Origin: Heterodontus francisci
Lineage: Eukaryota
NCBI RefSeq assembly: GCF_036365525.1
Contig: NC_090399.1
Coordinates: forward strand, 32,706,430-32,770,429
DNA: 64,000 bases
Direction: 5' to 3'
Shown here: positions 1 to 64,000 of the stretch, one piece after another
Layout of the letters: each line of letters opens with the position of its first letter
Numbering within the stretch: position 1 is the stretch's first letter
The notes under the pieces: model-generated
The model's database searches: none
Told to the model about the DNA's origin: nothing
What the model saw: only the letters and a program-made list of their open reading frames with translations
Made by a program: the position numbers and the translations under genes

Positions 1-240
1 GCCGAATATTTCAAAAGCTGCCATGCTTGCCAGGTTGCAGGCAAACCCCAGGCCACAATTGAACCAGTCCCCCTCAAACCCATTCCAGCATTTGGCGAAC
101 CTTTTGACCAAATGTTGATAGACTGTGTAGGGACACTACCCAAAACCAAGCCCAGTAAACCAGTGAGTGTTTGCTAGAAGGTAGAAATACCTGCGGGAAG
201 CCAGGAGGATTCAGTCAAGGAGGAGGAGAACCCGGTTAAA
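1..240 (+). mobile_element. Gypsy integrase fragment (H2C2 zinc finger and start of core), inverted relative to the adjacent gag-pro
   Basis: Frame 1 reads AEYFKSCHACQVAGKPQATIEPVPLKPIPAFGEPFDQMLIDCVGTLPKTK. Confidence 0.8.
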
Positions 241-2965
241 CCCCGTCCACTCCTCCTCCGCAGGTCTCCCAGGAGGTCTCCACTTCTGCATTACTACTTC
301 ATTTCACAGGTAGTAACACTCATGGATCGGGGTTACCTCTACCTCAGAACAAGCAGTCTGTGCTATGTACTTTATTTCAGGATCTGCTTGCTGGGCATTA
401 ACTAGGGAGGCTCGGCTGAGCACCTCCTCCCTTCAGATAGGTCCCTAAAGAAAGTTTCAGCTAACCAGGCCTCCGGCACATCCATCTGGGGCACTGGTTC
501 CCTTTCCACTAATCTGGCCTGTCTGGCTTGGGACCGAGTCACGACATAATCGGGGAAGATTCCTGGCATTTCCTCCTGTACTTGTTCGGTTTCCCTGGTT
601 TCTCTGGGCTGGTCTAATATTGTCGGGGTTGCTATTATCTTGCTACCAGTCAAGTTATTTCCCGGTAGGAAATTTATCTCTGCTAACGGTAACTCTGGGA
701 CAATTCCTACAGTTATAGGGCCTGAAACCAGGTTGCACTGCAGGTGGACTCGATGGAGTGGAACAGGCAGATAACCTCTGCCCACTCCACTGATCAGGGC
801 CTTGGCTTTCATGGAGGTTTCAGGGGGAAGGCATAGGCTGTTCTCTAACATTAAGGACTGAGTGGCCCCTGTATTCCTAAGCAGTATAATGGACTTGCTC
901 ATCTCCTGGGAAGGGTAGGGGGACTAGGTTCCTTCGAGGATAAAACTTCAGTAACTCTCCGGGAATTTGTCTGATCCAGCAACGCAAAGGGAAATACCCT
1001 CAGAGGGTCTAAGCTCTACCGTCAGGGCTTCTGCCAGTCCTGCTATGCTCTTTACCGGGGTATCCTCCTTGGAACTGTCCTTGCGGAGACCTATTAGACC
1101 CACTGGCTTTCTGTTTAGCCTCCATCATTCTGGCATGGAGTGACCCACTTTGTTGCAATGGGAGTACACTGGTCTCTAGGGTTTCTCTTTGTGGGCTTGG
1201 GGTGGACCCTTTGCCCCCTCATTTGTACTCCCCTTCACAGGTGTGGCTCCCTTTCTATCCCACTCTCCCTTCTTATCAACCCATATTTTTTTGGGAGTGG
1301 CTTTGGAAGGATCTGCCTGAGTTACCAGGCCCATGTGTGAGGTCATAGCTATCAGCAGCAAGTGTGAGCTCTCTAGCTGTGCGGACTCTCTGCTCCTCCA
1401 AGTGCACTCTCAGGTTGGGGGTGGTATGCTAGTTAAAATCCCTCCAGCAATATTAGCTCCCACAATTCCTCATCGGTGCATTGTATTTTTACAGATCAGA
1501 CCCACCGGTTGAAAGAAATTTCACCTTTCAAATTCTAAATAACTCTGCATGGGTTTGTTTTGAGTATTCCTGAATTGCTGGTGATGTGTCTCTGTGACCA
1601 ACTCATATGCACTAAGGATGGCAGCTTTAGTCTGCTCATAATTAGCAGACGTTTCAGGGGTCAGCACAGAATAGACCTTTTGACCCTTAACTGACCCTGA
1701 ATCATGAGGGTCCACATTTCCTGTGGCCATTATAGCTGTGCTGCTACCTTCTCAAAAGTGGCAAAAAAGGAGTCCACCTCACTCTCTTCAAATTTTGGTA
1801 CGAACTCAGCAAACATAAGAACCTCAAAGCCTGATTCTGTGTTAGGGAGATTTGTGTGGTTAACGGGTGAAGTGTGATCTTCCCCAGCAGCCTCCAACTG
1901 TCTCATCTCTCTCTCACTTTGAGTCTTCCGCTCCAAACACTTTCTATCTCCTCTCTCTCTCTTTCTCTCTCTCTCTTTGTCTCTCCTCTCTCTCTCTTTC
2001 CTGAAACTCCGGTTGCATCCTGAGTTTTGCTAGTTCCATTCTGGCCATGGAAGATGTGTCAGTTTCAGGAGTTAGTTCCTCATCTACCTGTTCCGGAATG
2101 GGATTGTGTCCCAGGTGCTCAGCCAGCACTTTTAGGACCTCAGTTTATTTCACCTTGCTGGGCAGTTTCACTTGTATCTCCCTAGCTAGAGCTTTTAACT
2201 GGTCTGTACTCAAGTTTGCCAACATTTCAGCAGTTACATCACCTTGCTCCAAAAACATTCTTGAACAAAATGTGCCATTTTCTAATGTTAGAGTTGAGGG
2301 TTTTGCTGCCGTAATTTATTTGTCTTAACAATCTTTTCAAATACCATATTTTCCTCTTTTGGCTTCCAATCAGTTTATTTTAATTTCTCATTCAGCTTGT
2401 TGCTTATATTGGTCTTTCATGGGTTTATCGTGGACTTGAGCTCCCAATTTCTATGTTACGAACAGGTAATTAATCTGTTTTATTCTCTGAACAAATTTCC
2501 CTGTTTTTCCGACCACCTGTTTGTAAATAGACTAGTGATTGAAATCCTTTCCCTCCCTTAAACCCTGGTAATAAATGACCACAACAACAACACAGGTGTT
2601 CAAGTTAAATCAAAGAATTAGGGTTGATTTACACAGTCGAACTCGGAAAGGGGTTTAACTTCACTATGCACACTTACAAACATTGAGCAAAAAGTTAACA
2701 ACATAAAAAGGCAAGGACATTCACAGAATAGAACTATAAACTAACACGAATTTCAGTCAAAACTGGTGTCTGTTTAAATTATCAAAAAGATTCCAAAAAT
2801 TGGAGATCACCGACTGCGGAGGAGCTGTTGGAAATATCTCTCCTTACAAATTTCTTCTTCTTTGCACTCTCAGATATAAATAGAGGTAGCTTATTTTGGC
2901 TGAAGTCACCATTTTCTTTGGTGAGGAAACAAGCAGAAAGCAGTGTTTCTTGCTCTTTTTACAGA
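241..2965 (-). mobile_element. Decayed Gmr1-like Ty3/Gypsy element: LTR remnant (~2454-2965), PBS, gag, protease, start of integrase
   Basis: Minus-strand ORF pieces VPKFEESEVDSFFATFEKVA, YEQTKAAILSAYEL, IILLRNTGATQSL and VMQKWRPPGRPAEEEW; LTR end CGTAACA followed by a degenerate tRNA-Pro-like PBS near 2430-2450. Confidence 0.85.
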
Positions 2966-2967
2966 TA

Positions 2968-3665
2968 GTGGGCTGGATTTTACATTGCGCTGACGGGCGC
3001 TGACCACCGACGTAAAGGTTGGTGGCGAACCCGCTTCCGCCTAACCTGGGGATCTGTCCCGCATTTTACAGGTCCCCAGGCTTTAATTATTCCGAGGAGG
3101 GACTTCCACCCATTTGAGGGGGGAAATCCTGCCTCATTGAGCAGCCGGCCAATCAGTGAGCCGGCAGCTCTTAGTCCCAGCAGCGCCACCGGGAGCGGTG
3201 GCCACTGCTGGGACTACAGCTTAGCTGATGGTAGATGAAGACATGGAGCCGGGATTTCAGGTCAGTTTAGGTTGCCTCGCCGGGGGTAATCGGTCAGGCC
3301 CAGGCAAGGCAAGGGTGGTCGTTTGGGCGGAAGGGGGCATGTTGGATCCTGAGGGTGGTTGGAGAAGTGGGATGACCCTAAATCAGGCAATCTGCGACTG
3401 ATTTTCAGGGCTCACCCCCGGGGCTCTGAGAGGCTGCCTGATTTTACCTGGTGGCCTTTCCTGACTCCAGGGCGTCCACTTGCCAAGTGTAAAATCTGGG
3501 TGGAGGTGGGCGAAGGCCCTTAATTGCCAACTTAAGGGCCTTGATTGGCCTGGGGCAGGCGGTCTGTTTTTCACCCCCCCCCCCCCCTCCCCCCAGCCCG
3601 AAGTAAAGTGTGGCGGAGGTGGAAGCGGGTCGGGAAGACCTCCCGGACCCGCGTGCTCCATTTTA
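2968..3665. repeat. GC-rich interspersed repeat of unknown class
   Basis: Begins GGGCTGGATTTT; reverse-complement-like ends at ~10330 and ~22020; internal inverted motif ACCCGCTTCC/GGAAGCGGGT. Confidence 0.45.
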
Positions 3666-3849
3666 GGTCTGCAAGAACACGACCTGATAGTCAAACATAC
3701 TGCCACCCCTTTGTATTGAGCAGCTGGTCTTCTGATGCCAGGAAAACCGTACGAGTGCACTTTGGTGATACCAGAACCAGGTGAAGGGCCATTTGGTATC
3801 AGCCATGTACCTGACTGACTGCAGGTCTTTGTGCATGGGTCGAACATCA

Positions 3850-3948
3850 GAACTGATGAAGGGTCACTGACCTCAAACGTTAACTCTGCTTCTCTCTCCA
3901 TAGATGCTGCCAGACCTGCTGAGTATTTCCAGCATTTGTTTTTATTAC
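3850..3948 (+). mobile_element. Penelope pseudo-LTR fragment with a degenerate hammerhead ribozyme
   Basis: CTGATGA-AGGGTCACTGACCT-CAAAC-GTT-AACT (GAAA changed to CAAA); matches the Penelope end at 54960-55063. Confidence 0.75.
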
Positions 3949-4230
3949 GAAAGCAGACATGTTGGCTACATCTCATGTCAAGGTGTGAGTATCGGATATT
4001 AGCCAGAACAATGGATGCACCCAAGCAGTATCACTTAACTATTTGGGGTTGTTTAGGTCATCCTGGTTCTTTTGTAAAATTAACTGCTCAACAGTTAAGC
4101 CATCAAGACAGCTATTATTCAAGTCTGAAGTTTGGCTGCGTAGGAACTCACTTCAATGCACATTCTGAGCATCATGTGATAGAACTCACAGAGAAAGGGT
4201 CCAGAAATATCAGGAGACAGCCCTTTATGG

Positions 4231-4406
4231 GGGGAGAATACACAGGACAGCTGGAGGGACAACATCGGGAGAACACACAGGACAGCTGGAGGGTCAACAT
4301 TGGGAGAACATACAGGACAGCTGGAGGGAAAACATCGGGAGAACACACAGGACAGCTGGAGGGACAACATCGGGAGAACACATAGGACAGCTGGAGGGAC
4401 AACATC
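4231..4406. repeat. 35-bp minisatellite, about 5 copies
   Basis: AGGACAGCTGG recurs at 4244, 4279, 4314, 4349 and 4384. Confidence 0.9.
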
Positions 4407-4774
4407 TACAAGTCTTATCACCTTGCATTTGCAAGAAACAGGTTGTATGAATCTATTGTATAAACGTAATAGTTATTAGCATTGGTAGTGTTATTAGTAT
4501 TGGTGTCTGAGTCATAAACTTGCATCTGGACAGCACACTCAAGCCTGAATCATGAGGTATCATTTAATTTAAAGTATTCCCTACAACTGTGTAACAGCCT
4601 CGAGCAGACTGAATGGCCTCCTTCTGTTCGTGTGTAACAGGTGTGAAGAAGCTGAATGGCCTCCTGCTCCTGTGTTTACATGATTTGTCAGACATGCAGT
4701 GGGGCAGTGAATCTCTCTCTCTCTAGTTAACCCTGTCATTGACCTATGTCTCCTCCCCACTCTCCCCTCCCCAG

Positions 4775-4921
4775 GAACAGCTGAAGACTCTTGCCAGTGA
4801 GATGGTGAAGGACTCCACAGAGTTTCACTGCCTGCAGTCCCAGTTCTCCGTGCTTTACAATGAGAGCCTGAAGCTCAAGGCCCGGATGGACGATGGCCGC
4901 AATCTGCTCTTCACTACCTGA
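4775..4921 (+). pseudogene. Isolated exon of a BRE1-type E3 ligase gene (RNF20/RNF40), truncated by a stop codon
   Basis: Polypyrimidine tract and CAG acceptor, then EQLKTLASEMVKDSTEFHCLQSQFSVLYNESLKLKARMDDGRNLL, matching the RNF20/40 motif QSQFSVLYNESL; TGA at 4919; no neighbouring exons seen. Confidence 0.8.
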
Positions 4922-5185
4922 ACCACAGTCGAGTGAAGGACATCACTGAAACAACATGAGATCTAGAGATGGGACTGATGGTGTTTGAAAGAACAACCTC
5001 ATTGCTGGGAGAATACAGCTTCCAATTTTCATTAGTTAATTAATGTGATCAGAATTGTCCAGTCTTTGGAGTTTTCCAATTCAATCTCAGAAATAAAAAA
5101 ATTCTATCACATCATGGACTGAACTCGATGTCGTAATCTGTTTATTCAATTAAAAATAAGTTTGAACAATGTGTCAACCTCAATA

Positions 5186-5213
5186 TCCCTGGGGAGATCC
5201 CACAGGGTATAAA
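5186..5213 (+). promoter_or_regulatory. Putative core promoter of the GPR139-like gene: EBF/O-E-like site, kB-like site and TATA box
   Basis: TCCCTGGGGA 5186-5195, GGGAGATCCC 5192-5201, TATAAA 5208-5213, about 85 nt before the ATG. Confidence 0.5.
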
Positions 5214-5297
5214 TTACAGGCTCTGGCAATGTGTCAGCTCAGAGTTTAATGGAGAGATTACCTGCAGCACGAAGGGACACATCACTTCACACAGAAA

Positions 5298-5364
5298 ATG
5301 GATCGAACAATTGACAGTATCTTGAAAATATATTACCCAATTCTTGCAGTCATTGGTGTTCCTG
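5298..5364 (+). CDS. GPR139-like class A GPCR, coding exon 1
   Basis: MDRTIDSILKIYYPILAVIGVP plus G|GTCAGT donor; phase 1 joins in frame to 10416; same split inside TM1 as GPR139. Confidence 0.85.
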
Positions 5365-5839
5365 GTCAGTGACTATAACCATTGAAGTTGTGTAAATCTG
5401 TGTGTGATCTGGTCTCTGGTTTTACTCTGTGACTGATAATGTTAAATGCTGATCTAATGGTTACTGTTATACAGACACCCGATCAGTGATATCATTTCCT
5501 TATTTCAAATATCCTGAATTATCTCTGCAATTTTATTCCATTGTCTCAGCTGATAATAAACCTCTGTTTGTAACTGACAGGCTCTCTGAATTATCAAGTT
5601 ACAGCATTTAGTGAAATATCATGTAATGCTGAATGAGATCTCAGTGAAGGCAGCTCTCTGAATGAAGGTGTTAGTGGGAGCATCAGTCAGTGTAAAATCA
5701 AAATGAATGTGGGTCACTAACCAGAGTGGATCACCTGATCCAGTGACCATGTATTGCTGGGAGTATCTGTCACTGTGGAATTGTACTGAGTGTGGGTCAC
5801 TGACCGGAGTGGAACACTTTACCGCAGTGCCCATCTATG

Positions 5840-6841
5840 TTTTTTAGAACTAAACAAGATTTTCATGGACATTGAAACATCTGGAGATAGCTGAACTTTA
5901 TGGATTTTTTTTAAATAAAGGAAGGTCAACAAGAGATTCCTGGTTTTGACCAGGAAACAAATACTGGAAAACAGATGATTTCCAGTAAAGACAGCAGGAG
6001 TTTTGAATTTAGAACTATTCTTTGTTTTGACAAGACAAGAATTCATGACTAGCCCATGAGACTTGCCTAGAAAAGTTAGTTTAATTTTGAACTGTTAAAG
6101 TCAGTGTGTTTGGACAAAAGCAGGCTTTTGAAATTTGATATGGACCTGCCAGGAGTTTAGAAGAAAATTGTTACCTCTCTTTGAAGAATCCCTGTTCTTG
6201 AAAAGCAAAAGGTGTATGAAGTTGTACTGTTGCCTCCTGTGCTGTTGAAGACATCCTGAATGCTTGCAGACACCTTGCATTTTCAAAAAAGAACTTTGGA
6301 TCAAATGTGTAAGAACTGACTCCTCTGTTGCTGCACACCTGATGGAAGAACTATATGAAGCCTTCTACAGTTGCATTGCTTTGAACGCCTACGCAAAACA
6401 GATTGTTCATCAACCTCCCTGGAAAAACTCCGATTGGTAGACAACAATTCGACTTTGGAACACCTCGCTAAAACAAAAGACTTTCATCTCTTCTCTTCAG
6501 TAAAAGTTTTATTTATTCCTTCTATTTCTTTGTAGCAGCTTGAAACAAAAATATATTTTTTCCTGGCGAACCAGTTTTGGTTGTATGTGAGTGTGTGTGA
6601 GGGTGAGGATATAAAAAATACAGGCTTTTAATATTTCAATTCGGATAGGTTAAGACTTGTTTTTATAATAACGGATAATTTTGTTGTTTATTAAAGAAAC
6701 CTGGTTGGTGTGCTTCATTCTGGGGACAAATAGAGTATTTAATTGGCTGTTTCGGTAAGTGGCAACATTTATTCATATGCTGTGACCTATGGAGAAGTGG
6801 GACTGAATTAACAGTGCATTCCTCCCGCCTCAGTCGTAACA
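5840..6841 (+). mobile_element. Probable solo Gypsy LTR in the GPCR intron
   Basis: Ends CAGTCGTAACA; 3' part resembles the TSD-bounded LTR at 19846-20756; 5' boundary uncertain. Confidence 0.6.
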
Positions 6842-7367
6842 ATTCTATGAAGCTGTCTCTGTGTTTTAACAATGTAATTGTTTGCAAAGTGGTTGTTGCT
6901 GATGTTTGGTAATAAGTGTATGAAGTGAAATGTCTTGCTATTGCTCTATCTCTGATTGAAATGCTCCAACAGACACTTACTGACAGTGAAACAGCAGGAC
7001 AGCACTGTTACACCATTCTAATCCTCTGAATAATGACATTTCTTACTCTGAGTATAGTTAGTGTAAACATTTAAGTTATTTTAGTGATGATTAATCCCCT
7101 TCCCCAACATGGTCCTGAGAATCTGTGAGTCATGAGTGGTGAATTTAATTATCTGTCTAATACACAGGATGAATATTGGGCTGTGTTTATTGAATTGTCC
7201 ATTCCTGTAACTGATTATGGTTTGATGCATCAGTTCTTAGTTATGATTCGGAGTCTCAAAACATGTAACCTGTAACAATCCCTGCCCTTAGATCAGTGAG
7301 GTGCCTCCCTGTGAGGAGAGACACCTATAACTGAAGAACAGACATATTGGGTTTTCAAAATACAGAG

Positions 7368-8020
7368 ATCATAGAAACATAGAAAATAGGAGCAGGAGAA
7401 GGCCATTCGGGCCTGATTCGCCATTCAAAAAAAGGTCATGGCTGATCTTCCAATTCAATACCCTGTTCCTGCTTTCTCCCCATATTCCTTGATCCCTTTG
7501 GCATGAAGAAATATATCTACCTCCTTCTTGAATATATTTAATGACTTGGCCTCCACTGCCTTCTGTGATAGAGAATTCCACAGGTTTACTACCCTCTGAG
7601 TGAAGAATTTTCTCCTCATCTCGGTTCTGAATGGCATACCCCATATCCTGAGTGACCCCAGGTTCTGGACTCCCCAGCCATCGGGAACATCCTCCCTGCA
7701 ACTAGCCTGTCTTTTACTGTTAGAATTTTATAGGTCTCAATGAGATCCCCTCTCATTCTTCTAAACTCAAGTGAATATAGGCCTAGTCGAACAAATCTCT
7801 CCTCCTACATCAATCCTGCCATCCCAGAAATCAGCCTAGTAAATCTTTTTTGCACTCCCTCCAAGGCAAGAACATCCTTCCTCAGATAAGGAGACCAAAG
7901 CTGCACACAATACTCAAGATGTGGTCTCACCAAGGCCCTGTATAACTGCCTTGTTACTGTACTCAAATCCTCTTGCAATGAAGGCCAACATACCATTTGC
8001 CTTCCTAACTGCTTGCTGCA
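7368..8020 (-). mobile_element. CR1 LINE 3' fragment
   Basis: [28 protein letters not shown] and a TTCTATG-type tail on the minus strand. Confidence 0.9.
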
Positions 8021-8195
8021 CCTTCTTCTTCTTCTTTGCCTCCTTGTCTCGAGAGACAATGGGTAAGCGCCTGGATGTGGTCAGTGGTTTGTGGAGCAGC
8101 GCCTGGAGTGGCTATAAAGGCCAATTCTAGAGTGACAGACTCTTCCACAGGTGCTGCAGAAAAAATTGTTTGTCGGGGCTGTTACACAGTTGGAC
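8021..8195 (-). mobile_element. RTE LINE 3' end
   Basis: Minus strand reads CSTCGRVCHSRIGLYSHSRRC* followed by a (GAA)n tail. Confidence 0.75.
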
Positions 8196-8199
8196 CCTT

Positions 8200-9365
8200 G
8201 TTCTCACCTTCCATCCCACCAGCCTCCACATTCAACACATCATGCTCCAACATTTCTGCCACATCCAGCTAAGTCCAACACCAAACATATATTCTGCTCC
8301 CCTTCTTTTCCCCCACTCATTGTGACACTCTGATCCACTCCTCAATCACCCCCAACATCAGCTCCTCTTCCCCAGGCACCTTCCCATACAAGCACAGGAG
8401 ATGTAACACCTGACCTTTTACCTCCTACCTTCCCACTGTCCAAGACCCCAAACACTCCTTCCAGGTGAAACAGTGATTTACTTGGACTTCTTTCAATTTA
8501 TTAACAGTATTCGCTGCTCACGATGGAATCTCCTGGACATTGGGAGAGGAGCAAACACAGATTGAGTGATTGCTTTGCTGAGCTCCGCCATTCAGTCTGT
8601 AAATGTGACCCTGAGCTTCTGGTCACTTGTCATTTTAATTCTACATCCCACTCCCACTCTGACCTCTCTATTCCGGCCTCCTACACTCTCTTCCTCTGAC
8701 GTTCAATGAAGAACAGCACTGGATATTTTGATTAGGCATGTTATTGCATCTCAGACTCAACACTGAGATTAAAAACTTCAGATTATAACTATTGCTCCCA
8801 CTTGATGTGACGGTCTGTGCTGGTAATGGAGGATGGCTACACCAGAGTCACTGGGAGTGGAGGGGGTGTGGGCTGGTGCTTGGGGTGAGGATCCCCTATT
8901 GGTGCACAGCTGGCAGGCTGGTCCACATCACTGGGGTCTACCCACCATTCTCCATCACTTCTCCGGACCACTGGAGCCTTCTCCTCTTTGCCAGATTTTC
9001 CATGCTCCCCTCTCCCTCTGTTATTCTGCTGTAACCATTTACACCTCCTCTGGACCCATCCTCTGTTTCTTTAATTGTCCCATTCACCTTGCACCATCAT
9101 CCCTTTTATCGTTGAATCACTCCTGCCCTCCACCCGATCACAGACCTTCCCTTTTGTTCTTTCCTCCCCCTATACCCCACTTTTCATTAACAGTTTTAAA
9201 GCAATCATGTAGTCAATCTCTAATAGGCTTTCATCAGAACTGGAAGATATCAGCCTGAAACATTAACTCTGTTTCTCTCTCCACAGATGCTGCCTGACCT
9301 GCTGAGTGTTTTCAACATTCTCCTATTTTTTATCAGATTTACAGCAATTTCAGTATTTTTTTTTA
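8200..9365 (+). mobile_element. Decayed Penelope-like element (GIY-YIG region and pseudo-LTR)
   Basis: GTFP..RRCNT and KHSFQVKQ homologous to the element at 54960-57895; pLTR sequence at 9226-9365. Confidence 0.75.
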
Positions 9366-10415
9366 CTCCAATGTTTATTCCTGGATATTAACAGGGGTGA
9401 GTGACATAGGTCGGGAGCAGAGTTTCAGAGTTTTAACTCCACAGACTGCCTCTTTTATCCTGGACATGTTCCCCGCCCTGAAGTCAGCTTGATTGACAGG
9501 CTTGGCTTCCAGTCGGGCAGGGCGGACTCTGGAGCAGGCCTCAGGACCAGGGCGGTCCAAATGCTGACCCCGGTGTTTTGGGGGAGATGCCTGATATCGG
9601 GGTGTGTCCAATCACCATCTCCAGGAAGGGAGAGAGTGGTGACATCTCTGATCACTGGTCTGTCACTCCCCAACCCCGGGGAGGGGTCTCCAATCCTGTA
9701 GCGTGGTCCGAGTCTGGGGAGGAGGAGCAGGATGGGAGCAGGAGGGTGAGTGTCTGATCCAAGACATGATGGGTGGATGGACCTGGGAGGGTGGTCTGAT
9801 TCCAGGAATGGGGGTCCAAGCCCACAGTTGAGGTCTCATGCAGGGAGGAGAGTCCGATCTGGGGGTAGTGCGGTCCAGTCCGTGAGGACGTAGTCAGACA
9901 CCAGGAGTGGTGAGGCCCCATCTCTGTAGGGTCCAGTCCTGGATGTGCAGTGGCGGGGTCCTATTGTGGGGAAGGTGGTGCGTGGCCACAGGGTGATGGG
10001 GGGGGTGAATGATCCAGAAGGACGGGTCCTATCCTAGTGGTGGGTACTGTTCCAAGCACCAATCCCGGGTGTCTTTGTATGTGGTGTGGGGTATAACGGG
10101 GCAATCCTGTGTCCCGAGTTAAACCTGTAAAACAGATTAAATCAGAGACTTCCAGCCTCATTCAAATATTTTAATCACCAACCAGCCTCCTGGGAGCGGT
10201 TGTCTGTCCGTCCCCTTTCCCGACTCTGTTAAACCTGGAAGTGGGAAGGTCGGAGGTCGGTAGGGGTCGGGGTTGAGATTTTTACATTTTAACCTCTGAC
10301 CCCGCTCCCAACCCTCCTGTTTTTGGAGCTAAAATTCTGCCCTTACTGTCTGGGTCAGACACGGAGAATGTTTGATCAGTAATTTCCAGTCTCTTTTCCC
10401 TTCTTTCTCTTACAG

Positions 10416-11311
10416 TTAATTTACTGGCGATTGTGATCCTGTCCCGGGGAAAGTGCGGCCTCTCCACCTGCACCACTCGCTACCTGGTGGCCATGGCAAT
10501 AGTGGATCTACTGCTCATTATCACTGAGGTCATACTGCAGCGGATCAGATCTTATTATTTCCCAGGATCTTTCCTGAATATCACCCCTGTGTGTAGTGTT
10601 AACATTGTCCTGAATTGTGCAGCCACAGACTGTTCTGTCTGGTTCACCGTTACTTTCACCTTCGATCGATTTGTGGCCATTTGTTGCCAGAAGCTGAAAA
10701 CTAAATATTGTACCAAGGAAACTGCGGCTGTGGTTCTAGCAACAACCTGCATTCTGCTCTGTTTAAAAAATATTCCCATGTACTTTACATACAAATCTGG
10801 AGAGATAATCGACAATGTACCGTGGTTCTGTTATCCAAAGCCAAGCTATTATACTGAGCCCGGATGGGTGGGATTTTCCATGTTTAATAAGGTTTTAACC
10901 CCATTACTCCCATTTGCTTCAATCCTGTTGCTCAACGCTCTGACAGTCAGACACATTTTAGTGGCCAGTCGAGTCCGTAAGGGACTGAGGGGTCAGAGCA
11001 AGGGAGAGAATCGCAGTGACCCAGAGATGGAGAGCAGAAGGAAGTCTGTGATTTTACTCTTCAGCATATCTGGCAGCTTCATACTTCTGTGGTTGGTAAA
11101 TGTTTTATATTACTTTAACATCGGATATCACTTTGATTCTGATTCTTTTTATATATTTCAACAAGTCGGATTTATGCTGCACAATTTAAGTTGCTGCACA
11201 AACACATTTATTTATGTGGTGACTCAGTCCAAGTTCAGACAGCAGGTCAAGATCACGGTGAAATATCCAGTTACATCAATTATTCAATTAATGAACAAAC
11301 AAAACAACTGA
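10416..11311 (+). CDS. GPR139-like class A GPCR, coding exon 2 (total 320 aa, intact)
   Basis: Acceptor TTCTTTCTCTTACAG|; VNLLAIVILSRGKCGLS, TM2 YLVAMAIVDL, DRF motif, ECL2 Cys, TM7 NTFIY; seven hydrophobic segments. Confidence 0.9.
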
Positions 11312-12309
11312 GAGCAGCCCAGAGGCAGGTCCCAGTGTTTCCAGTCCATGAATGGAATATTTATCCCCAGACTTCCATCAACTGAATGACAGCAGGAATC
11401 GCTGGGAATGTGAAAATACCCCCAGTGGTGGAGTGGGGGCTGGAAGAGACTAACACTACCCCTCCAGGACAGGAAGGGAAACAGCAGCCACAGTCTCTCC
11501 TCAACCTCCACTGGTTCGATTCTCAGCTCCTCCCATCGGCTGAGGAAACAAAAATGTTCTTACAAAAGCAAAATGCTGCAGAATCTGGAAATTTTATCCT
11601 GTGAATTGTTTTTTTTTTCTGGAGACATTTTATTTGAGTCTGTCTCTCTTCCATTCCCCTGCCTGGTCACTGCCGTCTCTCTTTCTCCCTCTGTATCTGA
11701 GTCAGATGGTGTTGTGTGTATCGTGGGGCGAGGGGAACTTTATGTCAGGACAAGCCCAGCCGAGGGACTCGGATAGGGAGTCGGGACCCAGGGTGAGGGA
11801 GTGGGTCGGGCTCGGTACAGGAGGTGGAAGGCCAGTGGCCTCAGCTTCACGATGCTTGGATGGACGGGGCCGAGTCCCTTCCTGCTTCCATGAAGGCTGA
11901 TATTGTTAACGGTTCCCTCTCCTCAGCTTTTGTCCCTCTCTCTTTCAAATCTCTAGTTATCACCTTTCCCCTAAAAAGAAACAGCCCTTGACCTGCTCTC
12001 TCCTTGCAAACTAACACCCCATCTCCAAACTCCATTTCCTCTCCCAAGTCCTTGAACATGTTGTCACTTCCCAAATCCATGGCCATCTTTCCCGGAACAC
12101 CATGTTTGAATCCTCCAATCCGTTTTCTGCCCCTGTTACCGTACTGAAACAGTTGTTATCAAAGTCACAAATGACATCCTATGTGACTGTGACAACGGTA
12201 AACTTTCCCTCCTCGTCCTTCTTGACCTGTCTGCAGCCTTTGACATGGTTGACCACACCATCCTCCTCCAACGCCTCTGCAGTGTCGTCCAGCTGGGTGG
12301 GACTGCTCT

Positions 12310-12725
12310 ATCATCAAATTTGCTGAATTTGCATACTGCATTTATCGTCGCTTAGTAGGTCAGAACTTGAGTATTACTGAAAATAGAGACATGCTGTCAA
12401 AGTTTTTTGTCTTGAACTCATCAGGACAGATGCAAGAATGCCAATTTTCAAAGGAAGCAACAGTTTTTACTGCATGAGAAAAGCATGCTGATTGGTTGGC
12501 AAGTTGACTCTGGTTGCCATGGCGAATGCGCCAGGGAACTAATTTCCCCCAAGCTTTTGTTTAAGTTCAATGAGGCACAACACCTGGACATGATCCTTTT
12601 GTCTGAAGAGGACAGGTTCCTTTATCTTAATATATGTAGCTTCTAGCAAATATAAGTTAGTCACACTGCGAGCCTAACTGATAATCTTAAGATCATTGTT
12701 CGTGTAATTCTTAACACACACAAGG
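12310..12725 (-). mobile_element. Penelope-type pseudo-LTR of a second family with a degenerate hammerhead
   Basis: Minus strand TGTC-CTGATGA-GTTCAAGAC-AAAAAACTTT-GACA (GAAA lost); interrupts the L2 RT. Confidence 0.55.
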
Positions 12726-12917
12726 ATCTATCCTTGGTCTCCTCCTATTTCTCATCTACATGCTGCCCCTCAGCCACTTCATATGAAAACACACTGTTAA
12801 TTTTCACATGTACACTGACAACATCCAGCTCTACCTCACCACCACCTCTCTCAACTCCTCCACTGTTGATAAATTATTAAACTGCTTATCTGACACCCAG
12901 CAGTGGGAGAGCAGAAA

Positions 12918-13826
12918 TGTTGCAAGTTTGCAGTCGACACAAAGCTGGGGGCAATGTGATCTGTGAGGGGGATGGAAAGAGGCTCCAATGTGATTTGGAC
13001 AAGCTGGGTGAGTGGGCAAATGCATGTCAGATGCAGTATAACATGGATAAATGTGATGTTATCCACTTTGGTTGTAAAAACAGAAAGGCAGATTATTATC
13101 TGAATGGTGATAGATTGGGAAATGGGGAGGTGCAATGAGACCTGGGTTTCCTCGTACACCAGTCATTTTAGGAAGGCGAATGGTATGTTGGCCTTCATTG
13201 CAAGAGGATTTGAGTACAGAAGCAAGGATGTCTTGCTGCAGTTATACAGGGCCTTGGTGAGACCACATCTGGAGTATTGTGTGCAGTTTTGGTCTCCTTA
13301 TCTGAGGAAGGACATTCTTGTCATGGAAGGAGTGCAAAGAAGACTTATTAGGCTGATTCCTGTGATGGCAGGATTGACGTATGAGGAGAGATTGGGTCAA
13401 CTCGGCTTATATTCACTAGAGTTTAGAAGAATGAGAGGGGATCTCATAGAAACCGATAAAATTCTAACAGGACTGGACAGGCTAGATGCAGGGAGGATGT
13501 TCTCGATGGCTGGGAAGTCTAGAACCAGGGGTCACAGTCTCAGGATATGGGGTATGCCATTTAGAACTGAGATGAGGAGAAATTTCTTCACTCAGAGGGT
13601 GGTGAACCTGTGGAATTCTCTCCTGCAGAAGGCAGTGGAGGCCAAGTCTTTAAATATATTCAAGAAGGAGATAGATATATTTCTTAATGCCAAAGGGATC
13701 AAGGGATATGGGGAGAACGCGGGAAGAGGGTACTGAATTGGAAGATCAGCCATGATCTTTTTTGAATGGTGGAGCAGGCCTGAAGGGCCGAATGGCCTAT
13801 TCCTGCTCCTATTTTCTATGTTTGTA
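12918..13826 (+). mobile_element. CR1 LINE 3' fragment nested in L2
   Basis: 210-aa ORF with [17 protein letters not shown]; TTCTATG tail. Confidence 0.92.
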
Positions 13827-14419
13827 TGAAATTTCCTCCATTTAAGTATCAGGAAGGCAGAAGCCATTCTCTTCAGTGCTGCTACAAACTCTGTTCTCGA
13901 GCCACCGACTCCATCCATCTCCCTGGCAACTGTCTGAGGCTCAACCAGACTGTTCACAACCTGAGATGAGCTTCCGGGTTCATATTCACTCCATCACTAA
14001 GACCGCCTATTTCAACCTCTGTAACATCTCCCGACTCCACCCCTGCCTCAGCTCATCTGCTGCTGAAACCCTCATCCATTCCTTTGTTTCCTCTACACTC
14101 GACTATTCTAATGCATTCTTGGCTGGTCTCCCACATTCTATCCTCCTTAAACTTGGGCTCATCCCAAAAATCTCTGCTGCCCATGTCTTAACTCACACCA
14201 AACCCCGTTCACCCATCACCCCCTGTGCTCGCTGCCTTGCATCGGCTCCTGGTTCAGCAATGCCTCAATTTTAAAATTCACATCCTTGTTTCCAAATCCC
14301 TCCATTGCCTCACCCCTCCCTATCTCTATAATTTCCTCCAGCCCCTACACCTCACCCTGTCTCTGTAATCTCATCAAGCCTTCCAAACCTCTGAGATCTC
14401 TGTTCTCCTCTATTTCTGG

Positions 14420-14945
14420 CTTGTTAATCTTCTCTCTCTTGCGCCAGTCTCTCCTTTCCCACTGCTTCTATCACTTCCCTCTCCCCTCCACATACTGTCT
14501 GTCGCTCTCTCTCCTTCTCACCCTCTCTCACCTTCTCACCCTCTCTCACATACACTCTCTCTCCCTTGCTCTTTCAGTCGCCCTCTTTGTCTCCATTTGT
14601 CTCTCTCTCTCTCTCCCCTCCCCAGACTCTCTCTTGCCCTCTGCCCCTCTCCCACACACACATTCTCCCTGTCTCCCCATTCCTCTCCCCTTTCCCTCGT
14701 CCCTCCTCAAGCCCTCACTCCCTACATCCACCCTCACCCAGTCCTTCTCACTTACTCATTCTCTACCTCCCCTCACTCTACCCAATCCATCTCTCATCCT
14801 CATCACGACCCACCAGCACCATCTCCCCGTCCCAACCTCGTTCCACTCACTCTCACTCTCCCCCTCACATACCTTTGTCTCCCTTCTTCTGTCACCCCTC
14901 CCACTCTCATCACCCCTCCCTCTCTCTCCACCCCTCCTCACTCTG
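14420..14945. repeat. CT-rich low-complexity tract
   Basis: Pyrimidine-rich sequence giving spurious L/S/P ORFs. Confidence 0.9.
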
Positions 14946-15029
14946 ATGTCAAGAAAGTGTGCAGTGTGTTTGTCTATCTAACCCGTTTTTTATTTATTTG
15001 GCGATGGAGCCTTTATTCCCTCAGCCCTG

Positions 15030-15700
15030 TTTATATGCATTTTAAATCAATAACTTCATTAAAACAGGGAAATAAAATAAAAATTAAATTAAAACCTGAT
15101 TATCAACAGCAATAATGCACTCCAGCCCATGTGGTGCTCACTGCTCACAGAAGGTCTCAAGCGAACTGATGGACACCGCATGCTCCATTTCCGGAGTCAC
15201 CCCGGCACAAACGCAACCTCGGGAGAAGGGCAGGCAATCCGGGTGGAGGAACCCCCGATGGTCCACTGCCTGGACCTGTGAATCGCCATCTTGGCCAGGT
15301 CAAGGAGCAGACTGATGAGGAGATCCTCCTCCTGGCCCATCCCCCCTCCGCAGCAGGTGCCCAATGATCAGAAGCTGAAGTGCAACGAAATTTGGGGAGT
15401 AGCCCCCTTAAATATTCAACCAGGGGCTGCAACCTCACACACTCCCTAGCAACATGTTACATGGAATCATCCAGGCCACAGAAACTACAGGCAGCCTGGG
15501 AGTCTGTGAACCTATTTAAATGTCTGTTGCACGGGACTGCCCTGTGCAGCACCCTCCACCCCAGGTCCCCGATGCAAAGGGGGAGGACTCCTGCGTGGTG
15601 AGCCTTCCACCGGGGACCCTCCTCGCTGCCAGATGGCAACACGGACCACCACGCCGCTGTGTCCGGGTGGCAGACGAGGGTGAGGAAGTGGAGAGTGTAC
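15030..15700 (-). mobile_element. Tx1/L1-clade ORF2 C-terminal (zf-RVT) fragment
   Basis: GDLGWRVLHRAVPCNRHL..ACSFCGLDDSM.H...EC on the minus strand. Confidence 0.8.
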
Positions 15701-15782
15701 AGGAGCAGCTCGGCAGGGGAGGTCCACTGGATTTCAGTGGGAACCAGGTCACGGCAGCCAAGTTCACAGACTCGGAGTCAGA

Positions 15783-17290
15783 TTTTTTAAAAAATTCATT
15801 CAGGGATGTGGGTGTCACTGGCCAGGCCAGCATTTATTGCCCATCCCTAATTGCCCTTGAGAAGGTGGTGGTGAGCTGCCTTCTTGAACGCTGCAGTCCA
15901 TTTGGGGTACGTACACCCACAGTGCTGTTTGGAAGGGAGTTCCAGGATTATGGCCCAGTGACAGTGAAGGAACGGTGATATAGTTCCAAGTCAGGATGGT
16001 GTGTGACTCGGAGGGGAACTTGCAGGTGGTCGTGTTCCCATGCAGTTGCTGCCCTTGTCCTTCTAGTTGGTAGAGGTCGTGGGTTTGGAAGGTGCTGTCT
16101 AAGGAGCCTTGGTGCATTGCTGTAGTGCATCTTGTAGATGGTACACACTGCTGCCACTGTGCGTTGGTGGTGGAGAGAGTGAATGTTTGTAGATGGGATG
16201 CCAAGCAAGCGGGCTGCTTTGTCCTGGATAGTGTCGAGCTTCTTGAGTGTTGTTGGAGCTGCACCCATCCAGGCAAGCGGAGAGTATTCCATCACACTCC
16301 TGACTTGTGCCTTGTAGATGGTGGACAGGCTTTGGGGAGTCAGGAGGTGAGTTACTCGCTGAGGGATTCCTAGCCTCTGACCTGCTCTTGCAGCCACGGT
16401 ATTTATATGGCTACTCCAGTTCAGTTTCAGGTCAATGGTAGCCCCTAGGATGTTGATAGTGAGTGTTTCAGTGATCAGAATGCCATTGAATGTCAAGGGG
16501 AGATGATTAGATTCTGTCTTGTTGGAGATGGTCATTGCCTGGCATTTGTGTGGCGTTAATGTTTCTTGCCACTTATCAACCCAAGCCTGGATATTGTCCA
16601 GGTCTTTTTGCATTTCTACACGGACTGCTTCAGTATCTGAGGAGTCACGAATGGTGCTGAGCATTGTGCAATCATCAGCGAACATCCCTACTTCTGACCT
16701 TATGATTGAAGGTAGGTCATTGATGAAGCAGCTGATGATGGTTGGGCCGAGGACACTACCCTGAGGTACTCCTGCAGTGATGTCCTGGAGCTCAGATGAT
16801 TGACCTCCAACAACCACAACTATCTTCCTTTGCGCTAGGTATTACTGCAGCCAGCGGAGGGTTTTCCCCCTGATTCCCATTGACCTCAGTTTTGCTCGGG
16901 CTCCTTGATGCCATACTCGGTTAAATGCTGCCTTGTTGTCAAGGGCAGTCACTCTCCCCTCACCTCTTGAGTTCAGCTCTTTTGTCCATGTTTGAACCAA
17001 GACTGCAATGAGGTCAGGAGCTGAGTGGCCCTGGCGGAACCCAAACTGAGCGTCACTAAGCAGGTTATTGCTAAGCAAGTGACGCTTGGTGACGCCTTCC
17101 ATCACTTTACTGAGAGTAGGCTGATGGGGAGGTAACTGGCTGGGTTGGACTTGTCCTGGTTTTTGTGTAGAGGACATACCTGGGCAATTTTCCACGTTGC
17201 AGGGTAGATGCCAGTGTTGTAGCTGTACTGGAACAGCTTGGCTAGGGGCACGGCAAGTTCTGGAGCACAGGTCTTCAGCACATCTTCTTT
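15783..17290 (-). mobile_element. 5'-truncated copy of the tRNA-headed CR1-group LINE family
   Basis: 289-aa RT ORF nearly identical to 47846-49300; tail CATCCCTGAATGAAT. Confidence 0.92.
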
Positions 17291-17723
17291 AGATGTTACT
17301 GTTGTCATAGTAGCCACCAACCATCTAAATGCCCCCATTTCCAGTCAAAGTGCTATCCCTGTCGGAAAGTCGGTCATATCCAGATGACATGCAGGAGTAG
17401 AGGAAACAGTAATGTTCCAGGTCACGGAAATGCTTCAGGTTGCAGCAATTCACCAGGTCGAGGTGGTGGTTGATCTAAAACTAGTTCAGGTGCCTGGAAG
17501 TCCTCGAATGCACATATGATGGATATGGAAACAGAATTTGATGTTATCGAGCAGGAAGATCAAGAGTTGTACTCGGTCAGAGAGCAAGAAAAACAGCACA
17601 TGGAAGATGAGAGTAAAGGGGCTGAAGATATAATTCCAGAACCCACAGTAAAAATGAAAGTTGGAGATTGACAACTTACTTTCATCGTTGATTCAGCTGC
17701 AGCAGTGTCTGTTATCTCGGAAG

Positions 17724-18889
17724 CAGGGATAGGCACCAACATGTTGCACCACGGACATTTGACAAAGTTATTGACTCAGTCATGGACGTGGGGGTGATTA
17801 ATCTGTATATAATGTGTACAGACAACTTAATACCATCAAAACAGAGTCTGATTTTAAACACATTTCTCCATGTTTAGTGATATACCTGGCATTGATTGGA
17901 CTTGTACATGTAGTCAATGTCTGCCCGAACACTTCATGTCGGGATGAGGAGAATTCAGACAGATGTCCATCTGTCAGGAGGGATTTTCATCACTTTCTCT
18001 CTCTCCATCTCTCTCCCCAGTCTGTGTATATCTCTATCCCCTCTCCGTGTCTATCTCTCTCCCCTCTCCCTCTCTCCTCTTTGTGTCTATTCCTCTTCCG
18101 TATTCCTTTCTCCTCTCTGTGCCCATCCTTCTCCCCTCAGTGTCCCCTCTCTCCCCCTGTCCCTCCCCAATCCAATCCCTCCCTCGGTCCCCTCTAATCC
18201 TTCCCTCTGTAATCCACTTCCCCCTCTCTCTCCCCGTGTCCCTCCACTACCTTCCTCCCTCTCTCCCCTCCCTCTGTCCCTTCCCTCTTCCCCCTCTGCG
18301 CCCCCCACACCCTCCCTCTGCTTCACTACCCCTCTCTCTATCCCCCTTCTCTCTCCCTCTCTCTTTACCCCCTCTCTCTCTCCCCTCTCTCCTCTGTCTC
18401 TCCCCACCCACCCTCCCCCCATTAGGAGCAGAAACACATTGCCCCTTGGCACTGGCCCTGCACTCTGAGAGAAACCAGGACCTTTGAAGAGCTGAGAAAG
18501 TGGACTGTCTGCCACTAAAAACCAGCTTGCTCTGTCTCAATGAAGTCTTCCCTTTTCAGTTCTATCATTACTTTTCTGTGCACTATCCTATCTGTTCTAT
18601 TCACACCAACACTCTCCATGGCTGACAGGCCAACCATTTATGCTTTTGATTGGCAGGACAGATACAAAACTTTGTTGCGCTGTGGGACCCAGCCGATGCC
18701 TCATTAATCCCGATCCTTTGCAACTATTTTCAATATTTTGCTCCACGTCTTTAAACTTGTATTGAAAATTTTATTTAATTTTAAAACATAAGTTTAAAGG
18801 CTTGGAGCAAGACATTCAAAATTACCAAGGTCCTCAACATTTTTATCACAGTCACTGCCAACTGTGTACGGACAGGTTCCCAACTGCTG
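17724..18889. mobile_element. Non-autonomous hAT-like DNA transposon containing a CT-rich tract
   Basis: Imperfect TIRs CAGGGATAGGCACC...GTTCCCAACTGCTG; 8-bp TSD CTCGGAAG/CTCGGCAG; absent from the homologous Gypsy copy at ~23880. Confidence 0.75.
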
Positions 18890-19229
18890 CTCGGCAGGAG
18901 AGTACAAGGAATCCCTAAGTCACATTCCCTTACGCAAAACTGGTGTGAAACTGACTAGTTATTCCAATAACAGTTTTCCAGTGGGAGGTGAAGTTAGTGT
19001 TAGGTGGAATATGATGATGCATCCTCTTACTTATCATGGGTGGTAGAAGGAGGGAACAAAGTCTCCCTATTGGGAAGGAATTGTCATAAGAAAATACGGT
19101 GAAACTGCACCGAGTTATTTACAGTGGGGATCAGTAAGAGTGCGTCTGACATTAAAATGGTCTTTGAACAAGAAGGACCAAATGATAAAATTAGACATCA
19201 CAAGGCCGAGGTCAAGATAAAGGATAATG

Positions 19230-19453
19230 CAGTGTAAAACCCCTCGGGCTGTATGCACCTAAATACGTTTTTGCTGTGTAATGCATATGTCCATTGCATG
19301 TAAGATGGAATGGGAAGAGTTGTGAGGAAACTCACGTTCTGTATCGAAGGAATCTGATCTCTATTGCACTTTCTAAAATGTCAAGTTTGCACCGTTTTAT
19401 AATGTGTCTTTTTACAGATTTTTATGAATGAAGTATATTTTTTGAAGAAAAAA
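19230..19453 (+). mobile_element. Short A-tailed LINE 3' end (possibly L1/Tx1 type)
   Basis: Insertion relative to the homologous Gypsy copy; A-rich tail; reverse-complement homologue at 29071-29310. Confidence 0.6.
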
Positions 19454-19845
19454 GTTTGCAACACCCTGCCAGTGTCTGCCAGAGAAATTAGTGAAGAACC
19501 TCACAAGGATGTGGTGCTCAGTAAAGTGCTCAATGATGTCAGGAATGTCTGGTCTAAAGAGTGTGATGATGAGAAATTGCAGGAATATTTCACATGTAGA
19601 AATGAACTGAGTGTAGATCAAGGCTGTCTCCTATGGGGTTTAAGAGTCATTATTCCACAAGGTTTAGACAGAGATTGTAAGAGGAACTCCATCAATAGTA
19701 CAGAGGAATAGTCCGTATGAAAACAGTAGCAAGAAGCTATTTTTGATATCCAAAGGTAGATAGAGATATTGAAGAGTTGGTGAAAAGTTATGAAGTGTGT
19801 CTCAGAATGAGAAATGATCCAACCAAGGTTCCTTTCATTCCATGG

Positions 19846-20756
19846 TGCCATGATCCTGTTTTTTTTCTCTCCTCAGGAAATATTGCGGAGTGTCTTTAAG
19901 GCAGCAAAAGATCAGGACTTTAAGGCAGTCAGCTTCAGAAGTTACCAAGTGAAAGTGAATCTTGGTTGCCTGGATACAACCATACAGAGAGGGGGAACAG
20001 GACGTACAATGTCACCATTTGATTTTGAAACTGGCTGGCAAAAAACTGTTTTGTTCAGAGACAGACAGACACAGCTTTGTGTTGGCATCTGAAAGGAGAG
20101 CTGGTCGACAAGTTTAAACTGAAGGAAAAGGCAGTTTATTATTATCTCTCAAAATTCTAAAAAGTTAAGCCAGATTAATTATTTAAAAAAAATACTAATT
20201 ATTGATCTGTGTTCATTACTGGAAAAAGAAGAGTAACACTTCAACTGCTGAACTGGACTGATGAATTTCCCATCATTGAAGAATCTGTCTTTTCTTTCCA
20301 TCGTACAACTGCAAAGACTTCAAGCATCTGAGGACTGTTTCTACATTGAAGATTCCTACAAAGATTTTATTGTCATTCCTATTTTTTCGGCAGTTAATTC
20401 AACACCAAACTACCATTAGTTTGGGTATGTGAATGCGAATGCAGGAGTTTGATTTTTTAAAAATAAGTTGTAAGGTCTTTAGATATTAATTTATCTTGGT
20501 AGTGTTTAAGATTTTAGTTTTTTCAAATAAATAGTTAATTTGTTGATATCTAAAGATACCTGGTTTGCTTCGTCTCATTTGGGGATTACTAGATTGTTTC
20601 AATTCGGCTGCTGTTTTCTTTGATTTGGAAAGCTTTAAGATATATACGATGTGACCTGTGGGGTGGTGGGACTGAATTGACTGTGCATTGCTCCCACCGC
20701 AGTCAGAATCATATATTTTGATTGGGGGCTTTGTCCTGCGTGGTCATGCCATAACA
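19846..20756 (+). mobile_element. Solo LTR
   Basis: TG...CA ends with a 4-bp TSD ATGG on both sides; the empty site is visible in the homologous copy near 23140. Confidence 0.9.
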
Positions 20757-22032
20757 ATGGTCAAACACAAGAAAACTGTGGAAACACGTATATGTCAATT
20801 TCCTCGAAGTGGAAGGGAAAGTATTTTGTTTTGGTCGATAGCTATAGCAAGTGGATAAATGATGAGTCTATGCCCAATACCACAAGTACCAAAACTATTG
20901 AGGTTTTGAGAAGTTGGTTTGCAATTTATGGGTTCCCAGAGGACAAGGTTTAGTTTGCTTCAGCCTGACATCAATAACCAAATAAGAGAAAAGCAAGACA
21001 GAGTGAAAATGAGTCATGATACATGAGGCATGAAACTTAGAGAGTTCACTGCAGGTCAGAAGGTCATGGTGAAAAACCACCGCGGTGATAAGGAGAAGTA
21101 TGTGTTTGGAATTGTTGTGAAAAGACTAGGTTCATTCAGATATCTAGTGTAGATTGGAGAGAGACTCTGTCAACATCATGAAAGAGGAAATCTGACAAAA
21201 GGAGAGCATGAGAAACCTCCCATCGTCCAAATTCCAACAGTCCCAAGTGAAAGTCAGAATGAAAGTGCAAGTCACAAAGGAACTGAAAGCTTGCCAGTAT
21301 CACAGAATCCACCAGGAGAGCAAAGCGAGTCAGGGTCTTTGATTAAGTTGAATCAATCAATTTCACAGTCCCAACTATTATGTGGAGTTGGTTGTCAAAG
21401 TCAAAGTTCAGGGTCAACACAGTCTGAGATGTTGGGAGAGCAGAGTCAAGCTAATAGAAATGGAAGAAGATATCCAGGCAGAAAGAGAAAGAAGCCAGAA
21501 AGGTTCATTGAAAGTATGTAGGAAGGAAGATGAAAGTTGTTCTTTTCATTACTTCGTCAATAATGATATTTTTTGTGAAAGACAGACAGGTGTTAAAAAA
21601 AAAACATTTTTTTTTTACATGTAAATGACTCTGGAAATATTAGTTACATAAGTTTTCATTGTGATTACAGTAATAACAGGTATGCAACTTAACTTGTTAA
21701 ATTTCAAAGTATTGTTATTGTAATATGGGAAATTATATACAAGTACCATTTTATATTTAATGAAAAAAAATAAGTTGGGAGGGAATGTCATATACAATAT
21801 TAAACTGGCTGATAGTATTGCAATTACAATACTATGTCTCTGCTGCCCTCTCTGTTGGGAGGTGTTCCAGCATGGCTGCTTCCAGTGAAGACAGTAATCT
21901 GCTGCTGAGATGCTAATTGGTCAGCTAGTACTCGATCGGGGCAGCAGCTGAGTATAGAGCAGGAGCGACTTTGACACCCGCTTCCACCTCCCGGATCACG
22001 GACCCACTGAGACAGGTAAAATTCCAGCCTAT

Positions 22033-24380
22033 ATCTTTAACAAAAATATCATTTGATAAAGAGTAATGAAAAGAACAACTTATTTCTTCTTCTTTCCCAC
22101 ATCCTTTCAATTAACCTATCTGACTTCTTTCTATGTCTGTCCATTTCCATTAGCTTGACTTTGCTCTCCCAACATCTCAGACTGTTGATCCTGAACTTTG
22201 ACTTTCAAGACCAACTCCATTTAATGGTTGTGAATGTGACATTGATTGATTAGTCTTAGTCAATGACCCTGACTCACTTTGCTCTACCGGTGGATTCTGT
22301 GATACCGGCAAACTCTCAGTTTCTTTGTGACTTTCTCTTTCATTCTGACTTTCACTTGGGACTGTAGGAATTTGGACTATAGGAGGTTTCTCATGCTCTT
22401 CCTTTGTCAGATTACCCCTTTCAAGCAAATGATCTGCATGGCACTGACATAGTCTCTCTCCAACCTTCACTACATATATGAATACACCTAGTCTTTTTAC
22501 AACAACTCCAAAACATGTTTCTCCTTAGCACCTCAGTGGTTTTTCACAGTGACCTTCTGACCAGCCCAGAACTCTCTAAGTTTTATGTCTCGAGTATCAC
22601 GACTCATCTTCACTCTGTCTTCCTTTTCTCTTATTTTTCTGTGGACGTCTGGCTTAAGCAAACTAAACCTCGTTCTAGGAGAATGTTTAAACACTAACTC
22701 ATAAGGTGAGGAACCTGTTGTAGTTTGTGGGATTATTCTGTAAGAGAACAGAAAATTGTCTTGCCTGTGTCAAAGAGAAACATGGGACTTAGCAAATATT
22801 TCTGCAAAGACCTCTTCACAATTTGTACACTTCTTTCTGCAGCACCATTTGATGCTGGGTGATATGGTGATATTAGAGTGTGATCGACTCCATTCTTACT
22901 CAGAAATATTTCAAACTATTCTGACATAAACTGTGGACCATTATCTGACACCAACACCTCTGGCAACCCATAAATTGCAAACAAACTTCTCAAAACCTCA
23001 GTAGTTTTGGTACTTGTGGTATTGGGGATGGACTCGACATTAATCCACTTGCTATAGCTATCGACCAAAACAAAATACTCTTTCCCTTCCACTTCAAAGA
23101 AATCGACATGTACTGTTCCCATGGTTTCTTGTGTTTGACCATGGAATGAAAGGAACCTTGTTTGGATCATTTCTCATTCTGAGACACACTTCACAACCTT
23201 TCACCAACTCTTCAATATCTCAATCTACCTTTGGAGATTAAAAATAGCTTCTTGCTACTGTTTTCATACGGACTATCCCTGTGTGCTTTTGAAGTTCCTC
23301 TAACAATCTCTCTGAACCTTGGCAGAATAATGACTCTTAAACCCCATAGGAGACAGCCTTGATCGACACGCTGTTCATTTCTATGTGTGAAATACTCCTG
23401 CAATTTCTCATGATCACACTCTTTAGACCAATCATTCATGACATAATTGAGCACTTTGCTGAGCACAACATCCTTGTGAGATTCTTCACTAATTTCTCTG
23501 GCAGACACTGCCATAGTGTTGCAAAATGTCGGCTTTACATTGTCCTTTATCCTGATCTCGGCCTTGTGATGTCTAATTTTATCATTTGATCCTCCTTTCT
23601 CAAAGATTATTTTGTGCTCTCTTAGCACTTCCTCAATGTTAGACATACTCTGACTGATCCCAACTGTAAACACAGTTTAACTGTATTTTCTTAAGCCAAT
23701 TCCTTCCCATCAGGGAGACTTTGTTCCCTCCTTCTACCACCAATGGTAAGTAATAGAATGCATCATCGTATTCACCCGACACTAACTTCACCTCCCACTG
23801 GAATCCTGTTATTGGAATAACTAGTCCGTTTCACACCAGTTTTGCGTAAGGGAATGTGACTTAGGGACTTCTTGTACTCGCTTCCGAGATAACAGACACT
23901 GCTGCAGCTGTATCAACGATGAAAGTAAGTTGTGAATCTCCAACCTTCATTTTTAATGTGGGTGCTGGAATTCTATCTTCAGCCCTTTTACTCTCATCTT
24001 CCATGTGCTGTTTTTCTTGCTCTCTGACGGAGTACAACTCTTTATCCTCCTGCTCGATAACATCAACTTCTGTTTCCATATCCATCATATGTGCATTCGA
24101 GGACTTCCAGGCTCCTGAACTAGCTTTAGATCAACCACCACCTCGACCTGGTGAATTGCTGCAACCTGAAGCATTTCCGTGACCTGGAACATTACTGTTT
24201 CCTCTACTCCTGTATGTCATCTGGATATGACCGACTTTCCCACAGGGAATGCACTCTGACTGGAAATGGGGGCATTTAGATGGCTGGTAATTACCATGAC
24301 AACAGTAGTATCTAAATTTCTGAATCTGAGTTTGCAAACTTGGCTGCCATGGCCTGGTTCCCACTGAAAACCAATGGACA
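22033..24380 (-). mobile_element. Second copy of the internally deleted Gypsy element, inverted
   Basis: CIPCGKVGH, FIVDTAAAVSVI, YFVLVDSYSKW..GLPEVLVSDNGPQF; shares the RT/RNase H deletion with 15705-21925. Confidence 0.88.
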
Positions 24381-24469
24381 TAAGAACATAAGAAATGGGA
24401 GCAGGAGTAGGCCATATTTATATATATATAGGCCGAATGGCCTACTCCTGCTTCCATTTCTTATGTTCT

Positions 24470-24500
<31 letters not shown>
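24381..24500. repeat. Two head-to-head CR1 tails forming a ~35-bp-arm palindrome, with (TA)n
   Basis: TAAGAACATAAGAAATGGGAGCAGGAGTAGGCCAT and its near reverse complement at 24437-24471. Confidence 0.85.
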
Positions 24501-24509
<9 letters not shown>

Positions 24510-27500
24510 TTCACTTTTCTTTAAACCAATTTATTTGCCTTATAATTGGAAAGCTGTGAACAAGGATTTACAAAAGGGGAGCTCAAAACATAGTGTGTTC
24601 AAAATTAAACCGTTACAGTAACACCAGGTGAAGATAGTAACAGACCCCTCGACACCTTTCTCACCTGGTTGGAACAAAAATTTGGGTGCCAGCATCTGGA
24701 ATTTTACCTACAGACGAATAAGTGAATTGAAAGTGGAAAGCCAAATGGTTCCCAATCAAAAAGAGCAAAATTAATACAGGTTTTCTTGTGGTTCTGTGTG
24801 ATTGAATACTAATATGTCTTCAACGGAAGTGAGTAGCTCTCCAAGCCAGGTTGAAGTAACTTGGGATAAGTTAAAAGCACTGTCTTTGGAGGAGTTGAGA
24901 AAAGGGACTGAGCAGTGTGGGATCAATGTGCATGGCAAGGCTAGGAAGTCTGAACTTCTAAAGCTAGTGGCCAACCATTTTTCCCTTGAATCTGAAGAAG
25001 CAAAAGCAGTGTTAGAAACCGAATCCGACAGGGTCGTGTTAGCAATGATACAATTGGAACAAAGGAAACTTGAATTTGAGGAAAGAGAGAGGGAGAAAGA
25101 AGGAACGGGAAGAGAAAGAGAGAGCCTTCCAAAAGGAACGTGAACAAAATGCAAGGCAGGAGAGAGAGAGAGAGAAAGAATATTCCAGAAAGAATCCAAA
25201 GAGAGAGAGAGAGCTGAAGCAGCTTGAGTTAACTAGGTGACGACAGAGTAACCTTAGTGAAAGCATGGCCAACATGGAGAAGCACAATTCAGGGCTCGGT
25301 ACAAGATTGCTAAAACTCGCTCACTTAATTTCAAAATTCAATGAGGAAGATGTGGAAGTATTTTTTGTGTATTTTGAGAAACTGGCAAAGGAGCTAAAAT
25401 AGCCAGCTGAGACCTGGTCTCTTTTATTGCAAAGCAAACTAACCGAAAAAGCCCATGAGTTTTATTCCTTGCTGCCAGATGCAAGTTCATCAAATTATGA
25501 ACTGACCAAAAATGCTATCCTTGGGGCATATGAATTAGCACCCAAAGCCTATTGTCAAAAGTTTAGAACCTTCAAAAAGCAAGCCAATCAAACTTATCTG
25601 GAGTTTGAAAGAAGTAAGCAGCTGGCTGTTGACCAGTGGCCCAGTGGCTGAGGGCTTTAAAAATAAGCTCAGTTATGAGACTATCAGAGAAGTAATCCTG
25701 TTAGAGGAATTTAAAAACTCTCTCTCATTCTCAATAAAGACCCATGTAGAGGAGCAGTGGGTTCAGAGAGCCTGGCAAGCGGCAGTTCTGGCTGATGAGT
25801 TTGTTTTAATTTATAAGTCTGTTTTCCAGGATAGAACCTTTCATAATCACCCTGACAAATCCAAAAAGGACAAAGGGTGGGAAGGTGATATCCGCCCAGG
25901 CCTTCCTGGAAGAGAAAGGAAAGCAGGACACAGAAGGGGCCCTCCTCCAGTCAAAAAGGAAAGTGCTGCCAGCAAGAGTGAGACCCGGAGGCCTGTGTGC
26001 TTCCATTTTAATAAGGCAGGGCAGTTAAAAGCTGACGCTGGAAACTAGAGGGTAAACTGGTAGGGTTAATCATGGCACACCCGCTCAGTGAAGACGAGGC
26101 CCTGATGGAAAACACAGAACAAGCTATGAATTTAACTGCAGTAAAAGTGCAACCCAGGACGCTTACTACAGCCAGTGTAGGAAAAGTTAATAGGATTCCT
26201 GAAGGTTATCGGGTTTTGTGTTTGTGGGGAATGCAATCCTACATCTCTCTGGTGGGGCAAGCGAACCCATAGTCATTCTCAGGGACACAGGGGCTACCAG
26301 TTTCCTTTTACTGGGAATAGGGCTGACCTTCCCCACAGAGAGTGCAGTGAACATCAAAGTGGTGGTGAATAGCATTGGAGGGCAGTGTATGCCTGTACCT
26401 CCACACCGGGTACAACTGGAGTGCGACCTAGTTTTGAGACCGGTGACCGGAGGGATTGTCCCTAGTTTGCCTCTGGATGGGGTTGACCTGCTCCTTGGCA
26501 ATGATCTGACGGGGGTGAAGGTGGTAGCTTCCCCCACCCCACCCCCAGTAGTGAAACAAAAACTATAGGAGGTCAGAGATACAAGGCAGTGGCAGGAGAC
26601 GGTCCCCTGCAGTTTCCCTGAATGTGTAGTGATCAGGCCCTGATCAAACCAACTCCCCGAGAGGAGACTGTATTGATACTGCAGGCAAATGACCATGAGG
26701 TCTGCCTGTCTGAGACTTTCTTTGGAAAGTTAGGAGACCCAGGGAATTAATTAAATGGATTTTCCCTAGCTGAGGCTCAGCGAGCCGACCCAGCATTGCA
26801 AAAGTCAGCACGGGCTGTCCGGTCTGAAAGTGAAGCAAAGGGGGTCCCTGATTGCGACTATTTAAAGAATAGGTACTGATGAGGAAATGGAGTCCTCCTC
26901 ACAGACCGGAGGGCAAGGAGTGGACAGTAGTTTGGCAGTTAGTGGTGCCACAGAGGTATCGGGGAGAAATATTAAGAAGGGCCCACGAGACTACAGTGGC
27001 TGTACCTGCCGGTATACGAAAGACCAAAGCCTGCATAAGACAGCAGTTTGACTGGCCAAAACTCCACAACGATGTGGTGGAGTACTGCAGGTGTTGCCAC
27101 ATGTGCTAGATTGAGAGGAAACCCCAACCTACAGTGAAATCTGCACCCCTAACTCCTGTACCGGTGTTAGGAGGACCCTCCAGCAGAGGCTGGTGAACTG
27201 CAAGGGACTCCCCCGCTGAGAACAATAGGCGATAGGCCGGCACACAGCTGGAAAAAGTTTAGAAAGAGAAGGGGAAAAAGTGACCAAGAGGGCAGGTTCA
27301 AGGAAGTCTATGAAGAAAACCCCTGTTGTCTGGTCAGCCAACCCCGAAAAATGTGAAAAGTTAGACCTCACATCCTCCTATGCGAATGCAGACTCTAGAA
27401 GCACCCCACCAGAGTTGCTAACAGCAATTACAGGGACCTGGAGAGACAAAGAGAGAACTCTAGGGAGCACAGAAATCATGAGGATGATGCCTCACCTAGT

Positions 27501-28740
27501 CGAAGTACCACAGGAGACAGCAGCCAAGTCTGCACAAATACCTACAGTTAGGACCATCTCAGAGAATAAAGGCGAGAGTAACAAAGACTCCTCCCCCACA
27601 GTCAGAGGAAAAGGGAACCATTCATCCCCTGAAGTCAAAAGTCTTTGCATGACTCGGAGTTCAGGATAGACCTGCCCACTACTACTCCTGAAAAAAAAAG
27701 AGTAAATTAAAACAGCACTGGCACCCAGAACAGACCATTTTAATAAGCTTTAAGATTGGTGAATGAATGGAAATGAATGAAAGAAATGCATGCTTTTTTC
27801 TTACTGTATCTTATATTTCTCTCAAATCCTGTAACGAAATGTGCCATTTTCATTCAAATCACATTTTATTCCCCTGGGTGTGAAGCCCCCCCCCCCCCCC
27901 ACCTGCCAAGACTGAGGCACACATTATTTCATCACATGAACATTAAAACTTAAAATTGCAAGCCCCTGACTGGAGAGACATTTGAATAGTAACAAGGGAC
28001 AAAGGACCGTGCCCTGACACATTCAACCAACAATGGACTTTTGATTGCCATACATTGAAGCATTCCAGGTTAAATACTAAGATAGCTGAATACACAGAAG
28101 AAGTGGTCAGAGCAGTTTTGGTCACGACTGACAGTTGGAGTTTTTGAATTTGAACTTTCAACAGGAAATTTGTAATCAGACAGCTCCTGGCTCCTAGTTT
28201 GAGAACATCTCTCTCCTGTATGCTCTCATCTCGCTCACACCAGCATCAGAAATCATTGAAGATGTATGAAAACTAAGAGAGAAAAGTCTCCCACAGTGAA
28301 CAAGGTTTAAGAAGAATACTGGGCCCCAATGAAAAGTAAGAGATTTCTACAATCAAGGACTCTACGGCAAGCTAGAAAAACAGCACAGTAAACAGGAAAC
28401 TCTTCTGAAATTGACTCGAACTTCTCCATTTTATTTTTCTACTCTTTTCTGTGCCTATTTTCATGTGAGTATCACGGGTGCATGCTAGTGTGGGTGTGTC
28501 GTATATCCGTAGGCATGAACCATATTAGAGTTTAAGTAAGTTAAATAATTTTCACTTTTCTTCTTTAAACCTAAGAAAAGCCTGGTGTGCCCATTTCTTT
28601 GTCTTAGAATTGGAAACCTGTGAACAAAGATTCACAAAAGGGGAACTCAGAACAGTGTGTTTAAAATTAAACCCTGTTACAATAAGACCAGATGAAGATC
28701 GTAACAGACCCCTAGACACCTTTCCCACCTGGTCGTAACA
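24500..28740 (+). mobile_element. Non-autonomous Gmr1-like Gypsy element: truncated 5' LTR, gag, protease, integrase zinc finger, 3' LTR (~27880-28740)
   Basis: 24500-24676 matches 28541-28740; YELTKNAILGAYEL, ILLEEFKNSL, ILRDTGAT, AHE..GIRKT..FDWPKL..CRCCHMC; no RT. Confidence 0.88.
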
Positions 28741-28823
28741 ACATAGATACTGAAGACGTGTGGGTTGTCTAATACAGTACTTTTGGACAATATTTCATAT
28801 ATTGTATGGAAGGGGCCTGTTGT

Positions 28824-29030
28824 TCAGGAGCAGCAGCCACATTTGTCAGAGGTTTTCCCTTTACACACACAGCCATTGGCGCAGTTCGTACATCTTACAG
28901 GATAGCAAGAGCAGCAACTTTTCCGGCAGGGTCCAGCTTTGCTGGTGGGACTTTGGGAGTCTGAGCATCTGGAGGTGTTTTCACAGGAGCAGGATCCATC
29001 CAGGCACACACAGGGCTTTGAGTCAGACAT
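28824..29030 (-). pseudogene. mt: Metallothionein retrocopy (intronless, open 68-aa ORF, 16 Cys); retrogene or pseudogene unresolved
   Basis: MSDSKPCVCLDGSCSCENTSRCSDSQSPTSKAGPCRKSCCSCYPVRCTNCANGCVCKGKTSDKCGCCS; no introns; 3' UTR cut by the LTR at 28740. Confidence 0.92.
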
Positions 29031-29070
29031 TTCACTAACTTCTTCACCAGTGTCCAGCCCTCTCAATCTC

Positions 29071-29310
29071 TTTTTTATTCCAACAATATACTTCATTCAC
29101 AAAAATTTGCAAAAATACATCACAGAACAGTTCAAATTTCACATTTCAGGAAGTACAATAGAGATCAGATTTCTTTGACACAGAAAACATGAAGCGCCTC
29201 ACAATTCTTGCCATTCCATTTGAAATGTAATGTACATTGGCATTACACAGCTAAAAACGGTGCACACATCCTGAGGGGTTTTATGTGGGTTCCAGCCCCT
29301 CAGTTCACTA
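29071..29310 (-). mobile_element. LINE 3' end fragment carrying AATAAA on the minus strand
   Basis: Homologous to 19230-19453; TTTATT at 29074-29079. Confidence 0.6.
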
Positions 29311-29319
29311 TTTTTATTT

Positions 29320-29643
29320 TTTTTAAATTTTTTTTTTAGAGATACCGCACTGAAACAGGCCCTTCGGCCCACAGAGTCTGTGCCAACCATCAACCACCCA
29401 TTTATACTAATCCTACACTAATTCCATACTCCTACCACATCCCCACCTGTCCCTATATTTTCCTACCACCTATCTATACTAGGGGCAATTTATAATGGCC
29501 AATTTACCTATTAACCTGAAAGTCTTTGGCATGTGGGAGGAAACCGGAGCACCCGGAGGAAACCCACGCAGGCACAGGGAGAACTTGCAAACTCTACACA
29601 GGCAGTACCCAGAATTGAACCCGGGTCGCTGGAGCTGTGAGGT
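29320..29643 (-). mobile_element. V-SINE (HE1-like), 5'-truncated
   Basis: V-domain TGTGTAGAGTTTGCAAGTTCTCCCTGTG..GGGTTTCCTCCGGGTGCTCCGGTTTCCTCCCA, B box and CR1-like tail. Confidence 0.88.
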
Positions 29644-29644
29644 G

Positions 29645-29842
29645 CCAAATACAGAATTTCCAGACAGACAGTAATCTACAGTCACCACAGTTCCATTTAC
29701 ACAGAGTCACAAATGTGGAGTCTCCATCAGTCACTCACTGTCACCTCGATGAAATCACACCCTCCCTGATTGTCTAAACACTCCTCCCACTGATCTCGGG
29801 GAGCTCCATTCTCTGGAATACCAGTCGGGACACGAGAGGCCA
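29645..29842 (-). other. Candidate terminal (3' UTR) exon of the MHC class I gene
   Basis: Strong acceptor TTTATTTTTCTTCCCCAG| at 29843 in unique sequence; an unused donor exists at 38286. Confidence 0.5.
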
Positions 29843-29879
29843 CTGGGGAAGAAAAATAAACAGATGGTTGCAGAATGAC

Positions 29880-31002
29880 GAAACCCAGCAGACCCAGCAC
29901 AGACCCAAAAAAACCGAACAAATCCACTCCCCAAACTGCAGCAAAACCCATGAACCCATAAGACCGCCCAAACACCAGCAAAACCCATCAGATCCCCACA
30001 AACACCAGCAGAAAAACCCATCAAACCCTCTCCCCAAACATCAGAAAACTCATCAGACACCATGAGCAGCAGCAAAACGCAACAAACCCACTCCCCAAAT
30101 ACCAGCAAAACCTATTAGACCCAGTTTCCAAACACAAGCAAAACACATCAGACTGTAGGATTGAGTTTATTTTATGATGGTATAGTATATTTCCATCTTC
30201 ACTGTCTGCGGCGCATTATAGTTTTATCCTTGTAGGGCAAAATCACAAATGCAGCAGTCCGCTCACAGGCAGAGCTCCTAAGTGTGTTGCACTAATCAAA
30301 CAGAGGAGGCTTCGGTGGACCAGACACATCCACAGGATGGAAGACATTCATATAGCCAATGACCTTCTGTATGGTGATGTAGCTCACTCCAGATGACCAG
30401 TGGGGCATCAAATCTCCACTTCAAAGATGCTTACAAGCGTGACATGAAGGCCCTTAATATCGACCTGGGAGTCACTAGCTGGTGAAAGAGGGAAATGGCG
30501 ACACATCCTGTGGAATAGTGTGCACTACCACGACGACCAGTTGCTACAGCAGGTTGGCAACATGCGCCAAAATCAAAAACTACAACTCACAGCGTCACTT
30601 GGCAGTTTCACGTGCAGGACTTGTAGCAGAACCTGCCTCTCAAGGATTAGCCTTCACAGCCATCAGCAAAGGTGCACCAAGAGAAGACACCCCACCGACA
30701 TGGATTGTTTGCTGTGTGTCCACCAACTTTCATCGATGGAAGAATGCCAACCAGCCAGTACTGTTAGAACTTACTTGTCATATCCTTAAGTAAATCTGAT
30801 AAAAGCAAAACCCATCAGACCTACAAACACCAGCAAAACCCATCAGACCCACTCCCCAAACAGCAAAACCCATCAGACCCACTCCCCAAACAGCAAAACC
30901 CATCAGACCCACTCCCCAAACAGCAAAACACATCAGACCTACAAAACATCAGTAAAACCCATCAGACCTACTCCCAAAACACCAGCAAAACTGATCAGAC
31001 CC
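29880..31002. repeat. Degenerate ~30-bp tandem repeat (CAGCAAAACCCATCAGACCCACTCCCCAAA), resuming at 34640-35010 and 37920-38000
   Basis: Same motif in four blocks separated by TE insertions. Confidence 0.85.
30265..30760 (+). mobile_element. RTE LINE 3' fragment
   Basis: DLLYGDVA, FKDAYKRDMKAL, FTCRTCSRTCLSRISLHSHQQRC. Confidence 0.8.
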
Positions 31003-31054
31003 ATCTGGTTCACTAATTTCCTTTAGGGAAAGAAATCTGCCGTCTTTACCTGGT

Positions 31055-31394
31055 TTAGTTTAGTGATACAGCACTGAAACAGGCCCTTCGGCCCACTGAG
31101 TCTGTGCTGACCATCAACCACACATTGATACTAATCCTACACTAATCCCATATTCCTACCACATCCCCACCTGTACCTATATTTCCCTACCACCTACCTC
31201 TACTAGGGGCAATTTATAATGGCCAATTTACCTACCAACCTGCAAGTCTTTTGGCTGTGGGAGGAAACCGGAGCACCCGGAGGAAACCCACGCAGACACA
31301 GGGAGAACTTGCAAACTCCACACAGGCAGTACCCAGAATTGAACCCGGGTCGCTGGAGCTGTGAGGCTGCGGTGCTAACCACTGCGCCACTGTG
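31055..31394 (-). mobile_element. V-SINE (HE1-like), full length
   Basis: A box TGGCGCAGTGG, B box GGTTCAATTC, V-domain; TSD CTGGT. Confidence 0.92.
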
Positions 31395-33895
31395 CTGGTC
31401 TGGCTTACATGTGACTCCAGACCCACAGCATTGTGGCTGACTCTTAAAATGTCCTCTGAAATGCCTAGCAAGCCATTCAGTTGTACTTAACCACTAAAAA
31501 GTTGATCAGGAATGAAACCGGACGGACCACCGAGCATTGACCTTGGCACCGTAAACAACAGCGGCAAACCCAGCCATGTCGACCCTGCAAAGTCCTCCTT
31601 ACTAACATCTGGGGGCTTGTGCCAAAGTTGGGAGAGCTGTCCCACAGACAAGTCAAGCAACAGCCTGACATAGTCATACTCACGGAATCATACCATACAA
31701 TGTCCCAGACACGACCATCACCATCTCTGGTTATGCCCTGTCCCATGGCTGGACAGACCCAGCAGAGGTGGCGGAACAGTGGTACACAGTAGGGAGGGAG
31801 TTGCCCTGGGAGTCTTCAACATCGACTCTGGACCCCATGAAATCTCATGGCATCAGGTCAAACATGGGCATGGAAACCTCCTGCTGATTACCACTTACCA
31901 ATCTAACTCAGCTGATGCATCAGTATTCCTCCATGTTGGACACCACTTGGAGGCAGCAAGGGCGCAGAATGTACTCTGGGTGAGGTGCATCAATGTCCAT
32001 CACCAAGAGTGGCTCAGTAACACCACTATTGACCTAGCTGACCCAGTCCTAAAGGACATAGCTGCAAGACTTGGTCTGCAGCAGGTGGTGAGGGAACCAA
32101 CAAGAGAGAAAAACATACTTGACCTCATCCTCAGTAATCTGCCTGCCACAGATGCAACTGTCCATGAGAGTATTGGTAGGAGTGACCACCGCACAGTCCT
32201 TGTGGAGACAAAGTGCCGACTTCACATTGAGGATCCCCTCCATTGGGTTTTGTGGCACTACCACTGTGCTAAATGGGATAGATTTCGAATAGATCTAGCA
32301 ATGCAAAACTGGGCATCCATGAGGTGCTGTGGATCATCTGCAGCAGCAGAATTGTACTCAATCACAATCTGTAACCTCATGGCCCTGCATATTCCCCACT
32401 CTACCATTACCATCAAGCCAGGGGATCAACCCTGGTTCAATAAAGAGTGTAGGAGGGCATGCCAGGTGCAACACCAGGCATACCTCAAAATGAGGTGTCA
32501 ACTCGGTGAAGCTGCAACCCAGGGCTACTTGCGTGTCAAACAACATAAGCAGCATGCGATAAACAGAGCTAAGTGATCCCACAACCAACAGATCAGATCT
32601 AAGCTCTGCAGTCCTGCCACATCCAGTCAAAAATGGTGGTGGACAATTAAATTATTAACAGGAGGAGGTGGCTCCACAAATATCCCCATCCTCGATGATG
32701 GGAGAGTCCAGCACAACAGTGCAAAGTTAAGGCTGAAGCATTTGCAACAATCTTCAGCCAGAAGTGCCGAGTTGATGATCCATCTCGGCCTCCTCCTGAA
32801 GTTCCCAGCGATCCAGATGCCAGTCTTCAGCCAATTCTATTCACTCCGCGTGATATCAAGAAACAACTGGATACTGCAAAGACTATGGGCCCTGACAACA
32901 TTCCGGCAATAGTACTGAAGATTTGTGCTCCAGACCTTGCCGTGCCCCTAGCCAAGCTGTTCCAGTACAGCTGCAACACTGGCATCTACTCGGCAATGTG
33001 GAAAATTGCCCAGGTATGTCCTGAACACAAAAAAAAGGGGACAAATCCGACCTGGCCAATTACCATCCCATCAGGCTATTCTCGATGATCAGTAAAGTGA
33101 TGGAAGGTGTCATCAACAGTGCTATCAAGCGGCACTTGCTTAGCAATAATCTGCTCAGTGATGCTCAGTTTGGGTTCCACCAGGGCCAGTCAGCTCCTGA
33201 CCTCATACAGCCTTGGTTCAAACATGGACAAAAGAGCTGAACTCAAGAAGTGAGGTGAGAGATACGACCCTTCAGATCAATGCAGCATTTGACCGAGTAT
33301 GGCATCAATGAACCCCAGCAAAACTGGAGTCAATGGGAGTCAGGGGGAAATCTCTCCGCTGGGTGGAACCATACCTAGCGCAAAGGAAGATGGCTGTGAT
33401 GGTTGGAAGTCAATCATCGCAGTTCCAGGACATCATTGCAGGAATTCCTCAGAGTAGTGTACTAGGCCCAACCATCTTCAGCTGCTTCATCAATGACCTT
33501 CCTTCAATCATAAAGGTCAGAAGTGGGGATGTTCGCTGATGATTGCACAATGTTCAGCACCATTCGTGACTCCTCAGATACTGAAGCAGTCCGTGTAGAA
33601 ATGCAGCAAGACCTGGACAATATCCAGGCTTGGGCTGATAAGTGACAAGTAACATTTGCGCCACACAAGTGCCAGGCAATGACCATCTCCAACAAGAGAG
33701 AATCTAACCATCTCCCCTTGACATTCAACAGCATTACAATCACTGAATCCTCCACTATCAACATCCTGGGGGTTACCGTTGACCAGAAACTGAACTGGAA
33801 TAGCCATATAAATACCATGGTTCAGCCATGCGCGGAGGCTAGGAATCCTGCGCTGAGTAACTCACCTCCTGACTCCTCAAAGCCTGTCCACCATC

Positions 33896-34108
33896 TTTTT
33901 TTTTTTAGAACATTACAGCGCAGTACAGGCCCTTCGGCCCTCAATGTTGCGCCGACCTGTGAAACCATCTGACCTACACTATTCCATTTTCATCCATATG
34001 TCTATCCAATGACCACTTAAATGCCCTTAAAGTTGGCGAATCTACTACTGCTGCAGGCAGGGCGTTCCACGCCCCTACTACTCTCTGAGTAAAGAAACTA
34101 CCTCTCAC
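33896..34108 (-). mobile_element. Short CR1 3' end
   Basis: FFTQRVVGAWNALP; TSD CATCT. Confidence 0.85.
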
Positions 34109-35009
34109 ATCTACAAGGCACAAGTTAGGAATATGATGGAATACTCTCCACTTGCCTGGATGGATGCAGCTCCAACAACAGTCAAGAAGCTCGACACCAT
34201 CCAGGACTAAGCAGCCCGCTTGATTGGCACCCCATCCACAAACATTCACTCCCTTCACCACTGACACACAGTGGCAGCAGTGTGTACCATCTACAAGATG
34301 CACTGCAGCAATGCACCAAGGCTAGTCAGGCAGCGCCTTCCAAACCTGCAACCTCAACCACCTAGAATGACAAGGGCTGCAGATTCATGGGAACACCACC
34401 ACCTGCACGTTCCCCTCCAAGCCACACATCAACCTGACTTGACACTAAATCACCATTCCTTCACTGTCGCTGGGTCAAAATTCTGGAACTCCCTTCCGAA
34501 CAGCACTGTGGGTGTACCTACCCCACATGGACTGCAATGGTTCATGAAGGCAGCTCACCACCACCTTCTTAAGGACAATGAGGGATGGGAAATAAGTGCT
34601 GGCCTGGCCAGTGATACCAACATCCCATGAAATGAATAAATCAACCCAATCCCCAAACACCAGCAAAACCCATCAGACGCCGAAACTTCAGCAACACCAA
34701 TCAGACCCACTCTACAAAAACCAGCAAAACCCCGTAGATCCCCAAACATCAGCAAAATACATCAAACCCAGTCCCAAACACCAACAAAACCCATCAGACC
34801 AAGCCCGAACTCCAATAAAACCCATCAGACCCACTCCCCAAACACCAGCAAAACCCATTAAACCCACTCCCGAATTACCAGCAAAACCCATTAAACCCAC
34901 TCCCGAATTACCAGCAAAATCCATCAGACCCACTCCTCAAAACACACAAAACCCACCAGATCCACTCCCCAAATGCCACCAAAACCCAAAAACCCACTTG
35001 TCCGAACCT

Positions 35010-37920
35010 ACAAATTAAGAGTAGGCCACTCAGCCCCTCGAGCCTGCTCCGCCATTCAAAAAGATCATGGCTGATCTGATTGTAACCGCAATTCCACATT
35101 CCCGCCTAGCCCAAATAACCTTTCACCCCCTTGTTTATCCAGAATCTATCTAGCTCCGCCTTAAAAAATATACAAAAACTCTGCTTCCACCACCTTTTGA
35201 GGAAGAGAGTTCCAAAGACTCACGATTGAGAAAAGAAATTCTCCTCATCTCTGTCTTCAATGGGTGATCACTTATTTTCAAACAGTGACCCCTAGCTCTA
35301 GATTCTCCCACAAGGGGTAACATCCTTTCCATATCCACCCTGTCAAGACCCCTCAGGATCTTATATGTTTCAATCAGGTCACCTCTTACTCTTCTAAATT
35401 CCAGCGGATACAAGCCTAGCCTGTCCAACATTTCCTCATAAGAAAACCTGCCCATTCCAGGTGTTAGTCTAGTAAACTTTCTCTGAACTGCTTCCAAAGC
35501 AGTTACCTCCTTCCTGAAATAAGGAGACCAATACTGTACACAGTATTCCAGATGTGGTCTCACCAATATAGCTGAAGCATAACCTCCCTACATTTTTTGT
35601 TCAATTCCCTTTGCAATAATTGATAACATTCGATTAGCTTTCCCATTTACTTGCTGTACCTGCATACTAACATTTTGTGATTCATGTACTAGACACCCAG
35701 ATTCTTCTGCATCTCAGAGCTCCGCAATCTCTCACCATTTAGATAATATGCTTCTTTTGTATTCTTCCTGCCAAAGTGGACAATTTCACATTTTCCCACA
35801 TTATACTCCATTTGCCAGATCTTTGCCCACTCACTTAACCTATCTATATCCCTTCGTAGCCTCCTTATGTCCTCTTCACAACTTACTTTCCTACCTATCT
35901 TTGAGTCATCAGCAAATTTAGCAACCATATATTTGCTCCCTTTATCCAAGTCATTTATATAAGTTGAAAAAAGTTGAGGCCCCATCACTGATCCCTGTGG
36001 CACACCACTCGTTACATCTTGTCAACCAGAAAATGACCCATTTATGCCTACTCTCTGTTCCCTGTTAGCTAGCCAATCTTTTTTTTAAGAGATACAGCAC
36101 TGAAACAGGCCCTTCGGCCCACCGAGTCTGTGCCGAACATCAACCACCCATTTATACCAATCCTACACTAATCCCATATTCCTACCAAACATCCCCACTT
36201 GTCCCTATATTTCCCTACCACCTACCTATACTAGTGACAATTTATAATGGCCAATTTACCTATCAACCTGCAAGTCTTTTTGGCTTGTGGGAGGAAACCA
36301 GAGCACCCGGAGAAAACCCACGCAGACACAGGGAGAACTTGCAAACTCCACACAGGCAGTACCCGGAATCGAACCCGGGTCCCTGGAGCTGTGAGGCTGC
36401 GGTGCTAACCACTGCGCCACTGTGCCACTATAAGATTTAATCTTATATTAATGCCAACATGTTACCCCCTACACCAAGAGCTTTTACTTTCCACATCGAA
36501 TAAATTGGTTAAGAAAGATTTCCCTTTCGCAGAACCATGTTGACTCTGCTTGATTACCTTGACTTTTTCTAAATGCCCTGCTATATTGTCTTTAATTATA
36601 GCTTCTAACATTTTCCCCCAAGACAGATGTTAAACTAACTGGCCTATAGTTTCCTGCTTTCTGTCTCCCTCCATTTTTAAATAAAGGAATTACATTGGCT
36701 ATTTTCCAATCTACTGGAACCTTCCCTGAATCTAGGGAATTCTGTAAAATCAAAACCAATGTCTCTGCTGTCACACGAGCCACTTCTTTTAACACCCTAG
36801 GATGAAGGCCATCAGGACCTGGGGACTTGTCAGCTCGCAGCTCCAACAATTTTCTCAGTACTACTTCACTGGTGATTGTAATTCCCTCCCTTCCATTTCC
36901 TGATTTACAGCTATTTCTGGGATGTTACTTGTATCCTCTATGGTTAAGTCCGATGCAAAATATCTGTTCAATTCATCTGCCATCTCCTTATTTTCCCTTA
37001 TTAATTCCCCAGACTCACTTTCTATAGGACCAACGCTCACTTTGTTAACTCTTTTCTTTTTCATTATCTATAGAAACTCTGACCATCTGTTTTTTATATT
37101 ACCTGCCAGCTTTCTCTCGTACTCTAATTTTTCCCTCCTTATTAATCTTTTAGTTATTTTTCCTGCTTTTTTATATTCTGTCCAATCTTCTTACCTGCCA
37201 CTCATCTTTGAGCAATTATAAGCTTTTTCTTTACGTTTGATACTATCTTTAACATTTTTAGTTAACCATGGATAGTGGGTCCTCCCCTTGGCATTTTTCT
37301 TTCTCATTGGAATGTATCTATTCTGCATATTCTGAAATATACCCTTAAATGTCTGCACTGCATCTCTATTGATCTATCCCTTAACCTACTTTGCCAGTTC
37401 ACTTTTGCTAGCTCGGCTTTCATTCCCTCATAATTGCCCTTATTTAAATGTAAAATACTAGACTTGGAGCTGTCCTTCTCGCCCTAAAACTGAATATAAA
37501 ATTCAATCATATGATGATTGCTGCTGCCTAGGGACGCCTTCACTATGAGATCATTAATTAATCCCATCCCATTGCACAATACCAAGTCTAATGAGCCTGC
37601 TCTCTGATTGGCTCTAGACATGCTGTTCTAAGAAACTATCCTGAAAACATTCTCTGAACTCCTCATCAAGGCTACCTTTGCCCATCTGCTTTTTCCAACC
37701 TATATGTAGATTAAAATCCCCCATGATTATCGCCGTACCTTTCTGACAAGCACCCATTATTTATTTCTTTATACCCCATCCTACCTGCGGTAACTGTTCG
37801 GGGGCCTGTACACCATTCCCACCAGTGACTTCTGGCCTCTATCATTTCTCATCTTGACCCAAACTGCTTCTACATCCTGGTTTCCTGAACTTAGGTCATC
37901 CCTTTTTATTAGCACTATCC
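35010..37920 (-). mobile_element. CR1 LINE ORF2 fragments (APE to RT to tail)
   Basis: [42 protein letters not shown]. Confidence 0.92.
36079..36427 (-). mobile_element. V-SINE (HE1-like) nested in CR1
   Basis: Nearly identical to 31055-31394. Confidence 0.92.
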
Positions 37921-38287
37921 CTCTCCACTCCCCAAACATCAGCAAAACCCATCAGATCCACTCCCCAAATACCAGCAAAACCCATCAGACCCACTCCCCT
38001 AATAGGAGTAATTATGAGATGTTTCCAGGGGTCTTCAACCCAAATCCCCACCCCCTCCTCCAAGATATTTCTAACCTTTGACAGTTAAGGAGCAGCCATC
38101 TCCAGAAGGCCAGTCTCAAAGCTCAGTGTTGAATTGCATGAGCTGGTCTTTAGTGACTATACAGGGAGAGACAGACACTGCACTCAGATTCCACCCACCA
38201 GATTGTACAGTTAATACCAGCTGTAATAGCCCAGTTAGAAGGCCAGGGAAGGATCTGCTCACACTATTGATCAACACGATTCATACC

Positions 38288-38334
38288 TCAGGCACTGGTG
38301 GAGGAGCTGGATGAGGATTCCCCTTCATCAGAAA
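38288..38334 (-). CDS. MHC class I cytoplasmic exon 2 with stop codon (48-nt exon 38287-38334)
   Basis: Acceptor CCATTAACAG|; (I)SDEGESSSSSSTSA*; then G|GTATGA donor; same size as mammalian class I exon 7. Confidence 0.85.
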
Positions 38335-38686
38335 CTGTTAATGGAAGGACAAGTATTAACAAACTGTTCACTATGAGAGATAGAGATAGTCAATGAACAA
38401 GATACAAAGACAGAGAGAGAGAGAAAAACGGAGAGATGGACAAAGACAGAGACACAGATTCACACACAAAGAAAGACAGAGATAGAGCCAGCATGCAAGA
38501 CACAAAGACAGTTAGCGAGAGAGAGAGAGAGATGGACAGAGACACACAGAGAGAAACAAACAGAGAGAGGAAGACAGACATGGAGGGAGCCAGAGAAATG
38601 AACTGTTGAGTGTATTAGACACATATGATGAGCAATGATTCACACAGTTACACAGACATCCAGATGATGTTTGATGGTCAGCTTAC

Positions 38687-38719
38687 TGTTTGTAGGATTG
38701 TAGCCGCTCTTCCCTGCCA
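38687..38719 (-). CDS. MHC class I cytoplasmic exon 1 (33 nt)
   Basis: TTGTTTTTCAG|(V)AGKSGYNPTN A|GTAAGC; size and Tyr match class I exon 6. Confidence 0.88.
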
Positions 38720-38819
38720 CTGAAAAACAAGGAATGCTCAGTGAGTGACAAGACAACAACAGAAAATCGGACTGGAGACAGGCGGGAACTCTGAATGAAA
38801 GCGAGAGATGGACCCTCCC

Positions 38820-39150
38820 CCACACTGAGCCCCTCTCTCCACACTGAGCCCCGATCATGGTCCCCTCGTCCCCACCCTGAGCCCTAATCACAGCCTCCAC
38901 CCTGAGCCTCGATCCTGGTGCCCTCGTCCACACCGAGTCCCAATCCCAGTCCCCTCGTCCCCACCCTGAGCCCCGATCCTGGTTAACGCTTCCCCACCCT
39001 GAGCCCCGATCCTGGTCCCCTCCCTGAGCCCCGATCCTGGTTAACGCTTCCTCACCCTGAGCCCCGATCCTGGTCCCCACTTACCCCCCCCCCCCCACCG
39101 AGCCCTGATCCTGGTCCCCTCATGCCCAGCCTGAGCCCTGACCCTGGTTC
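38820..39150. repeat. GC-rich degenerate minisatellite (CCCTGAGCCCCGATCCTGGT core)
   Basis: Core motif repeated about 10 times. Confidence 0.85.
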
Positions 39151-39368
39151 CCTTGACTCCACCCGGAGCTCTTTTGCTCCAAAATAAGTCTCTCCTTCGT
39201 CGCTGGGCCCTCAGCTCAGCCTCTCCATCCCAAATCTGTACCCTTCCTCATGACCCTGAGCCTCACTCCCTACATCCTGAGCCCCATAGTCTGCCCTCCT
39301 CCACACTCTGGGGCCCACAGCTCCCTCTCTCCCAGTGAGGCTCGGTCCATATTCTCTCCAATTCCTAC

Positions 39369-39476
39369 CTTTCCTCTTATAGACAGCGACAGCCACAATG
39401 GCGAGAACGAAGATCAGCCCGAAGATCCCAAGTACAATCCCGACAGTAACAGGGACCTGGGAGTCAGACTTTAGTC
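39369..39476 (-). CDS. MHC class I connecting peptide/transmembrane exon (108 nt)
   Basis: CTCTCCAACAG|(G)LKSDSQVPVTVGIVLGIFGLIFVLAIVAVAVYKRK G|GTAGGA; phase 1-1. Confidence 0.9.
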
Positions 39477-39811
39477 CTGTTGGAGAGTGAGAGAATGAGA
39501 GAGAGAATCAGAGATATACCAGGATACAGTGTGTCCTTGTAGTACTATAATATCCCAAGACACACTAGGTCCAGTCGTACTGTAATATCCCGGGATATTA
39601 ATCTGTTAATTGTGAATTAATTTTTAAATTATATGCAGCGGAGGGTGTTAATTGGGGATTTACTTGAACACTTATAAGCAGACACTTACTGAGACTGGTA
39701 AAAGTTTTTGACTGACGAGCTACATGTTTGTAATCCTTTTACTCTGCACAAACAGAGTAAAAATAGGCTCCAGCATCATCCTTCCATAACAAGCTTTCTG
39801 GAGGTTAGCAC

Positions 39812-40385
39812 AGGATACACCGGGTCCTGGCATACTGCAATATCCCGGGTTACACTGGATCCTTTTGAACTGTAATATCCAGGGATACAACTGGTCCTGT
39901 TATACTGTAATATTTCAGCATACCCTGGGTCCTGCCGTACTGTAATATTCCAGGATACACCGGGTTCTGCCGTACTGTAATATTTCAGGATACACCGGGT
40001 TTGTCGTACTGTAATATTCCAGGATACACCGGGTCCTGCCGTACTGTAATATTCTAGGATACACTGGGTCCTGCCGTACTGTAATATTCTAGGATACACC
40101 GGGTCCTGCCGTACTGTAATATTCCAGGATACACCGGGTCCTGCCATACTGTAATATTCTAGGATACACCGGGTCCTGCCATACTGTAATATTCTAGGAT
40201 ACACCGGGTCCTGCCGTACTGTAATATTCCAGGATACACCGGGTCCTGCCGTACTGTAATATTCCAGGGTACACTGGGTCCTGTCATACTGTAATATTCC
40301 AGGATACACTGGGCCCTGTCGTACTGTAATATTCCAGGATACAGCGGGTCCTGCCATACTGTCATATCTTGGGATACACCGGCTC
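39812..40385. repeat. 35-bp minisatellite, about 16 copies
   Basis: Unit GTACTGTAATATTCCAGGATACACCGGGTCCTGCC; degenerate copies at 39510-39600. Confidence 0.95.
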
Positions 40386-40802
40386 AACTACTGCCCTCTG
40401 TAACTGGTGTGAGGAGTTTAAAACACTGACAGTTAAGATTTATTTCCATTTCTCTCATTATGAATGTTGCACTTTGTAACTGGATTATCTTTCAAAAATA
40501 GTGATTGACTCCATCTTAAACTTTTAACAGAGAAGTCAGGTGACCTCACATTAACTCTGCTTAAAGACAAGACAGGGATCTTGGTTACCAGGGCAACAAA
40601 AACCCAGATCAAAAATCTTTTGTAAAGCAGAGACTGCAGGGGTATAACACCTGGAAACAATGGGTTTCACCCTCCCTGACTTTCGGATCATAAATAAGGA
40701 GACAGTGACTCTGAAAATGTAAACACAATTGGTAGTTGCGAACACCTGGAAACAATGGAAAGCCTCGGTGCCTCTGCTGTCGCCAGACTTGTGGACTTTG
40801 CA

Positions 40803-41203
40803 TTTTTTTTTCCGTTCATGGGATGCGGCCGTCGCTGGCTAGGACAGCATTTATTGCCCATCCCTAATTCCCTTGAACTGAGTGGCTTGCTCGGCCATTT
40901 CAGAGAGCATTTAAGAGTCAACCACACTGCTGTAGATCTGGAGTCACATGCAGGCCAGACCAGGTAAGAACGGCAGATTTCCTTCCCTAAAGGATATTTG
41001 TGAACCAAATGGGTTTTGACGACAATTAACAATGGTTTAATGATCACCATCAGACTAGCTTTTTTTAAAATTTGAGATTTATTAATTGAATTCAAATTCC
41101 ACCATCTGTCATGGTGTGATTCAAAACCCATGTCTCAGAGCACTAGCCTAGGCCTCTGGATTACTAGCCCAGTGACATTAACACTACACCATAGCCTCCG
41201 CCC
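40803..41203 (-). mobile_element. tRNA-derived SINE equal to head plus tail of the LINE at 46093-49387
   Basis: Degenerate A and B boxes; colinear with 46093-46413, then jumps to 49311-49387; absent from the 3' LTR. Confidence 0.92.
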
Positions 41204-43629
41204 AAAGAGACAAAAATTGCAAGAGACTATTTGCTATTGACTCCAGATAAATTCAACAGATTTTGAGAAGCCAGAAGGCTGTAAGGAAGACGACCAGCTG
41301 TGACAGCCTCAGAAAGGAGGGAGAGATAAAAGAAACATCTACTCTCAGAAGACTGATACAGCAAAAGGCTGCAAGGACTTGAACCTGTTTTGAAAGTTGA
41401 GGTTTGCAGAGAAGTAAAAGACCAAAAGGAACACCAGAAATCGCCTTATTCACAGACGTCCAGGTCGAAAGTCCTCGGAAGAAGTGAGCAAAGAGGACAT
41501 TGACTTTGAGAAAGGTCTGGGAGATCGAACCCAGTGCAACTGGGAGGAGTTTGAGATTTGAGATTTTGCTTTCAAGGAGGACTGTGTAACGTATAAGTGT
41601 GGTGTGAGGTTTTCAAGTGTTTTAATAAGTGAAGAAAATACCTTTCTCTGTATCTTGTTGCATCAGCTACTTACAAAGTACTATTTAGTTAATGGGGATT
41701 CCTTTTAGTTTAGTTGTTGCAATAAAAGTCTTCAAATGTCATATAATTCTTTAAATTGGTCTGGGGGGTTCCTATCTTGTGTTTTAATCTTAATGGTCTC
41801 ACTGAGGCCATAACAAATTGGGGCGCAAGGTCCGGTATATGAATTCAGAGACTGTAAAATGGGTATATTGGAATTTGATGGAATTTAAACAAACAAGATT
41901 TCACAATTACTTTTGCTGTTCTCAAAAGAAAAGTCAGCATGTCTACTTTTAATACTCAAACCTTTGTAAAGAGAAAAGATTTAACTCTCAATGATGTAAC
42001 ACAGTTAACAGTGGATGTGTTAATAGCTGTTGCAGAACAAGTGGGGGTTATTTTAAAATCAAAAGCGAAAAGGCAGAAATTATTGAAGTGGTGGCTCAGC
42101 ATTTTAACTTTGAGGAAGAAAAGAGTGACCTTGATAGCTATCTGATTGAATTAGATGGAATTCAGTTACAAATTAGGTGGCTGGAACTTGAAAAAGAGAA
42201 AGACAGATAATTACAGTTTGAAATGAGAAAACTTGAATTTGAAAGAGAAAGGGAAGAGAAAGATAAAGAAAGAGAAGCCAGGAAGTTTGAACTGGACGAA
42301 GAAAAGATTAGATTTGTGAACAGAGAGTGCCAGGGAGGTTTGAGGATGAATCGATTTAACTTCTGGTTCTGATTTGGCAAGGATTATTTGCTTTGTGCTA
42401 AATTCAGTGAGGACGGAGTTGAAATCTACTTTGTGTCCTTTGAAAAATTGCTGCGAAGTTACAATGTCTGAAAGAAAGTTTGACAATCTTATTGCAAAGC
42501 GTGTTAATGGAAAAGTGTTAGCGGTACATTCAATACTTTTGGAGGAACGGTCAAGTGATTATGAAATGGTTAAAACTGCAGTTCTCAATGCTTACGAGTT
42601 AGTACCAAATGCTTAGAGGCAAAAATTCAGGAATTTTTAAAAAAACAGGGCCAGACATTTCTGGAATTTGCTGGAGAGAAGTAAATGATATTGGATCAAT
42701 GGTATAGGTCCATGAAGATTCAGCAAGACTTTGAAAGCCTCAGTGGAATAATCCTCATGGAAACATTTAAAAATAGTATCCTTTCAGGAATAAGGTCCCA
42801 CCTGGAAGAACATAAAGTTGGTAAAATAAAGAATGCCATGGCAATGGCAGATGATTACAAATTCACCCAAAAAAACAGTAGTTACATGTCCTAGATTGGA
42901 AACTTTCAGAGACGTTGAAAAGATAGGAGGGTTGATAATGAGAAGAGGTTTGGTTTTAGTGGGAGAAAGGGGAAAGGAGAGGATACATGCAATCCCCAGA
43001 GTGGTAAAAAAAAATAATCAGGAGATTAGAGTCGAGTCAAAAGGACCAATGTGTTATTTTTGCAGTAAGGCGGCATATAAAATCAAAATGCTGGAAAATA
43101 AAAGGCAAACCACTAGCCGTGGTAGGTTTACTGAAAGCCTGTCATGTAAAAGATGCCCCAATAGGTGGCACTGCTGACAACCCAGTGGCTTTGGTGATGC
43201 TGAATAGTGAGCAGAGGTGTGCTGCCCTGTGTGCTAATGAATTAAATCAGTTCCCTGAAGGTTATAGAAGTTTTGTGTTCAGGGGTAAGGTGTCCCCATA
43301 TTTGTCAGATGAGGCAGGCAAGCCAATTATGCTGCTTAGAGATAGAGGGGAAACCTAGTCACTAGTGGTAGCAAAGGATGCAAATTTTCCCACCAAGGAG
43401 CACAATGAATGCGAAATTCATAGTGTGAGACATTGAAGTGAGTTATTTATCTGTCCCATTGCCTAAGCTTGATTTGCAATGCTATTTGGTCACTGGTCCG
43501 GTAACAGTGGGAATCGTTCCTGATTTGCATATGCAGGAGTGGATTTATTGTTAGGGAATGGGATAGCTGGGGATAAGGTATTGTCATCTCCAGTAGTTTC
43601 AGAAAAGCCAGTTGAGGTTGCTGAAACTG

Positions 43630-44355
43630 AAGTTTTTTAGTAGCAAAGGAATTTGGGTGTATACGTGCAGAAGTCATTGAAGGTGGCAGGACAGGTTGAG
43701 AGCGCAGTTAACAAAGCATACACTATCCTGGGCTTTATTACTGGGGCATTGAGTACAAGAACAATAAATTTATGTTGAATTCATATAAGACACTAGTTCA
43801 GCCTCCGCTGGAGTACTGTGTCCAGTTCTGGGCACCGCACTTTAGGAAAGACGTGAGCGCATTGGAGGGAGTACAGAAAAGATTCACGAGAATGGTTCCA
43901 GGGATGAGGAACTTCAGTTATGAAAATAGATTGGAGAAGTTTGGATTGTTTTCCTTGGAGAGAAGGCTGAGAGGAGTTTGATAGAGGTGTTGAAAATCAT
44001 GATGAGTATGGGCAGAGTAAACAGGGAGAAACTGTTCCAACTTGTGAAAGAATCCAGAATGCGAGGGCACAGATTTAAAGTATTTGATAAAAGAAGCAAA
44101 AGTGACATGAGGAAAAACTATTCCATGCAGCGAGTGGTTAAGGTCTGCAATGCACTGTCTGAGAACATGGTGGAGACAGGTTCAATTGAAGCATTCAAAA
44201 GGGAATTAGACAGTTACATGAAAAGGAAGAACGTGCAGGATTATGGGGAGCATGTGGGGATTGGAACTGAGGGAGTTGTTCTTTCAGAGAGCTGGTGCAG
44301 ACAAAATGGGCTGAATGGCCTCCTTCTGCACTGTAACTATTCTGTGATTCTGTGA
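43630..44355 (+). mobile_element. CR1 3' fragment nested in the Gypsy
   Basis: YKTLVQPPLEYCVQFWAPHFRKD; TTCTGTGA tail. Confidence 0.9.
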
Positions 44356-44999
44356 ATTTCCTGGAATAATCCCAGATTGAGTGCTGACTAGATCCCAGGC
44401 TCATCCGATTAAACAGAGCGAGATTCAGCTGTGTGGAGAACAATCCGGATGTTTATTTGGCTGAAACTTTTTTCAAGGGTTTGGAGGGGGATATTGGTGG
44501 AAAAGGCTCCAACGTTAGCAATGGTGCATTGTTTAGCAGATTGTCTTTGATTGAGGCACAACAGGCAGACCCTGACTTCAGAAGTTTGTCTCAAACAGTG
44601 TGTTCTGAGGCAGAAGCTGAAAAGGTGCCTGAGTTTTGCTGTGTCAAGAATAAAATTCTAATGAGAAAGTGGAAAGCTGTCCAGAGGTCTGTTCATGAGA
44701 ATTGGGCTATCGTTCATCAGATTGTTGTTCAAACTTTGAGAATTGCCCATGAGATCCCAGTGGCAGGTCATGTGGGTATTCGAAAAACTCAGGCCAGGAT
44801 AAGGTGGCATTTTTATTGAGCAGATTTGCACAAAGATGTGGTTGAATTCTGCAGAACTTGCCATACATGTCAGGTAGTTGGGAAGCCACAGCCTTCATTT
44901 AAACCAGCCCCATAGATACCAACACCTGCTTGAGATGAACCGTTTAGTCAGTTCTTGTTGACTGTGGCAGACCTTAACCCTCAACCTTAACCCACTTCA

Positions 45000-47900
45000 C
45001 AGAAAAAACAGCCATGGACAACTAAAGAGATGAGGGAAAGCATAAAACAAAAAGAAATGGCTCACAAAAACGCAAACGCAGCACAGATCCGGCTGAATGG
45101 GATTGATACAAAAACCAGCAAAGGGTCACAAAATAGCTTATAAGAGCTACTAAAAGAGATTATGAAAGGAAACTTGCAAGGGACATCAAAATCAATAAGA
45201 AGAAATTTTATAGTTACATAAAGGGAAAATGGGTGGTCACAAGCAATATAGGCCCACTAAAAGATGAAAATGGAGATATTGTCATTGATAATGGGGAAAT
45301 GGCAGATATGTTGAACAATTACTTTGCCTCAGTATTTACAGTTCAAAAGGAGGATGACTTGCCGGAAGTCCCGAAAAAATTAATAGCCGATAGGGGACAG
45401 GGACTTAATACAATTAACGTAAGTAAATCATCAGTAACAAGAAAATTAATGGAACTAACGAGTGAGAAATCCCCAGGACCTGACTGTTTCCATCCCAGGG
45501 TGTTAAAGGAAGTAGGCAACCACATTGTAGATGCCCTAACGATAGTCTTTCAGAGTTCCCTAGATTCAGGAGTGCTCCCTCTGGATTGGAAAGTTGCACA
45601 TGTCACTCCACTTTTTAAGAAGGGTGAAAGGGGGAACCAAGGAAATTACAGACCAGTTATCCTGACATCTGTGGTGGGCAAGTTGCTGGTGTCTATAATC
45701 AAGGATAGGGTGACTGAACACCGAGAAAAATTTCAGTTAATCAGGGACAGCCAGCCTGGATTCATGATAGGAAGATCATGCCTGACAAATCTCATTGAAT
45801 TTTTTGAGGAGGTGACTAAGGTAGTGGACAGGGAGTGTCTATGGATGCCATTTATATGGACTTCCAGAAGGCATTTGATAAAGTTCCACATAAGAGACTG
45901 TTAACTAAGGTAGAAGCCCATGGAGTTGAGGGCAAATTATTGACATGGTTAGGAGGTTGGTTGAATGGTAGGCGACAGAGAGTGGGGATAATGGCTAAGT
46001 ACTCTAATTGGCAGGATGTAACGAGTGGTGTCCCGCAGGGACCTGTGTTGGGGCCTCAATTATTCACATTATTCATTAATGACTTGGATGATGGGTAGGC
46101 AGTGGCGTAGTGGTGTTATCACTGGACTAGTAACCCAGAGACCCAGGGTATTTCTCTGGGGACTTGGGTTCGAGTCCCACCACAGCAGAAGGTGGAATTT
46201 GAATTTAATTAATAAATCTGGAATTAAAAGCTAGTCTAATGATGGCCATGAAACCATTGTCGATTGTTGTGAAAACCCATCTTGTTCACTAATTTCCTTT
46301 AGGGAAGGAAATCTGCTGTCCTTACCTGGTCTGGCCGACATGTGACTCCAGACCCACAGCAATGTGGTTAACTCTTACATGCCCTCTGAAATAGCCTAGC
46401 AAGCCACTCAGTTGTATCTAACCGCGACAAAGTCTATAAAAAGGAATGAAACCGGACGGACCACCCAGCATCTACCTAGGCACTAGAAACAACAGTGGCA
46501 AACCCAGCCCTGTCGACCCTGCAAAGTCCTCCTTACTAACATCTGGGGGCTTGTGCCAAAGTTGGGAGAGCTGTCCCACAGACTAGTCAAGCAACAGCCT
46601 GACATAGTCATACTCATGGAATCATTCCTTTCAGACAATGTCCCAGACACTGGCATCACCATCCCCGGGTATGTCCTGTCCCACCGGCAGGACAGACCCA
46701 ACAGAGGTGGTGGCACAGTGATATACAGTAGAGAGGGAGTTGCCCTGGGAGTCCTCAACATCGATTCCAGACCCCATGAAGTCTCATGGCATCAGGTCAA
46801 ACATGGGCAAAGTAACCTCTTACTGATTACCACCTACCGCCCTCCCTCAGCTGATGACTCAGTACTCCTCCATGTTGAACACCACTTGCAGGAAGCACTG
46901 AGGGTGGCAAGGGTACAAAATGTACTCTGGGTGGGGGACTTCAATGTCCATCACCAAGAGTGGCTCGGTAGCACCACTACTGACCGAGCTGGCCGAGTCC
47001 TAAACGACATAGCTGCTCGACTGGGTCTGCAGCAGGTGGTGGGGAAACCAACACGAGGGAAAAACATACTTAACCTCATCCTTACCAATCTGCCTGCCGC
47101 AGATGCTTCTGTCCATGACAGTATTGGTAGGAGTGACCACCGCACAGTACCTGTGGAGACGAAGTCCCGCCTTCACGTTGAGGATACCCTCCATCGTGTT
47201 GTGTGGCACTATCACCGTGCTGAATGGGATAGATTTCGAACAGATCTAGCAATGCAAAACTGAGCATCCATGAGGCGCTGTGGGCCATCAGCAGCAGCAG
47301 AATTGTAGTCAACCACAATCTGTAACCTCAAAGCCTGGCATATCCCCCACTCTACCATTACCATCAAGCCAGGAGACCAACCCTGGTTCAATGAAGAGTG
47401 CAGGAGGGCATGCCAGGAGCAGCACCAGGCATACCTCAAAATGAGGTGTCAACCTGGTGAAGCTACAACCCAGGACTACTTGCATGCCAAGCTGCGTAAG
47501 CAGCATGCGATAGACAGAGCTAAGCGATCCCATAACCAACGGATCAGATCCAAGCTCTGCAGTCCTGCCACATCCAGCCGTGAATGGTGGTGGACAATTA
47601 AACAATTAACTGGAGGAAGTGGCTCCACAAATATCCCCATCCTCAATGATGGGGGAGCCCAGCACATCAATGCGAAAGATAAGGCTGAAGCATTTGCAAC
47701 AATCTTCAGCCAGAAGTGACGAGTTGATGATCCATCTCGGCCTCCTCCTGAAGTCCCCAGCATCACAGATGCCAGACTTCAGCCAATTCGATTCACGCCC
47801 CGTGATATCAAGAAGCGACTGAAGGCACTGGATACTGCAAAAGTTATGGGCCCTGAGAATATTCCGGCAATAGTACTGAAGACCTGTACTCCAGAACTTG

Positions 47901-50090
47901 CCATGCCCCCAGCCAAGCTGTTCCAGTACAGCTGCAACACTGGCATCTACCCTGCAATGTGGAAAATTGCCCAGGTATGTCCTGTACACAAAAAGCAGGA
48001 CAAGTCCAACCCGGCCAACTACCGCCCCATCAGCCTACTCTCAATCATCAGTAAAGTGATGGAATGTGTCATCAACAGTGCCATCAAGCGGCACTTGCTT
48101 AGCAATAACCTGCTCAGTGATGCTCAGTTTGGGTTCCGCCAGAGCCACTCAGCTCCTGACCTCATTACAGCCTTGGTTCAAACATGGACAAAAGAGCTGA
48201 ACTCAAGAGGTGAGGTGAGAATGGCTGCCCTTGAGATCAAGGCAGCATTTGACCGAGTATGGCATCAAGGAGCCCTAGCAAAACTGAGGTCAATGGGAAT
48301 CAGGGGGAAATCTCTCCGCCGGCTGGAGTCATACCTAGCGCAAAGGAAGATGGCTGTGGTTGTTGGAGTTCAATCATCTGAGCTCCAGGACATCACTGCA
48401 GGAGTTCCTCAGGGTAGTGTCCTCGGCCCAACCATCTTCAGCTGCTTCATCAATGACCTTCCTTCAATCATGAAGTCAGAAGTGGGGATGTTTGCGGATG
48501 ATTGCACAATGTTCAGCACCATTCGTGACTCCTCAGATACTGAAGCAGTCCGTGTAGAAATGCAGCAAGACCTGGACAATATCCAGGCTTGGGCTGATAA
48601 GTGGCAAGTAACATTCGCGCCACACAAGTGCCAGGCAATGACCATCTCCAACAAGAGAGAATCTAACCATCTCCCCTTGACATTCAAAGACATTACCATC
48701 GCTGAATCCCACTATCAACATCCTAGGGGCTACCATTGACCGAAAACTGAACTGGAGTAGCCATATAAATACCGTGGCTACAAGAGCAGGTCAGAGGCTC
48801 GGAATCCTGAGGCGAGTAACTCACCTCCTGACTCCCCAAAGCCTGTCCACCATCTACAAGGCACAAGTCAGGAGTGTGATGGAATACTCTCCACTTGCCT
48901 GGATGGGTGCAGCTCCAACAACACTCAAGAAGCTCAACACCATCCAGGACAAAGCAGCCTGCTTGATTGGCACCCCATCTACAAATATTCACTCCCTCCA
49001 CCTCAACGCACAGTAGCAGCAATGTGTACCATCTACAAGATGCACTGCAGCAATGCACCAAGGCTCCTTAGACAGCACCTTCCAAACCTGCGACCTCTAC
49101 CAACTAGAAGGACAAGGGCAGCAAATACATGGGAACACCACCACCTGCAAGTTCCCCTCCAAGTCACACACCATCCTGACTTGGAACTATATCGCCGTTC
49201 CTTCACTGTTGCTGGGTCAAAATCCTGGAACTCCCTTCCTAAAAGCACTGTGGGTCTACCTACCCCAAATGAACTATAGCGGTTCAAGCAGGCAGCTCAC
49301 CACCACCTTCTCAAGGGCAATTAGGGATGGACAATAAATGCTGGCCTGGCCAGTGACGCCCCCATCCCATGAATGAATAAAAAAAAAGTCCAAATTTGCT
49401 GATGATACAAAGTTAGACAGAATTGTAGACAGTCTAGATGATAGCATAAAATTGCAAAGAGATATTGACAGACTAGGTGAGTGGGCAAAACTGTGGCAGA
49501 TGGATTTCGATGCGGGCAAGTACGAGGTTATCCATTTTGGACCAAAGAAGGATAGAGCAGGGTACTTTCTAAATTGGATGAGGTTAATTACAGTGGATGT
49601 CCAAAGAGACTTGGGGTTCAGGTGCATAGATCTTTGCTTAACAAAAAACTATCTCAGATTTAAAATTAGCAACTGTTCCAGCTTCAACTGCTGTTTGTGG
49701 GAGAGAGTTCCAAACCTCTACCACCCTTTGCATGAAGAAGTGCTTCCTAACCTCTCTCCTGAATGGTCTGGTCCTAATTTTTAGACTGTGCCCCCTAGTT
49801 TTAGAATCTCCAACCCATGGAAATAGTTTATCTTTATCTAGCCTGTCTTTTCCTGTTAATATCTTGAAGACTTCAATCAGATCACTCCTTAACCTTCTAA
49901 ATTCTAGCGAAAACAGGCCTAATTTGTGTAATCCCTCCTCGTAACGTAACGCAAAGATATTAAGGGATATGGGCCAAAGGTAGGTATATGGAGTTAGGCC
50001 ATGGATCAGCCATGATTTAATTGAATGGCAGGACAGGCTCGAGGGGCTGAATGGCCTACTCCTGTTCCTAACGTCCTATGTCCTATGTTC
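45000..50090 (+). mobile_element. CR1 ORF2 fragment in the Gypsy integrase, itself interrupted at 46093-49387 and with an inverted piece at ~49630-49945
   Basis: KSPGPDCFHPRVLKE..FINDLDD, resuming SKFADDTK at 49388; CCTATGT tail. Confidence 0.9.
46093..49387 (+). mobile_element. Full-length single-ORF (APE-RT) CR1-group LINE with a tRNA-derived Pol III 5' end
   Basis: A box TGGCGTAGTGG 46103-46113, B box GGTTCGAGTCC 46167-46177; APE motifs (TNIWGL, WVGDFN, SDH); RT motifs (PQGSVLGP, FADD); tail ATGAATGAATAAAA; few stops or frameshifts. Confidence 0.93.
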
Positions 50091-53017
50091 CCACAATGAA
50101 GTCAGGTCACAAGTTTCTCTGAACCATCATGGATTTGTCCACTAGGTTTCCAGAGGCACCAGCTTTGAGAAATATCACTGTGAAAGTTGTGATTGAGGGT
50201 TAATTCAGTTTTTCATTCGATATGGATTGCCAAAAGAAATTCAGTTGGACCAGGGGTCAAATTTCATGTTGGGGTATTTCAAGAGATCACAGTAATTTGT
50301 GAGTGAAACAGCTCAAATCGTCTGCGGTTACAAGGTGCTTTGGAAAAGTATCACCAAACCTGCAAAAGTATGATAATGACCTATTGTTCTGAGTATCCTC
50401 ATGATTGGAATAAGGGGATATCATTTTTATTACTGCCACTAGGGACACACCAAATGAGTCCACTGATTTCAGTCCATTTGAATTGGTCCATGGGCATGAG
50501 GTTAGGAGTTCCCTTAAACTCATTAAGGGGAGATTTGTAGCACAGGAAGAGGAAACTACCCTCTTAGATTATGTGTCAGAGTTTCAACAAAGACTCACAC
50601 AAGTTTATGAGGTGGCAGAGAACATCAAGAACAGCAAACGGAAAGAACAGCTAAGGCACACAGTAATGGCCTGCTATCCGACCCGAACCCAAAGGATGAT
50701 ATAATTGAACCCCGTCAAAGTAGCTGGAGTTCTCCAGTTGTGCTGGCACAAAAGCCAGATGGTTTCAAAAGATTTTGTACTGATTATCAGAAAGTCAATG
50801 CAGTAACTAAAACAGACTTTTTATCGAAAACCACAACTTGAGGATTATATTGACAAAGTGGGGAATTCAATCTTTATTCGCAAGATTACTTGCTGAAAAG
50901 TTATTGGAACATCCCCTTGACCAACCAAGCTAAAGAAGTTTCTGCCTTTGTGACCCCAGATGGCCTATCTCAGTTTAAGGTCATGCTGTTTACTTAGAAA
51001 AATGCACCAGCAACATTTCAAAGGTTGATTAACCATGTGATTGCTGGACGAAGCAATTACATTGTGTACCTGGATGATTTGTGGGTATACAGTGACACTT
51101 GGGAGGATCATGTTCTACAGGTTGGAGAAAGCCAATTTGGTAGTGAACTTAGCGAAGTTTGCCAAGCTCAAGGTCGTGGGTCAAGGTCAAGTGTTGCCTA
51201 AAGAAGCTAAGGTTCAGGTGATAATAGACATTCCAGTCCCCAAGACAAAACGGGAGACAGTACAATTCCTAGGGATGTGTGGGTTCTGCCAGAAATTCAT
51301 TCCTAACTTCAGTACAGTAGCTGAACCACTGACAATTTTGTTTAAAATTAAGGATATGAAGGTCCAGTGGACAGAATCCTGTCAAATAGCATTTGAAAAG
51401 TTAAAGACCATTTTAATAAATGAACCCATTCTAGCAGCACCAAATTTTGGCAAGCCCTTTACAGTAGTGACTGATGCCAGTGATGTAGGAGTAAGAGCAG
51501 TATTACTCCAGGATGATGATACTGCTTTCGAACCACCAGTCATTTCTCCAGAAAACTCAATAAGTACCAGAAGTACTCCATGAGTGAAAAGGAGGCTTTA
51601 GGGCTCATTTTGACTCTTCAACATTTTGAAGTATACGTCAATAATGGGCAAGGAGAAATAACTGTTTATACCGGTCATAATCCATTAAGGTTTTTAGAGA
51701 AGTTCAAAACCAAGAATGCCAGATTAAGTTGGTGGAGTTTAACGTTGCAACCATTTACCCTAAAGACTGTACATGTTACAGGAAAAAGCAATGTAATTGC
51801 CGATGCTCTATTCAGAATTTAAAGAAAGGGTATAATGGAGGAAAGCAACTCAGATATAAAATACTGTTACCGGTGTAAAGAGTTCATAATGTAAATGTTT
51901 ACAATGTTATATGTTGATAATGTTGTAAAGAAATAATTGCTACAGTAATGAATTTTCTATTTTTTGGGGGGGATGTTATGAACACTGGACTTTGTAGCAT
52001 TTAACTTTGCAGGTTTTAAAAACTGGGACTTTTAAAAGTTAAGATGGAGTCAGAGATGTCAGGTGACCTCACATCAACTCTGCTTAAAGACATTTTGGTC
52101 ACCAGGACAAGAACCCAGATCAAAGACCTTTCTGAAAAGCAGTGACTGTAGGGCATTTACCACCTGATGAACAATGGGTTTCACCCTCCCAGATTTTCAG
52201 ATCGTATACAAGAAGGCAGTGACTCTGAGGATGTAAATACAAGTGGAAATTGGCAACACCAGGAAACAATGAAAAGCCTGGGTGGCTCTGCTGTAGCCAG
52301 ACTTGTGGACTTTGCAGATTGGAAGAGACAACTGGCTATTGACTTTGATTCTGGATAAATTCAACAGATATTCAGAAGCCACCAGGCTGTAACGAAGACC
52401 AGCTGTGGAAGCCTCAGAGAGGAGAGAGAGAGAGAAAACACCTGCTCTCAGAAGACTGATACAACGAAAGGTTGCAAAACTTTAACCTGTTTTGAAAGTT
52501 CATGTTAGCGGAGAAGTGAAGACCAACCAGATCACCAGGGATCACCTTATTCACATACAGCCAGGCCGAAAGTGCTGGGAAGAAGTCAGCAAAGAGGACA
52601 TTGACTTTGAGAAAGGTCTGGGAGATCCAACCCATTGCAACTGGCAGGGGTTTGGGACTTTTAGCAGCAGAGATATCACCATCAAGGAGAATCGTGCAAC
52701 ATATAAGTGTGGTGCGAGGTTTACAAGTGTTTGAATAAATGAATATCTTTCTCTGTAACTTGGGGTATCAGCTACTTACAAAATATTGTTTAGTTAATGG
52801 GAATTTTTTTTTAGTTTCGATAAATCTTGCCCTGTAATTCCTGAAATTGCTCTGGGAAGGACATATCTTGTGTTTTACCATTAACGGTCTCACTGAGGTG
52901 GAAACACTGTGTATCCTGGGCCTCAGCCTGTCCTGGGCTGGTAGCTCAGCACTGACCCTCCCTCCTGTGCTCCTGCTCTGAGGCTGGGTCCCCTCTAACA
53001 GTGAGAGGCAGTCTTAC

Positions 53018-53281
53018 CGTAAATCAGCACCATCATCTCCGTCAGCCCGCTGTGCTCCACCCGACAGGAATACTCAGCCTGGTCTTCCGGATCAAACTCT
53101 ATCCATTTCCGGATCTGGTAGGTTCTGTCGTGATTGGGTAAAATCCCAGAGGACAGGGTCTCATTGATCATCACTCCATCTCTCCACAGAGTCACCTCGA
53201 TGGCCTGAGGGTAAAACCCAATGACGACACAGGACAGCCGGTTAGAACCACCCGGACGGGTAAAGGACACAACGGGGGTGA
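53018..53281 (-). CDS. MHC class I alpha3 (Ig C1-set) exon (264 nt)
   Basis: CTCTCTCAG|(V)TPVVSF..LSCVVIGFYPQAIEVTLWRDG..LPNHDRTYQ..YSCRVEHSGL..IY G|GTAAGA. Confidence 0.95.
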
Positions 53282-53387
53282 CTGAGAGAGAGAGAGAAAA
53301 AAGAGGAATCAGTACAAGAACCTCGAGGTTGTGTGTCCCAGAGACCCCCAATTCACCAACTCACACTTCCCCTCATATACCCCCACG

Positions 53388-54611
53388 ACCTCACTCGCCG
53401 ACACTCAGCCCCTCCCTCCCCCCCACTCGCCGATATTCGGTCCCTCTCTCCCCACCCCCCCCTCACTCGCCGACACTCAGTCCCTCCCTCCCCCCCCTCC
53501 CTCACTCGCCGACACTCGGTCCCTCCCCCCCCTCCCTCACTCGCCGACACTCGGTCCCTCCCTCCGCCCCCTCCCTCACTCGCCGACACTCGGTCCCTCC
53601 CCCCCTCCCTCACTCGCCAACACAGTCCCTCTCTCCCCCCCCACCTCACTCGCCAACACTCAGTCCCTCCCCCCCTCCCTCACTCGTCGACACTCAGTCC
53701 CTCCCTCCCCCCTTCCCTCACTCGTCGACACTCAGTCCCTCCCTCCCCCCCCTCCCTCACACGCCGACACTCGGCCCCTCCCTCCCCCCCACTCGCCGAG
53801 AGTCGGTCCCTCTCTCCCCCCACCCCCCCATTCGCTGACACAGTCCCTCCCTCCGCCTCCTCCCTCACTCGCCGACACTCGCCGACACTCGGTCCCTCCC
53901 TCCGCCCCCTCCCTCACTCGCCGACACTCGGTCCCTCCGCCCCCTCCCTCACTCGCCGACACTCGGTCCCTCCCCCCTCCCTCACTCGACGACACTCAGT
54001 CCCTCCCTCCCCCCTCACTCGCCGACACTCGGCCCCTCCCTCCCCCCCTCACTCAGCGACACTCGGTCCCTCCCCCCCTCCCTCACTCGCCGACACTCGG
54101 TCCCTCCCTCCCCCCTCACTCGCCGACACTCGGTCCCTCCCCCCCTCCCTCACTCGCCGACACTCGGTCCCACCCTCCCCCCCTCCCTCACTCGCCGACA
54201 CTCGGCCCCTCCCTCCCCCCCACTCGCCGAGAGTCGGTCCCTCTCTCCCCCCCCCCCCTCACTCGCCGACACAGTCCCTCCCTCCGCCCCCTCCCTCACT
54301 CGCCGACACTCGGTCCCTCCCCCCCCTCCCTCACTCGCCGACACTCGGTCCCTCCCCCCCCTCCCTCACTCGCCGACACTCGGTCCCTCTCTCCCTCCCC
54401 TCACTCGCCGACACAGTCCCTCCCTCCGCCCCCTCCCTCACTCGCCGACACTCGGTCCCTCCCTCCCCCCCTCACTCGCCGACACTCAGTCCCTCCCTCA
54501 CTCGCCGACACTCAGTCCCTCCCCCCCTCCCTCACTCGCCGACACTCAGTCCCTCCCTCCCCCCCTCACTCGCCGACATTCAGTCCCTCCCTCCCTCCCC
54601 CCCTCACTCAC
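53388..54611. repeat. C-rich ~33-38-bp minisatellite filling the alpha2-alpha3 intron
   Basis: Core CCTCACTCGCCGACACTCGGTCCCT, roughly 35 copies. Confidence 0.95.
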
Positions 54612-54884
54612 CGACTCTCAGTTCTTGCTGTCCGTACTGCAGGTATTTCCTCAGCCACTCAATACACTCCTCCTCCAGGTAATTCTTCCACTGGTGGGCT
54701 GTCACCATGTCCTGGTTCCACCTGTTTTTGATGCTCTCCGCCCATTGGACCGGTGTCACCCACACCATGTGATCCCTGTCAAAGCTCATGAGGTCTCGTC
54801 CATCCCATCCCCTCTGGACAAACCCAGTGCTGGTCCCATCATCCCGCAAGTCACAGCCGGTCAGCATCTGGTACATGTGGGTCC
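54612..54884 (-). CDS. MHC class I alpha2 exon (273 nt)
   Basis: TGACAG|(G)THMYQMLTGCDL..GWDGRDLMSFD..IKNRWN..YLEEECIEWLRKYLQYG..LRV G|GTGAGT; both Cys present. Confidence 0.95.
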
Positions 54885-54959
54885 CTGTCAATCAGACACA
54901 CACAGCCAATCAGACCCAGTCCCAATGGGAGACCCTGACCATCTCACGCTCAGCCAATC

Positions 54960-57895
54960 TGAAATAAAACAAAGAAATGCTGGAAATACTCAGCAGGTCT
55001 GGCAGCATCTGTGCAGAGAGAAGCAGAGTTAACGTTTCAGGTCAGTGACCTTTCATCAGAACTGGCAAATATTAGAAATGTAAAAGGTTTCAAGCAAGTA
55101 AAGTGGGGGTTGGGGCAAGAGATAACAAAAGAGAAAGTAATGATCGGACAAGGTCACAGAATAAATGGCCAGAAGGTCATGGAGGAAAGGCAATCGGTAT
55201 GTTAATGGTGTGCTGAAAGACAAAGTGTTAGTACAGAGAGGGTGTGAATAGACTGTAAAGCACAAAGCACTCCAAGCACAAACATTAAAAAACATTTTAA
55301 AGAAACAAAACAGTGGGTAAGTACAGTGGAAACAAACTAAACAAATTGAAAAACCAAAAATTAAATAACCAAATAAAAAAGGAAAAAGAAAAAAGAAAAA
55401 AATAGAAAAAATAACTAAGCATAAAAAGCTCGGGGGCATGCTCACGGACTGAGCGGAGGTGTTCCGCAAAGCGGTCACCCAATGTTCGTTTGGTCTCCCC
55501 AGTGTAGGGAGACCACATTGTGAGCAGCGAATACAGTATACTACATTGAAAGTACAACAAGTAAATCGCTACTTCACCTGAAAGGAGTGTTTGGGGACTG
55601 GGATAGTGAGGAGAGAGGAGGTAAATGGGCAGGTATTACACCTCCTGCGATTGCAGGGGAAGGTGCCATGGGACGGGGACGAGGTGGTGGGGGTAATGGA
55701 GGAGTGGACCACGGTGTCACAGAGGGAACGATCCCTTCGGAACGCTGACAGGGGAAGGGAGGGGAAGATGCGTTTGGTAGTGGCATCATGTCGGATGTGG
55801 CTGAAATGGCGGAGGCTGATGGGGTGGAAATTGAGGACAAGGGGAACCCTGTCACGGTTCTGGGAGGGAGGGGATGGGGTGAGGGTAGAGGTGCGGGAAA
55901 TGGGACGGACACGGTTGAGGGCTCTGTCAACCACAGTGGGGGGTAATCCTCGGTTGAGGAAAAAGGAAGACATATCAGAAGTGCTGTCATGGAAGGTAGC
56001 ATCATCAGAGCAGATGCGTCCGAGATGGAGAAACTGGGAGAATGGAATGGAGTCCTTACAGGAGGCAGGGTGTGAAGAAGTGTAGTCAAGGTAGCTGTGG
56101 GAGTCGGTGGGCTTATAATGAATATTCGTAGACAGCCTAGCCCCAGAGATGGAGATAGAGAAGTCGAAGAAGGGAAGTGTCAGAGATGGATCATGTAAAG
56201 GTGAGAGAAGGGTGGAAATTAGACGCAAAGTTAATGAAGTTTTCTAGTTCCGGGTGGGAACAGGAAACGGCACCGATACAGTCATCAATGTACTGGAAAA
56301 AGAGTTGGGGGAGGGGGGCCTGAGTAGGACAGGAACAAGGAATGTTCGACATATCCCACAAAAATTCAGGCATAACTAGGACCCATGTGAGAAACCCATA
56401 GCAACACCTTTTACTTGAAGGAAGTGAGAGGAGTTGAAGGAGAAGTTGTTCAATGTGAGAACGAGTTCAGCCAGGTGGAGGAGGGTGGTGGTGGATGGGG
56501 ACTGGTTGGGCCTCTGTTCAAGGAAGAAGCGGAGAGCCCTCAAACCATCCTGGTGGGGGATGGAGGTGTAGAGCGATTGGACACCCATAGTGAAGAGGTG
56601 GTGAGGGCCAGGAAACTGGGGTCAGAAGAGTTATGAATGTTGGTGGGAAGAGACTACAGGAGAAAAGATAGAGTCAAGATAGGAAGAAATAAGTTCTGCG
56701 GGGCAGGAGCAGGCTGACACAAAGGGTCTGCCAGGACAGTCCTGTTTGTGGATTTTGGGAAGGAGGTAGAAGCGAGCGGTCCAGGGTTGTGGGACTATGA
56801 GGTTGGAAGCTGTAGAGGGAAGATCTTCAGAGGAGATGAGGTCAATGACAGTCCTGTGGACAGTAGCCTGATGTTCGGTGGTGGGGTCATATTCCAGGAG
56901 GAGGTAGGAAGAAGTGTCTGAGAGTTGGCGCTGAGCCCCAGCAAGGTAGATGTTGGTATGCCATACAACAACAGCACCACCTCTTATCTGCAGGTTTGAT
57001 GACAATCTCGGGGTTAGACCTGAGAGAACAGAGTGTGGCAAGTTCAGAGGGGGGCAGGTTAGAGTGAGTGAGGGGGGCAGAAAAATTGAGATGGCCGATG
57101 TCTCGCTGACAGTTTTCAATGAAAAGATCAAGAAAGGGTAAGAGACCAGAAGGAGGGATACAGGTAGAGGGGGACTGCTGGAGGTGGGTGAATGGGTCTG
57201 CTGATCAGGGGGAGGGCACCTAGTCAAAGAAGTGACGGAGTCAAAGGCGACGGAAGAAGTGCTCAACATCATGCCGAGCACGGAATTCATTGAGGGTGGG
57301 GGCGTAAGGGGAGAAAACTGAGACCTTTGCTGAGTACAAAATGTTCAGCGTCAGAGAGGGGGAGGTCAGAGGGTATCGTGAATACACGGCAAGGAGTCAG
57401 ATCAGAAGGGTTGGGTTAAGAGGTAAGTGAAGGGGAAGAAGGATCTGGAGGGGCATTAGTCCCCATCAGCTGCTGGAGTCTATGTTCCTTGACACCTGAA
57501 AGGAAGAAAAAAAGTTTTTTGTTAATGTGTTGGATGAGACAAAGGATGAAATGAAACTGCAGAGTCGAACAGCTCCGAGATAAGAGGCAGTGCTGCTGGA
57601 GAGAGAGGTCCAGTGTGTGCATGTGGTGGCGCATAGCACGGAGTGTGGATCTTAGGATGCAGCAAGAACAGCAGTCCGAGGAACATTGTATTTCTCGGAG
57701 ATATCTGTAATCCTGGGTGGATTCAAAACACGAAGGATGAATCTTCAGTTGGAAACCACGTGGAATAAGTTGGAGCCGGAGATAGTCACTGAGGAAGGAG
57801 ATGTGGCTGTGAAAATAGGTTTGGTGGATACTTTATCAAACACCAGGAGGGAAATAGAAAGCAATGAAAGTGAACAAGGTAAAAGAGACAAATTA
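54960..57895 (-). mobile_element. Penelope-like element (RT, GIY-YIG endonuclease, pLTR), decayed
   Basis: FYLLPKIHK, SLYTSIP, QVKGVAMG, QYIDDC, HYKPTDSHSYL, YTGETKRTLGDRFAEH. Confidence 0.92.
55027..55063 (-). ncRNA. Minimal type I hammerhead ribozyme with intact core
   Basis: AGTT-CTGATGA-A-AGGTC(ACT)GACCT-GAAAC-GTT-AACT; stems I and II pair; stem III is palindromic with no loop. Confidence 0.75.
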
Positions 57896-58580
57896 GCCAA
57901 TGAGACCCAGTCCCACTGGGAGATCCCGCCCACCATACACAGCCAATCAGACCTAGTCCCACTGGGAGGCCCCGCCCACCATACGCAGCCAATCAGACCC
58001 AGTCCCACTGGGAGATCCCGCCCACCATACACAGCTAATCAGACCCAGTCCCACTGGGAGATCCCGCCCACCATACACAGCCAATCAGACCCAGTCCCAC
58101 TGGGAGATCCCGCCCACCATACACAGCCAATCAGACCCAGTCCCACTGGGAGGCCCCGCCCACCATACACAGCTAATCAGACCCAGTCCCACTGGGAGAT
58201 CCCGCCCACCGTACACAGCCAATCAGACCCAGTCCCACTGGGAGATCCCGCCCACCATACACAGCCAATCAGACCCAGTCCCACTGGGAGATCCCGCCCA
58301 CCATACACAGCCAATCAGACCCAGTCCCACTGGGAGGCCCCGCCCACCATACACAGCTAATCAGACCCAGTCCCACTGGGAGATCCCGCCCACCGTACAC
58401 AGCCAATCAGACCTAGTCCCACTGGGAGATCCCGCCCACCATACACAGCCAATCAGACCCAGTCCCACTGGGAGGCCCCGCCCAACATACGCAGCCAATC
58501 AGACCCAGTCCCACTGGGAGATCCCGCCCACCATACACAGCCAATCAGACCCAGTCCCACTGGGAGACTCCACCCACACT
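57895..58580. repeat. 46-bp minisatellite, about 15 copies, with a remnant at 54886-54959
   Basis: Unit CAGACCCAGTCCCACTGGGAGATCCCGCCCACCATACACAGCCAAT; period 46 (57942, 57988). Confidence 0.95.
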
Positions 58581-58850
58581 GCCTGGAATACATCACCTGG
58601 GGAACTGGGGGTATTAAAGAGGTCCCAATCTGAACCCAATTTGTGTATTTAAAAGGACACCTGCTACTGGATCTGTAAAAAGAAACAGGCCCTGGTAAAC
58701 CAATCTGTAAAAGTAAAGAAACGCAATCTAAATATTTAAAGAGAACTTGGATGCTGATCTGTCTATTGAAAAGGACACCCCTGAAATCTGATCCGTGTAT
58801 TTAAAGCAACACTCCCCCACATCCAAACTCTGGTCTCTATATTTAAAGGA

Positions 58851-58945
58851 ACAGCTCACCACCACCTTCTCAAGGGCAATTAGGGATGGGCAATAAATGC
58901 TGGCCTAGCCTGTGACGCCCACATCTTCTGAACAAATAAAAAAAA
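58851..58945 (+). mobile_element. Extreme 3' end of the tRNA-headed LINE family
   Basis: Matches 49293-49387, including the LINE-only CAGCTCACCACCACCTTC. Confidence 0.85.
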
Positions 58946-58999
58946 CACACTGCCCTGACCCCGGACCTGGTTCTGTGTATTTAAAGGAACACTCCCCTA

Positions 59000-61900
59000 T
59001 CTACCTGGAGGGAGTTGGGAGATGCGGTGGACCTGCGAAGAACCAACTACCAGTGAGCATATAAAGTGAGACCCAGCTCGGGGTCTTCACCTACCTGGAG
59101 GAAGTTGGGAGAGGTGGCGGACCTGTGAGGAACCTGGAGCGTATAAAGCGAGACCCAGGCTCAGTGTCTTCACCTACCTGGAGGGAGCCGGGAGAGGTGG
59201 CGGACCTGCGAAGAGCCAACTATATGCCGGAGTTCGAAAAAAAAAAACACCTCGACTTACCTGGGAGCGGAGCGGCGACTGGCGGACTTGAGAGGAAGCT
59301 GATCAGGAGCGGCGGCAGGCTATAAATAAAGAATGAGGCTCGAGGTCCTTACTTACCTGGGAACGGAGCGGCGACTGGCTCCCTGTGCCTCTCTGTGCCG
59401 GTGCACGATGAGACTCGAAAGAGGGAAAAAGACTGACAGTGACATCACGGGAAATGTGCAAGGTGATTGGTTGGTTAAGGAACAGCTGTTAGTGCATTTA
59501 AATAGCTTAAAAAAGGGAAAGTTGTTTTTTTGTTTGAAAAAAGACCTCAAATGATAAAGTGAATACTACTAGTGTGTTTTTTTTAATTAGTGTAATTTAG
59601 ATTGTAGGGGTAGTGTTTGGAGTAGAACAAGGCCCCTAGTGTAATCAGTACTTTTTTAAAGGGAGTAACTAATTAATCTGAGGGTAAGTCCTGACAGGAG
59701 AGCTCAGCCCCGTGATATGCTCCTCCTGTGCTATGTGTGAAATCAGGGACGCTTCCAGTCTCCCTGACGACCATGTGTGCAGTAAGTGTATCCATCTGCA
59801 GCTACTAGCAACCCGCATTACGGAGCTGGAGCTGTGGGTGGATTCACTGTGGAGCATCCGCGATGCTGAGGACGTCGTGGATAGCACGTTTAGTGAGGTG
59901 GTCACACTGCAGGTAATGGCTGCACAGGCAGAAAAGGGATGGGTGACCACCAGGGGGACTAGTAGGTGCAGACAGGTAGTGCAGGAGTCCCCTGTGGCCA
60001 TCCTCCTCTCAAACAGATATACCGCTTTGGATACTGTTGGGGGAGATGGCCTCCCAGGGGAAAGCAGCAACAGCCAGGTTCGTAGCACCACGGAGGGCTC
60101 TGCTGCACAGGAGGTGAGGAAAAGGGGTGGAAGAGCTATAGTGATAGGAGATTCTATCATAAGGGGTGCAGATAGGCGTTTCTGTGGCTACAAATGTGAC
60201 TCCAGGACGGTATGTTGCCTTCCTGGTGCTAGGGTCAAGGATGTCTCAGAGCGGACACAGGACATTCTGAAGGGAGAGGGTGAACAGTCAGAGGTCATGG
60301 TTCACATTGGTACCAACGACATAAGTAAAAAGAGGGCTGAGGCCCTGAAACAAGAATTTAGGGAGGTAGGTAGCAGATTAAAAAGCAGGACCTCAAAGGT
60401 TGTCATCTCTGGATTACTCCCAGTACCACGTGATGATGAGTATAGGAATAGGAGGATAGAGCAGATGAATGCGTGGCTTATGAGATGGTGCAGGAGGGAC
60501 GGTTTTAGTTTTCTGGATCACTGGGTCTGTATCTGGCAAAACTGGGACCTGTACAAGTTGGATGGGTTGTACCTGAACTGGAACGGGGCCAACATCCTTG
60601 CTGGGAGGTTTGCTGGTGCTGTTGGTTGGGGGGGGTTAAATTAATTTGGCAGGGAGATGGGATACAGAGTGGAGGTACAGTAGGGGGTGATGCTCAGTCA
60701 AATATAGAAGAGAAACTGAGTCAGTCTGGAAGGCAGAGCAAATATAAACCTGTTAAGGCACAAGTGAAAAATGCAAGGCTGGATTGCATCTATTTTAATG
60801 CAAGGAGTCTGACGAGTAAGGCAGATGAATTGAGGACATTGATTCGCACATGGGATTATGATATTGTTGCCATCACAGAGACACGGTTGAGGGTGGAGCA
60901 GGACTGGCAACGCAATATTCCAGGGTATAGAATCTTCAGGCATGACAGGGGAGGGGATAAAAGAGGAGGTGGTATTGCACTGTTGATCAAGGAGCCAATT
61001 ACTGCAGTAAGGAGGGATGATATCTTGGAAGGTTCCTCAAATGAGGTCATTTGGGTAGAACTTATAAACAAAAAGGGGGAAATCACTTGGCTGGGTGTGT
61101 ACTAGAGGCCTCCAAACAGTCAGGAGGAGATAGAGGAGCAGGCAAATCTCAGAGAGGTATAATAATAGTAGGGGATTTCAACTTCCCCAATATTAACTGG
61201 GATAGTCTTAGTGCAAAAGGCTTAAAGAGGGCGAAATTCTTAAAATGCATACAGGAGAGCTTTTTGAGCCAGTATGTAGAAAGTCGTACAAGAGCAGGGG
61301 CAGTACTGGACCTAATCCTAGGGAATGAAGCCAGACAATTGGTAGAAGTGTCAGTTGGAGAGCATTTTGGAGATAGTGACCATAACTCTAAGGTTTAAGG
61401 TCGTTATGGAAAAGAACAAAGATGGACCAGAAATAAAGGTACTGAATTGGGGGAAGGCCAATTTCAATATGATAAAACAGGATCTGGCCAAAGTGGACTG
61501 GGAGCAGCTACTTGTAGGAAAGTCTACATCACATCAGTGGGAGTCATTCAAAGAGGAAATAGTGAGAGTCCAGAGCCAACAACATGTACCCGTTAAGGTG
61601 AAGGGTAGGACCATCAAGTCCAGGGAACCCTGGATGTCAAGGGATACAGAGCATTGAATCAGGAAAAAAAAGGAGGTTTATGGCAGATCCCAAGCGCTGA
61701 AAACAGCGGAGGCACTAGAGGAGTATAGAAAGTGTAGGATACACTTAAAAAAGTAATTAGGAGAGCGAAGAGAGAGCATGAAAAAACACTGGTGGGCAAG
61801 ATAAAGAAAAATCTCAAGGCATTTTATAAGTATATTAAGGGCAAGAGGATAACCAGGGAAAGAGTAGGACAAAAGTAGGGACCAAAGTGGCAATCTGTGT

Positions 61901-63627
61901 GTGGAGCTAGAGGTCATAGGTGAGGTTTTAAATGATTAACTCTGTGTTCACTATGAAGAAGGACAATGTAGGTGTAGAGATTAAGGAGGGGGATTGTGAT
62001 CGACTTGAACATATTAGCATTGAAAGGAAGGAAGTATTAGATGTTTTAGCAGGCTTAAAGGTAGATAAATCCCCAGGCCCAGATGAGATGTATGTCAGGC
62101 TGTTATGTGAGGCAAGGGAGGAGATAGCAGGGGATCTGACACAAATTTTCAATTCCTCTCTGGCCACAGGAGAGGTACCAGAGGACTGCGAATGTGGTAG
62201 CATTATTCAAGAAGGGTAGTAGGGATAAACCAGGTAATTACAGGCTGGTGTGTCTAACATCAGTGGTTGGGAAAAAATTGGAAAAATTTCTGAGGGACAG
62301 GATTAATCTCCACTTGGAGAGACAAGGATTAATCAGGGATCATCAGCATGGCTTTGTCAGGGGGAGATCATGTCTAACAAACTTGATTGAATTTACCGAG
62401 GCACTGACTAGATGTGTAGATGAGGGCAAAGCAGTTGATGTAGTCTACTTGGACTTCAGTAAGGCTTTTGATAAGGTACTGCATGGGAGATTGGTTAAGA
62501 AGGTAAGAGCCCATGAGATCCAGGGCAATTTGGCAAAGTGGATCCAAAACTAGCTTCGTGGCAGGAGGCAGAGGCTGATGGTCGAGGGTTGTTTTTGCGA
62601 ATGGAAGCCTGTGACCAGTGGTGTACCACAGGGATCGGTGCTGGGACCCTTGCTGTTTGTAGTGTATATTAATGATTTAGATGTGAATATCAGAGGTATG
62701 ATCAGTAAGTTCGCAGATGAGACAAAAATTGGTGGTGTCACAAATAGTGAGGAGGAAAGCCTTAGATTACAGGATGATATAGATGGGCTGGTAAGATGGG
62801 CGGAGCAGTGGCAAATGGAATTTAATCCTGAGAAGTGTGAGGTGATACATTTTGGGAGGACTAACAAGTCGAAGGACTATACAATGGATAGTAGGACCCT
62901 GGAAAGTACTGCGGGTCAGAGGGACCTTGGTTTACTTGTCCATAGTTCACTGAAGCAGCAGCACAGGTAGATAAAGGTGGTTAGGAAGGCATATGGGACA
63001 CTTGCCTTTATCAGCCGAGGCATAGAATATAACAGCAGGGAGGTTATGGAGCTGTATAAAACGTTAGTTAGGACACATCTGGAGTACTGTGTACAGTTCT
63101 GGTCACCACACTATAGGAAGGATGTGATTGCACTGGAGAGGGTGCAGAGGAGATTCACCAGGATGTTGCCTGGGCTGGAGCATTTCAGCTATGAAGAGAG
63201 ACTGAAAAGGCGAGGGTTGTTTTCCTTAGAGCACAGAAGGCCGAGGGGGGACATGATTGAGGGATACAAAATTATGAGGGGCATTGATAGGATAGATAGG
63301 AAGAAACTTTTTCCCTTAGCAGAGGGATCAATAACCAGGGGACACAGATTTAAGATAAGGGGCAGGAGGTTTAGAGGGTATTTGAGGAAATTTTTTTCAC
63401 CCAGAGGGTGGTTGGAATCTGGAACACACTGCCTGAAGAGATGGTAGAGGCAGGAACCCTCACAACATTTAAGAAGCATTTTGATGAGCACTTGATACGC
63501 CATAGCATACAAGGCTACGGGTCAAGTGCTGGAAAATGGGATTAGAATAGTTAGGTGCTTGATGGCTTGCATGGACACGATGGGCTGAAGGGCCTGTTTC
63601 TGTGCTGTATAACTCTGACTCTATGAC
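59000..63627 (+). mobile_element. Full-length decayed CR1 LINE: tandem 5' UTR units, ORF1 (Zn finger/leucine zipper plus SGNH esterase, ~59691-60644), ORF2 APE-RT (~60780-63450), tail
   Basis: CSSC..CSKC; GDS, PGA, GTND and DGLY (catalytic His lost); YFNARSL, GDFN, PQGSVLGP, FADE; CTATGA-type tail. Confidence 0.95.
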
Positions 63628-64000
63628 ATCAGAGGAAAGTCGTGAGTTGATTGGCTGGTGAGTATTGCTGCTTAGGGATTAAGTTTAAACAACAGAGTTT
63701 AAATCATTATACATTTTAAGTATTAATCACAAGTAGCAAGTGAGTAGCTGCTGAGTCTTGTCTTTTATTTTTAAATAAGCTTTATAACTATTGGTGAGGT
63801 TAATTCTACTATTGAGAACATTTTAGTATTGGTAGGATGTATTAATAATGGTAAGGTTTATCAGTATTGGTAGTTTATTATTAGTAATGGTAAGCTTATT
63901 ATTACTATTGGTAATGTTTATTACTATTGGTAGTGCTGACCCTCATACTAGGGTGTCAACTGACGTGGTGGGCAAAAGACACCTGCATGAGATACTTCGT

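Follow-up and report, generated by a model that had tools for sequence, protein, structure and literature searches.

Probable origin of tRNA-headed SINEs by internal deletion of a tRNA-headed Zenon LINE in a shark genome

In the textbook scheme, LINEs are transcribed by Pol II and SINEs by Pol III, and a SINE is born when a small-RNA head is fused to the tail of a LINE. A short element in the 64,000-nt stretch of Heterodontus francisci DNA analysed here (the whole stretch is called the window) shares both its head and its tail with a LINE in the same window, which raises the question of how a SINE of this make-up comes about. It is 401 nt long, non-coding and a member of a multi-copy family of fixed structure, and consists of the first ~320 nt of the LINE joined to its last ~75 nt, the LINE itself being 3.3 kb long with a single ORF. 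The features of the elements are given in Table 1.

Table 1. Positions of the short element and of the Zenon-type LINE copies in the window.
Feature	Position	Strand	Remarks
Short element, S1 junction, head generation C	40803-41203	-	tRNA-like head, ~220-nt body, LINE 3′ tail and A-run; decayed copy
SINE part matching LINE 5′ end (46097-46413)	40876-41197	-	82%; B-box region damaged, TTTT at ~41126-41123
SINE part matching LINE 3′ end (49311-49387)	40803-40876	-	begins within last ORF codons (K-G-N-stop)
Full-length tRNA-headed Zenon-type LINE, generation E, dead copy	46093-49387	+	in-frame stops; frameshifts near 48707 and 49002; sense strand without TTTT
tRNA-Thr(AGT)-like head, ~18-20 nt extra arm	46098-46188	+	ARAGORN; alignment to genomic tRNA-Thr genes
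A box	46103-46113	+	in LINE head, read from sequence
B box	46167-46177	+	in LINE head, read from sequence
Conserved body (5′ UTR), common to LINE and all short forms	46189-46413	+	differs from printed Deu and UCON3 domains
LINE-specific linker	46414-46535	+	retained in part by long-tail short forms
AUG-started 46-codon short ORF, +1 frame	46446-46586	+	overlaps main ORF start
APE endonuclease domain (PF14529, PF03372)	46538-47149	+	Pfam
Reverse transcriptase domain (PF00078)	47993-48652	+	Pfam; ORF ends with TAG 49322-49324
3′ tail common to LINE and SINE, A-run at end	49311-49387	+	sequence
Second LINE copy, 5′-truncated within body	30999-34640	+	body, linker and ORF still together
5′-truncated copy of Zenon-type LINE	15794-17281	-	window self-comparison match
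3′-end fragment of Zenon-type LINE	58852-58945	+	match within window

An earlier note, made from the letters of the window alone, described the SINE as colinear with 46093-46413 and as continuing directly into TCAAGGG(C), the sequence of 49311-49387. Alignment within the window confirmed both points. Positions 40876-41197 (minus strand) match 46413-46097 of the LINE with 82.0% identity over 323 columns (E 6e-86), and 40876-40803 match the LINE tail at 83.7% over 86 columns, with no spacer after the head part; the C of CAAGGGC is absent in this copy. The tail part matches another LINE copy (L063) at 87.7% over 73 nt. At the junction, termed S1, a single T is common to both sides (..CACTCAGT, then T, then CAAGGG). 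Head and tail blocks abut in 27 of 30 sampled short-form loci, the exceptions being one without the head, one without the tail block and one with a shortened tail. The window SINE lies within another repeat, an empty paralogue of which is found at 52316/52318; no target-site duplication was found around the SINE, and ~12 nt of A-rich filler stand at its 5′ side. ARAGORN made no tRNA call on this copy, which is too decayed. The LINE copy at 46093 is a cousin of the SINE, not its parent, because the SINE head is of generation C, which is older than generation E, to which this LINE belongs.

The LINE at 46093-49387 codes in a single, broken frame for an APE endonuclease and for a reverse transcriptase, and has no ORF1. 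It is inserted, with an 18-nt loss of target site, in a young CR1-type LINE (44992-46092 and 49389 onward) represented by 24 loci at ~94%, the majority frame of which has 1004 codons. The second LINE copy sits in a ~30-33 nt tandem repeat (30804-31003, 34639-34998); the repeat unit includes AAAACCCATC, the same letters at which this copy is 5′-truncated, making it likely that the truncation was guided by microhomology. The body of the second copy is interrupted at 31059-31395 by a SINE of an unrelated tRNA-type family, which we assume may be the shark V-SINE HE1. Other members of that family occur at 29329-29642, 36079-36425 and 63539-63614 (91-93% between copies), with an ARAGORN match at 36354-36426 (minus strand).

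Two genomic tRNA-Thr(AGT) genes align with the head of the short element and of the LINE, apart from an insertion of ~20 nt (score 55.5, against a shuffle maximum of 42). ARAGORN called tRNA-Thr(agt) in two of seven short-form loci (L289, L130) and in two of five LINE loci, and Rfam gave only sub-threshold matches to the element (tRNA-Sec, E 1.1). With a single APE+RT ORF, no ORF1 and a poly-A tail (A-rich ends in full-length copies), the LINE shows features of Zenon. Consensuses of elasmobranch Zenon LINEs, of the CR1 group, were published by Stuart et al. 2026 (PMC13343379), and in the accessible part of their Table S2 the head, body and linker match the rows CarCar, RhiTyp, ScyCan, SquAca (three) and HypSab, by motif search and by eye over the first ~400 nt of each row rather than by alignment. 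As far as those rows can be viewed, the published element is the same (3.2-3.3 kb, without ORF1, with a poly-A tail and the same head, body and linker); the head, the body and GTTGTA open the CarCar, RhiTyp, ScyCan, SquAca and HypSab rows, and the A and B boxes are kept in the sharks and the ray alike, with a variable extra arm. The hagfish and coelacanth rows start differently and have T runs in their visible stretch.

A quick RT tree, which held no labelled Zenon reference, placed the LINE apart from CR1 (35% RT identity) and grouped it with single-ORF invertebrate relatives (98 SH-aLRT). The nearest full proteins are single-ORF relatives of ~940 aa with 40-48% identity, some of them from amphioxus and brittle star. 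Exonised Zenon pieces, 74-85% identical, were found in proteins of Heterodontus and Heptranchias; one Heterodontus protein (P0122) covers body, linker and endonuclease and may not be independent of this genome. The database proteins P0121, P0122 and P0126 join parts of Zenon to host exons (an immunoglobulin-domain protein, a CWC25 homolog), through exonisation or a gene-model error. Distant RT-coding LINE fragments (L174:704-2377, L139:1731-2462, L134:3119-3736 and L005:319-846) show 25-34% identity to the Zenon ORF and are neither CR1-like nor Zenon by nucleotide search. Two other identities for the SINE were rejected. Compared by eye with the Deu alignment printed in the accessible supplement of PMC7245038, its body is unlike that of Deu SINEs (SacSINE1) beyond the short motif TGCCGTC, and motifs of the body are absent from the viewable part of that supplement; a by-eye comparison with the available Fig. 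S2 text gave no match to UCON3-domain SINEs.

The earlier note had allowed that the head might be linked to an ORF at only two loci. The linkage is real, genome-wide and common to sharks and rays. An exact 15-mer at the end of the body, used as an anchor, has 29,670 matches in the 6.0 Gb genome, and the junction of head to linker, which marks the LINE, has 14,444 exact matches. The S1 junction of the window SINE has 4,412 (exact 21-mer), so that the sharing of both head and tail, also claimed in that note, holds across the genome, and S2, a junction two bases longer than S1, has 2,485; the reversed control gave 0 for all three. Among 100 consecutive anchor sites (the first 100 of the 29,670, from one contig and including a few segmental duplicates), 52 were LINEs, 38 had a short tail, 7 a long tail and 3 were unclear. 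A 22-mer from the LINE 3′ end has 47,343 genome matches. Full-length copies, represented by the 30 best hits and so a selected rather than a random sample, are 3.24-3.31 kb long, differ by 2.2-3.6% from their majority sequence and have A-rich ends and no long duplications; 26 of the 30 have their start no more than 4 nt from the tRNA 5′ end. Contigs from four other organisms contain both the head-linker junction and the S1 joint, and the published consensuses represent five sharks and rays. A run labelled as RNA (X15) covers the stretch as well, but it consists of contigs and its RNA nature is a guess, so it was left out as a sign of expression. Among 268 head matches in 1.12 Mb, neither a different tail nor a different head recurred, and 80 metagenome LINE loci, which are mostly 24-41% distant and not close relatives, showed no head similarity.

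Two routes to the SINE had been envisaged in the earlier note, internal deletion of a Pol III LINE or capture by a LINE of its own SINE as promoter, and the junctions bear on both. Long-tail forms, with 369 exact matches, exist besides S1 and S2; among 100 of them listed, 68 have one 42-nt span in common and 8 and 5 have two other junctions; further junctions beyond these sets occur among older short copies. Junctions therefore vary between families, yet thousands are identical, a pattern that differs from heterogeneous, sporadic deletion. The long-tail forms retain 12-40 nt of LINE-only linker, of the old type in old copies and of the young type in young ones, and S2 retains the first linker bases. 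When 169 near-complete heads were sorted by diagnostic sites into generations A-E, LINE heads fell in A, C, D and E (with one in B) and short forms in A-D, the sample of generation B comprising 12 short copies and 1 LINE. The majority heads of SLA-D and LINE-D show no differences, S1-C and LINE-C differ at four positions, as do S1-D and LINE-D, and S1-C and S1-D differ at 14. Divergence ages are similar within a generation (LINE-C 8.9%, S1-C 8.1%; LINE-D 4.4%, S1-D and SLA 2.7%). Resolution of the head tree is poor, 2 of its 98 branches reaching 95 or more. AU tests with 101 of the 169 heads (at most 9 per class and generation, <12% gaps) rejected placement of the LINE heads as one side (p 6.6e-5) and likewise of the S1 heads (p 1.3e-4). 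By phylogeny and age, the comparison through which the note had proposed to decide between its two routes, the short forms are thus closest to LINEs of their own generation, and separate clades are rejected.

On either side of the junction, S1-C and S1-D agree with the LINE of their own generation; the 37 S1 copies compared included no clear head/tail intermediate, and one of them (L006) is a mosaic. Since the short forms are multi-copy, differ in linker length and carry heads that track the LINE of the same age, their sequences indicate that they most likely arose repeatedly by internal deletion of the LINE. The deletion route of the earlier note is supported in this way, by a head fixed at thousands of loci and by discrete, multi-copy junctions that keep the linker of the same-age LINE generation. 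Capture is not needed for today's SINEs; it may still describe how the LINE first gained its head. The identical S1 junction in three head generations (B, C and D), with a microhomology of 1 nt, calls for a hot spot of deletion or, alternatively, for recombination that renewed an old SINE. Splicing was rejected as the source of the junctions, the removed parts not being GT-AG in S1, S2, S3 or SLA. Single-copy internal deletions are found elsewhere in the LINE (L040, L049, L054, L124, L148, L188 and L194), so deletion is frequent; amplified families were seen only from deletions that remove almost all of the ORF.

Pol III stops at four or more Ts, and its usual products are far shorter than 3.3 kb. 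The LINE majority sequence of 30 copies contains no TTTT in 3,298 nt where 4.4 are expected (P = 0.012 under base composition), and 7 TTT against 21.9 expected, while the other runs (15 AAAA, 13 CCCC and 8 GGGG) are at expectation. Individually, 21 of the 30 full-length copies have no TTTT and nine have one. The majority sequence of the CR1-type control (24 loci of the same genome) has nine TTTT in 3,215 nt, and each of 22 metagenome LINE ORFs (picked from the 80 loci for long matches) has 6-44, including L206 of the same RT clade. Depletion holds in older generations, with 0.11-0.73 TTTT per kb in Zenon-family fragments against 2.7-4.8 in CR1-like fragments. Under nulls that keep the codons or dinucleotides of the element, zero TTTT is unremarkable (P 0.09, 0.09 and 0.20); these nulls, though, absorb the TT depletion (0.70) that is itself under test. 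The tRNA-type promoter together with the lack of any T4 run in 3.3 kb makes it likely, as far as sequence can tell, that Pol III copies the LINE from end to end.

The main frame is open for 975 codons in the LINE majority sequence, in which the endonuclease has no in-frame AUG ahead of it and Met first appears in this frame at codon 285, past that domain. An out-of-frame AUG at nt 354, present in 29 of 30 full-length copies and in the published rows and missing from the five oldest-type linkers, opens 46 codons. A conserved TTG at the end of the body was not accepted as the start codon because a TAA comes after the in-frame TTG in 8 of 79 copies, and also in the SquAca rows as far as these can be viewed. 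No canonical slippery heptamer occurs in nt 331-520. Linker indels are multiples of three in 12 of 26 length variants, a weak tendency. Compared with mononucleotide shuffles, folding gave z 0.0 for nt 100-330 (the body) and -3.7 for nt 1-360, and as the body alone folds no better than shuffles, there is no structural support for an IRES. Translation may start independently of a cap at a non-AUG codon, or by a shift out of the short ORF.

We consider it probable that the SINE arose by deletion of the middle of an elasmobranch Zenon LINE, 3.3 kb long, which bears its own tRNA-Thr-like head with A and B boxes and is itself likely transcribed end to end by Pol III. Thousands of loci, and the consensuses of five sharks and rays, show head, body, ORF and tail as a single unit. 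The Zenon of the elasmobranch ancestor would have acquired the tRNA head, because hagfish and coelacanth Zenon consensuses begin otherwise. The T4-free sense strand is what Pol III read-through would require, and the uncapped LINE RNA would then be translated without an in-frame AUG, via another start or a frameshift. Deletions that begin shortly after the body and leave the last 75-160 nt, a pattern present in several LINE generations, would each have yielded a ready-made SINE, since the promoter and the tail recognised by the RT are both kept, and this could be mobilised in trans by the LINE protein. The fuller picture, of an autonomous protein-coding vertebrate retrotransposon with a 3.3-kb Pol III RNA from its own tRNA-derived promoter, terminators purged since the shark-ray ancestor, translation without cap or in-frame AUG, and repeated one-step budding of SINEs, stands in our estimate at about an even chance.

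The same anatomy and deletion origin might go together with transcription of the LINE by Pol II, from promoters in the body or the flanks, the head being a passenger or serving the short forms only. The absent T runs would then follow from low T content (20% of the sense strand), for which the codon-preserving nulls (P~0.09) leave room; however, depletion is confined to T runs, A, C and G runs being at expectation, and extends to older generations. The conserved AUG at nt 354 could suit cap-dependent scanning, but it is out of frame, its reading stops after 46 codons and the oldest-type linkers lack it. Lepidopteran Zenon and its short derivative Persaeus have no Pol III promoter, according to the accessible part of PMC6740152; against this, the A and B boxes persist across the sharks and a ray whose rows could be viewed while the extra arm varies, and full-length copies start at the tRNA 5′ end. 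We regard Pol II transcription as a possible but rather unlikely alternative.

Another order of events, which starts from a SINE already possessing this head, body and S-type junction, is less likely still. Zenon would then have taken over the 5′ part of that SINE as promoter, and later head and tail swaps by template switching would have kept the two alike. This order would fit with the same S1 junction in three generations, with generation B being seen almost only as short forms, and with the exchange of heads and tails between SINEs and LINEs documented in the accessible parts of PMC5786205 and PMC7245038. The long-tail forms cannot predate the LINE linker, however, as they hold 12-40 nt of it, of matching age, and S2 holds its first bases; the agreement of S1-C and S1-D with their LINE generation on both junction sides, and the lack of a SINE with the same head and another tail among the 268 head matches in 1.12 Mb, also speak against it. 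That the structures are one-off chimeras, formed by SINE insertion ahead of a LINE at these loci or by sporadic deletion, is hardly credible: the family does contain many nested insertions and sporadic deletions inside the element, but junctions of both kinds are found in thousands of identical copies and the same structure occurs in other species, so that the counts refute it.

The preferred origin by internal deletion has a partial precedent. In the accessible text of Wang et al. 2019 (PMC6740152), Persaeus of Lepidoptera is a SIDE, a short derivative of the 5′ and 3′ ends of Zenon with several origins, active together with its LINE and without tRNA homology. Joining of the Zenon ends by internal deletion, several times over, is common to both systems; the shark product differs in being formally a tRNA SINE, since the LINE itself bears the head. 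The earlier note had called either route unusual; with Persaeus as a precedent, internal deletion is less unusual than first thought. Bov-tA, SINE2_Gav and SINE2-1_EC, built on bipartite RTE or Vingi LINEs (Kojima 2018, PMC5786205, in the part available), similarly contain both 5′ and 3′ LINE sequence; in that model the deletion comes first, the tRNA head is joined on later and the LINE is regarded as a Pol II element, whereas the shark head is on the autonomous LINE. SacSINE1 and other Deu SINEs (PMC5499810, in part) are likewise tRNA-headed SINEs of sharks, of similar length and with a CR1-group tail, but the body is unlike that of the printed Deu alignment except for TGCCGTC, and they were set apart by eye on the alignment in PMC7245038. 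Other shark or chordate SINEs are described in PMC5499810, PMC7245038, PMC4824008, PMC4494074 and PMC3747384, each of them available in part.

The main text of PMC13343379 contains no occurrence of tRNA, promoter, polymerase, non-autonomous or internal deletion, and the head, the loss of T runs and the derived SINEs found here are not described there for Zenon. A literature search that lay outside repeat databases (Repbase, Dfam, SINEBase) and subscription journals yielded no account of a Zenon with a tRNA head or of SINEs belonging to it. The LINE is thus an already published consensus, while in the searchable literature the tRNA head, the loss of T runs and the SINEs descended from the LINE appear to be undescribed; the SINE may already carry a library name, because the repeat databases were outside the search.

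The family allows a route to SINE birth to be followed over several dated generations within one genome. As the LINE bears the head itself, one deletion yields a finished SINE, and the LINE would, if this reading is true, be its own SINE factory, budding complete tRNA SINEs again and again. Should Pol III make the full RNA, a protein of ~100 kDa would in nature be encoded by a Pol III transcript, and the body of 220 nt, which all derivatives retain, would be a candidate for cap-independent ribosome recruitment. R2 is likewise an autonomous non-LTR element without Pol II capping or a conserved start AUG; it is co-transcribed with rRNA by Pol I and is site-specific, whereas the shark LINE has a putative internal tRNA-type promoter of its own and is dispersed.

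Other repeats of the window include minisatellites at 39811-40382 (35 nt period), 53389-54619 (34), 57895-58567 (46) and 4232-4406 (35), and near-palindromes of ~95 nt at 18726-18822 and 24380-24472.

Follow-up and report, generated by a model that had tools for sequence, protein, structure and literature searches.

Structure of the element and of its coding region

The DNA analysed here is a 64,000-nt stretch of Heterodontus francisci contig NC_090399.1 (positions 32,706,430 to 32,770,429; hereafter the window), in which a 3.3-kb retrotransposon is nested within the reverse transcriptase region of a CR1-type LINE, splitting the reading frame of the latter between FINDLDDG and SKFADD (Table 1). 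Its parts follow one another between 46096(±3) and 49387 as a tRNA-like head, a SINE-type body of about 225 nt, an APE-RT frame and a 75-nt tail. The A and B boxes that an earlier note on this DNA had seen at the start of the element both match their consensus patterns exactly and are rare in the window, where the A-box pattern has 7 matches (1.0 expected) and the B-box pattern 2 (0.25 expected), the second of these belonging to a different SINE. The A box begins 7-10 nt from the 5' end of the element, at the place of tRNA position 8, and does likewise in the SINE copy described below. A tRNA-like call by ARAGORN covers the head; at E<=1 the Rfam tRNA model found no match to it, no other credible RNA family was found with Rfam either, and its MFE fold (z = -1.8) is not a cloverleaf. 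A tRNA-related 5' head with A and B boxes inside it is a feature of tRNA-derived SINEs. Such elements are also short (under ~600 nt) and non-coding, which is true of the copy at 40803-41203 and not of the 3.3-kb APE-RT element.

Table 1. Features of the element, its relatives and its insertion site in the window
Feature	Position	Strand	Description
Whole element	46093..49387	+	Self-BLAST; 5' end placed within 46093-46096; single insertion nested in CR1-type LINE
tRNA-related head	46098..46188	+	ARAGORN tRNA-Thr(agt), 91 nt; long variable-arm-like insert
A box TGGCGTAGTGG	46103..46113	+	Exact TRGCNNAGTGG match
B box GGTTCGAGTCC	46167..46177	+	Exact GGTTCGANNCC match
SINE-type body	46189..46413	+	Common to partner SINE; 3' part from 46275 also in older LINE copy
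LINE-only segment	46414..49310	+	Missing from SINE, essentially the APE-RT coding region; self-alignment and SINE-type contig joints
Apurinic-type endonuclease domain	46538..47149	+	Pfam PF14529 Exo_endo_phos_2 (E=2.2e-12), PF03372 Exo_endo_phos (E=5.6e-10)
Reverse transcriptase domain	47993..48652	+	Pfam PF00078 RVT_1 (E=4.1e-34)
Breaks in young copy	46484..49016	+	In-frame stops at 46484, 47261, 47306, 47717, 49014; frameshift near 48707
3' tail common to SINE	49311..49378	+	ORF end, AATAAA (49333-49338), GGGATGG...CCATCCC stem, TGAATGAAT end
A9 run, 3' end	49379..49387	+	Read from sequence
Partner SINE	40803..41203	-	46097-46413 (82% identity) joined directly to 49311-49385
Older LINE copy	30999..34640	+	88% identity; 5'-truncated at equivalent of 46275
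5'-truncated copy	15794..17281	-	91.5% identity; starts at equivalent of 47873
Family tail-only fragment	58852..58945	+	Self-BLAST
Host CR1-type LINE, RT region	44969..46092, resumes 49388-49775	+	Target of the element's insertion

The endonuclease and RVT_1 domains lie in this order on one frame path, as in APE-type LINEs of the CR1/L2/Jockey group, and there is no ORF1, since only ~300-390 nt of SINE-type head and body precede the endonuclease. The claim of a single APE-RT ORF lacking ORF1 is borne out in both of these respects, except that the frame is now broken by five stops and a frameshift. These breaks are private to the young copy, given that most family contigs differ from it at several of the break sites; at 46484, gene models P0001 and P0002 have a sense codon in place of the stop. 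The natural stop is the TAA at 49335-49337. Outside the family, the nearest relatives of the reverse transcriptase are ~45-50% identical and are unnamed or labelled 'jockey-like'. Elsewhere in the window, at 59712-63536, lies an ordinary LINE that has two ORFs, including an esterase ORF1. As for the start of translation, Met1 of P0002 aligns to 46391, in the frame of the endonuclease; the 298-nt leader contains several upstream ATGs, and in neither of the window's LINE copies is the endonuclease preceded by an ATG in its frame. The ATG at 46446 was rejected as the ORF start, since in neither copy does it share the frame of the endonuclease, and a TATA-like CTATAAAAAGG at 46434-46444 was rejected as a conserved promoter, being missing from the older copy. 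A stem-loop is predicted in the 3' tail with an energy no better than that of shuffles, and the 3' ends of other family copies are A-rich runs that vary in form.

Paralogous host-CR1 contigs of three sequencing runs present the empty site, in which 46095 is joined to 49390 with no insert and with 16 other letters in between, pointing to a small target deletion and no clear target-site duplication. This supports the view that head, ORF and tail form a single retrotransposed unit, copied from one RNA and inserted together. That a SINE fragment should merely lie beside a 5'-truncated LINE, by chance or through an assembly artefact, is very improbable: the empty-site joint spans the whole element, the same junction recurs in gene models P0002 and P0003, which come from other sources, as well as in the older copy, and a SINE deprived of its own 3' tail could not have inserted alone by target-primed reverse transcription, which disposes of chance adjacency. 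We found no specific point in favour of such an origin.

The partner SINE and other copies of the family

The first ~320 nt of the element match the SINE copy at 41197-40876, in agreement with the SINE-like start of this length noted earlier. The partner SINE corresponds to the element without 46414-49310, a single internal deletion that takes out almost exactly the coding region but spares the last codons and what is probably the start codon. SINE-type joints (46369..46421 to 49291..49312) are found in large numbers in contigs of four runs. We read the SINE as the deletion form; capture of SINE sequence by a headless LINE would have required landing exactly at the border between SINE body and tail.

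The older LINE copy, which is interrupted by another SINE (31055-31394) and by a retroposon fragment (33897-34107), has ~139 nt from the 3' end of the SINE-like body together with the ORF junction, without the A/B-box head. The earlier note had taken this independent copy to carry the same head/ORF junction; the body/ORF junction is indeed common to both copies, but the older one aligns only from 46275 and has no tRNA head. A 30-bp minisatellite adjoins it. P0002 aligns from its Met1 past 46413 into the endonuclease, and the junction is likewise crossed by P0003, a gene model labelled Heterodontus francisci. Together with the older copy, these models support the body/ORF junction as a family feature. 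The copies in the window are 3'-anchored with variable 5' truncation, as is typical of APE-type LINEs, starting at the equivalents of 46275 and 47873 in addition to a tail-only piece.

The family is present in contigs of four sequencing runs, three coded as different organisms and one as a metagenome, and in all four the contigs are denser toward the 3' end of the element. Summed contig depth, which is no measure of copy number, is lower over the tRNA part than over the body and no higher there than at the 5' end of the ORF, which would fit many copies devoid of that head. A search of metagenome and viral contigs with an endonuclease piece retrieved no related loci, and a conserved 23-mer of the family had no match in the genome or viral contigs searched. 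The 28 metagenome-contig loci matching the junction pattern were discarded as chance matches, their blastn hits being only 21 nt long.

These observations bear on a history of the type described for Bov-A and Bov-tA, which we regard as possible, though rather doubtful. The replicating LINE would be headless, with an internal Pol II promoter in a 5' UTR of ~200 nt (46189-46390); a bipartite derivative made of its 5' and 3' ends would have gained a tRNA head and become a SINE, and headed full-length LINEs would be secondary products, arising by DNA recombination or when the reverse transcriptase, while copying a LINE RNA, jumps to a SINE RNA in the region of 5' homology common to the two. Such a route is documented for Bov-B/Bov-A/Bov-tA, SINE2-1_ACar and hagfish RTE-derived SINEs (PMC4494074, PMC7245038). 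The ~225 nt of 5' and 75 nt of 3' sequence shared by SINE and LINE would favour homologous switching, and the perfect boxes and the SINE-like 5' end would likewise follow if the switch were onto the RNA of an active SINE. The older copy, in which no sign of a tRNA part is seen, is suggestive of the same history, as is, weakly, the lower contig depth over that part. Template-switch chimeras should nonetheless be a small minority, yet the sole full-length copy in the window is headed, and no headless full-length copy was seen among the two copies in the window that reach the 5' region. The case for a headed LINE comes from one inspected copy that has both the tRNA part and the ORF.

T runs and the transcription of the element

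There are no runs of four or more T on the sense strand between 46093 and 49378 (3,286 nt), compared with 15 A4+ runs in addition to the tail, 14 C4+ runs and 8 G4+ runs. The first sense T4 lies in the flank, ~150 nt downstream of the element, so that the element has the layout of a Pol III type-2 unit, free of internal sense T4+ and with a potential terminator downstream. The earlier note had read the strand in the same way (no TTTT, AAAA roughly 15 times), and its statements on two other copies hold as well: the sense body of 15794-17281, which it placed at 15783-17290, has no T4, and the T4 at ~32248 is the only LINE-derived one in the older copy, whose other T runs lie in its two insertions. 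All the family DNA in the window (7.8 kb) contains one T4 run, the three copies not being independent samples. By comparison, three other LINEs in the window are not depleted, each of them having 7-15 T4 runs and more TT than expected (observed/expected ratio above 1). The probability that a T run is extended by a further T drops with run length from 0.21 to 0.16, 0.10 and 0, where the values for A, C and G hold at 0.24-0.30; the avoidance becomes stronger with length and concerns the sense strand only. Within the window, the data support an avoidance of T runs that is both strand-specific and family-specific.

How significant the T4 deficit is depends on the null model. Base composition predicts 5.1 runs (P=0.006), in line with the several runs that the note had expected by chance, but this expectation falls to 2.2 under an order-1 Markov (dinucleotide) null (P=0.13) and to 1.0 under an order-2 null (P=0.38). 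Codon-preserving shuffling, proposed in the note and run here on the young copy, gave 2.58 runs expected against 0 found with synonymous codons (P=0.046), and shuffling of codon order gave 2.70 (P=0.043). With dinucleotide or codon structure allowed for, the deficit is borderline. A low T content of the sense strand is also common among LINEs for other reasons. The Bov-type history would ascribe the paucity of T runs to composition and codon usage, with which the non-significant result under dinucleotide nulls is consistent, but it leaves unexplained a sense-only avoidance that increases with run length.

Our best explanation, taken as a whole and with the inferred steps of its mechanism included, is put forward tentatively: the element would be a fairly young copy, now dead, of a very abundant CR1/L2-type (APE-RT) LINE of elasmobranchs that lacks ORF1 and whose inherited 5' UTR is a tRNA-derived SINE-type head and body. 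We infer that the headed LINE is a self-propagating lineage rather than a one-off chimera and, from the boxes and the T-run pattern, that the 3.3-kb element may be transcribed by Pol III. TFIIIC and Pol III would act on the A and B boxes so that the template RNA starts at the first bases of the element, and each new copy would then bring its own promoter; the T-run-poor sense strand would allow Pol III to read through 3.3 kb to a T run in the flank. The reverse transcriptase of the family would recognize the common 3' tail, in cis or in trans, and the RNA would be inserted by target-primed reverse transcription, with shorter deletion derivatives that keep head and tail, namely the SINE, out-replicating the full-length form. 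In its strongest form, which is possible but on the doubtful side, a shark autonomous LINE lineage would have swapped its usual Pol II 5' UTR promoter for a tRNA-derived Pol III promoter, kept its 3.3-kb sense strand terminator-free and spawned SINEs by internal deletion, SINE and LINE then making up a single Pol III-driven family whose members differ only in whether they have the ORF. Against a coding RNA made by Pol III stands the fact that natural transcripts of this polymerase measure a few hundred nt, lack a cap and are poorly translated. Also counted against such an RNA were the AATAAA in the tail, the upstream ATGs of the leader and the missing in-frame ATG before the endonuclease.

Alternatively, and somewhat less likely, the headed LINE may be a real lineage whose coding RNA is made by Pol II, starting either at a promoter within the body or, as read-through, in host genes. 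The head would then be a passenger or an RNA-processing module, for instance one in which an RNase P cut at tRNA +1 sets the 5' end, in the manner of the HDV-like ribozymes of R2, RTE and L1Tc, and the absence of T4 would be incidental. The element begins at about tRNA position +1, the site of RNase P cleavage, and its distance of 7-10 nt from the A box is rather short for a Pol III start. A protein-coding RNA of 3.3 kb suits Pol II better, and the AATAAA in the tail, the A-rich runs in which copies end and the borderline T4 statistics are consistent with this possibility. It is less easily reconciled with the poor cloverleaf of the head, with the maintenance of exact A and B boxes, or with a SINE derivative bearing the same head, which is most simply a Pol III unit.

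Implications and comparison with known systems

LINEs are usually viewed as Pol II elements and SINEs as Pol III parasites that borrow only the LINE tail. A coding LINE inheriting a SINE-type Pol III head would, if confirmed, blur this division, provide a new answer to the problem of promoter inheritance by LINEs and open a direct route to the birth of SINEs by deletion of the ORF. Even with an mRNA made by Pol II, the family shows that the head, body and tail of a SINE can all be LINE-borne. The finding is also relevant to repeat annotation in shark genomes, where the family is among the most abundant repeats.

Searches of the literature outside subscription journals and Repbase Reports turned up no account of a LINE with a tRNA head. 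Sharks and rays are host to the SINE/LINE pair HE1/HER1, whose members reportedly share a tail and not a head. According to its tabulated entry (Ogiwara et al. 1999, in PMC3747384), and compared here by description and not by sequence, this pair resembles ours in its elasmobranch host and in joining a tRNA-derived SINE to a CR1-group LINE through a common conserved 3' tail. Bov-B/Bov-A/Bov-tA, SINE2-1_ACar and the hagfish SINE2-9/10_EBu resemble it in that the SINE consists of a tRNA head followed by the 5' and 3' ends of a LINE, as a bipartite internal-deletion derivative (PMC4494074, PMC7245038). Their autonomous LINE, however, is without a tRNA head, whereas here the one full-length copy inspected, of coding length, bears the head and moved with it as one unit. 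ORF1-less L2-clade LINEs with stringent recognition of the 3' tail (UnaL2/UnaSINE1 and ZfL2-2) are comparable in that they are ~3.3 kb long with one APE-RT ORF, end in short repeats or A-rich sequence and have a partner SINE with a common 3' tail, the L2 placement of the shark family being putative. UnaL2 and ZfL2-2 have ordinary 5' UTRs, unlike the shark element.

L1-U6 and other snRNA-LINE chimeric retrocopies, which arise by template switching (cited in PMC4494074), likewise have a Pol III-type small-RNA sequence fused 5' of LINE sequence in one insertion. These chimeras are sporadic and non-heritable with a variable join, whereas the shark junction is fixed, occurs in several copies and species and coincides with the border of the SINE deletion. 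In other retroelements a small structured RNA module serves to solve the problem of the promoter or of the 5' end, or a Pol III promoter is present. R2, RTE and L1Tc have 5' HDV-like ribozymes and Cassandra TRIMs have 5S Pol III promoters; in these cases, however, both the module (ribozyme or 5S) and the class of element differ, and none places a tRNA-type A/B-box head on an APE-RT LINE.

A single insertion into a CR1-type LINE

The stretch 46093-49387 (+) is a discrete retroelement lying inside a CR1-type LINE, within the part that encodes reverse transcriptase; it interrupts the reading frame of this host (...FINDLDDG / SKFADD...). Contigs from three sequencing runs, representing paralogous copies of the host CR1, carry the empty site as a joint from 46095 to 49390 with 16 other letters between; this joint fixes the boundaries of the insert and makes the head, coding region and tail one arrival. 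The same contigs indicate that a little target sequence was lost on insertion, with no clear duplication. Head, ORF and tail were carried by one RNA. That the head lies next to the ORF by chance is very improbable, being contradicted both by the empty-site joint and by the junction shared with another copy and with the gene models P0002 (EukProt) and P0003 (labelled Heterodontus francisci) of related LINE copies. What recurs in these gene models is the junction between body and ORF. The earlier note had the whole head/ORF junction repeated in the older copy; the body/ORF junction is indeed shared, but the alignment begins only at the equivalent of 46275, covers the final ~139 nt of the body plus the junction, and lacks the tRNA part.

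Downstream of the host LINE lies an RT-RNase H piece of an LTR (Gypsy-type) retrotransposon (51041-51580 (+), Pfam PF17919). An intronless ORF of 292 aa at 10433-11308 (+) encodes a 7TM domain of the rhodopsin family (Pfam PF00001, E=3.9e-18) and resembles a gene, or a pseudogene, for a GPCR of chemoreceptor type.

Features of the element and its further LINE copies in the window
Feature	Position	Strand	Basis or identity
tRNA-like gene	46098-46188	+	ARAGORN
A box TGGCGTAGTGG	46103-46113	+	exact consensus match
B box GGTTCGAGTCC	46167-46177	+	exact consensus match
Apurinic-type endonuclease	46538-47149	+	Pfam PF14529/PF03372
Reverse transcriptase	47993-48652	+	Pfam PF00078, E=4e-34
Older copy	30999-34640	+	88% identity
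5'-truncated copy	17281-15794	-	91.5% identity

Head, SINE-type body and coding region

The consensus A and B boxes placed by the earlier note at the start of the element are both exact, and such matches are rare across the window. The head has no match to the Rfam tRNA model and its minimum-energy fold is not a cloverleaf; it is tRNA-derived, not itself a tRNA. The 5' end of the element falls at about tRNA position +1, which is in keeping with a headed lineage that relies on Pol II for transcription, its head being a passenger or an RNase P-type 5'-end module, an explanation we consider unlikely. Up to 46413 the element matches a SINE copy (41197-40876 (-)), the rest of which (40876-40803) matches 49311-49385, so that the SINE corresponds to the element minus 46414-49310 and is equal to the LINE without its ORF. 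Just past the SINE/LINE border of the young copy, a TATA-like CTATAAAAAGG is found at 46434-46444; it is missing in the older copy and is therefore probably not a conserved promoter.

A single frame path running from ~46487 encodes the endonuclease and reverse transcriptase and closes at TAA 49335, within the tail common to the SINE. The proposal of an APE-RT element without ORF1 thus stands as regards the one frame path and the lack of room for ORF1, but the frame is broken: the young copy is dead, with in-frame stops at 46484, 47261, 47306, 47717 and 49014 and a frameshift near 48707. Since nearly all family contigs differ from it at several of these breaks, and two related gene models have a sense codon at 46484, the breaks belong to this fairly young copy alone. 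In neither LINE copy of the window does an in-frame ATG precede the endonuclease (46391-46486; 31440-31560). Met1 of P0002 corresponds to position 46391 and continues in the endonuclease frame over the SINE/LINE border, and the SINE copy reads ATG GCC GAG at the equivalent position, where both LINE copies have a stop two codons on. The P0002 Met1 and the SINE triplets suggest that the family start codon probably lies within the SINE-shared body, which would give a 5' UTR of ~298 nt. An out-of-frame ATG at 46446 begins a 46-codon ORF overlapping the endonuclease start in both LINE copies.

Scarcity of T runs on the sense strand

Between 46093 and 49378, the sense strand has no run of four or more T (T4, the vertebrate Pol III terminator), as against 15 for A, 14 for C and 8 for G, in agreement with the absence of TTTT and the roughly 15 AAAA first reported. 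The expectation of several T4 runs by chance holds under base composition (5.1 expected, P(0) 0.006) and shrinks to 1.0-2.7 under the other nulls: order-1 Markov (2.2, P(0) 0.13), order-2 Markov (1.0, P(0) 0.38), synonymous-codon shuffle of the ORF of this copy (2.58, P(0) 0.046) and codon-order shuffle (2.70, P(0) 0.043). The probability of a further T after a T run drops from 0.21 to 0.16, 0.10 and 0, while the values for A, C and G stay at 0.24-0.30, and no 6-nt window holds at least 5 T. All family DNA of the window (7.8 kb, the copies not being independent samples) has one T4 run, the one at 32248 already noticed in the older copy.

Three other LINEs of the window bear out the abundance of TTTT in ordinary LINEs nearby, with 7-15 T4 runs each and TT observed/expected of 1.1-1.2; being older and C-poor, they are imperfect controls. 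One comparator (59712-63536 (+), T4-rich with 16 runs in its full span, C-poor) is an ordinary two-ORF CR1/L2-type element with a GDSL-esterase ORF1 (Pfam PF13472) followed by APE-RT. T-run avoidance is real, strand-specific and, within the window, family-specific. The further claim that selection removed Pol III terminators goes too far, one 3.3-kb sequence being insufficient to show selection. The tail of the truncated minus-strand copy (15783-15800) gives way, on its sense strand, to T6 and then A6 immediately past TGAATGAAT; this stretch may belong to the target, or it may be a terminator-like run closing the element.

Family spread, origin and relation to known elements

The older copy is split by another SINE (31055-31394) and by a minus-strand retroposon fragment (33897-34107), which begins with T11 and makes up two of the older copy's raw T runs. 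Its 5' end adjoins a 30-bp minisatellite (30804-31003; 6.7 copies of AGCAAAACCCATCAGACCCACTCCCCAAAC) which, having AAAACCCATC in common with ~46271-46283 of the element, may have arisen by expansion from the 5' edge of the element. The intruding SINE belongs to a second, unrelated tRNA-derived family (31055-31394 (-) and 36300-36430 (-); head GCACAGTGGCGCAGTGGTTAGCAC..., B box GGTTCGATTCC), inserted once in the older LINE copy and once in another LINE; its head accounts for the ARAGORN 'tRNA-???' at 36354-36426.

Contigs of four runs, three coded as different organisms and one a metatranscriptome, matched the element in hundreds of thousands of pieces, with coverage rising toward the 3' end, and included many SINE-type joints (46369..46421 to 49291..49312); the family is thus both widespread and abundant, as are its deletion derivatives. 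Contig depth, which is not copy number, is lower on the tRNA part than on the body, as might be expected of the documented Bov-A/Bov-tA route (PMC4494074, PMC7245038), in which the master LINE would be headless and headed LINEs would arise by switching within shared 5' homology; we hold this to be rather unlikely. The sole full-length copy in the window bears the tRNA part, which we infer to be a component of the replicating LINE. For a headless LINE to have captured SINE sequence, the capture would have had to land exactly at the body/tail border of the SINE; it is simpler to suppose a single deletion in a LINE already equipped with this 5' region.

Our tentative preference, held at somewhat less than even confidence, is for a headed LINE driven by Pol III, with an inherited promoter, a T-poor strand and a reverse transcriptase recognizing the shared tail. 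The A and B boxes would recruit TFIIIC and Pol III; transcription would begin at the first bases of the element, so that the promoter would be inherited; the T-run-poor strand would allow Pol III to reach the flank; and the family reverse transcriptase would act, in cis or in trans, by recognizing the tail common to LINE and SINE.

In the full-text literature, at limited coverage, we found no description of a coding-length APE-RT LINE with a tRNA-type head inside its mobile unit; a headed consensus may already sit uncommented in shark repeat libraries. Already known are ORF1-less L2-type LINEs with tail-sharing SINEs, SINEs composed of a tRNA head and LINE 5' and 3' ends, and small-RNA/LINE chimeras produced by template switching.
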